A DNA stretch of 64,000 bases from Tubulanus polymorphus. Its lineage: Eukaryota; Animalia; Nemertea. The notes beneath the pieces were generated by a model, which worked only from the letters and a program-made list of their open reading frames with translations, did not search any database and was not told the origin of the DNA. The stretch is taken from the NCBI RefSeq assembly GCF_964204645.1, contig NC_134034.1:4500914-4564913 (forward strand), read 5' to 3'. The first letter of the stretch is position 1. The number at the start of each line of letters is the position of its first letter. Of this stretch, positions 1 through 64,000 are shown piece after piece. Position numbers and translations under genes: made by a program.

Positions 1-553
1 GTATTTGTATGTGCGAGATAATTACTTATATTTGATACGACAATAATATGTATTTGAAGTAATCATGTAATCTTTGTAATATGATATCGTTATATTTTCA
101 AACACCGTCTGATACGGATGTTTAGGAGGTGCTGTGTTGTAAATTGAAGTCCGGTTTGCTGCTATAGAATTTTATTGTAGTCGAGTTTAGCTTTAGTACT
201 GTAGGATTTGTAACCCTTCATTGAACCTCTCCATGCTTTGTTGTTACTAAGTCTAGTACATTATATATACAGTATATATTGAATATCTCACAGTTGAGCA
301 TTGGTCATTTTCGTAGAAACTTGCTCGAGGAGCTACAGTAATTGTAAGTAACGAATTTTTAGATTTGCTGTGGGTTAGTTTTCTTTGCATAAATTGAATT
401 GATTACTTATATATATATTTTCATATTTGTAGCAAACCGGCATTATATGGCATAGTGCAGCATCGTTAGTTGCTAAAATAAACACGCTGAGTTTGAAATG
501 TAGCTGTGCTTTCGTGTTCAATAGATTTTCGAGGATTCGTTTCGTCGATTTAG

Positions 554-3224
554 AACAATGATAATGTAGGCAAAATTAATATACCAGGTTATCATAAACC
601 CATAGAAGAGCACCGAACAACCACCACAGGAGGAGGTGTCGCCATCTATGTACGTGAGGATTTAAAATTTGTAGAAAGAAAAGACCTCAGAATTTTTAAA
701 ACTGGCCAATTCGAATCTTGCTTTGTAGAATTGGATGATAATATAGTGGGAGAAATATACAGAATTCCTGGAACCAGTGAAGACCAGTTTATTAAAGACT
801 ATCAAAAGTGCATAGAAAATATCAAAAAAGAAAACAAAAAAATTATAATCGGTACTGATCAAAATCTCGATTATCTCAAGATGGATAACCACGCTAACAC
901 TGCTAAATTTTTTGATTTAAATTTAACTAATGGTTTATATCCAACCATTTTAAGACCTACGCGGATAACCTCGACTACCGCAACCCTTATAGATAATGTC
1001 TACGTTGATACAGACATAAAGGGGAAATTTCTTCAGCAATATTATTGGCCCATATGTCAGACCATCTACCATGCCTTACATCTATCGAAAAAATTTGTTG
1101 TACAAAAAACATGAGACTTTTATGAAGAGAAATCTTACTGAAAGAAACTTGAATTTTATTAAACGTGCGCTAACAACTGTTGACTGGTCACCATTACACA
1201 GTTTAAACAGTAACGATGCATATATGTATTTTAATAAAACATTGATTGGTATAATCGACTTCTACGCTCCGAAACAGAGTGTACGAAATCGTAATGTATA
1301 TGCCCGAGAGGCATGGATGACCCCGAGTCTTATTAATTCGTCACATAAATGTAATGCATTATATAAATCTGTAATAGGTCTTGACAAAAGTCACCCCCGT
1401 TTTAAATCTTATATTGTATATCGTAATGTTTACAACTCCGCCAAGAGAAAAGCCAAGCAACAATTTTATAGCTCCAAATTACTGAAATTTAATAGAAATA
1501 GCCGTAGATTATGGATAACAATGAAAGAAATTATAGGGAAAACCCCCAATAAGAATTGTGTACCCGATAACTTTAATATAAATGGTAAACCCTGTAATGA
1601 CAGACAACGTATAAGCAATGGTTTCTGTAAATACTTTAGTACTATTGGAAGTAAACTTTCTAAAGATATGTCGAATAATAATGATCAGTTTGATAAATTT
1701 ATGCCAAAAGACCTGAACAATAATTTCTACATGTTTCCGACGGATGAAATTGAAGTACGTAAATTGATCTCGTCGTTAGAACCAAAACAGTCTACTGGAC
1801 ATGACACTATTAATAATTTATTATTGAAGAATATTGGTTCTTACATATCTAAACCACTAGCAGATATTTTTAACAAGTCTTTAGAATCTGGTATTGTTCC
1901 AGAATATTTTAAATTAGCTTGTGTAACTCCATTATTTAAAAAGGACGATAATCGAGAATTTTCGAACTATCGACCCATATCGTTATTACCATGTGTATCA
2001 AAGCTTTTGGAGAAGGTCGTACACAAAAGACTATATAACTATCTAGTCAAATACTCAATTCTGTACAATAGCCCATATGGCTTTAGGCCAGAGCATTCAA
2101 CTTGCCATGCTACTATGGAGTTAGTTGGCAATATTATTAATGGGTTTGAAACAAATTGTTATACACTAGCAGCTTTCCTAGATCTTAGTAAAGCATTTGA
2201 TTGTCTTGATCTTAATATTCTAATGGAAAAACTTTATACCTATGGTATATAGGGACAGGCACTAGCCTGGTTTGAAAGTTATTTAAATAATAGGGAAATG
2301 TATGTAAAATTTGACAATACAGAATCTATTGTCTACCCACTTAATTACGGAATTCCGCAAGGCTCAGTACTAGGACCTCTTTTGTTTTTAATTTATACCA
2401 ACGATATGTATCTCTGTTTGAAAAAGTGTAAACCAATTTTATTTGCGGATGACACTGATATATTCGTCACTGGTAAATCACTCACTAAATTATTTAAAGA
2501 CCTTACACATGATTTGAAAACTCTATATAGTTGGTTCTCTGCAAACAATCTTACATTAAACCTAGGTAAAACTAAACTCGTCCTCTTTAAGCCTAAAAAT
2601 GCTAAAAAAGCAGCCCATCAAAACTTCATTAAAATAAATGATTACCAGATCAACTTATCACACTCAGTTACCTTTCTTGGTCTTGAAATTGATGAGCATT
2701 TAAATTTTAACGCGCATGTAAACTCAATTTGCAAAAAAATAGCTAAACAAATTTATTTGATGAATTCTCTTAAACATTTTGTACCATGCTTTACTCTGAA
2801 AATGCTGTATAATAGCTATATATATTGTTACATAAACTATTGTCTGATAACTTGGGGATCGTTAATTTCAAAATTTAACCAGAATAGGATTTTTAAACTG
2901 CAGAAAAAAGCAATCAGGATTATAGCTAAGGCTAAATACAATAGCCCAACGAATCTATTATTTAAAAAATTCAATGTCATAAAATTTGAAGATATGATCC
3001 AGCTTGAAGCTGCGAAATTTGGACATCTGCTTTCTAAAAATCTAATTCCTTTACCAATTAATGATATTAAAAAAAAAAATTCTTATAACCATAACTACTA
3101 TACTCGCCAACGCAATTACCCTCGTATACCTCAACATACTAAAAGTATAATTAATAGAAGCTTCCTTTGTTCAATTCCCGCCACCTGGCAGAATCTTGGT
3201 AAACACCTTAAATCATCAAAATGA
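554..3224 (+). pseudogene. LINE ORF2 (APE endonuclease + reverse transcriptase), frameshifted near 1030-1110 with a stop at 2250-2252
   Basis: ORFs 731-1114, 1071-2252 and 2298-3224 carry NYRPISLL, FLDLSKAFD, GIPQGSVLGPLLFLIY, FADDT and FLGL motifs. Confidence 0.92.
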
Positions 3225-3318
3225 TTTGCAGTTAAAAAACAAATTCAAAATTGACATAATTAACCGTTACTAAATTTTTGTCCTACTGTTTAATGTGACT
3301 ACATATACAAATACTATA

Positions 3319-3384
<66 letters not shown>
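3319..3384 (+). repeat. (TG)n(AG)n compound microsatellite in the LINE 3' UTR
   Basis: Read directly from the sequence. Confidence 0.95.
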
Positions 3385-3386
<2 letters not shown>

Positions 3387-3571
3387 TGTCTGCGTGTGTC
3401 TGCGTGTGTTAGGTGACCCATAATTACAAGCAACTTTGCTTCTCATGGACACCTTTCATTGATATTATGACATTTAATAATTAAAGTTACTTTGTACTTT
3501 GTATTAATATACTTATATTATATGTTATAATTTCTTCGAAGAATAAAGATTATTATTATTATTATTATTAT

Positions 3572-6500
3572 AATGCTAAGGTATTTTCGGGATAATGCAT
3601 TAAAAGTGGTGTTTTGGAATGAGCCGTGTCTCAGGAAAATGAGCTTTTCTGAGATTAATATACTCATTAATACGTGAATTCATCAATGCAACCATAGCTT
3701 TTGTTACTTTTTGGGCACATATTATTTCAATAACTTCCTTGAATAGTATCAAAACATTCCAAACTGGATCATCTACATCTTTTATGTAATCTGACAGAAT
3801 TATAGGAAGTAACCTAATTAGTGTCCAGTTTTGAACTGCATTCCCGGGTATTTTGATGTCATCTTTTTTATTTCCGAGGGAAACAATTGGTTTATCTAAG
3901 GCATCATTGCCAGCATACTTGAACTGAACAATCATAGAAATTAGCTCATTCATAGTAAACCACTTGTTCTTAATAAAATAAGAAAGATAAAGTTTCAAAT
4001 CTGTCTTGAGAATACCTTCAAATATATCATGCCCAATACATGGAGGTAAACCGGGATTACATACATGAAAATTACACAAATCATTTAGAACAGATCTATG
4101 TTTCACTCCCTCATAGAAAAGAATGTCACTGCTTAATTTTGATAAAGCTTGATCATATTGTTCGACAGACCGTCTTGTTTTGGGTGCTACATCATCTATG
4201 ATATGTTCATTAGCCGAGTGTAAGCAAAATCTGCACCAGTGCGCAGCCTTCGAAAAATTCTCACTGAAACCTCCTAGAGAATTGGAGCCTAGATTATCAC
4301 CTAATACGCACAATAACTTGGCTTTAATAACATCTCCATTTTGTTGATTATATACTCCCATAGTTTCGAGTGACTTCAAGTCATCCACTAGTCTTTTTAA
4401 AGACGGTTTGAATACCTATTTTTTAGCTGATACGCTTTTACATAGGAAAGCCAGTTGTATCGCATCAATTTTTGACCGTTGCCATGGATATGTATTACCA
4501 ACGCTATAGTAGCAGGCCAATATCTTGTTTTTTTTTCTAGCGCTTCCTATTGGATTTACCACTTCAAATTCATCTTGGTACAGAATTATTTCTAAAACTT
4601 TTTCATTTCCCATAGAAAATCTTAAGTTTTTATAAACAGTACCACAATGAATATCTTCAAGGACACTTTGATCGGATGGCACAGAACTATTAAACTGACT
4701 AACAAATGAAGTATCTTTTAGTAGATTGCCTAGTACTTTCCTTATCGGAACATAATAGATAAAATGGTCAAGTGAACCATCATTACCCAGGTAGAATTTT
4801 TCTGGAGGAACATATCTTAATCTGTCTGTCTGAAATAACTGATTCTGCAAAAGTGGCTTCTGAAAATACCAGTTTCTTTGTCCAAAAAATTTTCTTTCTC
4901 AAGGTTAGTTACAATATCTTCCGCTACTGTCCTTTCAATGCCTTTCACTTTTAGATTCTCTAATAAACAAGCACTACGTAATCTTTTTTCAACGTCAATT
5001 AATGATTCGAGTTCATCTACAGTTACTTGAATTGTACTCGCAGGTACTACAAGTTTACTTTGTAATTTCAAAAATAACATTGCTAAATTCATTTCAAGAA
5101 TTCCTGTTAATTCATTGTTTAAATGGTCATCAGAATTGTCAGATTGTGAGTAACTTTCGTCATCAACTGAACACTCAGGAAATTCATGAATATCTTGTGT
5201 ATCAGAGGTACCGGTACCAGCATCCGGGACCACCGCATCAGGGTGAACATCATCTACAGTCCATGGATACACATGTTTCCTGCTTATGTGACTACGAAAA
5301 GATGACTTGTTGCTGTATAACTTTTGACAACCAATGAAAGGGCATTTTATTACAGTTCCTAAAGTTGCATGCTTTTTCAAATGACTTATGAGATCATTCA
5401 TACTCGTGAAATTCTCAACACATGACTCCACTGTACATTTCACTGTTCCTAGCAAGCTTGGAAGCCTCGAAAGTCTTAATGCGTTCCTTTGCATTTGGTG
5501 ATATCTACTTATATGCATATTGAGGCCTTCATAGCTTGTAGACAAAGCAGCGCAATCCTCAAAGGGGCAGATAAGATTGTGATTAGGTCGGTTTCTATGT
5601 AATGCACAATGATTTACATAAGCTCGCAAAGATGATTGCTGTGCAGAACACAATTTACATTTTGTATCTTCTGCTGATATCCTGTGAATTAGAAAGAATC
5701 CTAATTCAATCTAGACAGTAAATCTACAAGATTCAGAATGAATAACGAGACGAGTAGTACTATATCGCTGAACTATTTTATTGGACGCACTAGCTTTCGC
5801 TACTAATTTGTTGTAGATGAATATTAAGCCTCATTCATCTGATGAAGCTTCTATACATTAGTAACGAAAGCTCGTGCTCCAATAAACTAGTTAACCTATA
5901 TAGGCCTAGCTCTACTCGTCTTGTTATTTAGGCTATTCTATACCTGGTTAACACGGCTACTCTACGGAACTTTTCCAGATTTAGGGATTGAGCCTATTCG
6001 AATATCTTATAGGTAACAACTTAAGAACCTTACATTTTAATTTCATCAAGATTCTAACCGCCATTTTGTATTTTTCACTTTAAAGCCAGGCGTATCGGGC
6101 ATGCAACTGCCTGTGACTCACTTCTGAACGACCACCAGCGACGATCGCATTGCAACGACCCGTTAACCGCGCGCTCTTGCGATTGACCGCGATACAATTG
6201 TCTCTCCTAGTGGCAACTATGGGTACCATACGCTGCTCTTGAGACTAATAGAAACTAGTTGCACATCATCGCTGCCACTCTCATTTGTCGACCTATACGC
6301 CAATTTCTGACAAGTTTCTTCGACGATTGCATCGTGTTGCAAGCAGTCGCAAGGCCAACCTACACCAGGCTTTAAACTGCATGATGAATCAAAACACAAT
6401 CGCAAAAGGGGAGTTAGGCCTTAAATCTAATCTACTAGGCTACATGTCCACAGGCTGGGCCCATAATCATAGGTCCACAGGCCTCATTCTGTCATTTATC

Positions 6501-6788
6501 AATTATTATATCTTCTCTTCGTGGGATTTCATCGTGAAGATGCCCGACTGGCTGACGTGACCTATCGGGTCACCTTGTCCGTGCAGTCGTCAGATTTCAA
6601 AATGTTATAGGCCTACAACCAACGATAGGCTATATCTAGCTACGTAGCGACTACGTCCATACATTCTGTAGTGCATTCGAGACTTTAAGAACCCCATCTT
6701 AAAGGTGAATAATATGAAAACTTACTGATAACGTGCTAAAATCCTCGGCTTCGCACATCATCACGCTGCCGTCCGTGTCATCCATCAT
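3572..6788 (-). pseudogene. CACTA-1 transposase with N-terminal C2H2 zinc fingers; exon 1 at 6726-6788, exon 2 from 5681, frameshifted and cut by the LINE
   Basis: ORFs 4817-5653, 4416-4850 and 3600-4388 carry LYQDEFEVVNPIGS, GDNLGSNSLGGFSENFS, PPCIGHDIFEG and PKHHF, all homologous to the CACTA-2 transposase. A 21-codon exon MMDDTDGS...STLS is followed by GTAAGT. Confidence 0.85.
5741..5928. repeat. Palindromic Penelope-derived/MITE-like hairpin in the CACTA-1 intron
   Basis: Arms AATAACGAGACGAGTAG...TTATTGGACGCACTAGCTTTCGCTACTAAT and ATTAGTAACGAAAGCTCGTGCTCCAATAA...CTACTCGTCTTGTTATT. Contains CTGATGA...CGAAA. Confidence 0.65.
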
Positions 6789-7141
6789 GTTGTTGTGCGG
6801 GTTTTTTCCAGCAAGCGTCGGTTCATTTCATGGAACGAGAGGACCTTTCCCGCATACATCGGAATTTTATCGGAATTCCATAGTCAACTACAGGATAGGC
6901 CTATACCCCTACAGTTGTCGGTTACGGCTCGGGGTAGATGGAGCCTTCCCGCATATCATCGGAGTTTGGCCGTTTTTGGTATTTCGGGAAATTACCGAAC
7001 GTCTCCGGTATTCGAAAATGTTAGTTATCGGGCAAGTCACGATACATGTTGTTTGATTTCCCTCAACTGTTATGTATTTTAAGACGATCGTCAGAAAAAT
7101 TCTGACAACTGACTGACTTGGCCGAATTACTTTTTACAGTG

Positions 7142-8214
7142 CGTGAAAGTGAATCCAGTGATTCTGAATTAGAGGAAAATGGAGCAAATAATGAGACTAA
7201 GAAATCAGATATAGGCCTAAGCGATGAAAGCGATGAAGAAGTGACGTCTCCGCTTCCCCGTAAAAAAACAGAAGAGGACGCACTGGTCAAATAACGATTT
7301 AGATGACCTTGTGGATATAATCGTGAATGATGAGTACCTTAAAAAACGTTTAATATTCATGAATGCAAAAAACCAAAAAAAACACAGAATATTATGAAAA
7401 AGTTCGGGATGAAATGAAGAAGAGAAATAAGACATTTAAATATTCACCAGTTCAAATTCGTAATAAATTTAAGAAGATGGTTGCAGAATGTAAAAAAGTG
7501 AGTCTAACGTTGAAGACGGCAACTGGGATTGATCGATTTATTGAGGAGCGCAATTATGGACAATGGTTCAAGCAACTGTTTCCCATTGTTAAGACAAGAC
7601 ATGCATGTCATCCAGAAATGGCTGTTGAACCAAGTACAGCTCCTAAGACAGAGTCCAAAATGAATACACCTGAAGAAAAAGATTCAACAAATTTAACTGA
7701 ATCTAATCAAACCAGGGCAACAAGCCCTAAGTGTGAAATAGCATAGTTTGTCCAATCAGCGGAAATGAGCGCGAAAAAAGGGAAATTCAAAGAGGAAAAA
7801 AAGATTAAATGATTGAAATGATGAAAAAAAATAGCAGAACATGACCCAACTGAATCCTTATTGAAATTCTTTCGAAAGGATCAAGAAAAGGCACGGGAAC
7901 ATGAACTAAAATTATCTGCTATGTTGCTTCAGGGTCCTGGTACAGTTCAAGCTCATGCTCCAGATTCTAGAATCCCAATCCCTTCTGTAAATGTACCAGG
8001 TCCTAGTTCTGCTCCATTCTATCCTGGTCAAGGTAATTTTTCCCTGCCAAATTCAATTCCTGGGCCAAGTGGGTATCAGCCCGGGGTATACCAACCCCAT
8101 CTCAATACTTATCGGCATGCCTTTTCCCAAGGCCAACCTGGAGCTAGAAACTTCTTCGAAGATTTTCATAGGTCTGAATCCCAGGAAATTGAGAAACATT
8201 ATGAATCTCTGTAA
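7142..8214 (+). pseudogene. Myb/SANT (trihelix-like) DNA-binding partner protein of a PIF/Harbinger transposon; 5' end displaced by CACTA-1; frameshifts
   Basis: Joined frames read RTHWSNNDLDDLVDII...NTEYYEKVRDEM...YSPVQIRNKFKKMVAECKK...YGQWFKQLFPIV, then a coiled coil (EKAREHELKL) and a Pro/Gln-rich tail. Convergent with the Harbinger transposase once CACTA-2 is removed. Confidence 0.8.
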
Positions 8215-8893
8215 TTTGTGAAAATGACATGCATGTACTTTCAAGTTACATGTATTTGAAAGAAAACCGAAATATGCCTAAGTGGACTGTATGTGGAGTA
8301 AAGCCACTCCCGTGTGTAATTATGTTACTTTTTACCTTTAAAGGGGTAATTTACAGTACCTGCCTGCCACTCAGTCAGTTGCACTACACTAATTTTATAT
8401 TTGGTGAATCGATTAATTGTATTAATCTTGATCAAAAAAGTTAGATTTAATTTTAACCAAAATTCTGATTAATAAAATTCAGCGAGATTATTTATCTGTT
8501 TAGTGTATTGTCATTTCACTGAGTGGCAGCACAAGTCGTGTACATTCACTGTAAAAAACTGTTCGGCCATAACCGATATTTCACGCTGATTTTCCCGTGC
8601 ATATGCGGTCTATTCCTGAAAAATCGGCCCTTTCACTTGAAATTTGGTCAAAATCCGATTTGCTACGGCATAATCCGTCGACAAACGTTTTGCTCCGCAA
8701 ATTGGCATGTCGTTTTTTCGCGGATCGATTAAATACGGAACAAAACAGTAGAAATAGGTCTAAAACCGCAAATAAACGGCGTTCCTTGCGAGGAATCGGG
8801 AGAAGGCGTTTAGAAACGGTAACACTCCGTCAGATGCGGCCAAGCAACCGTATAATGACGGTATTAATCGGAAATTAGCAATCGCGATCCAAC

Positions 8894-11800
8894 ATGGCGG
8901 CGGATGAAGGTGTAGGGGCCCTAGGAAGCATTCAAAACCAGTGTTGCCAGACTTCCGGAAATTTCCGGAGTTCCGGAAATCGAAACTTTCAAAAAAAAAT
9001 CCGGAAATTTTCTTCTCCGTACTGCGCGAAAATGCCGTTAATTTTTATTAGAACGGCCACCCATACGCATTCGCTGTGATGATTGCACCACCACCAATCG
9101 TCATGACGACGCCGCGCAGCTCTGCGGTCGAGCGGCTTTTGTGTAAGTATACAGAGTAGTGCTTATAACTTTATTGATTTTATACTCGAATGTGTATTGT
9201 AAAATTTTCGAGTTCAATAAACTTCTGTACTGTAACCACGACTTGACTTGCTGATGCGCCGCGCTTGTATTAGATCATCTTTATCAGAGCATTCATAGGT
9301 ACGTCCCTTCAAGTTACACATCTATGATCATCTATATAGGCTTAGGCCTAAACTATCTATGATCCGTCCTTTTTTAAATGTTCCATTTTTTTTATTTTCA
9401 ATAGGCCCGTATGCGATAGATCCCCGGAAAATGAGTTTACCAAGAATTGTTGATCGGCAGAGCTCCGACTTAAAAACTATCGATGTAGCTATAAAAAACA
9501 AATTTAGGTGGAATTGGTTAGAGGAAAAGGATTTTCATGGTGATTTCTTGTCCGATTACATACGTAAACTCGAGGAAGGTGGCCTCTCGTATTGCTTGAT
9601 ATGCAAAGAAATTATTAAATACGGTGGTGGAGGAAAACGGGACATAGTAAACCACGCTAAAAACAAAAAGCACACGCAAATTAGAAAGGAACTGAAAAGT
9701 AATGAAGAACTACCCGCAAGCTACCAGCCGATCATTTCAACTGAAGGCAATGAACCGTCCACTAGTAACAGTTGTAGTACTGGTAGCTTACCAATGCCAT
9801 ATGGGGTTGCCCCGAATGTTCCTGGTGTCCAAGGAGAAAATCGCGATATCAGGCCGAAATTCGATCATTTCAACTGAAGGCAATGAACCGTCCACTAGTA
9901 ACAGTTGTAGTACTGGTAGCTTACCAATGCCATATGGGGTTGCCCCGAATGTTCCTGGTGTCCAAGGAGAAAATCGCGATATCAGGCCGAAATTCGTACC
10001 AACTATCGACAGAATATCCCATGCACAGGCCATGACTCTATCGTTCATAGCTGAGAACTCTCTCCCAATTTCCATGACCGAGAAGTTGATTAAGTTTGCT
10101 AAGGAGCTCAGTCGCGATGAGAAAGCGGTTTCGCAGATTACGATGGGAAGAACGTGTGCTACGTACAAACTAAAAAATGGCCTGAGTACGCACATCCGCA
10201 AAAATGTTGTGGCTGATATGCGGAAATCGTTTTTCTCGATTAATACCGATGAATGCACTGCATCAAATTTCGAAAAAGTGTTCAGCATCCTGACTTCATA
10301 TTATAGTGACGAACTTGAACGGTGCGTAGTAAATCACTACACCTCATCATCGATTTCCCGAGTCAACGCGGCGTCAGTTACAGAATTAGTTCTTAGTAAA
10401 CTGAAAGCGGACGAAATACCACTGACAAACATAGTTTCAAGTTTGTCCGACTCAACCAACTATATGCGAGGCAAGGTCAGTGTGTTTGAGACAAAACTGC
10501 GTGAAGCGGCGCCACTGCTACTTGACATAGACGGTGACGTTTGCCACCGCATTCACAATTCCGTTAAAAACTTCTGTTCACACTTCGACACGATCGCCGA
10601 GAAACTAGCCGACGATATGCACACCGATTTCAAATATAGTCCAGACCTTCGTGATGCACTGGCCGAATTGTGTGAAATACTGGGAATCCCGTATGTCATC
10701 CCAGCCCAGCGCATTCCCCACCGCTGGTTGTCGGCATTTGACGTAACTGTTAAAAGCCTAGAGATCATCGAAGGGCTTTCCCTGTTTTATTTCACTTGGA
10801 TACCTGAGAAGGCGAATTACCAAGATTTGATTGTTAACATTCTCAGATCCGTTCCGGCAAATGCTAGAAAAAGGGTCTACGAAATCATCGGCGAGTTAAA
10901 AAAGAAAGATTTGACCTCTGATGGACGGAATAGAAAAATGCGCATTGTAGATAAACTGTTTTTCAAGCGACGCGAAACCCTGATCATCATGTATTTTTAC
11001 TCGCGAGTTCTTCCGTTATTCAAGTCGTTCGTTTTGACATTCGAGAGTAGTGAGCCAAAAATGCACAAACTGCACGATGAATTCTGTGATCAAATGAGCC
11101 ATTTTCTCTGTTGTTTTCTGAAACATGAAACAGTATCTGGATTGTCAGCACGGAAACTGCTCACGCTAGACTGTACAAAAAACTACCTACCCGTTAATGA
11201 GATGTACGTCGGAGAGGAGGCAAAGCGATTGTTGGCAAAGTGTGATGTAACTGATCGCAACAGAATACTGTTAAAAATTCGAGGTGCAACTGAAGCAGCA
11301 ACGTATCTACAGAAAAAGTTACCGCTGGAGAACAAAGTTCTACGTTACATGTCTGCATTGGACCCTGAGGCCATGGGTCATTCGGAAACGTGCACTGCTC
11401 TGAAGAGACTTGTGGCTTTCTTTCCTACCGTAATCATGCCGGATGACCTTGATAGCCATGATTCTTACAAGTTAGAGAGCAGCAAGTTACAGTCAGACAA
11501 AACACTTCCACCTTGTGATGAAAACACTCGCCTTGACACGTGGTGGACAGACATCTTCAAAACGAAGAAATATCCTACACTGGCGAAGATTGTCAAAGCA
11601 GCAATGAGCGTCTTTACTGCACCTCGCATTGAGCAATCGTTTTCAGCTATGAATGACTTGATGGATAAGAAGTCAAACCGGATGGCCACTTCAACGTATG
11701 CCGCTATACAGAACGTAAAATACAACCTGAAGTCACGCCAGACAACAACTCTTGAACTCTATCACCGAGAAAACATTCTCCAAAGTCCAGTAAACCGAGA

Positions 11801-12692
11801 CATGGTGTATCACATGCAAACAGCTTATGGCCGTCACAAGCGGCAACGGCAGGAGAAGCAAGAAGCTCAGCTGGCAAAAAAACGAAAATTAGGACTAGAT
11901 TCAATGGTAGCAACTGCTCCTGTTCTGTTACGACCAAAGATTGTATCCAGGAATAAGTCGAAGTCAATTGTTCGAAAACGAGCCACATTGTCAACTGCGG
12001 GTAGCCGACGAACCGTACATGAACTTGCCAAAGAGGCAAAACAGCGAATTATGAAAGCGGTCTTGGCGAAAAATAAGAGAAAAAACTAAAATGTTTACCG
12101 TGGTTAGTATGTTCCGTTGTTCGTATCGTTTTCACAGTCATTGAAGAAGGCATTTTCCATAATGAATAATAAAATGATAAATCATAGTTGACAAAATATG
12201 TGAATAAGTGTTTATTTTTTAATTTTCGTAATTTATTTCTGAACGCAAATTCCTTACTGAACACATTGATGCATAATATTCACGGATAAATTGATTATTA
12301 ACGAAATTTTAAATATTTCCTTGCCAACTAAGCGCTCAAGCGCTACGATCTTGAATTTGTGAGCGTTCATCGGCGCATTTGAACTGCAATTATTCAGGAC
12401 TCGACCCGCAATGCGTGAGAAGATGCTGATCGTCAACGAATGAGGATGTGCCACATTGGAAATAGCCATTACCTTCCCGAATATAATAAGGTGTTCATGG
12501 GTTCACGATCGCTCTAAGTGCTCGGAAAACGCTTCTAATTTCTGAAATTTTCTTGGGGGAGGACCCCTAAACCCCCCCAAACGGCTTCGCGCCTTCGGCG
12601 CTTGCAAGTTTGCGTATGTCAATAAATACTTCCGGGAATTGCAAAGCTAGGTGCTGGCAACACTGCAAGACGCTACAACTAATAATGTACGG
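8894..12692 (+). CDS. CACTA-2 first coding exon (MAADEGVGALGSIQN-ATTNNVR), split by the hAT insertion into 8894-8938 and 12672-12692
   Basis: Removing the hAT and one 6-bp TSD copy gives 22 open codons ending at GTAAGT (12693) in phase 0, matching the phase-0 acceptor at 14038. The ATG is ~350 nt from the terminus, as in CACTA-1. Confidence 0.7.
9431..12089 (+). pseudogene. hAT transposase (BED-like zinc finger, DDE core, C-terminal dimerisation region) frameshifted by a 133-bp tandem duplication
   Basis: Motifs CLICKEIIKY...NHAKNKKH, FSINTDE, SDSTNYMRG, CHRIHN, RWLS and WW...KYPTLAKIVKAAMS...IEQSFS. Duplication at 9730-9862 / 9863-9995. Confidence 0.88.
9730..9995 (+). repeat. Perfect 133-bp tandem duplication inside the hAT transposase
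   Basis: GATCATTTCAACTG...GAAATTC occurs at 9730 and 9863, with CG microhomology at the junction. Confidence 0.95.
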
Positions 12693-12978
12693 GTAAGTTG
12701 TGGTAATTTGTGGCTCATTTTCTTATTTGGGCACAGCAGTTATTTTTGGCAAGTACTTTGCTGTATCATGTGCTCATCGACTGATTTGTAGTCACCCGGC
12801 ACAAGTAAAGCGCATAACGAATGAAGGACCTTACAAACTCAATTCAATCAAAACTTTACAAATCCACTGCCTACTGGGTCGCATTAAGTATCACCGAGGA
12901 CTGTGCTACGAAATGGAGTAGGGCCAGTGTTGAATTCTCAGTCCAGCCCTGACTGTGTGACATGTGTGACAGGTCTTT

Positions 12979-13091
12979 CATCCTCCCTCTGCAGGGACTC
13001 GAACCTGATTGATGGCATCGCTACACTAAGCCACGGCACGAACCATGGCAATCTGATGCCATCAGGTTCGAATCCCAGCCGGGGGAGGATG
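12979..13091. mobile_element. 113-bp MITE with ~40-bp TIRs containing a tRNA B-box and a 9-bp TSD
   Basis: CAGGTCTTT at 12970-12978 and 13092-13100 flanks CATCCTCCC...GGGAGGATG. The right arm has GGTTCGAATCCC and the left arm GGGACTCGAACC. Confidence 0.75.
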
Positions 13092-13553
13092 CAGGTCTTT
13101 AAGCTTTACATCAAATACTTCAATCATCAACATAAAATTAGAGTTTCTATGGTAACAATTTAGCTGTCTCCATGAGGCTTCCAAGGGTTTTCTGTCAATT
13201 TCTAATAAGCCTAATGTGCTTATTGTTTTTCAAATTCATACTTGATCTCGCACTAAGGGTTTATTGTTTATTGGCAATAAATGTAAAAGGGTTGCCACAG
13301 ATTGCAACATACTTATGAAATTTCCGCAGTTTCCTAAAGGTTGTTGGATTTGTGTGAATGATTTTTCTCACTGCTTGAAATGTGGATACAAACACTACAC
13401 AAAGGGTGTAAAAACATTACATTGGTACGCGTGTTGCTATTAAAAAGATTGAAGGAAACCAAAACAAATAGGCATATGCGTCATGTAAACTGTAGCTATT
13501 TAAGGTTGGGCTTAGGCTTAGATTTAGACAATATTGTCTGGTGTATTCGCGCC

Positions 13554-14009
13554 TACTCTCTGTCACACCTGCTCTCCGTGCGACGTTTCGATCCGTGATT
13601 CCGTTAAAAATTGGTTTGATTTACCTTTATTATGCATCAATATGTTCAGAAAAGAATTTGCATTCAGAAATAAACAAAAAATTTCCCTAAAGTTTTGTTT
13701 TTGTTTTCATTTATAAACGATAGTTTACTCAGCATACGCTCGCGTAATGCTGAAAAACTGCTCCGCGGACGCTCGGAAACGTTACAGTGACGTCATCACC
13801 TGCTCAGGTGGCACCACGTTATGGGCCGTGAAAGCCGTTTTTCATCATTACGCGAGCGTATGCTAGGTAAACAATCGCTGATCGATGAAAACACAAACAA
13901 CAAACAAATCCTTACTGAACAAATTGATGCATAATTTTCACAAATCCACCGATTATTAACGAAATTACGGATCAAAACGTCGCACGAAGAGCATGTGTGA
14001 CAGACAGTG
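13554..14009. mobile_element. Foldback MITE in CACTA-2 intron 1
   Basis: Outer arms TCTGTCACAC-CTGCTCTCCGTGCGACGTTTCGATCCG / CGGATCAAAACGTCGCACGAAGAGCA-TGTGTGACAGA. Inner arms AGCATACGCTCGCGTAATG / CATTACGCGAGCGTATGCT. Confidence 0.8.
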
Positions 14010-14038
14010 GTTACAATTCTTCTTTTTTTTTGTTACAG

Positions 14039-16732
14039 GAGCCCTATACTTGTCAAGTTTGCCATGAAAAGTTGTTATCTCTGAGGGAATATTGCAGTCA
14101 TTACAAAACGCATAGAAATGTTCCTAATTATCCCAACATACCATGTCCAAATTGTTCACAGCAGTCATGTTCTAATGACGCCCTTCGCATGCACTTTTCT
14201 CGCAATCACCTGTTTCATAAGAAAGCAGTTCGTTCTATTAGTAAAAAACCATTAAGCCATGGTGAATTCAAATGTTCGGTTGTCCATTGCGAAAAGCTAT
14301 TTTTGTCGCTAAATGACCTCATAAGTCATCTAAAAGTCCATATCACTAACGGTATAGAAATAACATGTCCCTTTACTAATTGCACTGCAAGTTACATTGT
14401 GAAATCATCATTTTCTAGTCATATATCTCGCCTCCATAAGGGACATTGGTCTGCCAGTCGTTTAAGACCTGAATTTCTTGTAACAGATTCTGATTCTACC
14501 ATAGACTCTGACTCAGCTGCATCTGTTGCAGACTGTATCGATTCTGCTTCGGGCTCTGACACTGAGGAACAGGAGTTAAATGAAAATAATCTATGTATGC
14601 AATTAGAAATAAATCTAGCGCTATTTTATCTAAAATTACAATCAAAATTGCTTGTACCATCTAGCACTATCCAAGTAATTGTTAATGAACTTTCAAATAT
14701 CAGTGATCTCCAAGAAAAATACATTAGTGCAGTAATGTTAGAAAAGATGAAACAACATGGCATTGATGAAGCTACAGCTCTGCAAGTAATTACTGTACTT
14801 GAGAGTCATACTGAATTTCATCAGATCATTGATAGTGTGAAAGGGCCTTTCAGATCAGAATATAGTAAAAAGAGATACTATGAAAAACAATTTCATTTTG
14901 TATCACCAAGAAAAGTAGTAATTGATGAAACTGATTGTCGGCATCACATGTATTATGTACCAATACAAGAATCACTGCGAAGCATGTTTCAAGATGCATC
15001 TTTTGTTCATCAGTATAATAATCCAGCCTTACCAAGTAGTCCACCTGGTGAACTTCGTGATATACATGACGGGTTGGTTTTTCGGAACAACCCATTTTTT
15101 GGCACCAACAGTGAAAGGGAGCTTGAAATCGTTTTGTATCAAGATGAGTTGGAATTGGTTAATCCACTCGGGAGCGCTAAGTCCAAACACAAGGTTCTGG
15201 CGTGTTACTTTACTCTCGGAAATATTTTTCCATGGAACAGATCAAAAATTGATCAAATTCAATTATGTTTTCTTTGTAAAAGTTCCACTGTTAAGCATGT
15301 TGGAATTCAGAAAGTGTTCCATCCATTAGTTACTGATCTTCGAAACATTGAAATGAACGGGATAATGGTGCAAAACTTCACCAATCCTATTAAAGGGTCA
15401 GTCTTATGTTGTCTTGGGGATAACTTGGGATCAAATGCTATCGGTGGTTTTAGTGAAAATTTCTCTGCTTCTGACTATTGGTGCAGGTACTGTCTGCACA
15501 CAAAAGCAGATCAAAAAATACAAAACATTTGGCCAAAAAGTATTCGTACAGTATCATCATACAAAGAATCTCTTGAGAAACTTGATTCTAGTGCATTTTC
15601 CAATGGAATCAAGGCAAATTCAGTTTTAAATGAGTTAGAACACTTCCACGTGTGTCAGCTAGGCCTTCCTCCATGCTTGGCTCATGATATTTTCGAGGGT
15701 ATATTAAGAAAAGACCTGGACCTCATTCTAAATCATTTCATCTCCCAAAAATGTTTCAAAGCACAAGACATAATAAGTATGCTATCTAAATTCAAATTCT
15801 TTTGTTTGGACTCTCTAGATAAACCATGTCTCAGTCTTCAAACTAAAAAGAAAAACTTAATTAAGATAAGTGGTAGTGCCATTCAAAACTGGAACCTTTT
15901 GCGTTTCCTTCCTTTGATATTATCAAACACAGATGCATTGTATGATAATGTTTGGCACATGCTCATTCTACTGAAAAGGATGGTAGAATACATCTGCGCC
16001 CCCTGTTTAAGTATGGAAATGATTTCAATTATGGAAGAACTAATTGAGGAGTACTTAACTATGCGGAAAACATATTTCCCAGATGTCAGTTTTATTCCAA
16101 AGCATCATTTCATCTCACACTACCCATACTTGAGGCTGTGTTTTGGACCATTAATTCGACTTTGGACGATGAGAATGGAGTCTAAGCATACATACTTCAA
16201 GCAAGTCACTCGTAGAACGCAAAATTTCAAAAATATATTACTTACTCTTGGTGAAAAACATCAATATATGCTTGCCTACTACTCTGCTGGCAACATGTTT
16301 CCGCCAATGCTAACATACTCTAGTGGCTTCATATTTATGGATATGGTTTACTCTGATGAGATAAAACATTGTGTCAGAAAAGTTATCCCCAAGGGTCAAG
16401 ATTGCATTGTTACCAAGGAGATCAATTTCAAAGGAATTACTTACAAAGTTGATTCTGATATGCATATGGTGATTTCTAATGATCAACATGGACTTAAATT
16501 TGGAAAAATTCTCCTCCTCCTCGTATCTAATGAGGAGACTTATGTTGTTGTCGAAAAGGAGGACTCGCTTTGTATGAGAATGCAAGGAGTACATGAAATA
16601 ATTACAAGTGGAGTCAAGTTGTGTTTGAAATTGTCCTCAGTGTATGATTTCTACCCACTACCATCCTATAGACTATTAACAAAGAAAGTTGTAGTATTGA
16701 AGCATGCTTTAACTAAAGGTAAGCCCAACTAA
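14039..16732 (+). CDS. CACTA-2 transposase main exon (animal EnSpm type, N-terminal C2H2 zinc fingers), uninterrupted
   Basis: 911-aa ORF with a polypyrimidine-CAG acceptor at 14038. Motifs LYQDELELVNPLGS, GDNLGSNAIGGFSENFS, PPCLAHDIFEG, PKHHFISHYP and WTMRMESKH. Confidence 0.9.
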   Translation, partial: EPYTCQVCHEKLLSLREYCSHYKTHRNVPNYPNIPCPNCSQQSCSNDALRMHFSRNHLFHKKAVRSISKKPLSHGEFKCSVVHCEKLFLSLNDLISHLKVHITNGIEITCPFTNCTASYIVKSSFSSHISRLHKGHWSASRLRPEFLVTDSDSTIDSDSAASVADCIDSASGSDTEEQELNENNLCMQLEINLALFYLKLQSKLLVPSSTIQVIVNELSNISDLQEKYISAVMLEKMKQHGIDEATALQVITVLESHTEFHQIIDSVKGPFRSEYSKKRYYEKQFHFVSPRKVVIDETDCRHHMYYVPIQESLRSMFQDASFVHQYNNPALPSSPPGELRDIHDGLVFRNNPFFGTNSERELEIVLYQDELELVNPLGSAKSKHKVLACYFTLGNIFPWNRSKIDQIQLCFLCKSSTVKHVGIQKVFHPLVTDLRNIEMNGIMVQNFTNPIKGSVLCCLGDNLGSNAIGGFSENFSASDYWCRYCLHTKADQKIQNIWPKSIRTVSSYKESLEKLDSSAFSNGIKANSVLNELEHFHVCQLGLPPCLAHDIFEGILRKDLDLILNHFISQKCFKAQDIISMLSKFKFFCLDSLDKPCLSLQTKKKNLIKISGSAIQNWNLLRFLPLILSNTDALYDNVWHMLILLKRMVEYICAPCLSMEMISIMEELIEEYLTMRKTYFPDVSFIPKHHFISHYPYLRLCFGPLIRLWTMRMESKHTYFKQVTRRTQNFKNILLTLGEKHQYMLAYYSAGNMFPPMLTYSSGFIFMDMVYSDEIKHCVRKVIPKGQDCIVTKEINFKGITYKVDSDMHMVISNDQHGLKFGKILLLLVSNEETYVVVEKEDSLCMRMQGVHEIITSGVKLCLKLSSVYDFYPLPSYRLLTKKVVVLKHALTKGKPN

Positions 16733-17624
16733 ATTAACTTAAGCTAAGGAACTAGGGCCCGGTTCCACAGTTGTGAGTTAGAGTAAACTAGAGTTAAAGT
16801 TAGTTTATTTTCAGTGTTTTAACTCGAGAGTCAAATTTAACTCAGGGTCCAGGTGCTCTTGCATCAGTAATCCTATTTTCCTTCATTTCAAAGTTTTCTA
16901 AAAGTTATTAAGGGACATTAATGCAATTTATGCCCATAATTTGCCTCAATGATAGTCACACTCACCTAGATCTCTAAAGAATCAGTAATTTATGTCTTTT
17001 TCAATTTAATTTCCATATTTCGTGACATGCTTTTGATGGTAGGGGTACAGTAAATAAAACGTTTTTGAATCAACTCTTTCCAACACCATTTTGAAGGCGA
17101 GGTTGTGTTATTTAGCTACGGACATAGTAACCAGTAATGAGGTTTGAGTTGAGGTTTATAGGGTTGGCAATTTATCAGAAAATGCATGCTTGAATTGTGA
17201 ATGAGTCAACAAGTCACATCAAGTCAAAGAATTCAATTCTATCAACAGGGGGTCAAACACTTAACTTTACATAATATATTTGAGTACCTGTGATTTGCTG
17301 AAATGATAAACTAGTAACCCCACGCACCCAAAAGCAATCCATGTGCTCTAACAACTGGAAGGAATTAATTAGCATATGTATAAACAAAAATATATATTTC
17401 AAAAATGATATTGTAAGCTGTCAATTCAAAACATTTTTTCCTCCCATTATCGGTTATACAAGAAACAAAACATGCGATATGTGCAAAAACTGCTTGCATT
17501 TAAAAATGAATAGACACTAGTAGAATAACCGACTATCATTGGCTCCTATTTTAGTTTCAGACTCGTGTGCATTTTATTCTCAGTGCACAACGTTTCTTAT
17601 GTTTGTTCATTTACTTTTTTTCAG

Positions 17625-20505
17625 CTACTTGAAGAATCAAACTCAGTTATAGATCTTTACAACTATTCGACGTATTCTTCAATTTCAGAGGTATGCATGG
17701 ATTCTTAAATTTTGTCTGCTCGGAAAAAATTGCAACTTTAGATGACTGCCTTGTTCACATTATGAGCCTAGAAAATGTCATAAATGTATCTGTGAAAATA
17801 TGAATTATGTATAAATCTTCCAGATAATAATTGATATTCAGTGCTCAGTGGAGGAATCTATTTAACCATTACCCATCTGTGGGCCTCAATTTGAGCTAGA
17901 CTCAGTCACAGCAATTTTTAAGTGTCATATATAACAGTGACTCTCCTTTTGGTACTTTACCCCTTTGTCTCTATATTTATGTATTATATTTCAAATTCAG
18001 AATGACTCATTATTGTCTAATGCTGACGTGAACAGATCCAGTTATAAAATCGTAAAGTTTAAAGACCGAAAGATCGGAGTGAAAGACGGATCGTGTTATG
18101 ATGATTTTGTTAGGAATGGTAAGTAACCGATTTTGCAAAAAGTTAATTTAGTAAATTCAAGTAAATTTTCCTTTTTGGCATTTATAAGAATTCTTCACTA
18201 TCATAGATTGATTTGCACATGTTTTTTTCTTGCGTGATCAGAATATAGCTTTTAGTTCAGGGAATCTTAAAATCCAGAGATTGTGTATAAGAATGTGATT
18301 CATGATGCAAAAATTCATAGGCCTAACCACTCAATTCTTAATTTTCAGTATCACTGAAACTGATGATAGATGCTGATAAATTTAAGTTAACATATGATGG
18401 TATTGATGTTGATGAGGACATTTGGGATGAAATACCTCACAGATCTGAAATCAATGTTATTTATGATACGAGTGGTAGGTATTATGCCCATTTTCTTGTT
18501 GTGTTGAGGTATACACATTCTGTCTGAGAGTGTAGGGATTCTGTATTTTGATGCTTATGTTTGATTTTTTTTCAGAATTCACATTTCTTTCACCAGTGCC
18601 AAGACAATCCAGTACACCTTGTTACCCATCTGATTGTGCTCAGCCGTTTTCCAGTGCACAAATCCCATCGTTAAATTCTTCATCTTCCGTTTCTACCATT
18701 CCAGTTACCGCCAGCTCTTCTCAGAGTTACTTGCCTTCTGTACCTTTATTCGAAAATCGATTTCAAATTCTTTTACAAAAATTCCCTATCACGTTAATTA
18801 AGAAGTTAGAAAGTGGCGCAAGATTAGATAGAGAAAACAAATCGTTAATGCTCAAAATAACTTATGAGGAACGTAAGGCAATTAACGATAAACCCGGAAC
18901 TACTGATTTTCGTAAGGTAGCAGACGTGTTGATCGATAAATACAGTCATGCATTTGAGTGTCGACTTGGGGATCAACTGATTAACGACGGAAAAGGGGCT
19001 ATAACTCGATTCGAATCATACAGGGACCAGGAAAGAAAATTTAACAAAAAACGTAAACCATGCTCTGTTGAAGATAACAGGAATTCCAAATTGGGTAAAA
19101 TCGACCTTGAATCACAAGTAAGTGATCACCCAAACCGGGAAATATTAGCTAAGATGTACATTGAGGGACACAAACAATCGGATGAGATTCTTCCTTTAGT
19201 AGAGGACTGCTTTTCGGTTATCCGAGATGAAGTATTACGTGAGAAAGATGTGAAAAAACATCTTGAAAGATGGCCACATGTTTTCAAAGAAATTGTGTAT
19301 TTCCTTAAGTTCTGCGAATATATCACTCATGTGGACTTTGACACAGTAAAAGTTCATCTGCAGCAGAGACTCGACCCTTTAGTGAATTATATGGAATCCA
19401 AATACAAGAAGAAACTAACATCAAAACCTGCAGATGATTGTTTCAAAGTATTGACAGACTATTTCAAAGAAGACGCTGGGAATGTTGAAATAAAACATAA
19501 CGACGAGCAGGAACCAGATATGGCAGCATACCCACCTGTGCCTCTCATCATCGTTTTTGGTAAGTGTCAGTGTAAAATTGAATAATTGTATCTGAATAGA
19601 CCATTCTTCGTTGTCTGTTTACTCTTCTTGTGATAATCTACATTCATTTTTAAGGGTTTTGTGAGGAGATAGAAATTGAATTCATTAGATTGGTCTGCTC
19701 TATATGCTAATAATCAATGTTTTCTCTCCTTAAAACTCTGCTAAGCAAAGCCAAAGATAATGCCCTTACTTAAAACGGTTTTTTCTACGGCTACTGTCAT
19801 TCCTTCTGAAACAAGTTTTTCGTTTTAACATGGTCTTTACCGTTTTAACGCCCCGTTAAAACCAGTTTTTTCAATTAAAACCTAATTTGAAAACTGGTCT
19901 TTACGATGCAGTTAAACGAACTACTGGTTTTAACGTAGTTAAAATGAAAAAAATGTCGGTGGAAATCGAATGTCATTTTTTCTTAAATTTTTTGAAGTGT
20001 CCCGAATCAGCCAGTGTTCTCCACATGCTGGAATTTCAAAGGTGCTGCATTCATTGTTAAGTGAAGTAGCAAGACTCGATCCCCCAAAAATAAAAACGCT
20101 AAAGCTTAATTTTGAATTAATATTGTTCAATCATCACATTAGCACAATGATAGAGGGGTGGATGTAAAATAAAAAATTGGCCACCCCTCTGAAACCAGTT
20201 TTGGAGAACACTGAGCACTTAAATCTGATTTCAGCGAATTCTACTTTTTAATCTTTTGTTTTTCAGCAAATGTCGATGCAACTCAATATGTTATAACAAT
20301 GGATGGAGTTGTTCTCTTCAAAGTCAGCGATCGGCTGTTGGCCTTAGAGTTGTTGTTTGCAACATATTTTGTGTTCTACAAAAGATATCCTAAAACTGCT
20401 GAAAATACGAGATTTCTGATCAAGTTTGACCCACCGGGCCGTGCAAAACCCAAAGCTGTTAAATTAGCCGACAATTTGGGAAAATTTCTTATTCAGCAAT
20501 ATTGA
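17625..20505 (+). CDS. CACTA-2 second gene (TnpA-equivalent, SAMD3-like C-terminus); exons 17625-17690, 18001-18118, 18349-18474, 18576-19559, 20267-20505
   Basis: All GT-AG junctions are phase-compatible (0,0,1,1,1) with no stops. The C-terminus PLIIVF...LALELLFATYFVFYKRYPK resembles the SAMD3-like partner proteins of animal EnSpm elements. Confidence 0.75.
20012..20213. mobile_element. Small MITE with hAT-like termini in a CACTA-2 intron
   Basis: 12-bp TIR CAGTGTTCTCCA / TGGAGAACACTG. No 8-bp TSD, only AGC on both sides. Confidence 0.5.
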
Positions 20506-21286
20506 TAAACAGTATTTGATTGTGTTAAATGATATTATTTACAATCCTGTATACGGTATTATGGCCATGTAATCACATGTTATAGTATATATTGCTTTGG
20601 TTCGTATACTAGATAGTAAATAATATTTAGTGCTGATTTTGAAGTTCCAAGACTTTCGAGGCAACCAATTGATGGATTATATGTTCTTAGTGTCATTCTA
20701 CTGACTACGTTATGTGTTAGGACTACTGGCTAAGAATTAAGCCTAGTTTGCATATCACATCATGACCTGTTAACTTGGCATTTAGGTGTTATGTTTTTAG
20801 TTTGGGAAGTGAGCCTAATTTGTATGAAATTTATTTTTTCATTCTGTAATAACTATGTGTTATGATGTTAAATCAGTGCTCTTTTTTAAAGTTTTACTTA
20901 ATTATTATTTTCTACAGCATTTTTTATGGTACAAGGCTATTCTTAGAGAGTATTGCTCTAAGTCCATGTAGTTAAGTTATACATGTACATGTAATTTTGT
21001 ACCAAGGGTTTTATCATTTAATCGTAAATGAGTTTTATTTTTGTAGAGAATAAAATGTTTTGTGAGATCACGCGGAGTCACGTGTTACTTATCAGTTGTC
21101 AGTTACTCCTTGCCTCAGCCCCTCCTGACAACGTGGCTAAGCATTCCCTCGGAGAAACACGAGTAGGATACTTCGTTATTTTCACTGACTTCAATTCAAT
21201 ATTTTCACTGACTGCGTTTTACTGAATTCATTTCGTTCACTTATATTTCAATCATTCAAGGTTAGTGCTTAAATTTGAAGTCGATT

Positions 21287-21851
21287 ATGCCGATTGACGT
21301 GCTTATTATGGGCCACTCCTTTGTGCATCGTCTCAGGACTTTCGAGCAGGAGCGCTTTTCCAATCTAGGCCTAGACCCAGACGTGGTAAAATTGCAATTT
21401 TTAGGTTTTGGAGGCGCTACAGTTTTACCGGGTGTAAAATCTATCCAACGGTGCCTGCCGAGTTTTGGTTCAAAATTTGACGTAGTATTCCTCCACTTAG
21501 GCGGAAACGACTTAGCCCGTTCAGACCCAAAAAGCTTGGCCTTTTCTTTGGTTGCATTGAGCGATTTTCTGTGCAGCACGCACAGCACGACACACTTATT
21601 AATTGGTCAGTCGCTCATGCGTCTGGCCCCCTCCGACAAATTTCAATACCAAGCTAATAGTATTCAACGAAACCGTGAAACGTTTAGTGTGTGAATCCTT
21701 AAATATAACTTTTTGGCAACACAGAGGTTTTTGGGCTGATATCCGGCCATTTCTTCTGAGAGATGGTGTACATTTAAATGCAAAAGGCATGAAAAAATAT
21801 GCTTTTAGTGTGAAGGCAGCTATTGGCCACGCCACAAAGAAATACTTCTAA
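21287..21851 (+). pseudogene. SGNH/GDSL hydrolase of the type carried by Ngaro/DIRS tyrosine-recombinase retrotransposons; one frameshift
   Basis: Blocks GHSFV, GFGGAT, LHLGGNDL and RDGVHLN across ORFs 21275-21694 and 21603-21851. Confidence 0.85.
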
Positions 21852-21974
21852 TAGCTTGGTTTGAAGCAAGATACATCGTCTATTTGTCATCAATAAGTTA
21901 TATGTGTTACAATTTGATCATGAATTTTACATATTCTTTTTACATACCTGACATGCATTTATGCAATTTTTAGT

Positions 21975-22445
21975 TACATGTGTTTTGGAGTTTTTACTTC
22001 AACGTACTCCCTGTTCTCAGGGGGTGGCATGTACTTTACCTATACATGTGTTTTGGGGTTTTTACTTCAACGTACCCCCTGCTCTCAGGGGGTGGCATGT
22101 ACTTTACCTATATATGTGTTTTGGGGTTTTTACCTCAACGTACCCCCTGTTTTCAGGGGGTTGCATGTACTTTACCTATACATGTGTTTTGGGGTTTTTT
22201 ACCTCAACGTACCCCCCTGTTTTCAGGAGGTGGCATGTAATTTACCTATACATGTGTTTTGGGGTTTTTACCTCAACGTACCCCCTGTTCTCAGGGGGTG
22301 GCATGTAATTTACCTATACATGTGTTTTGGGGTTTTTACCTCAACGTACCCCCTGTTCTCAGGAGGTGGCATGTAATTTATCTTTACATGTGTTTTGTGG
22401 CCCTCGCCGCAACCTACCCGTATTCTTTTCGGGGGTGGCATGTAT
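21975..22445 (+). repeat. Minisatellite, ~7 x 68 bp, each unit with a GC hairpin
   Basis: Units start at 21977, 22045, 22113, 22181, 22251, 22319 and 22387. Internal stem ACCCCCTG-TTCT-CAGGGGGT. Confidence 0.92.
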
Positions 22446-22654
22446 TCTAAAGATACATACTTTAAATAAATATATATATTCCATCTTTGTAACGTGTTTT
22501 TCTCTCAAAGGACGTTATGTTGCAAAAAACCCTTTGTTTAATAATTCATCGGAATCTTGCGGTTGTTTTTCATACTATTTCCATGATATACGCATTCTGC
22601 CAAGATGCTGTTCAATTTTCTGCTGGTTTTTTTTTCTATTTGCTAAATGTTTAG

Positions 22655-23596
22655 ATGCCGAGAGCCACGAGAGCTAAGCGTGCAGTCACCAGTAGACAAA
22701 AACGCCCTCGTTCGTCTGCGTTTACTGAAGCGGTTGCCACCCCCGTCAACGCCAGGGACCAACCAACTAACCAAACCAACAACCAACCAACAACCAAACA
22801 ACCAAACAACAACCAGAGGCGAATGCCGTCGCGGATATCGTCATTCAAAGACTCATCGATAGTCATCTGCTACCAACACGCGACGCCACACAGAACTGCT
22901 TCCCGACACCTGTATCCTTCCGATCCTCCCATTCCTGGTGAGCAACTTATCAGCGAGTTACTTACGTCCTCGCTTCCTTTGGACTTAGCAGTGTCGGAAA
23001 AAATAAAGTCCGATATTTGGGCAGATAGATATATTGATTTGTCGGCTCTTTTGATCGGTACTAAATCTGCCGAAGTTGACACACTTCGTGCTACCCTTTC
23101 TGAGAAAGGAGACTTAACATTGTGTAAACCTAGACTCAAACAGTTGTCATCCATTTACGAATGGAACAAAACATTCGATATCTTCATGTCTGTCTACGTG
23201 CAAAGACATTCCGATGTTCAGATTTTCCGTCAGCTGTTGAAATATGCTAGCACTATCCGTCAATTTGCTAATGATTTTGGTTTTCCCGCCGCAAAGAGCT
23301 ACGATGAGCAATTCCGCCGATTCAGAGCGGTTTCTTCATCTCTGGTGTGGTCAAAAGTTCACGATCAACTCTGGCTACGGTGTAGTACTATAAGATCGGT
23401 AGATCAAAAGAAGCCCTTTCTTGCGAAGCCCCACCGACAGACAAAGCGTTTTCCGGTCGGTTTCTGCTGGAAGTTCTGCCAGACTGGAACCTGCCAGTAT
23501 AAGCTCTGTAGAAGAAAGCATGAATGCCCCCATTGCGGTAAAAAACATACATTCGTATTGAGTGTACTTATTGTTAAATGTTGTCACATCATATGA
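22655..23596 (+). CDS. Ngaro/DIRS-like ORF1 (gag-like) protein with C-terminal Cys/His zinc finger
   Basis: Motifs IWADRYIDLSALL, EWNKTFDIFMSVY, YDEQFR..RA...W.KVHDQLWL and CWKF..TGTC.YK.C.RKHEC.HCGK.H, characteristic of Ngaro ORF1. Confidence 0.75.
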   Translation: MPRATRAKRAVTSRQKRPRSSAFTEAVATPVNARDQPTNQTNNQPTTKQPNNNQRRMPSRISSFKDSSIVICYQHATPHRTASRHLYPSDPPIPGEQLISELLTSSLPLDLAVSEKIKSDIWADRYIDLSALLIGTKSAEVDTLRATLSEKGDLTLCKPRLKQLSSIYEWNKTFDIFMSVYVQRHSDVQIFRQLLKYASTIRQFANDFGFPAAKSYDEQFRRFRAVSSSLVWSKVHDQLWLRCSTIRSVDQKKPFLAKPHRQTKRFPVGFCWKFCQTGTCQYKLCRRKHECPHCGKKHTFVLSVLIVKCCHII

Positions 23597-25077
23597 TTAA
23601 TTATTTGGCGATTTTTTTGCCAAACTTTTCGCAAAATATATACATGTATGTTTCAATTTGCAACACTTTTGTAATAAACTTAGTCTCACCAGTCATTTAT
23701 ACTAATAAATGACCTTTATCAATCAACTACATGTCTTGTTTATTTTGCTTCAAACAAAGCTCGTCGTTTTCCATTTCTCACGGAGCGGGGATATCATAAA
23801 TGTATCTGTAATTAATTTTCTAGTTTCATTCAATTTTCAGAGAATAATCTGTCTCATGTAGTATAGGTATAATTATTTTTATGGAATGTCATCCCTTACC
23901 TTTGTAAAGCCAAGCAAATCAGGGCTAATAATACGTATTACCTCTCTTATGATTGATATTCTGAGATATTCTTAGATCTTATCATCAATGAAATTACGCT
24001 CATCCAGTTTAAGGTGTGACTAACCTTAACATATAGAATACTACTTTGTGAAACTGTGTTAGTTGGAATGGAATGGGGTCCCACATTTTGAACGTAAATC
24101 GCCATACAGTTGTATTTCTTTATTTTTCCATGACCTGTAGATCTGGTCACTGGACGTAGCAAATACATCATGATTTGAAAAAAAACGTACTTTTCCTTTA
24201 TACATTATAGTATATGCGATAATAATATTCTTTTTGTGAATCAGTTTTGTTAATCAGTTTAGTTTAAAGCGTTAAAAATACATTCCAGTTTGTAATAAAA
24301 ATTGAAAACTGACTTATTTATGAAGGATTTAGGAGGCAAAATTGAGGACGCGGAAGTGGGCGTTTTGATACGGATGACCAATATGGTTGCCGTAGAAAAA
24401 CGGATTCTGCCGTAATTTATCGCCAGGTTTTCTGTTACGACATGGCTGCCCACGCCGTATATGAACGGGTCCGATCGTCATTCGACGGAATATTGTCGGA
24501 GGAAACAGGAAAAATCGCCGTCATCAAACGGTTGCTACCGTTTTAAAATGGATTTCTGTCGCTATTTATCGGTTAGTATCCCGTCTTAAGACGGCTGCAC
24601 GACCTTTTTAAACGGTCAAAGTGCCCGTTATTTGGCCGAAATCTGCCGTCTTAAAACGGTGAGGGATACCGCATAAAAACGGAACTAAAACGGTAGAATT
24701 TCCGTGTTACACTGCTGCATAGATTTTCACCGTTATTATACGGAAATATTTTTTACAGTGTTGTCCCTTCAATATTTTGTTTCACCATTTCCTACCTGGC
24801 AGAGGTGTTAATCACTAGTGAAATTTTATTCACGTGTTGTTTCAAGTTTTTTAGATTTTTATTAATCAATTACTTTACTTTCTTTTACGACCCTAAACTA
24901 ATGGGATTTGATAAAACGAATTGTTGAAATGTAATTGAAATTATTTTATTTTCATAATAATTTTACAAGAAAACTTTGTACTACAGAAGTAATTCATTTT
25001 AAACTCCACAATGAAAAATAAATTCATAAACTTTCATTGTATACAACGAGTTCAGTTAGTTATTTGTAGAAATACGA

Positions 25078-26382
25078 TTACGCATTCTCGTGTTCATCCC
25101 AGAGTTTATCAGTTAACTGTTGACGGATGAGACCTGCATTCCTTGATGAATCCCTGATAGATGGGCCATTAATCAAATGGAGGATATTTCTTCAATCTGT
25201 TCCCTAGGACACCGCTCATTGGTGTTAACATCAAATGCAAGGTCAAGTTTTTTTGGAAGTTGTGCCCCCACGATCCATACAAATATTGTGTAGAATTATA
25301 CAAGCAAGGGTTGTTATCCTGACGTTACAGGGTTCAAATTCCGATTTCCTCATTAAAACCCTCCATCGTCCTTTAAGTTGGCCATAAGCCCCCTCGATCA
25401 CCATTCTACCGCGACTCAAACGAAAATTGAAGTTTCTCTGTTCAGTCGACAAAACAGCGTTAGTAAGTGGTTTCATAAGCCAAGATTTAATAGGGAACGC
25501 AGAGTCACCCACAATAAGCGGGGGTATTCGCACACCATTCACATCAAAGTGGATATCGGGTAGAATGTCCCCATTAACAACATCATGCCAGAATTGAGTG
25601 GACTGAAGTATTATCCCATCATGGGAGTTTCCTGGGAACCCACATGAAGCCCACACAAACCGATACCTGGCATCTACTAGCGCCATGAGAATAACGGAAT
25701 AAAAGTTTTTGAAGTTATGATAATCTTTCCTTGCAATGCCACCACCACGTGGGGACCTGATGGGGATGTGGCATCCATCAACGGCTGCCCAGGTGTAAGG
25801 AACCTGCCATAGCTCCTCCATCTGTATTAGTTTTTCTCTGAAGTCTTGCTCACTCTCAGGCATACGACGGCCAACACATTCTTCCCACGTAGTCTCAACT
25901 AATACATTTGTGACATCCCTGGTGATATTTCGGACGGTCGGCACACCCAATCCCGTCATCTCGGATATTGTATAGAAATAATCACCGCGTGAGAGTCTAT
26001 ATAAAGCGATAGCTAATCTATGTTCTGGACTTATCGGCATTTCAGTCACAATTTCCCTTTTAAGACGGTGTTTAATTCGTTCTAATATATATGAGAATGT
26101 CCCTTTAGAAATTCTAAATGTTTTCATAAACCGCTTCTCACTGTACTCCTCTGAGGCTAGACTAAACCAGCCTCTATTTCTGGGCAATCTTCGACAGGAA
26201 CGTACTCTCGGAATCTGTTGATTTTCTGCATAAATCGCGGCAATTAAATTCAAAATCAATGCTCGTCGAATCCGGAACTGGTTTGCTAAAGCTATCATCA
26301 TGCGTACCGTCAATGAACGTCTTCGACGTGCTTGGTCTAGAATAATCTTGAGCAGTAACAGTCGTCTGTTTATAGCCGCCAT
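25078..26382 (-). pseudogene. Harbinger (HARBI1-like, DDE_Tnp_4) transposase, frameshifted near the C-terminus
   Basis: Motifs FRISKGTFSYI, AVDGCHIPI, YHNFKNFYSVILMALVD, GNSHD, GDSAFP, IEGAYGQLKGRWR and ACIILHNIC. The tail continues in another frame to TAA at 25078-25080. Confidence 0.92.
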
Positions 26383-26547
26383 TTTGCATTGTATGGCGCG
26401 TGTGTAACACATCCGTATAATTTGAATTACTCGGCTCGAGCTATAGTCGCGCTGAACGTGTCGTCGTCGGCTCGTCTATTGGCGCGACGTATAAACTGGG
26501 CATAATTTGATATTTGTGAATACATCACATATGGAAATTATGATATT

Positions 26548-29500
26548 CTATTCGGATGGCATTTGCTCTTTCAACACCAGATTTTTATCAACAATAGAGG
26601 TAGTTTTACAATTAGTTTACTTACTCCACAATTATACAATTGCACAGAGCACAAAATTATTTTACAATATACATTGCAACATTTAACATTAGAATGTATT
26701 AAACATTTGCGTATATACAACGCCAAGTTTTTAAGGGTTTGGCAATTTGAGTTCTACAAATTATACAACTTTACGTTATTGGGGAATCTCCAATAACGCT
26801 CCGGTAGGTATCTAGCTTTGGATTCCTGAAAGTACGGGCAGACGAGTAAAAAATGATATTCATCCCACCGCCTCTAAATCACACTTTGGCACAGCCTATT
26901 GACACGGGCAACTCCGCGCCACCGCCCAACTTCCACCGGTAGCATGTGAGCTGAGCATCTAAATCTACATAAAGTTAACCGGTCCCTAAGAGGATAATAA
27001 TAATAATAATAATAATCTTTATTTTTCAAAGAAATTGAAACAATTTATAACATGATATCCATACATAAATATAAATAAGTATAAAATGTGCCAATATCAA
27101 ATGAAGGAACCCAGTGAAGCAAATGCTAGTAGATCTGGGCACCCACTCTACACACACTCATTCTTCACAAGCATGCAGACATTCACAGATTCACACACAA
27201 CATACCAGTACAGTAAACATGGCTCAGATAAATGATTGTTTGAAATTCAGTATTTTAAGAGTTTATTGCTTTTAAATGATTGTTTGAGGGAATTTAGTGA
27301 TTTTTTTTATCTAAGGTTGTTATTGGAGTTTTGCCACATTATTGGAATTAAATTGAGGAAACTTTTATTATAAATGCTTTTCTTATGGTGAGCGTTTCGG
27401 GGAATATTGTGCTGACGAGTATTGTACTGATGATATACCGAATTCTTTTGAAAAAAGTCTATGATCGGTGCTGGTAGTTTATTGTTGATAAGCTGATGTG
27501 CGTGTCTAAGTATTTCTAACTGGATCATATCTTGGAATTTTAGAATTTTTAATTTGCGAAAGATTGGATCTGTGGGGCTATTGTATGCTGATTTAGAAAT
27601 AATTCGAACGGCCTTTTTTCTGTAATTTTTCTAATCTGGACAGGTTTCTTTTTAAGATAAGAGGGCCCCAGAGTACGTGAGTACGTAAAATGGCAATGGA
27701 TATAACTGAAATAAAGTTGTCTTAAACAATATGTAGGTACTAAATGTTTAACAGAGTTAATTAAATAAATTTGACTAGCTATTTGGTGCAGATTTTACTA
27801 ATGTGTAAATTGAAATCAAGAAACTCGTCTAAATGTAATCCAAGGAAGCATGTTGATGATACTAAATTAAGTTCCTTGTTGTCTACTTTTATCGTATAAT
27901 CTTGATTCTTAATATTTATAATTCTATTTGGTTTAAAAAGAATTACTTTTGTTTTAGAAATGTAAACAGTTAAATTATTAGCAGTAAACCAATCTTGTAG
28001 TATATTCAAGTCATTTTCAATGGTTTGTATCAGATAATCAATTGAGCTTCCACTGATATATACGGTCGTGTCGTCGGCGAATAAGATAGGTTTACATTTT
28101 TTCAGACACATGTGCATTTCGTTAATGTATACTAAAAACAGTAATGGTCCTAATACGGAACCTTGAGGTATACCGTAGTTAATGTGTGATATTTCAGATT
28201 GAATACTGGAGTTAATATACATTGAGCGCTTTTCTAGGTAACTTTTAAACCATGACAAAACATTTCCTCTTATACCATTAACATATAATTTATGAATTAG
28301 ATATTCAATATTTAGGCAATCGAATGCTTTACTCAAATCAATAAATGCGGCTAGTGTAAAACAGTTAGATTCAAATGATTTTATTATATTTCCTATTAGT
28401 TCCATGCTAGCATGGCTGGTAGCATGGCCAGTTCTAAAACCATATTGACTTTTATATAAGATAGAGTACTTAACCAAATAGCCATATAATCGCTTGTGTA
28501 TTATCTTTTCAAGAATTTTAGAGATGGTTGGCAATAGTGATATCGGTCGATAGATTTCAAAGCTCCTTTTATCGTCTCTTTTATAGATAGGTGTAACACT
28601 GGCTATTTTAAATGCATCCGGGAAGATTCCAGTTTCTATTGATTTATTAAAAATTGTAACAAGAGGTTTTGCAATTATGTTACCGAGAATACTACTAATA
28701 TTATCGTGACCCGCGGACGGTTTGAGATCAAAATTAGAAATTATTTTTTCAACTTCACTTTCATCCGTCGGAAATAAAAACAAGTTACTGCTATACATAT
28801 CAGGCATATAATCTTTGAAATCTGTTCTTGGTTTTGGAAGTTTTTTTGATAACTCATGACCTACAGAACTGAAGAATTTACAAAAACCATTACTAATGTC
28901 TTGCTTGTTATTACTTAATTTACCATTTATATTAAAGATATCAGGAATGCAATCTTTATTATTTGTTTTTCCGAGAAGATCTTTCATAGTTATTTGTTTT
29001 TCCGAGAAGATCTTTCATAGTGGACCAAAGTTTTCTACCGTTATTCCTAATATTAGTTAATTTTTCACTGTAGAATCTTTCCTTTGCTGCTCTTTTAGCA
29101 GAATTATAGGCGTTACGATATTTTTTATATTCAACGTAGTTCGGGTGGTTTTTATCAAGTCCGATAATACTTTTACACAACTTATTACATCTGCGGGAGG
29201 TAATTGAGTTAAATACTTTTCCATTTCGAAACGGCATTTGATTGTAAAATACGTAACAGCCATAGTGAAATCATTAAATCAGTGAGTTAATAAGTAAATC
29301 AGTAATCTCAGTTCAAGTATCAGACTCAAGTACGACTCAGACTTGTCGACAATGTCGAGTGAATATTCGCTAACATTTTTTAAAACAGAGAACATAGCCC
29401 GCTGCGCTTGGTTTGCCAACGCTTTTCGCCACTGAACAAAAGACCCGGCATGGGAGAATAGTATACCCAAATACCTATAGTTATATGCTAACTCAAACAC

Positions 29501-29760
29501 TCGACCGTTTATATTAAACTCCGGCGGGTTTCGGAGTCTTCGCTTCGAGAATATCACTACTTTTGTTTTTTTTCGCAACTTATTAGTAACTTCCATTCTT
29601 TACAATAAGTATGGAGGTTGTCAATCAATTTCTGAAGACCCTGTGGACGCTCGCTCATAAGTACTGTATCGTCTGCGTACATAAGGATCATCAATTTGAC
29701 CCATGCATCATTATGCATGCGCGGATTTAGGGAGGGACTATTTTGAACATCTAGATAGCC
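26548..29760 (-). mobile_element. RTEX-like non-LTR retrotransposon remnant (RT at 29280-29750, C-terminal CCHC region at 26700-26993), interrupted by a CR1-group LINE
   Basis: Motifs LMYADDTVL, KTKVVIF and YRYLGI. Joining across the insertion reads FEMEKYLTQLPLRDRLTLCRFRCSAHMLPVEVGRW...C..C...DEYHFLLVCP. Confidence 0.75.
26994..29196 (-). mobile_element. 5'-truncated CR1-group LINE related to the copy at 554-3571
   Basis: RT ORF 27779-28987 (YRPISLL, FIDLSKAFD, GIPQGSVLGP, FADDT). (TTA)n tail at 26994-27016. GAGG duplicated at 26990-26993 and 29197-29200. A 31-bp tandem duplication at 28959-29020 causes a frameshift. Confidence 0.9.
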
Positions 29761-30285
29761 TTCCAGATCTTCCAGATAAGAAAAATCGAAAAGAGCACGG
29801 GGGACAAATTTTCTCGAAATTATGACCTTGTTTCTCTTAATAGGCCAAGTCACTTTTGTAAAGGAAATTGCAATGGAATTTAGTCAGTCCATTTCTATAG
29901 CTTTGGAGTCTATCATGGTTACCCTGATCGTAGTTTTAAAAAAGGTACCGGCAATGTACAGGGTAGATAGGCAGTAGGCTGGGTCAACATCAAAGTTAAG
30001 CTCAGCAGAAAGGAGAAACGAGGTACCTATCTGTTAGCCTAATTGAGTTCAAGAAAATTTGCTTTTCAATTGTGTAACAGTACAATCTTAATATAGAATC
30101 TCAACCATATCATTTCCAAATAAGATGCATTAAGGAGGTATCTACTGATTACGAAAATGAAAAAGGTTAATGGGCACTGCACTATCCTAATTCACTGGTC
30201 GCCTTAACTACATTCTAATACAATATATTCATCACAAGTTGATGTAATTAAGCTTTTAAATTGCTTACGTGCTATTGATGCTTAA

Positions 30286-31093
30286 GGGTGCTCTCACGTT
30301 AAAAGTTGCCACCTTTTTTACACATTGCAATTTAGTTGTAATTTAGTTGCTCATTTAATACTGGTTACAATTTCTTGGAATTTGACTAGGTTTTAGAGAA
30401 CACGTCAGTGGACCTACATGCCAGATTTTGTGTAAATATCTTAATCTGGCTTTGAGTAATAGCTAAAAATTTGCAATTTCCCCTTTTTGGAATGACATTT
30501 CATATTTGTCCATCTCTTCGCAGTGGACTATCGTTAATAGTTTTCAATATCAAGTTGCTTTATAGTGTGCCTTTAAGCTGCCAATCCTAAATTTTTGAAC
30601 GCAAAAGAACGGTTTGTAAATTGATTCATTCGTTACAAAGTTACGGTCCAATATCTAAGTCTAACTCATTTCCGTCAGAATATATTCCAGCGAAGCCCTT
30701 ATGAAGTTGATCTACTATTTCAGCAGCAGTTGTAACTGTCTAACTGAAAACAGTCTTTAAGGCATCCATGAATGGAGTTCAGATGGCTTTAAAATATCTT
30801 TTTCATGTGCTCAACCGTTTGTATTTGTCAGCAGTTTCAGCCACTAACTCGAATTTCTGTCAAAAACTGTCCACTCCGACACATACCAATTTTCACTACT
30901 TTTGAAATTGTTATTAATACTTCCTGTGCTTATTCCTTTAGTGTGAGGTACCTCAAAAATACCCTAGAAGGATGTTTTGATTCATTAATAGTTGTCAATA
31001 TAATGACCCTCTTAAGTGTCAAATGTGATGTCCTCTCCGGGACACAGTTTGTCATTATTATTTTCAGACGGTGGAAATCGAAATTATATGATG

Positions 31094-31182
<89 letters not shown>

Positions 31183-32460
31183 AAAATATATTCTTATACA
31201 ACGGACAACAGTTATGTTATGATACCTTCCAAGTTGGCTCGATGATAAAACTGGCTTGAAATGCATTTATTTTATAGGGTTGAATAATCATTCAACTAAA
31301 CATATTAAATAAATTTTCGGCAACCTTTTTGGATGGATCAAATTGATTTTTTCTGTTTCGGAGATGACAAAATGTTATGACAAATTTTAACAATGTAATG
31401 AAAATCAACACGTGATACAAGCCAACACCTTCGCCATGGATACCATCACATTTTTAAACATCAACACTAGTTTTCAAGCAGTTTAGCACTATATATCTGC
31501 CAGTTGAATAGAAATATTGAATTTTTTGACTGGAGATATGGGTAGCACTCATGTCCTGTACTTGCTTCTTCATTTTACTTGCACGTAGTGTAGGATATAG
31601 TTTCTTTTACGATAGTGGTGTCTTTCAAAGCTGTGTTACAAACTTCATACTTATGACTTTGGATATGGATAAACTGGATATGGATATGGATAAACAACTG
31701 GTAGTGAAATTTCCCTGGTCGCTAAGACAAAGGAAATAGACCGTTAGTGAGCCTTCAGGGGGCTCAAACTATCGGCAGAGGCTTAAAGAAAAGTCTCCTG
31801 AAAGACACGAATCGTATCTCACATCTGATGCTGCACGGTAACGCAGGGAATATGTATCTATCGCTAATAGAAATGAAGAGGAAAAACAACAGCAGAAACA
31901 AAGGTGGGCAAGAATAAAATAGAGACAACGAAGCACAGGTATTGACAAAAATGAGCCACCAGCCAAGAAACTTAAAGAAATTTCAAAAGAAGAGAGTACT
32001 TCAAAATCAAAAAAGCTTAATCAAGAAAAAATAAATCACACCAAAAAAGAAATGTGAAAAAGTAAAAGAAACACAAAGAAAAAGATCCGCAATGAAAAGT
32101 TTGCCAAATGATGCAGCAACAAAATTCAGCAACAAAAGCAGTTACTCAATCACGCGCAGTCATTAGAAATCTAAAGGAACTTTATGAGTTCTGCTACCGT
32201 GAGCTATCAAAAGTTGGAAACATCGAGTTCAAATCTGCTGCGGAGAAGTATTTACAACAAATCTGCTACAGAGAAGTATTTACAGTCGAAGCAAAAGTTT
32301 TTTTTACGTTGAAAAGATCCGAAGAAACCTCACGGTCCCATTGCAAACTATAAAATGAACTTTGGCCATTCACTACGTGCAAGTTGTTGGTAGTGGACAC
32401 ATACGAACGCGTGTTGAGAATGGGCAGACCATCAATAACTCTACTTCCACTGGGTGCATT
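30286..32460 (+). mobile_element. Deleted DNA transposon remnant, possibly Sola2-like
   Basis: Candidate terminus TTAA-GGGTGCTCTCACG. Broken coding-like stretches at 31745-32450 (ATKAV...IRNLKELYEFCYRELS). Matching right end not found. Confidence 0.3.
31097..31178 (+). repeat. (TA)n microsatellite
   Basis: Read directly from the sequence. Confidence 0.97.
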
Positions 32461-32509
32461 GGAAAAATTAAAGAAGCTTATTTAGATAGGTGCTTTGCAA
32501 TTTACTCGG

Positions 32510-33365
32510 TATATTATATATTCCCTTCTTTAGACGAGTAGATACAAAATATACGTGTATGATGGTAACGGGAAAAATCCCACAATAATGAAGCCAATAT
32601 TGAAAAATTCTATATCAAAATGATTATATTTGAGGAGCGACGTTTCGGCTAACAATTGTTAGCCATCATCAGGCGTACCGAAACACTACGGAAGAAAACA
32701 AAGAAGGCAAACGACTGTAACAGTACTATAATCCGGTTCCTGAATTTCGCTGAAAAAGCTGAGACATTGAAACGCTGAATTTCAGGGAATGCCCGAAAAA
32801 CGCTGAAATTTCAGGGAATTCCCTAAAAACGCAGAAATCGTGCTAGGAACCGACGATACACGTTTTGAAAATTTTTCCGGGCCCGGTGTCTGCTGCCGAG
32901 TCTTAAACCGTGGTTGAGTTTTTACCGAATTTTCGGGTTATAGAGATATGCCTACAAGGTTGTCGTCTACGGCTCCGTTCAAGATTTTCAACTGGCATCA
33001 GACCACAATTAATAGCTTAGTAGCTCGAAGATGCGTAGGGCCGGACCGGACCCCAAAAATAGTAGCTAGAGTGAAGAAGAGGTCCCCCATAAATGTTGCT
33101 ACAATATCGGTAAATGGGATAGGTAACGAATTTCGGTTATATGAATGAAATCCAGCCGACAATTCGGCTCGGATGTACTGGCAAAAATGTACTGGGATAC
33201 CCCTCCTTTCTAAAGGTTCGATTATTTCAAAAGTAAGGTTGGGTATGTGGAGCAAAAAGCACTTCAATGCGTCGCTAAGATGCTGGCCTATGCCACAAGC
33301 AGAATTTCCTCTGAATTTACGCGCTTATATATGAACTAAACTCTCGAATTTCTTATTTTTTACTT
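32510..33365 (-). mobile_element. Penelope-like retroelement 3' remnant
   Basis: Degenerate GIY-YIG-like tail (SACGIGQHL...C...TFEII) upstream of a hammerhead motif. Boundaries approximate. Confidence 0.55.
32633..32678 (-). ncRNA. Minimal type-I hammerhead ribozyme motif
   Basis: Minus strand reads CTGATGA-T-GGCTAAC-AATT-GTTAGCC-GAAAC-GTC: conserved core, perfect stem II, palindromic ACGT mini stem III. Stem I is weak. Confidence 0.7.
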
Positions 33366-33921
33366 TAAAGGATATAGAAGATTTTGGAAAAGTGGTCTGA
33401 GCTCAACTTTTGATTGATTGATGGAGGACCTCATTTCCTTGACAAGAGCCGGAATATTCAGTTGAATCAGGAGGAACAATAATTGTTCAGGACACACTGT
33501 ATAACATGATTCTTACAAGCCAAAAATTAGTTCATCAATGTACATCAGTTCCAAAAACTACCATCATGCTTCCCCCAAATGGAAAATTAAATAAATAATA
33601 TTTGTCTTTATCTAATTACATTTCATTTGTCTGTGCATCATGATATAAATTGTTGTTGTTGTTGCATGTACCCGTGTGAGCTAACAATGAAGTTTTCACT
33701 TCATTTGAATAAATTCTCAATACAAAACTACAGTAATTCTAATTCTCAATAGTTTTTCTTATTGTTTGGTAATTCCTCGCAACTTCTCATTTCCATGTTT
33801 CATACAAGAATTAGTTGAACGAAAGAACAGTTAGGCTGAACCTGACAACCCATAATAAGTGCTAGCATCGAAATTTGATTATTTCGATTTCATTTTCGGT
33901 GTCATTGAAATTCGTAAATAA

Positions 33922-34367
33922 GGCCACACCAAAAAAACCTATTTCTCGGGCTCGACCGACCCGCTATTTCCCCAATTCAAATAATCATTTTCAGAATAAA
34001 ATATAATTTCCTATCGACCCTTTTTCAAAATTTTGGGTGAAACGACTTTTTACAATATTATACATGCGGCTGACCGACTACCAAACTCTACATTCTTGTT
34101 AATATTTATTTCTATTCAATCAAATCATGATGTCGGCACTAAGATCATCATCAAAAAATATTTTATTACTTCGGATTTAACAATTTGATTCTGGAAATGG
34201 TGCAGCCATACTCAGACAACTTTGCTAATCGGACATGATGGAGACCTTGTATTGTAAAATTCTTTTTTTCAATTTTTTTTCTGTATAAAAAAAAACAAAT
34301 TCCATATCTACATACCCATTTTGGTGATTGCCCCGCCAGGGAAACAGGATTTTTTTTCGGTTTGGAC
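33922..34367. mobile_element. PIF/Harbinger-type MITE
   Basis: TAA-GGCCACACCAAAAAAA ... TTTTTTTCGGTTTGGAC-TAA: imperfect TIR and TAA TSD. Confidence 0.55.
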
Positions 34368-35667
34368 TAAAGGTTCAACTGTCATTGTACTTAGCATAGC
34401 TTAGATTGGATTTCATATTTCTTCATTTTCTACAAGGAGTCTCAAAGGGTCGTCCCCAGGTAGAGGTCAAAACTTGGTTTACTTTCTCAACTTGCTGGAG
34501 ACTACCATCTGCATTCATGCCACGATTTGTCTGGCCTATGAGAGTCGAACAACATTTTCCCATACACAGGCTTGGCTTTAGTGTAGATAAGGCTAGACAC
34601 TGCACAATGTGGATTAACTGGAACTCGAAACACTCAAAATAAAACGAGCCATAAAGAAAGATCCAATAATTTAACGTTTATCTAACTATATTAATTTACA
34701 GCTTAAAATATACAATATACATTCTGCAAAATTTCACAAAAGATATCAGTTCTACATTTTATCAGAATCAAGCGTTAAAGCCACATATTCGCTTAGCTTG
34801 GGTTTGAATTCTGGTTCCATAGCCTCGTATTCTTTTACAATCCCCTTGGTTACCTCGGAATATCGCTTAACTTTAAAAGACTAAAAATTGAGTCCCAGGA
34901 AAACCAAGTAAAGTGGGGTATACTGTACGTCCGCTGTTGGCTTATTTTTCTCTGGTTGAATCAGATTATTACTGAAATAGCGTTTGAATAGCCATTTTAT
35001 TTTTATTTTATCTTTATTGTGTCGTTTAGCTATCCTGCTGCAAATTTCACAGTTGAAGTTCACTGGTGGCATCTGATTGCATGAAAATATAATCACTGCT
35101 ACAAGAAGTCTTTTCTCAGTATCTGTATGTCCATCTAAGCAAATCAACTTGGTCTATGATTCCTCCTTTTATAGTCTGAAAATAAGAATTGATACATTTT
35201 TCTAAGAGATGGTATGTCAAAGAAACTTGATAATTATCTCACCACAGCAACTGAATGATTCGCAACTGTTAAATTTATTCCATGCGCACGATAAATCAAA
35301 AAGAAATTCAGTGAGATCCCTTTTGTCCAAAAGCCGCATCATCATTATAACTAGCTATCAAATATAACTTACCTCCAGTCTCAAACAGAGTATACCACAG
35401 TTGCCCATAATCGTACGTGACCTGTTGACAAAAGAAAAGTGGCTATCATAATCATATTTTATATACATTTGAAATGTCCAAATAAGATTTGTTCGTCTTG
35501 AAGAATTAAACCACATTCTTGGAATATTCAACATAGTGTGATGGGTCTGTGAAATGAAAACAGAACCAAACCCAACATGTGGGATACGTTCCTACACCCT
35601 TGCCCCATTTATTACCCAACGTATTAGGTCCGAATCAAATATGAAATAGGTTATCAAGTTCATTGCT

Positions 35668-36158
35668 AGTAATAGGGGTAATGGGCTTTCAGGCCAAAGG
35701 TCGAAGGGTCGAGCTCATTAAAAAACAAAACATTAAAAGTAATTTAAAACTATAATATATTTTCATAACCGTGTGCATTTTATATTATAACTAAATATTC
35801 ATTCTAAGATATCAATAATTTAAATTTTAAAAGCATATTGTATTAAATCAATTGGTCGCTCCACTTCGCTACCGCTCCGCTCCGCGACCAATTGATTTAT
35901 TTACAATACACAAATTCATATAATCAAATATATTTTAATAATAATTATTATTCTATTATTCAACTGAAATGCACACGGTTATGAAAATATATTATAGTTT
36001 TAAATTACTTTTAATATTTGTTTTTAATGAACTCGACCATTCAACCTTTAACCTGAAAGCCTATTACCCCTATTACTCTTAAAATAATCATACATGAATA
36101 CATGTATTCATTATACATGAATAACATTTAAATTGACAGATTATTCAATATAAAAGTA
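35668..36158 (+). repeat. Polinton left TIR; 35668-36077 is itself a foldback
   Basis: Near-identical to the reverse complement of 57138-57606. An internal inverted copy of the terminus ends at 36077. Confidence 0.95.
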
Positions 36159-36304
36159 TATATTTACAACATTATTTCAATATTTATATTTGTATGAGTT
36201 AGATTTTTAAACATTAAAAGTGTTAGTAAAGTGTGATTGAAATAATACATGATATAAATCATTGAACTTCTAAAATCAATTTTAATAAAAAATTTAGTAT
36301 TAAA

Positions 36305-39300
36305 ATGGAAGCAAATAAGTACTACTGCCCAACATGTAATATCAATATAGATAAATCCCAAAAAGCAAGACACAATAAAACTAAAACACATTTAGAGAAT
36401 AAATTGAAACTAGAATATAAAGATGATATATTAGAAACTAAATTAGATGAATTAAAGAATGAAAAAGAAACATACAAATGTGATACATGTAATCAATCAT
36501 TCAGTGATAAAAGATATTATAAAGAACATTTAAAATCTAAAAGTCATATTAGAAATAAGAATAATGATATTTTAGGTGAAGATTATTTTTATAAAGATAA
36601 TAATAAGAAACAGAAGACAATTAAAAGCATAAAAAATAAATTAAACATGGATGGATGTAAGAAATTATATTAATTCATTGGATAATAAAAAAAGATATAG
36701 AGATAACCGAAGCATTTAAAAGTGATATTGGCCCAGCAGCTATCGAGTTTAAATTTCATAAAGGTAAAACATTAGAAGAAAATAAAAAACATTTAGAAAA
36801 TATGAAAGAAATAATAAAAATAATAACTGATGTTGAATATCCTAAAATTAGTATATCAGTTAAAGTAAAGTTTATAAAATCTGAAGATAAACCAATATAC
36901 GATATAAATTCTCATTCACAACATATTATATATAAACAACACATAGATGATAAATTAGATAAATGTTATAATGAAGTAAAAACTAAAATAGAAGAGAAAT
37001 ATTTTGAAGGATCTGGTTTAATATTTGATGAAATAATATTTATGACTTTACATGTTTATAACACAAAATATAATAAGTTAACTAAATCAAAACCAATCGA
37101 TGAAAATAATGTATCATATTATAAAGAACCAGATATTGAAGCATCGAGCTATATTAAACTACCATTTAAAACTAATGCTGTAATAAATGTACAAAATGAA
37201 GATGATAAATGTTTTCTATGGACAATTATAAGTTGTTTACACCCAGTTGAAGATTATAATAAACATACTTATAGATTAACAAATTATAAACAATTTGAAA
37301 ATAATTATAAGATAGATAAGTATCCTGTTCTAATTAAAAACATCCCAAAAATAGAAAGAGATAATAATATAAAGATAAATGTATTTGATTTAATCAAATT
37401 GCCAAATACAAAAGGTAACAACATAAAACATTATACATTAGAACCTTTATATCTATCAAAAGATTATGATTCAAAAGATGTTATAGATATACTATATTAT
37501 GAGAATCATTATATGTGGATTAAACAAATCGATTTATTTTTTAAATCAGAAAGTGATCACCATAAAATATATCTTTGTAGAAAATGTTTACATAGATTCA
37601 GTAATGAAAGTACATTATTAAATCATAAACAATTATGTGAAAATCATGATTATTGTAAATTAGTTTTACCAAATGAAAAGGATAACATATTAGAATTCAA
37701 AAAATATGATTACAAAAATAAAGTTCCATTTGTTATATGTGGAGATTTTGAATCATTAAATAAAGAATTAACTGATCAAGATAGAAAAGAAATATATTAT
37801 AAAAGAAAGAAATTAAATTCTAATGAAAATGATTTTTCAGATGAACCACCAATAACAAATACTATTAAAAAGATTCATCAATCAGCTGCAGCTTTCGGGT
37901 TATATATAAAATCTGATTATCCAGAACTAATTGAAAGTGAATATTATGATTATAGAAATGAAAATGTTATCAATCATTTTTGTGACTTATTAATTGAATA
38001 TGAAATAAGATTTAGTAAATTATTGAATACAAATATAGAAATTATAATGACAGAAGAAGATAAAGAAGAATTTGCATTTGCAGATAAATGTTATTATTGT
38101 GAAAAGATATTTAATTATAAAGATAAAAAAGTAAGAGACCATGATCATTTGAATGGAAAGTTTAGAGGCGCTGCGCATGAGAATTGTAATTTACAAGCTA
38201 AGAAAATTAATTTTGTACCAGTTATATTTCATAATCTATCAGGATATGATGCACATTTATTCATCAAACAGTTATGCCATAAAATAGAAGAAATTAATAA
38301 TGAAATAGAAAGATTAAATTCAAATAGATCAAAAGATAAAATACCAACTTATAAATTTAGAATGTTAGCTAAAACATCTGAGAATTATATATCATTCCAA
38401 TTTGGGTGTTTAAGATTTATAGATTCTTATAGATTTTTAAATAGTTCATTATATAACTTATCAAAATCATTAGTTGATGAATTAAAATTATTAAAACAAC
38501 ATTACCCAAATAATGATGATTTTCAATTAATGAGATATAAAGGAGCAATTCCATATCCATTTTATAAATCACAATGATTTCAATATAACTGAATTATTGA
38601 AAGAACAATTCTATGATGAATTAAAAAATGAATATGTTAAAGATGAAGTATATAATAGAACATTGAATATTTGGAATCATTTCAAAATAGAAAATCATGG
38701 ACAATTAGTAGATTTATATCTAAAATCAGATGTATTATTATTAACCGATATATTCGAAAGGTTTAGAGATGTAAACCTAAATATTTTAACATTGATCCTT
38801 GTCATTGTTATTCTAGTCCAGGTTTAACATAGGATTGTGGATTAAAATTTACAGATATAAAAATGGATTTGTTAACAAATATAGATCAATTATTATTATT
38901 TGAAAAATCTATAAGAGGAGGAGTTTCAGGTGTATTAGGGGATAGATATTTCAATGTAAATGATAACCCTGGATATAAGTTATTATATATAGATGCAAAT
39001 AATTTGTATGGTTGGGCAATGATGGAACCACTACCTTATGGAGTATTTGAAATAAGTGAAGTTTTACAGAATGAGAATAATGATAAATTTGATTGGAAGA
39101 AAAGAATTCTAGATATTGCAGATGATTCAGATACTGGTTACTTCTTTGTTGTAGATTTAGAATATCCTGATGATGAAAAATTTAAATCTAGAAATCTAGC
39201 TCACTGTCCCGAACATAAAACTCTAACTCATGAAGAATTATCAAATTACCAAAAAAGAATTAAACCTGAAAATCATATCCATACAGAAAAGTTAATGGTA

Positions 39301-40328
39301 ACTCAAGAAGATAAATATAATTATGAAGTAAATTATAGAATGTTAAAGTTTTATCTAAAACAAGGAATGATCCTAAAAAAAGTACATAGATATATTTCAT
39401 TTAGTCAATCTAAGTGGTTAGAAAAATATATAGATTTTAACACCAAACAGAGAACTGAAGCTAAAACTGATTTCGAGAAAGATTTCTTCAAGTTAATGAA
39501 TAATGCATTCTATGGTAAGACTTGTGAAAATATTACAAATAGAAATGATATTGAGTTAGTTAGTAATGGTAAAAGAATTAGACATTTGCAAACATATCCT
39601 AAGTTCATTGGTAACAGAATATTTGATGAAAATTTAGCTGCAGTTAAAATGAGAAGAACATCAATGAAATTTAATAAACCAATCTATGTTGGCGCTTCAG
39701 TTTTAGAATTATCAAAATTACTAATGTATGAATTCTATTATAATGTATTACAACCACTTTTTGGAGAAAAACATATAGAAATATTATATTTTGATACCGA
39801 TTCTTACATATTTAAGATAAAAACTGATAACATAACAGATGATTTAAAAACATTAAAACATCATTTTGATTTCAGTAACTATCCTAAAAATCATTGTTTA
39901 GCAATGATAATAAAAAAGTTCCCGGTAAATTCAATGATGAATTGGGTGGTGCAGAAATGATAGAGTTCATAGGTATTAGATCTAAAATGTATTCATATAA
40001 AACTAAAGAACGTGAAGCTAAAAAGTTAAAAGGAATGACCAAAAGTGTAGTAGAAAAGAATATTCATTTCAAAGATTACATCAATTGTATATTCAATGAA
40101 GAAGTTAGAAAACATAAGATGAGATGTTTAAGATCTGAAGATCATGAAATGTTTATTGAAGAAAAGATTATTGAAAAGATTAGTCTAAACCCATTTGATG
40201 ATAAAAGATATATTTTAGATGATGGAATTCATACAGTTGCTTATGGTTGCAATTTAGATGAATACTTAAAATTTAAAAGAGAAGAAACAAAAGAGAACGA
40301 GATAATGAAAAGAATTCTAACGTGTTAA
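36305..40328 (+). pseudogene. Protein-primed family B DNA polymerase (group-2 type): N-terminal zinc fingers, OTU-like protease region, inserted endonuclease-VII/HNH domain; several frameshifts
   Basis: Motifs DDKCFLW...ENHY, GDFES, VRDHDHLNGKFRGAAHENCN, FHNLSGYDAH, YIDANNLYGWAM, KLMNNAFYGKT, YFDTDS and DDKRY. Confidence 0.95.
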
Positions 40329-40357
40329 TCAAATTTTAATAAAAATATGTATTATAA

Positions 40358-40711
40358 ATGGAGAGTAAACAAACACACAGTGAGAACAACAAATCATTTC
40401 TAGATAGAATAAAAGATACTACAAATGTAAAATCTGTAGATTATAAATTCAAAAAGTGAACAGAATTAACAATTCATAAGAAATATCTAATTACAAATAT
40501 CGATACAGTTACTAATAACTATGGAGATAAATTAGTTATACACTTAGAATATGAAGGATTAAAAGGAAATACATATAAATTCAGAACATATTTACCAGAT
40601 AGATTTCATAGATTATCAAGTGAAGATTTAGAAGAATTATGTTCTGGAGATTTCTATTTCGTATACAAAGGTAAGAATGAAAAAGGTCACCATGAAATAG
40701 ATTTCGAATAA
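40358..40711 (+). pseudogene. Small Polinton protein with one internal stop; possibly OB-fold/ssDNA-binding
   Basis: Not in the ORF track. Manual translation MESKQ...KK*TEL...YLITNIDTVTNNYGDKLVIHL...TYLPDRF...FVYKG. Function is a guess. Confidence 0.55.
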
Positions 40712-40725
40712 AATATGTAAAATAA

Positions 40726-41483
40726 ATGGTGGAATTAAAAGAATACAGAATATTTGTTGATTCAAGAAAACTTACAAATTATAAATCTCATAATTTACTA
40801 GTACAATTAGATAGAGAATTCAAGAATTGTGTAGATTTAAAATTAGTTAATATAAGTTTATGTAATTCTTTTTACAATATATCGAATAAAACTATTGAAG
40901 ATAATACTTAATTCATATTAGAAATGTAAATAAATGGTTTAATCTAATTTTAAAACCAGGATTATATAATTTAGAAACATTAGCTCAAGAAATTAATAGA
41001 AGAGCACGGTTGAAAATTAGAAGAGAAGATAAATTTTTAATTAGATTTATAAAAAGTTATAAAAAGTACAAATAAATTAAAATAAAGTTACATGATGAAA
41101 GTCAACATGCATTTATGGTAAAAAAACCTAAAGCTAAACTGTTAGGAATTGTACCAGATACTGTTACAGGAAACGTAGATGGTAATTCAAATATAATACC
41201 TTACACACACTTTTATATTTATTGCAATTTAATCGAGCCTACAAAAACATTCGAAGCAACTAAAGATGCAATTTGTAATTCTAGTATATTAAATATTTTA
41301 CCATCAAAAAATGTTAAACAATTTGGAACTCAAATAAATTATAATTTAACAGAATGTGATTTCAAACCTTGTATTCCACATTTCAATAATTTTAAATTAG
41401 AAATAAGAAATCATAATGCTTATTTAATTGATTTGAATAACTTTCCAGTGATATATGAATTAGTTATGAGATGTAAAGAGTAA
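40726..41483 (+). pseudogene. Minor capsid (penton) protein, frameshifted
   Basis: IFVDSR...LVNISLCNSFYNIS, LKPGLYN, FYIYCNLI...ILNILP and FKLEIRNHN..LIDLNNFPVIYEL match the single jelly-roll penton pattern. Confidence 0.75.
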
Positions 41484-41499
41484 TTTTTTCACTATATAA

Positions 41500-41856
41500 A
41501 TGAATATAACTGTTGGGCCGAGTATATGTTTTGGGTTTGATTTTAAACATGAGATAGAAATGAAATTTAACATTAATGATGTAATTACACATATCAAAAA
41601 TATTGCATTTTCTAATGAAACAACATTTGAGTATGAAACAACAATAGATAAAGAAACTTTAAATGTAGAAAAGATTACTAATTTAATTAGAGAATCTTTA
41701 AGATTTTATGAATTAGATGAAGATTTTATCATCGATGATATTAAAAAAATAATCATTGAAATATATACAAATGAAACTAGTAATGAAATAAATGTTGAAT
41801 TAATCGTAAATAAGTTAACTAAATATTTTGATGATAGTAATTTTTTTGATAAATAA
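41500..41856 (+). CDS. Polinton hypothetical acidic protein, 118 aa
   Basis: Intact ORF preceded by the conserved T-run/TAAATG motif. Confidence 0.6.
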   Translation: MNITVGPSICFGFDFKHEIEMKFNINDVITHIKNIAFSNETTFEYETTIDKETLNVEKITNLIRESLRFYELDEDFIIDDIKKIIIEIYTNETSNEINVELIVNKLTKYFDDSNFFDK

Positions 41857-42086
41857 ATGAGTGATAATAAGTGGATAATAACTGGATAATATAATGGCGC
41901 ATTACTATCAGTTGGAAGTTTTGGTTATTCAATGGTATTAAAAAAAGTATTTAAAATGGGAAGTGTTAATGTTGATAGATTTGATATAAATGATATTTTA
42001 AAATTAACGTTAGCAGTTACTTTATCTAATTAAACTATTGATTACTTAGAAAAACAAAAATATATTCCTCCTATATAAATGCGTAA
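41857..42086 (+). pseudogene. Small Polinton membrane protein with internal stops
   Basis: TAAATG start. Reads MSDNKWIITG*YNGALLSVGSFGYSMVLKKVF...ILKLTLAVTLSN*TIDYLEKQKYIP. Confidence 0.55.
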
Positions 42087-43068
42087 TTATTTTACTAAAT
42101 AAATGGCTTCTGCAGTTATAACTATTATAGGATCGGCAATTGTTAACGCTTTAGCATTTACTGGTGGTGGTTATTTATTTAAGCATATTGATAAAAATGG
42201 ATCATAAACAGAACAAAAAAGACATAACTTAGCATTAGAGAAATACAATAAAGCAGCGGAAGAATATAGAGAAAAAAGACAAAACTATATGGATTATATT
42301 AACAAGGAATTATATGATCAGAAGATTTCACATAGAGATTTTCAATCAGTTGATGATGCAATGAGTTTATATAACGCAGTAACCAATAAAGAAAAATTAC
42401 ATCTATAAAAACCTAAATTATCAGATTATTATACCCCAAGTAAAGAACAACAGAAATATGAAAATATAGCTGCAAAGCAGCGATGACGGGTTTTCTGTAA
42501 AGCCATTCAGAATGATGGGAATTATAGTAAATTGAAATATCGATACATAGAATAAAATGCATTGACAGATTCGAACCTAATATGCAACCACTGTGTAAAC
42601 GTCAAATATGATTCAGCTTTGAAACCGAACATACGTGGACGTACAATCACAAATATTAATATATTTGACCAGGCACTTATTTTGGCATTCAAACATCATG
42701 ATACTGTATTATCACCATCCTTAAAAATGGATCTGTCCTATTAAGAACTCATCTTAAGCACCTGCTGATAGATTGAGTGAATTCACAGATAAGAACGTAT
42801 TATGATTTAGAATAGATTAGATTTAAGAAGTTAATGTTTTTATTGAAATATTTGAATAAATACATATATTGTAGTGTAGATTCAATCAATAAATTATGAA
42901 TTGATTTGGTCTGGGTTTCCGGCTGATGTTGATTTTGGCTTTTATGGATTACAAAATCTACAGTGATAAACAATTGATACCTGCAACATGTGTGTAAATC
43001 AAACCTATTCCACTAGTTGCGTGTGTTTCCTAATAAACGGGAGAGTCACTCTTGATCTGAGTTATTAG

Positions 43069-45620
43069 AACTGGGGGTCCAGGGACACCATGCCCACTTG
43101 GGAAGTGGTTCCAAATGCTCAACAATCTAACAATTCAGGTATCAAAGGTATAACACATCCCTTTTCAAAGAATACCCATCACAAATTGCAATGAGAAATG
43201 GCAAACTCAGAATTCGGGCCAAAATTGACATTTTTGGGCACTAAAAAAGGTCATAGGACGGCCATCTTGAGTCCGTATCCCAATTTTATGCTGCAAAGTT
43301 ATGCTGATGGGCCCAGGGGCATTCACATATATCCGAAAGATCAAGGTAATTGATCAAAGCATCTTCAAAATTTCCCTCAAAAAGTTCAAAAATATGGAAG
43401 ACCTCAGACGACATACGAGATATGAGATATAACATACGAGATATGAGATGCAACATACGAGATACGACATATGACATACGAGATACGACTTATTTACAGT
43501 ACGGGTGTCCGTCCGCTAGCGCCACCGCAGTGTATATTTTTCAACATCTACTCGGCGTATACTACGACACGTGCGCAGGCAGTGGCGTATACATTAACTA
43601 TGAATATCAATACGCGAAAAACGTTTCATTTGAAACTAAAAATATTTAAAGATATTCGATCAACCACTCCCGGGGACCGGCTTCTCGCTGTGACGTCAGT
43701 GGGCCACTCTTAGTGTGAGACACCGATGGTCCGGTGATTCGAGTTGGCTCACGGGGCTACAGCCCCTAAATCCACCAAAAACGCGTCAAATTCCATTTTT
43801 GAGTGTACAAAAATCCCTCAAAAAGAGTTAGCCACGGCCCTTCAAATTGGTGGTCATTAAGAATTGCGCCTAGTCAAGGGTTTAAACTCCGCGTTCGATC
43901 GAGGGTTTTCGATGAAGAATGAAAGATGTATGTATATTACGAATGCCGATGACCAAAGAGTCTTAAAAAAAGTCCGACACACGCGGAATCTGTTTAGAGT
44001 ACTATGATTTCAACGAATGAATTGAAACATGGACATGAATTAAAAATACTAAAGATATCATAAATTTATTGAATGAATTATTCATTAAATCATTATCAGA
44101 ATGGAGTTCCATTGTATCACTCTCAGCTCCTGGCCCTAGTCCAGCTGATTCGTTTATCACGACCATTTTTGCGACGGGTGCAAACGCACCATACGAGCAA
44201 CGTTCCGGTGTTCCGCTAATTCCCTGTCTAAAGAAATGTTACTTGATATTTCCATGGATCTCTTATCTTTACAAATGTAAGAGCTGTTGTGTTTTGCTGA
44301 AGACTTATTTATGTGGTTCCTGTACTTTTGTCAATAAACAGTTTTAAAACTGGCCATGACAATTGATAAGAATGATCTTAAATTGGATTCTCCGATTATG
44401 AAAGTTATTCAGATTCAGCCATTGGCCCTTTTCATGAAAGATGTCAGAAAAGAAAGATAGCCAAAAAGCACTCAGAATACACAAGTACCTAAATTGAACA
44501 AATTTTCAGGGGAGGACCCCAGACTATGGCTTCAGAAAGACAGTACCGCATACTGCCCTGGCGGTTAGCGAAAACTGGCCAGTCTCGACTCTCAATGGCT
44601 GGTCTAGTGGACTCACCAGTCTGCCCCAGTAGCTCGATAGGGATGGAATTTAGCTGGGGATTTCAAACCTTGAGAGAGAGCACGGGAGTTCTTAATCTGG
44701 ATACCAGGGCGATGTACGGGTTCCCAGGTTGTTTGGGATTCAAGAACTCAGGCAGGGGTGTCAAACAGCGGAGGAGGGGTACAAGGGGGCCGGGATTTCC
44801 GGCTGCGGAATTTTTTTAGAATTTTGATTTCTGATGCAGAAAAGCAGGCGGTTACGGCGGGCGGTGAACAGTAGTTATTTTTTCTGCAGGCATTGAGTAA
44901 CCGGAACCCCGGCTCCTGAACACCAGGCCGTTTTAAGACCAAAGGAAGACAAGAAATAGCATAATATTATGAACTTGAACAGTTTGATATCTTTTTAGTT
45001 TTGTGATTTGAAAAACTTTTCGTCGCCCGCGGGAGAAGAACGGCCGGCGGCGCGCCTAGTCCAGGGTGTTCACAGTATGGCCTAATATCGTTGTGTCCGG
45101 TCCAGGTGTCCATTATCCAAAAGAAATCTATTTCTGGTTTGAATAAAATGTTGACTATGTTGGTTTTCATATAATTGACGATGACTGTACGCGTCACCAT
45201 GTTAAACGATTTATATGCAGTAAATATTGAAAAAACATACACTGCGGTGGCGCCAGCGGACGGACACCCGTACTGTAAATAAGTCGTATCTCGTATGTCA
45301 TTATGTCGTATCTCGTATGTTGCATCTCATATCTCGTATGTTATATCTCATATCTTGTATGTCGTCTGAGGTCTTCCATACAAAAATGTGTAAAAAGTGT
45401 TGATTTTGGCGAACAACAATGGCTGCCAGTCGGCCATCTTGATTCTGACAGGGCCAGTTTTTGAGCTGAAGATGTGTCTAGGGTAGATACACGTGAAACC
45501 CAAATATCAAGACATTACATTGAAGCGTCTTCAAAACTTCCTGAAATAACTGATTTCCGTCTACGGACGGACGACGGACGAAAAGTGAACGCAATAGCTA
45601 AAGTCCCAAGTGGGCTAAAA
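43069..45620 (-). mobile_element. Second, nested pearl-like HINE
   Basis: SubTIRs GCCCACTTGGGA (43092-43103) / TCCCAAGTGGGC (45604-45615). (ACGG)n microsatellite at ~45563-45580. Terminal hairpin at 43073-43089. GGCCATCTTG core repeats. Confidence 0.75.
43393..45380. mobile_element. Non-autonomous IS3EU-like TIR transposon
   Basis: ~150-bp TIRs starting TATGGAAGACCTCAGACG with internal ACATACGAGATA repeats. 6-bp TSD CAAAAA (43387-43392, 45381-45386). TAY..RTA termini with a 6-bp TSD fit IS3EU. Confidence 0.78.
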
Positions 45621-46893
45621 ATAATGTTCATTTAGTCATAGAAATTCATTGCCTTTTTGGAGTTTCTGTAATAATATTTGTTCTGCCCCAATTTTTATTA
45701 CTGTATGAACCAATGATATGCTTTGTAAATATGATGTAATAAAATAAATTTGAATTAAATTTGAACATGAGAATCAAGCATAACTTGTGTTTTTTCAACT
45801 TGTCTTACTTGTCTTTTGTTAACAGTTCCAGAGTTTCAATTACAATCAAATCCAAATTGGCTAAAAAGTGCATAGGACTAATTGAAATGAACGGTTAGTT
45901 ACTGCAAACCTATTCCAGTGTTATGTCGATCGTGTTGAATCACTTTCCTTGAGTTGAAAGAATCAGATCTTCTATGGTACAACATCAGTCATCTTGGTGT
46001 TGACTGTCCTTGACCATCTAACTTTATGCGTTTGACATTGGAATTTAGCATCATACCCATTTGAACTGCAAAATATTCATACAACATGAAACCCAACAGT
46101 ACATGTATACAGTATTAATCAAACTTTCACCGATGTTGGATATTTGAATGAACATTAGGTTTATTTCAGTACTCTAAAGCAGGAAATAATAAGCCCAATC
46201 AATAGGCCCTATTCCCATTGGATCAATTATATAATGCGTACAGCTGTACCGTACACTTATCAGTCAAGAATGGAGAAGTCGGTATACCAAACCTACGAAC
46301 AGCAAAATGTACAGGCCTACAATGATTTCTGGTAATACAAGCCGTGACCACATGAACGTTTTGGTTTGACTATTAATGTCAGCAGGTCAGAGAAGGCCTG
46401 GCCAAACTTAATCACAAGGCTCAAATCAATTAGCCTTTCTGCGTGTGAATATTTCACTGTATTGTTTTAAAAATAGGCCTATCGAGTGAATTAGTACATA
46501 GACTGAATTAGACTTTAGGCTAGTCCTGACCAAATCCTATCCATATTATAATGGCACCAGTTATAGTAACATCACTGTAGCGCCGACGAGAGGGAAAAAG
46601 TTGTGTTTGTAGTACATAGGCATGGTAGGCTTGTCGTACTCACTTAATACTTAAAACGCTGTTGTTACCTGTACGTGACTGTACGGTGATTTCTACAGGT
46701 TAGCCATATGTGAGTACGTTGACGCTCAGACTTGCAATATTGGGATTCGAAACCAAACGAAAAAAAATCCAGTAGTAGTCCAGTGATTTACCCACTGTAA
46801 CGTAACTGGTGGGTGGATGAAATTTGATTTACAAATAGCCTAGCCTCACCTAACCCAAACTCTATTCTTTTACGCATGCGCGTTTGCAGATTA

Positions 46894-47232
46894 TAGGAAC
46901 TCACGTACAGCGTTTTTAGGGAACTCACGTACGGTTAACCTGTGGATATCACCGTACAGTCACGTACGCGTTACAATTTCGTACTTAAAATGGTATTGGC
47001 TACTAGGAACTCACGTACGGCGTAAGTAGGGAACTCACGTATGGTTAACCTGTGGATATCACCGTACAGTCACGTACGCGTTACAGTTTCGTACATAAAA
47101 TGGTATTGGCTACTAGGAACTCACGTATGGCATTATAGACTTAGTAGGGACCTCCGGTACGCGGTTAACCTGTGGAGATCACCGTACAGTCACGTGCGGT
47201 TAACAACTACGTACTTAAAATGGCATTGGCTT
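46894..47232 (+). repeat. 3 x 110-bp tandem repeat, with an inverted partial copy at ~46670-46718
   Basis: TAGGAACTCACGTA... starts at 46894, 47004 and 47114. Confidence 0.88.
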
Positions 47233-48135
47233 CTATATAATAGGCCTATAGACAAATAAATACCGGTAGGCTTTCTTATAATCTTAGCTTCCACAATTCA
47301 CAACCGAACCAACTGACCAACCAGTATATTTAGTCCCAGTACGCACCAACCGGCACAGGCCTAACACTGTTTGTCAACTGTGTGTACCGTTGTAGGCTAT
47401 CGATAATCACCTGATACTTTTCTGTCGTTTGTTTTCTCTCTGAGACGAACACGACCGTAATTCTAGTAGCCTTCCGCGACTCAACGACCTTGATTCAAAC
47501 TTGATCAATTCAAAGTCTGTTTATTGACGCTTTTGGTTACATGAACTGATCAGCAATATACTTAAATAAAACAACCGGAATAACAAGAAATCAAAAACAT
47601 TAACGAGGTAACAAACAAATGTCCGTAAACCTGTCAGACACGCGAACGCCGGACTCGTAAACTCTTGGACTCGGACCCGCTGAGCAATAAATTCATAAAA
47701 TTGACTTTGAAATTGATTGTGGAGAAGAGAGGGAATTATTCGATAGCTCTTCCTCGAAAAGAAGAGAGAAATATCGGTATGAAAACACAACATGGCTACT
47801 AATTGAATGGAGCCAAATTTCCGATGTTTACGGCTCGACAGTGCCTTTATAACGTAGATTTATCAAAATTCCCATGCAGTATCTGGAGATTGAAGTGAGC
47901 TGAAGGATATCATACGGATTGTATCGGCGACAGCGGTAAGGTAAGGAAGCCTTTACACTTTTAACAAAAACTATGTGAAAAAGGGAAAAAAAAAAAAAAT
48001 AATAATCACGCGAATTTCAATAGGGTTTTCTGTGAAGAAACAGAAAACCCTAATAATATGGATTTTAGGTGGAACTGTTATTGTTATATTTGTAGAGTAT
48101 AGGTTTACTAATTAGTAATTTTTTTTGCTAAATAA

Positions 48136-48555
48136 ATGGATGATAATATTGATATTATTCCTCATGATATAAATAAAACTAAATTAAAAACATATTTAGA
48201 AAAACAAATATTAGAATTTGAAAGTGACATAAAGATTAAAAAGAAAAAATATTTAAAAAGTAAAATTATATATTATTTGATTATAAGTGGTTCGGTTACA
48301 ATTAGTTCTGTAATAACATTTCTAGCAATATTCAGTCCATTAACACCTTTAGCTATATCAATTGGTGTATTAGGATTAAGTTCAAGTGTATTAACTGGTA
48401 TAAGTTCAAAATTAAATATAAAAAGTAATAAACAAAAAAATTAAAACTAATATAAAAGAAATTAATAAATTAAAGAATACACTAGATTATATAATAAGTT
48501 TAAATGGTCATATAACAGTTAAAGAACAAGATAAATTATTAAAAGAATTAATAAA
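48136..48555 (+). pseudogene. Polinton two-TM membrane protein, frameshifted
   Basis: Hydrophobic IIYYLIISGSVTISSVITFLAIF and LAISIGVLGLSSSVLTGIS flanked by coiled coils. Confidence 0.6.
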
Positions 48556-48578
48556 TTATTAATTTTTTTATTATATAA

Positions 48579-49901
48579 ATGGTAGATAGTTTTCCAAAAG
48601 CTTTCCAATATAATAAATCAATTAAATATAATATTCCAGCAATAGATTTTAATAAAGATATTTCATATAGAAATGAAGTTTTAAATTCATTAATTGATTT
48701 ATATATTTATGTTACTGAAAGTAATAATTTTCATGTAAAGATGGAAAATATATTTCATGTGAATACAATTAATTTCAAAAATTTAAATGAGGCAAAACAA
48801 TGGTTATTAAAATCTAATATGAAGTATTGGCAGAACCAATTAAATTTTGCTGTTTATTGCGCAACAACAGGATGTGGAATTAGTTGGAATGATCATTTAA
48901 ATAAACCAAGTTTACCACTGATGTTATCACTTTTTAGATTTCATACTTATTTTCAAATAAAATTAATATTAGATGAATTAGAATGTCCTTTACCAGGTTC
49001 TTTACCAGACTTATTTTAAAGAATTGAATAATAATATTAATTTTTCTAAGTTTTATAAAATATGTAATGAATTAAATATTAATTCAAATAAAGATTTTAG
49101 ATCAAAAATTGGAACAATGGGTGGATTAGGAATATTGTATACTAAACAATTTGGAAAAATAATAACAAATTCAGATATAAGAACACTAAACTGGAATGAA
49201 TTACCAAAATATTATAATAATATACAACAACGAAACAATAATGGTTGGGTTAATTTCATTTTAGAAAATAGTGAAGGTTTTACTAAAGCTGGAATACAAA
49301 TAATAAATCAATCTATTAGAACTTATTTGATATGGATTTTAGGTGCACAAGTTGAAACAAGATCCCCAATAATTGGAAATGATAACACTTCATTCGATGC
49401 GCAGAAACAATTCAAAGTATTATTTTTTATTTCAATTCATAATGATAAAAATAGATCGATTCCAGAAAACATTGTAAGATATCAAAATTATTTAGATAAA
49501 TCACATATTAGATTAAATTATTGTATAGGCCCTAATCTATTAATTATTTCTAATGATTTAGTATTAAAGATGGGAAATATAATTGGTTATAATAATCTAA
49601 TTAAAACTGCAACAATAAATAATTCATTTGGATTGAATGATATAGATAAAAAGATTAAAAAATAATGGAAGGTGAAAAAAATAAAAAACACATTCAATCA
49701 ACTGAAACTAAAACTAATAATATTAAATTAAATAATGATTCTAAAATGAAAGATTACAATACATCAGAAAATATAAAAACTGATAATATTCAACATGAAA
49801 TAATTAAACTAAATGATGATAATAAATCCCATGAAAATACTAAATTAGCTTTAACTTGTATAGGAATTGTAATCGGAGGAATATTATATTTTAAATTTTA
49901 A
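48579..49901 (+). pseudogene. Conserved Polinton protein of unknown function with C-terminal TM anchor, in three pieces
   Basis: WQNQLNFAVYCATTGCGIS...DHL, GFTKAGI...INQSIRTY...ILGAQ and C-terminal LALTCIGIVIGGILYF. Confidence 0.65.
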
Positions 49902-49917
49902 TTTTTTTATTATGTAA

Positions 49918-50907
49918 ATGGCAGAAGGTGGAGAAGATATTCCATTGGATCCTTTAGATGAACCCGGTATAAGTGATGAACAACAACCTGATTTTGATGA
50001 AACAAGTTTTAGTAATGATAATAAATCAGAATATAATACTAATTTAGGTGAAGATGATGATTATTACCATTTAAAAATCCATTTAAAAATCCAAATCCTA
50101 CTGACGTTGATCCAGAAACATCGAGAAGAGATATTCAACAAATTGATAATGATTCAAGTCAATTACAATTAACATTTGAAAAAAAAATTGATAGATTAAG
50201 AGATTCAGAAGAAGAGATGAATAGTACTGGAATAAATCGAATACTATCTTTACTAGAAAAAGGATTACTTGATTTAACTGATGAAGAATTAAAAGAATTT
50301 CCCGAACCAGCATGTAGAGAAATTAAAGGTATTTAAGAATCATCTGATGATATTGCTAATATTAAGATGAGATTTTATAAAGAACCATCTTAGAAAAAGA
50401 ATTAGCTAATGCAGATAAAGAATTAAAACAATTAGAATTAAATAGAGATCATCAAGTAGTTTATGAAGCTGATTTTGAAAGCAGAAATTTAGCTTTAGTA
50501 AAAAAAATAGATGATTTAGAATATAACATAGAATTACAAAAAAAGAAGAAAGAGATACATTATTAAAATCATATGATCTTAATCATATTAAAAAATTAAA
50601 AGTTATTTTTAAAGATTTGTTGATAAAACCAAATTTTAAAATATCATTAAAAGATAGAATAAAATTATTATTTAAACTAGAAGGTATATAATTCTTTCAA
50701 TTCTAACAGCTGTAACTATGGTATTTACAACAATAGGTTTAGCAATATCAAATGCTTTGAAATCTACTCCTACTCCCAATAAACCAGATAAACCCCCGAA
50801 TGATAATAATTCTATACAAGATAAAGTTAAGGACATATTATTTTATTTTTAATTACAGTTGTAAGTGCTATTATTTTTGGGCTAGTAAACATGATAAAAA
50901 ATGAATA
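49918..50907 (+). pseudogene. Polinton acidic/coiled-coil protein with C-terminal hydrophobic segment, fragmented
   Basis: TAAATG start MAEGGEDIPL. Later frames read SLKDRIKLLFKLEG and ILSILTAVTMVFTTIGLAISNAL. Confidence 0.55.
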
Positions 50908-50928
50908 ATTAATTTTTTTGTTAAATAA

Positions 50929-52174
50929 ATGAGTGGGAGTTATATCAATCCTTCTAAGAATAATAGAATATCTAATGCTATTAAAGCAGAAAGATCACAT
51001 CATATAATTACTCATAACCCTTCTAATATTAATCCCGATGAAACTTTATATGTTAGAATTCCTAGATTAACACAAAATACTTTTTATGTTCCAAATAGTA
51101 TTTATTTATCAGCCGATATAAAAGTAATCGGTAATAATAATAATTATGTTGTTGATAATGTTGGAAGATATTCGATTAAAAAGTTAACTATAAAGATTGG
51201 TCCAGAAACAGTTTTCTCATTAGATGATTATAATTTATTTATGCATTATAAAGATTTATGGTTAACTAAAGAAAATAGAAATAATATGATATTTCAAGGC
51301 ATCCAATCAGAAAACCAAAATAAATTAAGATGAGAAGCACATAATGCAATATTAACTAATTCTATAGATAAATTGATAAAAAGTATATATGGAAGCAAAT
51401 ATAAAATTCCATTAGACTTTGAATTGATAAATAACAATGCACCTTTATATAAATACGCAATTCAAGAAGACGTTATATTCGAAATAACATTTGCTCCTGT
51501 AAATGAAATTGTAATATCTAGCGTTAATAAAGATATGAGTAAAATTATCGAATATATGTTTAGAATATGACACAGTAACTGATGAAAATATTTCAAGTAT
51601 AATTCAAACTAAATACAATCAAGGATTTTCATTATAATATGATTATATTGATAAATTTAAAACCGTAACTATTAATGCAAATGATGAAATTATTAATGAG
51701 AATATTAACTTCCCAAGAAGATCTATTAAAGGCATACTAATATTTTTTACCATTGCAACATATACTAATGGCGCAATAAATGTTGATAATTATTATAATC
51801 CTGAAATAACAAAAGTAGAAATAACTATCGAAGGAATAGCAAATAAAATATTTTGTCAAGGAATGAAAATGATTGATCAGTGGCCAGAAATTAGAAAACA
51901 TTTTATGAATGAAAAAGTAAAATCATCTGAAAATTGTAACATTAATCAAATTGATCATTATACCGGTAATAAATATGCATTATGGTTAGATTTTAGAACA
52001 ACAGAGGATAATTCATTACATGGATCTGGAAAAAAATTACAAAACACTAAAGATGGAATACAATTATTCATGACAAAGAATAAAGGAATCAAAAATTTTA
52101 AAATGCACATTTATGTTATATCTGACGCACAATTAAATATTGTAAATTCGCAATTAGATAGTGTTATGTATTAA
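50929..52174 (+). pseudogene. Major capsid protein (double jelly-roll), broken by a stop and frameshift
   Basis: ~410 codons over ORFs 50929-51333, 51373-51570 and 51863-52174. Beta-rich: NPSNINPDETLYVRIP, YKIPLDFEL, PRRSIKGILIFF, YALWLDFRT, HIYVISDAQLNI. Confidence 0.75.
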
Positions 52175-52206
52175 AATTTTAACTTTAATAAAAATATATA
52201 TAATAA

Positions 52207-52995
52207 ATGGAAGGTGGTAAAGTATATAAACATATTCCATATATCGATACACATGAAAATAATGATGGTTTATATTATGTAATACCTTGTAATATAGCTT
52301 CGATATTTGATCCTATTTTCAAAATTTATGAAACTAAACTAATAGAAATCGATAATAATAAAAGTGAAGTTGTTGATAATTTGAGTAATGTAATTGATAA
52401 TAATGTAATACATTCTACATCTAATAATGTAATACCTTCTACATCTAATAATGTAATACCTTCTACATCTAATAATGTAATACCTACTACATCTAATAAT
52501 GTAATACCTTCTACATCTAATAATGAAATAATATTAAATGTTAGTGAAAATAGAAATTATTGTGGATATTGTAAAGGTGAATATTCAAACGTTCCATCAA
52601 ATTGGAATAAACATATGAATACAAATTCACATATTACTAATGTAATATATCGTGTTGGTATAAGAGAATTTATAGAACACCCATTTAGATATGTTACAAA
52701 GTTTGTTTCAAATCAAAAAGTAAATGGTGAAAAAATATATGAAGATTTATTATTAGCAACACCTAATAAAGATGAATTAGATATAACCGATGCTAATGAA
52801 ATATTAGGATCAAACACTGTAAATGAAATATTAGGAGCAAACACTAATAAAGATTCTATAAAACATAAAGTAGAAAATAATGATAAATTTGATTGGATGA
52901 ATAAGCATAACAATGAAACAACTATTGACGATGCGGTAAAAAAGGTGCAAAATAAGTATAAAATAATAGAGAATTTGAAGAAGAAAATTCGGTAG
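52207..52995 (+). CDS. Polinton hypothetical protein with 5 x NNVIPSTS repeats and a C2H2-like zinc finger
   Basis: 24-bp tandem repeat at 52398-52530. Motif YCGYCKGEY...WNKHMNTNSH. Confidence 0.65.
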   Translation: MEGGKVYKHIPYIDTHENNDGLYYVIPCNIASIFDPIFKIYETKLIEIDNNKSEVVDNLSNVIDNNVIHSTSNNVIPSTSNNVIPSTSNNVIPTTSNNVIPSTSNNEIILNVSENRNYCGYCKGEYSNVPSNWNKHMNTNSHITNVIYRVGIREFIEHPFRYVTKFVSNQKVNGEKIYEDLLLATPNKDELDITDANEILGSNTVNEILGANTNKDSIKHKVENNDKFDWMNKHNNETTIDDAVKKVQNKYKIIENLKKKIR

Positions 52996-53070
52996 AGAAT
53001 TTGAATAAATTGTTAGGGTCTGATGATGAAAGTGATTAAGATATTAATTATATTTAACACAAATAATAAT

Positions 53071-53375
53071 ATTGGTTGAAAATTGTATAAAATAATAGTA
53101 AATAAAAAAGGGGGTTTTAAGTATTTAAGGTATTTAAGGTATCTAATACATATCTAATACAATCTAATACATAAAATATCTTATTTTATAAACTGATATT
53201 CATATGGAAATTGAAACCTCATTAATAATAAATAACCTTTATTATTTTCAAACTTATTCATATATTAGTTGAAAAAATAAAAATAAATTGGTTGAAAATT
53301 GTATAAATAATATTTATTTTTAAAAAGGGGGTTTTAAGTATTTAAGGTATCCAATAGGGTATCTAATAGGGTATA
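53071..53375 (+). repeat. Two direct repeats in a non-coding Polinton spacer
   Basis: ATTGGTTGAAAATTGTATAAA...AAAAAGGGGGTTTTAAGTATTTAAGGTAT at ~53071 and ~53287. Confidence 0.8.
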
Positions 53376-53384
53376 TTTTAAACA

Positions 53385-53531
53385 TATTTCAATATTTATA
53401 TTTGTATGAGTTAGATTTTTAAACATTAAAAGTGTTAGTAAAGTTTTATTGAAATAATTCATATATATTCATGAATAACATATAAATGAATAACTTCTAA
53501 AATCAATTTAGTAAAAAAATATATATAATAA
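53385..53531 (+). promoter_or_regulatory. Duplicate of the pPolB upstream region (36173-36304)
   Basis: Shared TATTTCAATATTTATATTTGTATGAGTTAGATTTTTAAACATTAAAAGTGTTAGTAAAGT and AACTTCTAAAATCAATTT. Confidence 0.8.
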
Positions 53532-54185
53532 ATGGAACCAGAACAACCACAAATTATCAATTTTACAAATAACGCTGGTGCTATAAACATATACTACAAA
53601 AAGTGTTCTAAGTGTGAATTAGATAAATTAGCTTTAACAGAATTTAGTAAGCGTAAGATTAGCAAAGATTGTTTTCAATATTGCTGTAAAACTTGTACTA
53701 AACTATATACCAAACAATATCGAGAAGATAATAGAGAAGCTTATAATGATTATATGACAGAATATATGAGAGAAAGATATCAAACAGATCTTAATTTTAG
53801 ATTGAAACAATGCTTAAGATCTAGATTAACACAATTATTCAACAAAGAAACACATTCAGAAACACTATCTAATTTATTGGGTTGTTCAGATGAATTTTTC
53901 ATTTCATGGATAATATATCAATTCGATGATAAAATGAATATAGATAATTATGGTGAATACTTTCATATTGATCATGTGTTACCAATATCTAAATTTAACA
54001 TGAATGATGAATACAATAAAAAACTTATTTGGGGTTGGAAAAATTTAAGGCCTTTAGAAAAGAAGGAAAACATAATTAAATCTAATAAACTAGATTTACA
54101 GTTATATTTAGATCAACTGGATAAAGCAAAGACATTTGTTGAATTATGGAATTCAACACATAATGAAAAATACGTTGAATGTTAA
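53532..54185 (+). CDS. HNH endonuclease of the giant-virus/phage type with N-terminal CxxC zinc ribbon; intact
   Basis: KKCSKC...CKTC, DLNFRL..CLRSRL, LLGCS and QFDDKMNIDNYGEYFHIDHVLP...NLRPL.KKENIIKSNK. Confidence 0.85.
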   Translation: MEPEQPQIINFTNNAGAINIYYKKCSKCELDKLALTEFSKRKISKDCFQYCCKTCTKLYTKQYREDNREAYNDYMTEYMRERYQTDLNFRLKQCLRSRLTQLFNKETHSETLSNLLGCSDEFFISWIIYQFDDKMNIDNYGEYFHIDHVLPISKFNMNDEYNKKLIWGWKNLRPLEKKENIIKSNKLDLQLYLDQLDKAKTFVELWNSTHNEKYVEC

Positions 54186-55064
54186 ACGCTTAGAAAACCG
54201 GTTACTCTCGATCTATGTCAAACCGCCTATATGTAATTGTATTAGGTTGTTTAAAAAAGCATCTGTCGCACGTTATATTCAGTTGAATAGGGTGTACCTC
54301 ATTTGAATATTGATCGAATGTTCTATTTCAGTTGAAAAGGATTAATCAATAACATTACAAAGGAACATCTGTTGCACCAGACAGTGTTTAGCTAGTGAAT
54401 AACTGGCAGTTATAAACGCGCAGCGCATAAGCATAGGAACGTATAGGATATTCTCTCTATAAACACAATTTTAGGAGTTTACAGTTATAAATTTAAGTAC
54501 TGTTTTTGTTGTTATAAAGGCGTTGGGAAACGTTAACTCTTTCGCTTAAACATGTAAAACTTATCCTGGTAAGATGCGCCACAAATGGTCATGTTTAAGT
54601 GTTGTAATTAATATTTTACAACTACAACTTCAAGTTAGTTTTATTCTACGTTAGATATTTATCTTTTAGATAACAAAATGAAGGCCATTGAATCAAGAAA
54701 GTGAAGATAGATGGATGTGGAATCAGAAATAATGGATATTTCAACTCATGAGACTGTAGCAGTTTAGCCATATGTATAGGCTTTCAATGCATTACGTTTG
54801 CCGGAATTTCAATTGCGTCATTAATCTGTTGTTAATGACACACAGTGACAGATGTTGTATTATACTTTATTGATTCCTGCATTCCACGCATAACTTACCG
54901 CTCGGCTGCCGAGCGGCTTGGAATGTGGAAATCGATAATGATTATAGAATAAAATATATGTGTTTATGAAATAGAATTTCCACCAGTCGTTTCTTTGAAT
55001 TTATTTTCAGTTTTAGGATTTATTATCGAGAATCCGAAATGACTTATCTGGACAGTTAACAGAT

Positions 55065-55389
55065 TAAATAGGCAAGAGAATTAGGTAAAAGATCTTCAGA
55101 ATTAAAAAAAGCTAAGAAAAAGAAATTAACTGATATAAATGAATCACAGACTTTATCTGATATTGATTCAAGTAATAATCCATCTGATTCTTCTAATGCT
55201 GGAAGTAATTATAAATTATATATTACAATAGGATTAGTAACAGTTATTATATTATCCGGTGTAATATATAAATCAAAATTCAAATCTGATGATAAATATG
55301 ATTCCAATGATAATAAACCTATCATACCAGAAAATAAGTCAAATCATAAAAGCATTGAAACTAAATCTAAATTATTATTAATGGATTAA
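55065..55389 (+). pseudogene. 3' part of a small single-TM Polinton protein; 5' end lost
   Basis: ARELGKRSSELKK...LYITIGLVTVIILSGVIYK...LLMD*. Confidence 0.5.
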
Positions 55390-55395
55390 AATAAG

Positions 55396-56504
55396 ATGAA
55401 AAAAGAACAATATTTAATAGTTATATAATAACCCAGAAAGTGAAGTATCATATTCTAACGTTACAGAATTATGGGGTAAAATTAAATCTGATAAGGAAAA
55501 TGGCGCCATACGGCACCCACATGGTGGTATAAAATATAGTGAATTGAAATCATGGTTACAAAATCAACCAACATATCAAATCCACAAGAAAATGGATAAA
55601 ACTTATTTAACAAGAAAAGTTATGGTTTCATATATCGATCAACAATGTCAAGCAGATTTAAATGACATGAAGAACTTAGAAGAATACAACAAAGGATATT
55701 TCTGGATACTGAATGTTATAGATATATTCAGTAGATACGCATGGTCAATTCCAATCAAAAATAAAACTGGAATAGAAGTAACAAATGCTTTTAAATCTAT
55801 ATTTAAAGAAGCTATTCCAGATAAGATACAATTTGATGAAGGTAAGGAATTCTATAACAAACATTTTAAAAAACTATTATCTGATAACGATGTAGATTAT
55901 TTTTCAACACACTCAGATAAAAAAGCATATATTATAGAAAGATTTAATAAAACATTGAAAACTAGAATGTGGAAATATTTTACTGCTAATGAAACATAAA
56001 TATATCGATGTATTAGATGATTTAGTGAAAGGTTTTAATAATTCTAAACATAGTTCTATAAATATGAAACCTATACAAGCTAGAAAAGAAGATAATTCGG
56101 AAATAGTTTGGAATAATTTATATGGCGCATTTGTTACACATGATTTTGGAGAACCTAAATTTAAAATAGGACAACACGTAAGAATATCTAAATATAGAAA
56201 AACATTTTATAAAGGTTATACCCCTAATTTTACAAAAGAAATATTCAAGATTAAAAAGATAATATTAACTAAACCTTTTGTTTATAAACTAGAAGATCTA
56301 AAAGATGAAGAAATATTAGGTTATTTCTATGAACAAGAATTATCACTTGTACCAAATCCAGACGAAATAGAATACAAAATAGAAAAAGTATTGAAAACAA
56401 AAACTCTTAAAGGAAAAAAGTATTCTTTGGTGAAATATAAAGGATATCATGATAAATTTAATGAATGGATTTTATCTAGTAAAATTAAAAGAATAAATGA
56501 ATAA
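55396..56504 (+). pseudogene. Retroviral-like (RVE) integrase with C-terminal chromodomain, frameshifted
   Basis: KSWLQNQPTYQIHK, QADLNDM, IDIFSRYAW, QFDEGKEF, IERFNKTLK and YKIEKVL...LVKYKGY..KFNEWI. Confidence 0.93.
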
Positions 56505-57107
56505 AGATTTATTTATATTTGAACCGGATAATATGTTAGTTACTAGAGTAACCAATTGTGGTAAAACACATTTCATATTAGATTTGTTAGAAACTATTTA
56601 TAAGAATCATTTTGATAATATAATATTATTCTGTCCTACTTATGAAATGAATAAAACATATAATAGAGATTTAGTTAAGATAAAAAAGTTTATTATATTC
56701 AATCCTAAAACAGTAAAAGAAAATTTAGATAATTGTATAAAATAGCAATTGATACTTATAAAGGATCAAATACATTATTCATTATAGATGATTGCGCAAA
56801 TTTACATGATTCAAAAGTTAGAGAAAGTGAGTTATGTTATCTAGCTTTCTCTGGGAGACATTTTGGGATAACAACATGGGTTTTAAATCAAAAATATAAT
56901 TCAATTGTTAAAGACTTTAGGGAGAATATAAGATTTCTAGTTTTATTTTATAACAAAGATAAAAAATCTATGCAACAATGATTGGAAGAAAATCAAATTA
57001 TACCCACTGAATTACATGATGAATATATGAATAAATTAAAGAATAATAAAGGTTCAAAATTATTACTGAGATTACAATTTCCATATGAATATAAATTTAT
57101 TAAATAA
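56497..57107 (+). pseudogene. A32/FtsK-family DNA packaging ATPase, with frameshift and stop
   Basis: Walker A remnant VT(R)VTNCGKT, Walker B FIIDD, and SGRH...LNQKY...REN. Confidence 0.9.
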
Positions 57108-57137
57108 AATTTATATATCTATTCTATAAGAGCTTAC

Positions 57138-57606
57138 ACTTTTATATTGAATAATGTGTCAATTTAAATGTTATTCATGTATATGATTATTTTAAGAGTA
57201 ATAGGGGTAATAGGCTTTCAGGTTAAAGGTTGAATGGTCGAGTTCATAAAAAACAAATATTAGAAGTAATTTAAAACTATAATATATTTTCATAACCGAG
57301 TGCATTTCAGTTGAATAATAGAATAATTATTATAATTAAAATATATTTGATTATATGAATTTGTGTATTGTAAATAAATCAATTGGTCGCGGAGCGGAGC
57401 GGTAGCGAAGTGAAGCGACCAATTGATTTAATACAATATGCTTTTAAAATTTAAATTATTGATATCTTAGAATAAATATTTAGTTATAATATAAAATGCA
57501 CACGGTTATGAAAATATATTATAGTTTTAAATTACTTTTAATGTTTTGTTTTTTAATGAGCTCGACCCTTCGACCTTTGGCCTGAAAGCCCATTACCCCT
57601 ATTACT
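57138..57606 (-). repeat. Polinton right TIR; 57197-57606 is a foldback
   Basis: Inverted copy of the left TIR. Confidence 0.95.
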
Positions 57607-59139
57607 ATTGCTTTTATTAAATGGCGTGTTTTATTCAGATGAGATGTTATATTCTATCTTGCATGATCAAGCTTTTATTTATTTTCTTTCTTCTGCTTAC
57701 ACCATCTGTTCAGATTTATCTCCCCAACTCCTTTCGTACTCTCTCTCTCTCATGTACTCTCTTTTGTGGGTTTCTAAACTTCGCGGAATGTCTGGATTCT
57801 ACGGAATTCTCCGATTTTTGTCGGAATCCCCGGAATTTTTCCATAATTCCCGGATTCTTAGTAAAACCCGGAAAAGGTCTCGGATGGCGAGCGGGAAATT
57901 CAATTCAATATTATTTTGACGCAAATTTGGCGTAAAATGTATACAGCTGCGCTAAACAATTTTGCCTTTCTCACGCATCTCGTTTTTTACCGTCGATCGA
58001 TTTCCTTCAGTCATTTTAAATTCAACTTTATTGAGGTATGTATAGAATTGGACATCTAAATTTACAGAAAATCTTCATTACCGGCGTTGGCGCTTAAATG
58101 TCAATTATTATTAATGCTTCACGTCGATATGTCATGTAACTGTAAGCACTGTACGCCGGTCGTACGACGTAGAAGCTATACTAGTAGGGCAGGCCTAAGC
58201 TTACTTACAAGTTATATCAGGCATTCGTCCAGGGCCAGCTTCCTGAACTTTTTCACTAGCCGTAAATTTACAATATAAGTGCCGGGGTACATTTTATTAT
58301 TTTTTACTCATTTGAACTAGACCTTCATTCATTTCGCAGGATGCAGGAGAGGCTATGCCTATAGATTAAGTCAGTAACCTGACTGTGGTTTAGTTTCACG
58401 ATCGGATATTTTCACACACAACAGTCAAGAATGGGAAGGTCATTTTTGTATGCAATCTTCGTCAGCCAATTTGACTGACGAGTAATTTGCCTGTCATTTC
58501 ATTGTCTCTTAAGATATCCGTCTAATTTTGTTGCAATCGACGCACTACAGATTCGTAGTTTGTCTGATACCTATAACACCTCACCTGACGATCTTAATCC
58601 GTGTGCAAATAGTGGCGCGCTTCCATCTAGGGACCGGTGTAGGGTAGTGGTAGCTGAGACGAAACGCCGATAATAATGATGCCATAATTATTCAATTCAA
58701 TCAGACTTTATTGCTTCGCATATTTTGGTTGTCTGAAGCTCCGACGCTTTCAGGCACAACAATTCTGACAGAGACTGGAGTAGTCAACATATTCAATATC
58801 CAGAAAACATTTTAATACATTTGCAACAAAAATGAACGTAAATATAAATGACATTTAATATCAATATGATTGTTATTATCAAACCACATACATTTTATTC
58901 AACTGGAATGCAAAAACGGTTATCAATTGTTTTCGATGCCAAAATTAATTGAGTGTGAAATCATTGCGCATTTCGAGTAACTAATTATGGTATAAACAGT
59001 AATGAGTCATTAATATGCATGCGATTCTTATCGAAATCGTCTTTTATTTACATGGAATCTTGGAGGGTAATCAGACTGTTCCACTCAAGATGAAATAAAC
59101 GCTTATTTAATCAGTCATCGCTTGTATTAAACTTCTACG

Positions 59140-60170
59140 AATATCTTATTTATTGTTGTAACGCTTTAAACGTTTGTGTACAGTTGAGCCATTTGGTAAC
59201 ACCTTGTATCGAAATTCCGGGAATGACCGATGGCAGCGAACTGGTATATTTCTACATAAAGATAACAACGAATTTTCGGAAATCCACTTCGAAATTATCT
59301 TTTTGACCTGACCACTTCTGAAATTCTTCTTTCTCCGATACGGTTGATAAATACTTATTATCGAGTGCGCGGCCAAACTCTCCAACCATACAGCTGTACC
59401 GTTCTACGGTCTTTTCCGTTAACATGCCATTTGCATCTTTCAGCGAGTCTAAAGATAGTATGTACATAAAAAAATGAACAAAGAAAAGAATGTTATTCCG
59501 ATTTTAAATCGTAAAATAGGAAACTTACCTTTGAATTCGCGATTTAAGAATTCGTTAACCAAATCCATCTCTAAGTTGTGTCCGTTTCCGCCTCGATAGT
59601 TTACTGTTCCGTTCCATATTACGTACATTTGCAAACGTTCAGTTAGACAACCATTTAGTCCTAGAATGATTAAGCAGTGAGAATATCGCGAGAATGACTG
59701 ATAATAAAGATGTTATCAATCGAATTCGAGGTCCTCATTAAAATATGCCTGCCGTTAGACGATGTCCTTATATCGCATATTTACTGTGATTTCTTATAAA
59801 AAAATCGCAGCATATCTGTCCTCCAAAATTGGCAGATGACAGGGCCATCATTCTCACGAATAGCGTCTCGCCTGGCATGTTCTTGCAGGCCCGTGAATAT
59901 TACTCCGATCGAATTATTCAATTTAAAATCTTCAGCTTTCTTCTTTTTTAAGCTTTCGGCAGCTTTCTGAACAAAACCACGATCCATCTACAAATATCTA
60001 AATGCATTATTTTTTTCAATTTTTTACTTCAGAAACTTGCAATAGAAAAAAACTTTTAGAATACAAAAAGTGACATATAATACCTGGGATATCATCAGCT
60101 GATATGCCAACGCAACTAAAATGGAACCAGCTAGCTCTCGTGCAGTTTTCATTGTCGCACCCGATCATCC
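59140..60170 (-). pseudogene. AcademH(P)-type transposase C-terminal part with PHD finger; introns at 59449-59528 and 59988-60083; cut at 60170
   Basis: Spliced translation MIGCDNENC..SWFHFSCVGI....PDGSWFCSESC (PHD), DAIRENDG, and WNGTVNYRGGNGHNLEMDLVNEFLNREFKDSL (DUF6589-like). Confidence 0.75.
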
Positions 60171-63100
60171 TATTGGGGTGATAAATTTGTAGTTTGCATA
60201 GAGGGAGGGAAGCCAGAGTTCAGGGCAGTGGCTGAAGTTAGTAAACAACCTACGTTGATGCTTACGTCGCACACAAGACACTGAATAGAAGATAGGTGAA
60301 AGTGACGTGAGTATCTGCGTAGGGTTGCTGGTTATAGCGGCAGCCTTGAGCTCTGGTATGGCTAGGAAGTAAACAAGTAATAAACTCGTGACGTATAACA
60401 TATGTAGAAGTATACGTCACGAGTAACATGAAATAAGATAAAAAGGGAGGGTCAGCACAGTAAGGGGGAGAGAGATGCTAGAGTGGCGGAGAAGCCTAAA
60501 AATACGAGCTGTAGGAAGGAATAAGAATTGTGCGGGAAAATAAAGAAAGAACGTAGACCCACGAGAAGAGTTGTTATTATTCCGGAGTCAGAGGGATATC
60601 ACTTATCGGATTAATCGGAACCAACAACGACAACACGAGGGGAGAACGCAACGTGGCCCCCACAACAATTGGTTGAGAAACTCAACTCCACAACATTGTT
60701 GGAGAACCGAAGGCAACTCCACAACATTGGTGGAGAACAGTGGTGTATCCTGCACCTCTCGCTGCCAAGCGATCGTGTATATTTGGTGAGTGAACAGGGG
60801 TGAAGTAAAAGTGTAAGATGAACGTTACATTCCGTAACCGTTATAATTACATGAAATACGGGCCGCTACCGCGGGTTAAGTTGAAATATTGCGGATAACT
60901 CGATCTGTGTATAAAAATCATTCCCGTCTGGATTTAATAGCTGTTTGTTTGTCTTATTCGAGAAATATGTAATCTTCATATCGTCAGATTCAGTTGAAAT
61001 GAATTATAGAGCTTCCAGTGCGGAAAGAAGTTGTTTCTTTCCATATTTAGATTAATTGAATTATCCGATTTGGTGTGGCGTTTTCGTAAGATCGTGTTTT
61101 GGACACTACGTTTTATATGGCAGAAAATTGGATTCACTACTCCGAATTTAGATTCGTCTGAATTAACGGACATAATGGCGTTCGGAAACGAAGCGATTCT
61201 GCGATCGTAACGCGATAAATGAAATACAGTGGGGTATTAGAGGCATTATACAAACGCATTTCATCATCGGACAGTTCATAGATCTGCTACGGGAAATCGA
61301 CCTTGGAGACGTTCAACGGACTACGATTGCGGCTTATAGTAATTGTAAATAATATGATATGTATTTCTGCATGTTTTGATTGCTTTTGTAGAATGATACT
61401 CAGCGTTTTTAAGTTGCTTGTGTGCTGGGTTATTGTATCTACGTAGATATAAATATGCACTACGTAAATCTTTTATAGTTTGCTAAATTTGCTGGATGGT
61501 ATTTCGCGAAAGAATGATTTATTAGTCTAGGTGAGCCACTCGGTTATCAGTGTAACGATAGTTGAAAGCGCTCACTGCCTGTATATACCTAACAAATAAC
61601 TGTGGTGTTTATGTGGTTTTAAGAAATATAATGAGTATCGCGAGTTAGTATAGAATATGTTTATTGTGCAAAGGTTAGATTGGGCGCTCAGTGGTGAATC
61701 TTACCGGAGGGGGTTTGAATAGAGTAGTTTATATGAGATGAATTAAGGTGGACCAGGGACCTGGATGAAGAGTAAGGGATGCTCTAGGGATGGTCCGGAA
61801 TAAAACGGGGGATTATAGCCCGAAGGATTAATTCTGAAGATCCTTTGAAACAGTATAATGTTTAGTGGCTAGCCTCTGGGAAAGATTGGATATATATGTT
61901 GGACATTATTAGGGTCGAATATCAAGAAATACCAAATGTTTGATTCGTCGGCCGGTTCCCTATTTATCCATAGATTTTATTTACTCCGGTAAGGCGTGAC
62001 ATGGGGGATGATACGGAAATGAGAAATGTCACGATACAGCTATTTGTTAGGTATGCTGAAATGGCCATTCAGGGGATTGGTTTTTTAGAAGTAAAGGGTT
62101 GCTCATTGCGTAATACAATAAGTATGATAAGTATTATTCGGTAGATTGGGTATCTTAACTGAATGGTCGTAGATTGCAGGGATGTGTGAGCGCTATGTTT
62201 TTTTCCGAACTTTCAGTCCGTCTTGACCGGTTTATATACAGGATGATGCGTCGGCCGTTTTACATGTGGGGTTATATCCCCTGATTTGCGGGAAGGAATT
62301 AGAACAATTCGAATATCAGATGTGGGTGGTTTGGAAGACCATAGGCCCAGGAGTTAAAGTTAATTTTTGAGAATCGGCTGTTTGAATGGCACTGAATGAG
62401 TAGTGTCCAGAGGAATTTTCCCTAACTTTTGGGTGATGCATCTTAATGAGTTTTGTGGTCACTTTATGACATCCTTCCATAAATATATGGCGGCCTGCCT
62501 GTCTATTTCAACGGTTCCAAGCCGCAAATAGCAGTTCATGTTATCCCTGCCTAGACTACGGATAAATGTGCTTTCTGAGGCAATGGGTGGGGACTAGCAG
62601 CTGACATCTCGGCGATTCGGATGTATCTGATCAGTATATCCATTTTTGCATAAATTTCGGCTCATCTTTATAAAATGCACTTAGAATTATTATGAAATTA
62701 TTCATTAATTGTTGAAGCTGTCTGTTGCCAACATGTGCTGGGCACACGATAATCAACTAAATGATGTATCTGGCATCTGTATTAATTTACGTCGTTGTTT
62801 GGGGTCGGGACAGGTTTGACAAATCATCTGATATCGGTTAAGGTAACGGCTGATAGTTTGGACAGTGGGAAATTGACATGTTTGCAATGGTAATTTTAAA
62901 GACAAATTAGGCTGCACACACTGATTATTTTTTTTGGTAAAGATAACGAGAACGAGAAGAGTCAGAAAGTTGAAGTGGTTGGTCATATATTGTTAAATTA
63001 TTAGACTACATAAATGTGGATATAGAGAAATGGGTGATTGTCTATGAAAGCTATTTGGGAAGTTGTGTTTGATATGTTTTTTTTGCATGACTACAATTGT

Positions 63101-64000
63101 ATAGGCTTGTTCTCATTAAATGTAAGATCAATATACAGATGTACATGCCTCATAATTGTTATATATTACTGATGAAAAGAGTCTCATATTTGATATTTGT
63201 AGATGATTGCTTTCCCTTAGATAAAGTTCGTGTGTTAAGTTTATAAGTATTTAGAAACTTTTTTGGCTTACCGTAAAATTCTATGGGGTCCATGTAGGTC
63301 TCGTTGATGAATAAGATGAACTGATGATGAGTGGGGTGTGTTGCTTAGTTTAGGTAGAAGTTTGATGTAGGATTGGATAATAGGGGAAAGGGTCAGAAAT
63401 TGTGATCTATGTCTACTTTACAGGTGTTGTAAATTGATGTACGGAATGGTGGTTGTGTATCATTAGTCTTGATGTTCTGAAGGTTTTGTGTAATTTTCAT
63501 TACCCTGCGGCTGGCTTTAAGTTGTTAGAGATGTTGCTTATGAATGATGTTCTGAAGCCTGTACACTTTTGAAAAGATTTTTTTTGGGAAACTACAATAG
63601 GGTCTTGTGAATTTTTGGCGATTGGGGACCAATCGTCTGGGGAGGAGGATAGTATTGGGGTGATAAATTTGTAGTTTGCATAGAGGGAGGGAAGCCAGAG
63701 TTCAGGGCAGTGGCTGAAGTTAGTAAACAACCTACGTTGATGCTTACGTCGCACACAAGACACTGAATAGAAGATAGGTGAAAGTGACGTGAGTATCTGC
63801 GTAGGGTTGCTGGTTATAGCGGCAGCCTTGAGCTCTGGTATGGCTAGGAAGTAAACAAGTAATAAACTCGTGACGTATAACATATGTAGAAGTATACGTC
63901 ACGAGTAACATGAAATAAGATAAAAAGGGAGGGTCAGCACAGTAAGGGGGAGAGAGATGCTAGAGTGGCGGAGAAGCCTAAAAATACGAGCTGTAGGAAG
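60171..64000 (-). mobile_element. Penelope-like retroelement derivative with identical direct repeats and a heavily decayed ORF
   Basis: 60171-60518 matches 63653-64000 and runs off the window. No TG..CA end. Minus-strand relics RY-DDL (~62820-62836), LIRYIRI (~62615-62633) and RINPSGYN (~61812-61836). Confidence 0.55.

Follow-up and report, generated by a model that had tools for sequence, protein, structure and literature searches.

The window, the whole stretch of 64,000 nucleotides that was analysed, carries a decayed Polinton/Maverick delimited by its terminal inverted repeats (TIRs), target-site duplication (TSD) and GC content:

35668..57606, forward strand: Polinton/Maverick with ends AGT...ACT, decayed and interrupted by two non-element insertions
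35668..36160, unstranded: left TIR, about 490 bp (repeat alignments of 98% and 96%)
57135..57606, unstranded: right TIR, pairing with the left TIR in both repeat alignments
35662..35667, forward strand: 6-bp TSD ATTGCT, with its second copy at 57607-57612
42462..48051, unstranded: nested non-element insertion, missing from many copies

GC content is 21–26% in the element versus 30–45% in the flanks. The Polinton is multi-copy in the host, other copies being viewed through sequencing reads, and the joint 42461->48052 spanning the insertion site was found in 698 reads (sequencing run X6). The genes of the window copy are tightly packed on one strand. Those that were identified are given here together with three of the class A (A-core) sites; class B denotes T-tract sites:

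36305..40328, forward strand: protein-primed DNA polymerase B (pPolB), split into several ORFs, by homology
40358..40711, forward strand: OB-fold SSB-like gene, broken in the window copy, by orthologues and Foldseek
40702..41483, forward strand: class-A-like site and putative minor capsid gene, broken, start 40726
start 42103, forward strand: conserved membrane-protein gene with class B site, by orthologue comparison
start 48579, forward strand: broken gene, homologue of L081:11548 (513 aa), by sequence similarity
50929..52174, forward strand: major capsid protein (MCP) gene, broken, weak Capsid_N
52184..52995, forward strand: class A site and 262-aa zinc-finger/repeat gene (atlas matches below 0.9, a lead only)
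53507..54185, forward strand: class A site and HNH-like gene, start 53532
55396..56504, forward strand: rve integrase with chromodomain, broken, start TAAGATG (rve E = 1e-8)
56494..56980, forward strand: A32-type packaging ATPase, broken (two Pox_A32 fragments, E = 0.0036 and 5e-5)

Of the features that mark a Maverick/Polinton, long TIRs with a 6-bp TSD, pPolB, a retroviral-like integrase and a packaging ATPase were found. The many genomic copies would be proviruses made by the integrase, the window copy being dead. Homologues of pPolB numbered 1512, a named adintovirus PolB among them (E = 3e-49), and in the relatives L004-L007 pPolB forms single ORFs of 1,241–1,365 aa, in agreement with the absence of introns proposed in a first-pass annotation. 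The SSB-like product matches intact orthologues at 63–66%; the model of an orthologue (pLDDT 84.7) matched a phage SSB in Foldseek (E = 7.8e-5), the single-sequence fold of the protein had a pLDDT of 41.7, and comparison with the PDB gave matches only at E values of at least 0.018, with no significant match in a PDB profile search. The 40726 gene, a putative minor capsid gene by its position and N-terminal pattern, had no Pfam match and no similarity to the candidate in L081. The 53532 gene is presumably HNH-like, a label from the first-pass annotation and a motif; Pfam HNH was not matched, and its homologues gave no clue to a helper virus. The ORF at 49117 lies inside the broken 48579 gene and is a fragment of it. 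For the MCP, 29 homologues of 362–420 aa were found, homologues being present in other Polinton loci; in the double jelly-roll check Capsid_N stayed below the cut-off and a PDB sequence search gave no match. An adenain-type protease had no Pfam match among the scanned frames of the window copy, and this decayed copy may have lost it.

Several small genes have no family match and could conceal a transcription factor. No RNA polymerase, TBP, VLTF or other transcription-factor family was recognisable by Pfam in 56 window frames, and a Pfam scan covering 52 of the 73 listed ORFs in eight loci of relatives gave no TBP either. One relative in the capsid lineage of the window element, L014, encodes a Pox_VLTF3-like factor. 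Since no polymerase or transcription-factor gene was found, the element would need an outside transcription machine; a missing RNA polymerase is not diagnostic of a virophage, because this holds for Polintons generally.

The first-pass annotation had reported TAAATG at 12 of 14 gene starts, with TAAAATG at pPolB and TAAGATG at the integrase, and each of these coordinates proved correct. TAAATG heads 40358, 40726, 41500, 41857, 42103, 48136, 48579, 49918, 50929, 52207, 53532 and 56497, the exceptions being pPolB (36305) and the integrase (55396); counting the doubtful start 49665 (TAATG), the fraction is 12/15. The ATPase motif (56497) sits within the integrase 3' end. The motif is enriched over background, so that the refuting outcome named in the annotation did not arise: TAAATG occurs at 12 of 15 candidate starts, and among all other ATGs on the plus strand of the element at 23 of 375 (Fisher p=1.5e-11), and under a Markov-1 null for the first ATG after a stop it is expected at 7.3% (binomial p=8e-12). 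Chance in AT-rich DNA was rejected on these tests together with AT-matched control Polintons, in which TAAATG heads 0/9 (L216), 2/9 (L217), 1/11 (L221) and 1/15 (L222) starts. Ordinary Kozak context was also rejected, as position -3 is T at 12 of 15 window starts. An in-frame TAA lies directly 5' of 12 starts, and AATAAA adjoins the ATG at 7 of 15. The sequences upstream of the starts group into two clusters. Among copies, core positions vary at 1/32 versus 33/279 elsewhere, a difference that is not significant (p=0.11; wider core p=0.18). One cluster, class B, comprises the following sites:

41481..41502, forward strand: start 41500; the TAA is the stop of the preceding gene
41838..41859, forward strand: start 41857; T-tract within the preceding coding sequence
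42084..42105, forward strand: start 42103, conserved membrane-protein gene
48116..48138, forward strand: start 48136
48560..48581, forward strand: start 48579, homologue of L081:11548
49899..49920, forward strand: start 49918
50910..50931, forward strand: start 50929, major capsid gene

The near-fixed spacing claimed for all seven holds at six, where the T-runs start at -16 (five sites) or -17 (one site) and the uninterrupted tract ends 6–7 nt before TAAAT; the tract at 42103 is interrupted. All five plus-strand runs of at least seven T lie 16–17 nt before class B starts, as do six of the ten runs of at least six T, and a T6 run precedes none of the 23 internal TAAATG and only 3 of 375 other ATGs. 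The spacing is tied to the downstream ATG without a tie to the upstream stop, the TAA doubling as the stop codon of the preceding gene at 3/7 sites; TTTTTNT is present in five of the seven tracts. The seven genes are consecutive, as had been claimed, only if one reads across the 5.6-kb insertion and discounts 49665 as a gene. MCP relatives were found neither in viral contigs nor in genome contigs, and for the integrase one search returned L002 alone and another none. As the structural-gene searches found no relatives, class B rests on the window element and one L006 gene.

The other cluster, class A, adds two sites to those given with their genes above:

36281..36307, forward strand: class A site of pPolB, initiator variant TAAAATG (L004 and L007 orthologues: A-core and TAAATG)
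40335..40360, forward strand: class A site of the SSB-like gene, start 40358

Class A consists of a bipartite AT-rich core and a TAAA initiator at five sites and in L004/L007, the A-core lying about -24..-13 from the ATG. Four of the five occurrences of the core fall at named starts. The assignment of pPolB, 40358, 52207 and the HNH-like gene to this class stands, with the qualifications that the HNH site has one mismatch, that the putative minor-capsid start 40726, which groups with class A, had been omitted, and that a 78-nt duplication (96%) connects the regions upstream of pPolB and HNH, so that the two sites are not independent; the joint 36092->53471 occurs in reads, and the class A sites are partly duplicates. 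The first-pass annotation had also equated class B with a membrane/structural block. The MCP and membrane genes fit this, but the putative minor capsid gene is class A, and pPolB of L005 carries a T-tract, an exception to the split by function; the ATPase and the integrase have neither core.

TAAATG is retained in relatives of 72–85% identity, with T at -3 in 92% of 12 starts in L004-L007; the integrase orthologue of L006 likewise does without it. In L006, the gene at 5149, of a kind present in the L081/L175/L014 structural block, carries TAAATG behind a T8 tract. Gene order is shuffled among relatives. L002, a distant Polinton of 38% GC outside the window pPolB clade, has TAAATG and T at -3 at 7/7 starts, six of them belonging to head-to-head pairs, where there is no preceding stop codon that could overlap; the initiator is present and the fixed T-tract class absent. 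These head-to-head pairs and the T at -3 argue against stop/start overlap or Kozak context, neither of which explains the motifs. Other Polintons have A at -3 (L220 16/16, L082 9/9), and of 47 pPolB-related loci tested, 45 were not enriched for TAAATG at the p<0.01 level. A second Polinton clade (L081, L082, L215, L220, L074, L183; also L050) places TAAA at most 9 nt from the ATG, with A at -3. Start-site grammar varies by Polinton lineage (fused TAAATG; TAAA and a short spacer; ordinary -3 purine), and could separate autonomous from helper-dependent Polintons. The poly(A)-signal test does not discriminate, as O/E is alike in the clade (0.98) and in 87 other loci (1.01), nor does splice-donor avoidance (O/E near 1 in both sets). 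TTTTTNT occurs 2–8 times within clade pPolB ORFs (O/E 0.66 versus 0.47 in others), and pPolB is thus no clear-cut gene of the pox early type.

Across viral contigs, in a collection that may lack poxviruses, two scans for the patterns gave single scattered matches and no helper with both classes, two matches occurring only in one 17.6-kb record. The class B pattern was unenriched against a reversed control in five of five giant-virus bins, and capsid searches left the bins unclassified. Bins with an RPB2 far from that of vaccinia were also enriched for TA2-4TG starts. The pox-like helper proposed in the first-pass annotation is partly supported: class B matches the vaccinia late arrangement and an outside machine is needed, but a poxvirus specifically is unsupported, as TAAA(A)TG starts are found in giant viruses other than poxviruses too. 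For the antiviral defence that the annotation considered possible, no evidence at all was seen, and the window copy is decayed.

The reading that we favour, at a probability of roughly 45%, is that the two upstream signals and TAAATG serve as a promoter for each gene and are read by a helper nucleocytovirus. Each would be transcribed from by the RNA polymerase of a co-infecting large DNA virus whose post-replicative transcription is of poxvirus type; this virus need not be a poxvirus, and the active ancestors of the Polinton would likely be helper-dependent, virophage-like viruses. Transcription would start in the AAA of TAAAT, and slippage would add a 5' poly(A) leader, taking the unfavourable -3 T out of the mRNA. 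By analogy with vaccinia, where intermediate precedes late, the A-core class (polymerase, SSB-like, HNH-like and putative minor capsid genes) may fire before the T-tract class (major capsid and membrane proteins). A point against this reading is that it does not account for the way in which a cytoplasmic polymerase could get to a provirus in the nucleus.

A serious though less probable competitor is host RNA polymerase II, which with a host or element factor would read two lineage-specific compact promoters with very short leaders, the pox likeness being convergence in a 22%-GC genome. Integration in many copies means that the element works in nuclei, TAAA close to the ATG with A at -3 in the second clade fits normal scanning, and the small genes without family match could hide the factor. 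Against this stand the Pfam result for the 56 window frames, the T at -3, a poor context if in the mRNA, and the 17–24 AATAAA in each clade pPolB ORF, undepleted, as in the controls. TATA elements lie at -31/-30 from the transcription start, and the A-core is too near the ATG for this spacing. Distinctly unlikely is a role of the motifs as punctuation between genes, in place of promoters: a preceding stop, a T-tract terminator or AATAAA signal and the following start, spread by duplication and gene conversion. The shared stops, the TTTTTNT tracts, the AATAAA beside starts, the duplicated pPolB and HNH upstream regions and the shuffled gene order would suit it; yet spacing is fixed to the downstream ATG, the 41857 tract lies inside coding sequence, L002 lies outside the clade at 38% GC, and TAAATG heads the first genes after the TIR and the head-to-head genes of L002, where there is nothing to terminate. 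Least probable of all is an action in translation, by short U- or A-rich enhancers with an in-frame stop just ahead of the AUG, the RNAs being longer or polycistronic. The close-packed, one-stranded genes and the in-frame TAA before 12 starts would accord with it, but divergent L002 genes cannot share an RNA, T at -3 is opposite to the preference of other Polintons, and two classes sorted largely by module would be unexpected.

The helper reading bears on the transcription of animal Polintons and on a possible dependence of some of them on helper viruses; in the literature searched, promoter mimicry is documented for protist virophages only. Two 25-nt promoter candidates predict a transcription start inside TAAAT, a 5' poly(A) leader and activity only with a nucleocytovirus polymerase. 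More speculatively, and improbable as a whole, this high-copy animal Polinton lineage might consist of endogenous virophages whose helper, a pox-type cytoplasmic virus infecting marine invertebrates, is still to be discovered; they would copy both its intermediate and late promoters for a two-wave programme, fused TAAATG would have arisen in at least two Polinton lineages, and Polinton gene-start motifs could be used to predict helper viruses.

A literature search gave no report of such promoters in Polintons. By its architecture, a bipartite AT-rich core and a TAAA initiator, class A is a candidate match to vaccinia/chordopoxvirus intermediate promoters. Yeast cytoplasmic elements pGKL1/2 are not known to have a capsid or an integrase; they resemble the element in being AT-rich and in a TAAAN initiator, against its TAAAT. 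These linear elements produce 5' poly(A) leaders by slippage and, unlike the element, carry an RNA polymerase gene of their own and make use of an early-type UCS (PMC6211774). Vaccinia late promoters consist of T residues, 5–7 bp and TAAAT(G/A), and the TAAAT of chordopoxviruses both overlaps the ATG and serves as template of the poly(A) leader (PMC5294985; PMC4542343). The overlap and, in class B, the T-rich core 5–7 bp upstream are shared with the element, whereas the motifs here lie in a 15-kb integrating Polinton without RNA polymerase. Animal Mavericks/Polintons and adintoviruses share TIRs, the 6-bp TSD, pPolB, the rve-chromo integrase, the A32 ATPase and capsid genes (PMC8502044), in contrast to which no protease was found in the window copy; the accessible part of that paper mentions neither promoter nor helper. 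Polinton-like viruses (PLVs) found in entomopoxvirus occlusion bodies (Barth et al. 2024, PMC11296320) link such elements to a poxvirus; at ~12 kb, they carry divergent capsids plus a protease, and the accessible part of the report gives no rve integrase, no mention of promoter, motif, TAAAT or upstream in its main text and none of promoter in its supplement. Promoter mimicry is established for the mavirus/EMALE virophages, which share the late promoter of CroV (PMC8547959). Both they and the element are endogenous, integrase-bearing and of pPolB type, and in both the gene starts share a motif for which a giant virus is the proposed reader; in mavirus/EMALE the host is a protist, the single motif is TCTA and the helper is known, whereas the element has a likely animal host, two promoter classes and a TAAAT initiator.

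The Polinton is bounded at 35668-57606 by inverted repeats of about 490 bp and a 6-bp duplication (ATTGCT), with a GC content of 21-26% against 30-45% in the flanks. Its genes are as follows:

Genes of the window element
pPolB, plus strand
OB-fold SSB-like gene, plus strand
minor capsid gene (putative), plus strand
small genes and membrane genes, plus strand
homologue of L081:11548 (from another Polinton), plus strand
major capsid gene, plus strand
zinc-finger gene, plus strand
HNH-like gene, plus strand
rve-chromo integrase, plus strand
A32 ATPase, plus strand

A family search with the putative minor capsid gene returned no match. Stops or frameshifts disrupt most of the genes, and there are two foreign insertions, the larger bypassed by 698 reads. 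The nested insertion at 42462-48051 itself contains a 1,994-bp element (about 43386-45381) whose inverted ends consist of tandem repeats. In about 12% of one DNA run, read depth over the element lies mostly at 130-430 per mate direction and the reads are mostly 90-99% alike, which indicates a multi-copy family in the host genome. Within each terminal repeat lie internal inverted repeats and, at the centre, a GC-rich hairpin-like palindrome (window 35720-36080). No recognisable host gene was found in window 1-30000, whose ORFs look LINE-like, En/Spm-like, hAT-like and Harbinger-like. These flanking transposons, together with the element's relatives, suggest an animal host.

The element is a bona fide Polinton with a real, conserved and lineage-specific two-class start grammar. 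The first-pass annotation had reported TAAATG gene starts and two upstream classes, and both hold: TAAATG occurs at 12/15 candidate starts (Markov null 7.3%, p=8e-12) versus 23/375 of the remaining plus-strand ATGs (p=1.5e-11), and pairwise identity over -25..-4 separates two clusters (15-19/22 within class A, 13-19 within class B, 8-14 between them), with the caveat that the pPolB and HNH upstream regions are duplicates of one another. All five plus-strand runs of T>=7 start 16-17 nt ahead of class-B ATGs, although the class-B TAA doubles as the upstream gene's stop at 3 of 7 sites. None of the 23 internal TAAATG has either core. Class B precedes capsid and membrane genes; the putative minor capsid upstream region clusters with class A, and those of the ATPase and integrase fall in neither cluster. 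Constraint among copies at the motif cores is suggestive only (1/32 core positions variable versus 33/279, p=0.11).

The close relatives are metagenome loci, 72-85% identical in pPolB and different in gene order. TAAATG is found at 3/3 starts in L004 and L007, 2/3 in L005, 3/5 in L006 and 0/1 in L008, whose single counted ORF starts at an internal ATG. L004 retains the A-core ahead of its pPolB, SSB-like and HNH-like genes, L007 does so in part, and a T8 tract lies upstream of the structural-block gene L006:5149, but a T6 tract at the L005 pPolB runs counter to a split by function. Among 47 loci that are related in pPolB and have five or more ORFs, TAAATG was enriched at p<0.01 only in L006 and the distant Polinton L002, and not in L216, L217, L221 and L222, which are as AT-rich as the window element; the fused initiator therefore belongs to particular lineages and does not simply follow from base composition. 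L002 (38% GC) has TAAATG at 7/7 starts versus 0.3 expected, six in head-to-head pairs, and falls outside the clade in a FastTree of 69 pPolB sequences that leaves out the window copy, on a long branch with weak local support. This 9-kb locus carries its TAAATG starts on both strands, and its integrase has an N-terminal extension, without Pfam match, that we read as putatively protease-like.

Eight of the 47 loci, L002 included, show an excess of TAAA no more than 9 nt from the ATG (p<=0.011), the other seven having A at -3. The T at -3 of the element's starts is the opposite of other Polintons, which argues against reading it as translation context. A second Polinton group (L081, L082, L215, L220, L074, L183 and L050) places TAAA no more than 9 nt from most of its starts (e.g., 15/16, 9/10, 8/9; p<=0.011), with A at -3 and an A-rich stretch around -25; one pPolB clade holds six of the seven, L050 being absent from the tree, and the pattern may represent a wider bipartite Polinton promoter. 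Forty Polinton polymerase loci (L175-L214) lie within prokaryotic MAG records, probably as binned eukaryotic or viral contamination.

Class A sites appear to be points where genes get shuffled. Duplicates of subterminal sequence lie about the HNH-like gene (36173-36250 / 53385-53462 and 53178-53266 / 57022-57110), the left terminal repeat is joined straight to the HNH upstream region in 219 reads, and the N-terminus of the window SSB-like gene, MESKQT, also opens the L004 HNH-like gene.

A pox-like helper, as originally proposed, was not borne out in its specificity. Scans of viral contigs with both patterns found no helper virus: class B gave 91 scattered single matches, 14 at ORF starts, and class A at least 121 loci. 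In one 17.6-kb viral record (L295/L296; 20% GC) the class A pattern matches twice, TAAATG stands at 2/4 ORFs, and one ORF is ATPase-like. TA2-4TG starts are enriched in the giant-virus loci L085, L090, L127 and L161, even after removing the match, and RPB2 from the bin with L161 matches Pol II at 507 bits versus 178 for vaccinia rpo132, so starts of this kind are not confined to poxviruses. In none of five giant-virus bins tested was the full class-B pattern enriched. A search of the openly accessible literature found no TAAAT-type promoters described for Polintons; the accessible text of PMC11296320 does not mention "promoter", nor does that of PMC8502044 mention "promoter" or "helper". Related sources are PMC11464507, bioRxiv 2024.03.23.586382 and bioRxiv 2025.10.09.676808.

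At a probability of roughly 45%, the two upstream signals are promoters for a helper nucleocytovirus RNA polymerase. This reading draws on the vaccinia-like geometry, on a family search of 56 window frames that found no RNA polymerase, TBP or VLTF family, and on virophage precedent, Mavirus-type endogenous virophages having the same late promoter as their helper (PMC8547959). Somewhat doubtful by comparison is an autonomous programme in which host RNA polymerase II reads these start signals. A late transcription factor of Pox_VLTF3-like type (5447-6085, E 1.3e-16) is encoded in L014, a Polinton that shares capsid-module homologues with the window element. This shows that the capsid lineage can carry such a factor of its own; it ties the lineage to nucleocytovirus transcription, yet also gives a possible route to autonomy. 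L014 starts are TATATA-type, and neither the window nor the other loci contain a homologue of its factor. The clade and the control loci alike show no avoidance of poly(A) signals. Across pPolB ORFs of 87 loci, TTTTTNT occurs at about half the synonymous-shuffle prediction (69 versus 145) and T5 at 0.65.

Under the helper-polymerase reading, the upstream signals would serve as promoters for the viral enzyme. Poxvirus transcripts start within TAAAT and gain a poly(A) leader by slippage (PMC4542343, PMC6211774); the same behaviour here would drop the -3 T from the mRNA. It is a speculative and improbable extension that a multi-copy animal Polinton lineage comprises endogenous virophages of an undiscovered pox-type cytoplasmic virus of marine invertebrates, copying its intermediate and late promoters in a two-wave programme, with fused TAAATG arising in at least two Polinton lineages and gene-start motifs predicting helpers. 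The products of vaccinia late genes are mainly membrane and morphogenesis proteins, those of intermediate genes DNA binding and packaging proteins, and the late promoter places a T-containing core 5-7 bp ahead of TAAAT(G/A) (PMC5294985), a geometry that class B shares. In layout, the element's start grammar resembles that of poxvirus post-replicative promoters.
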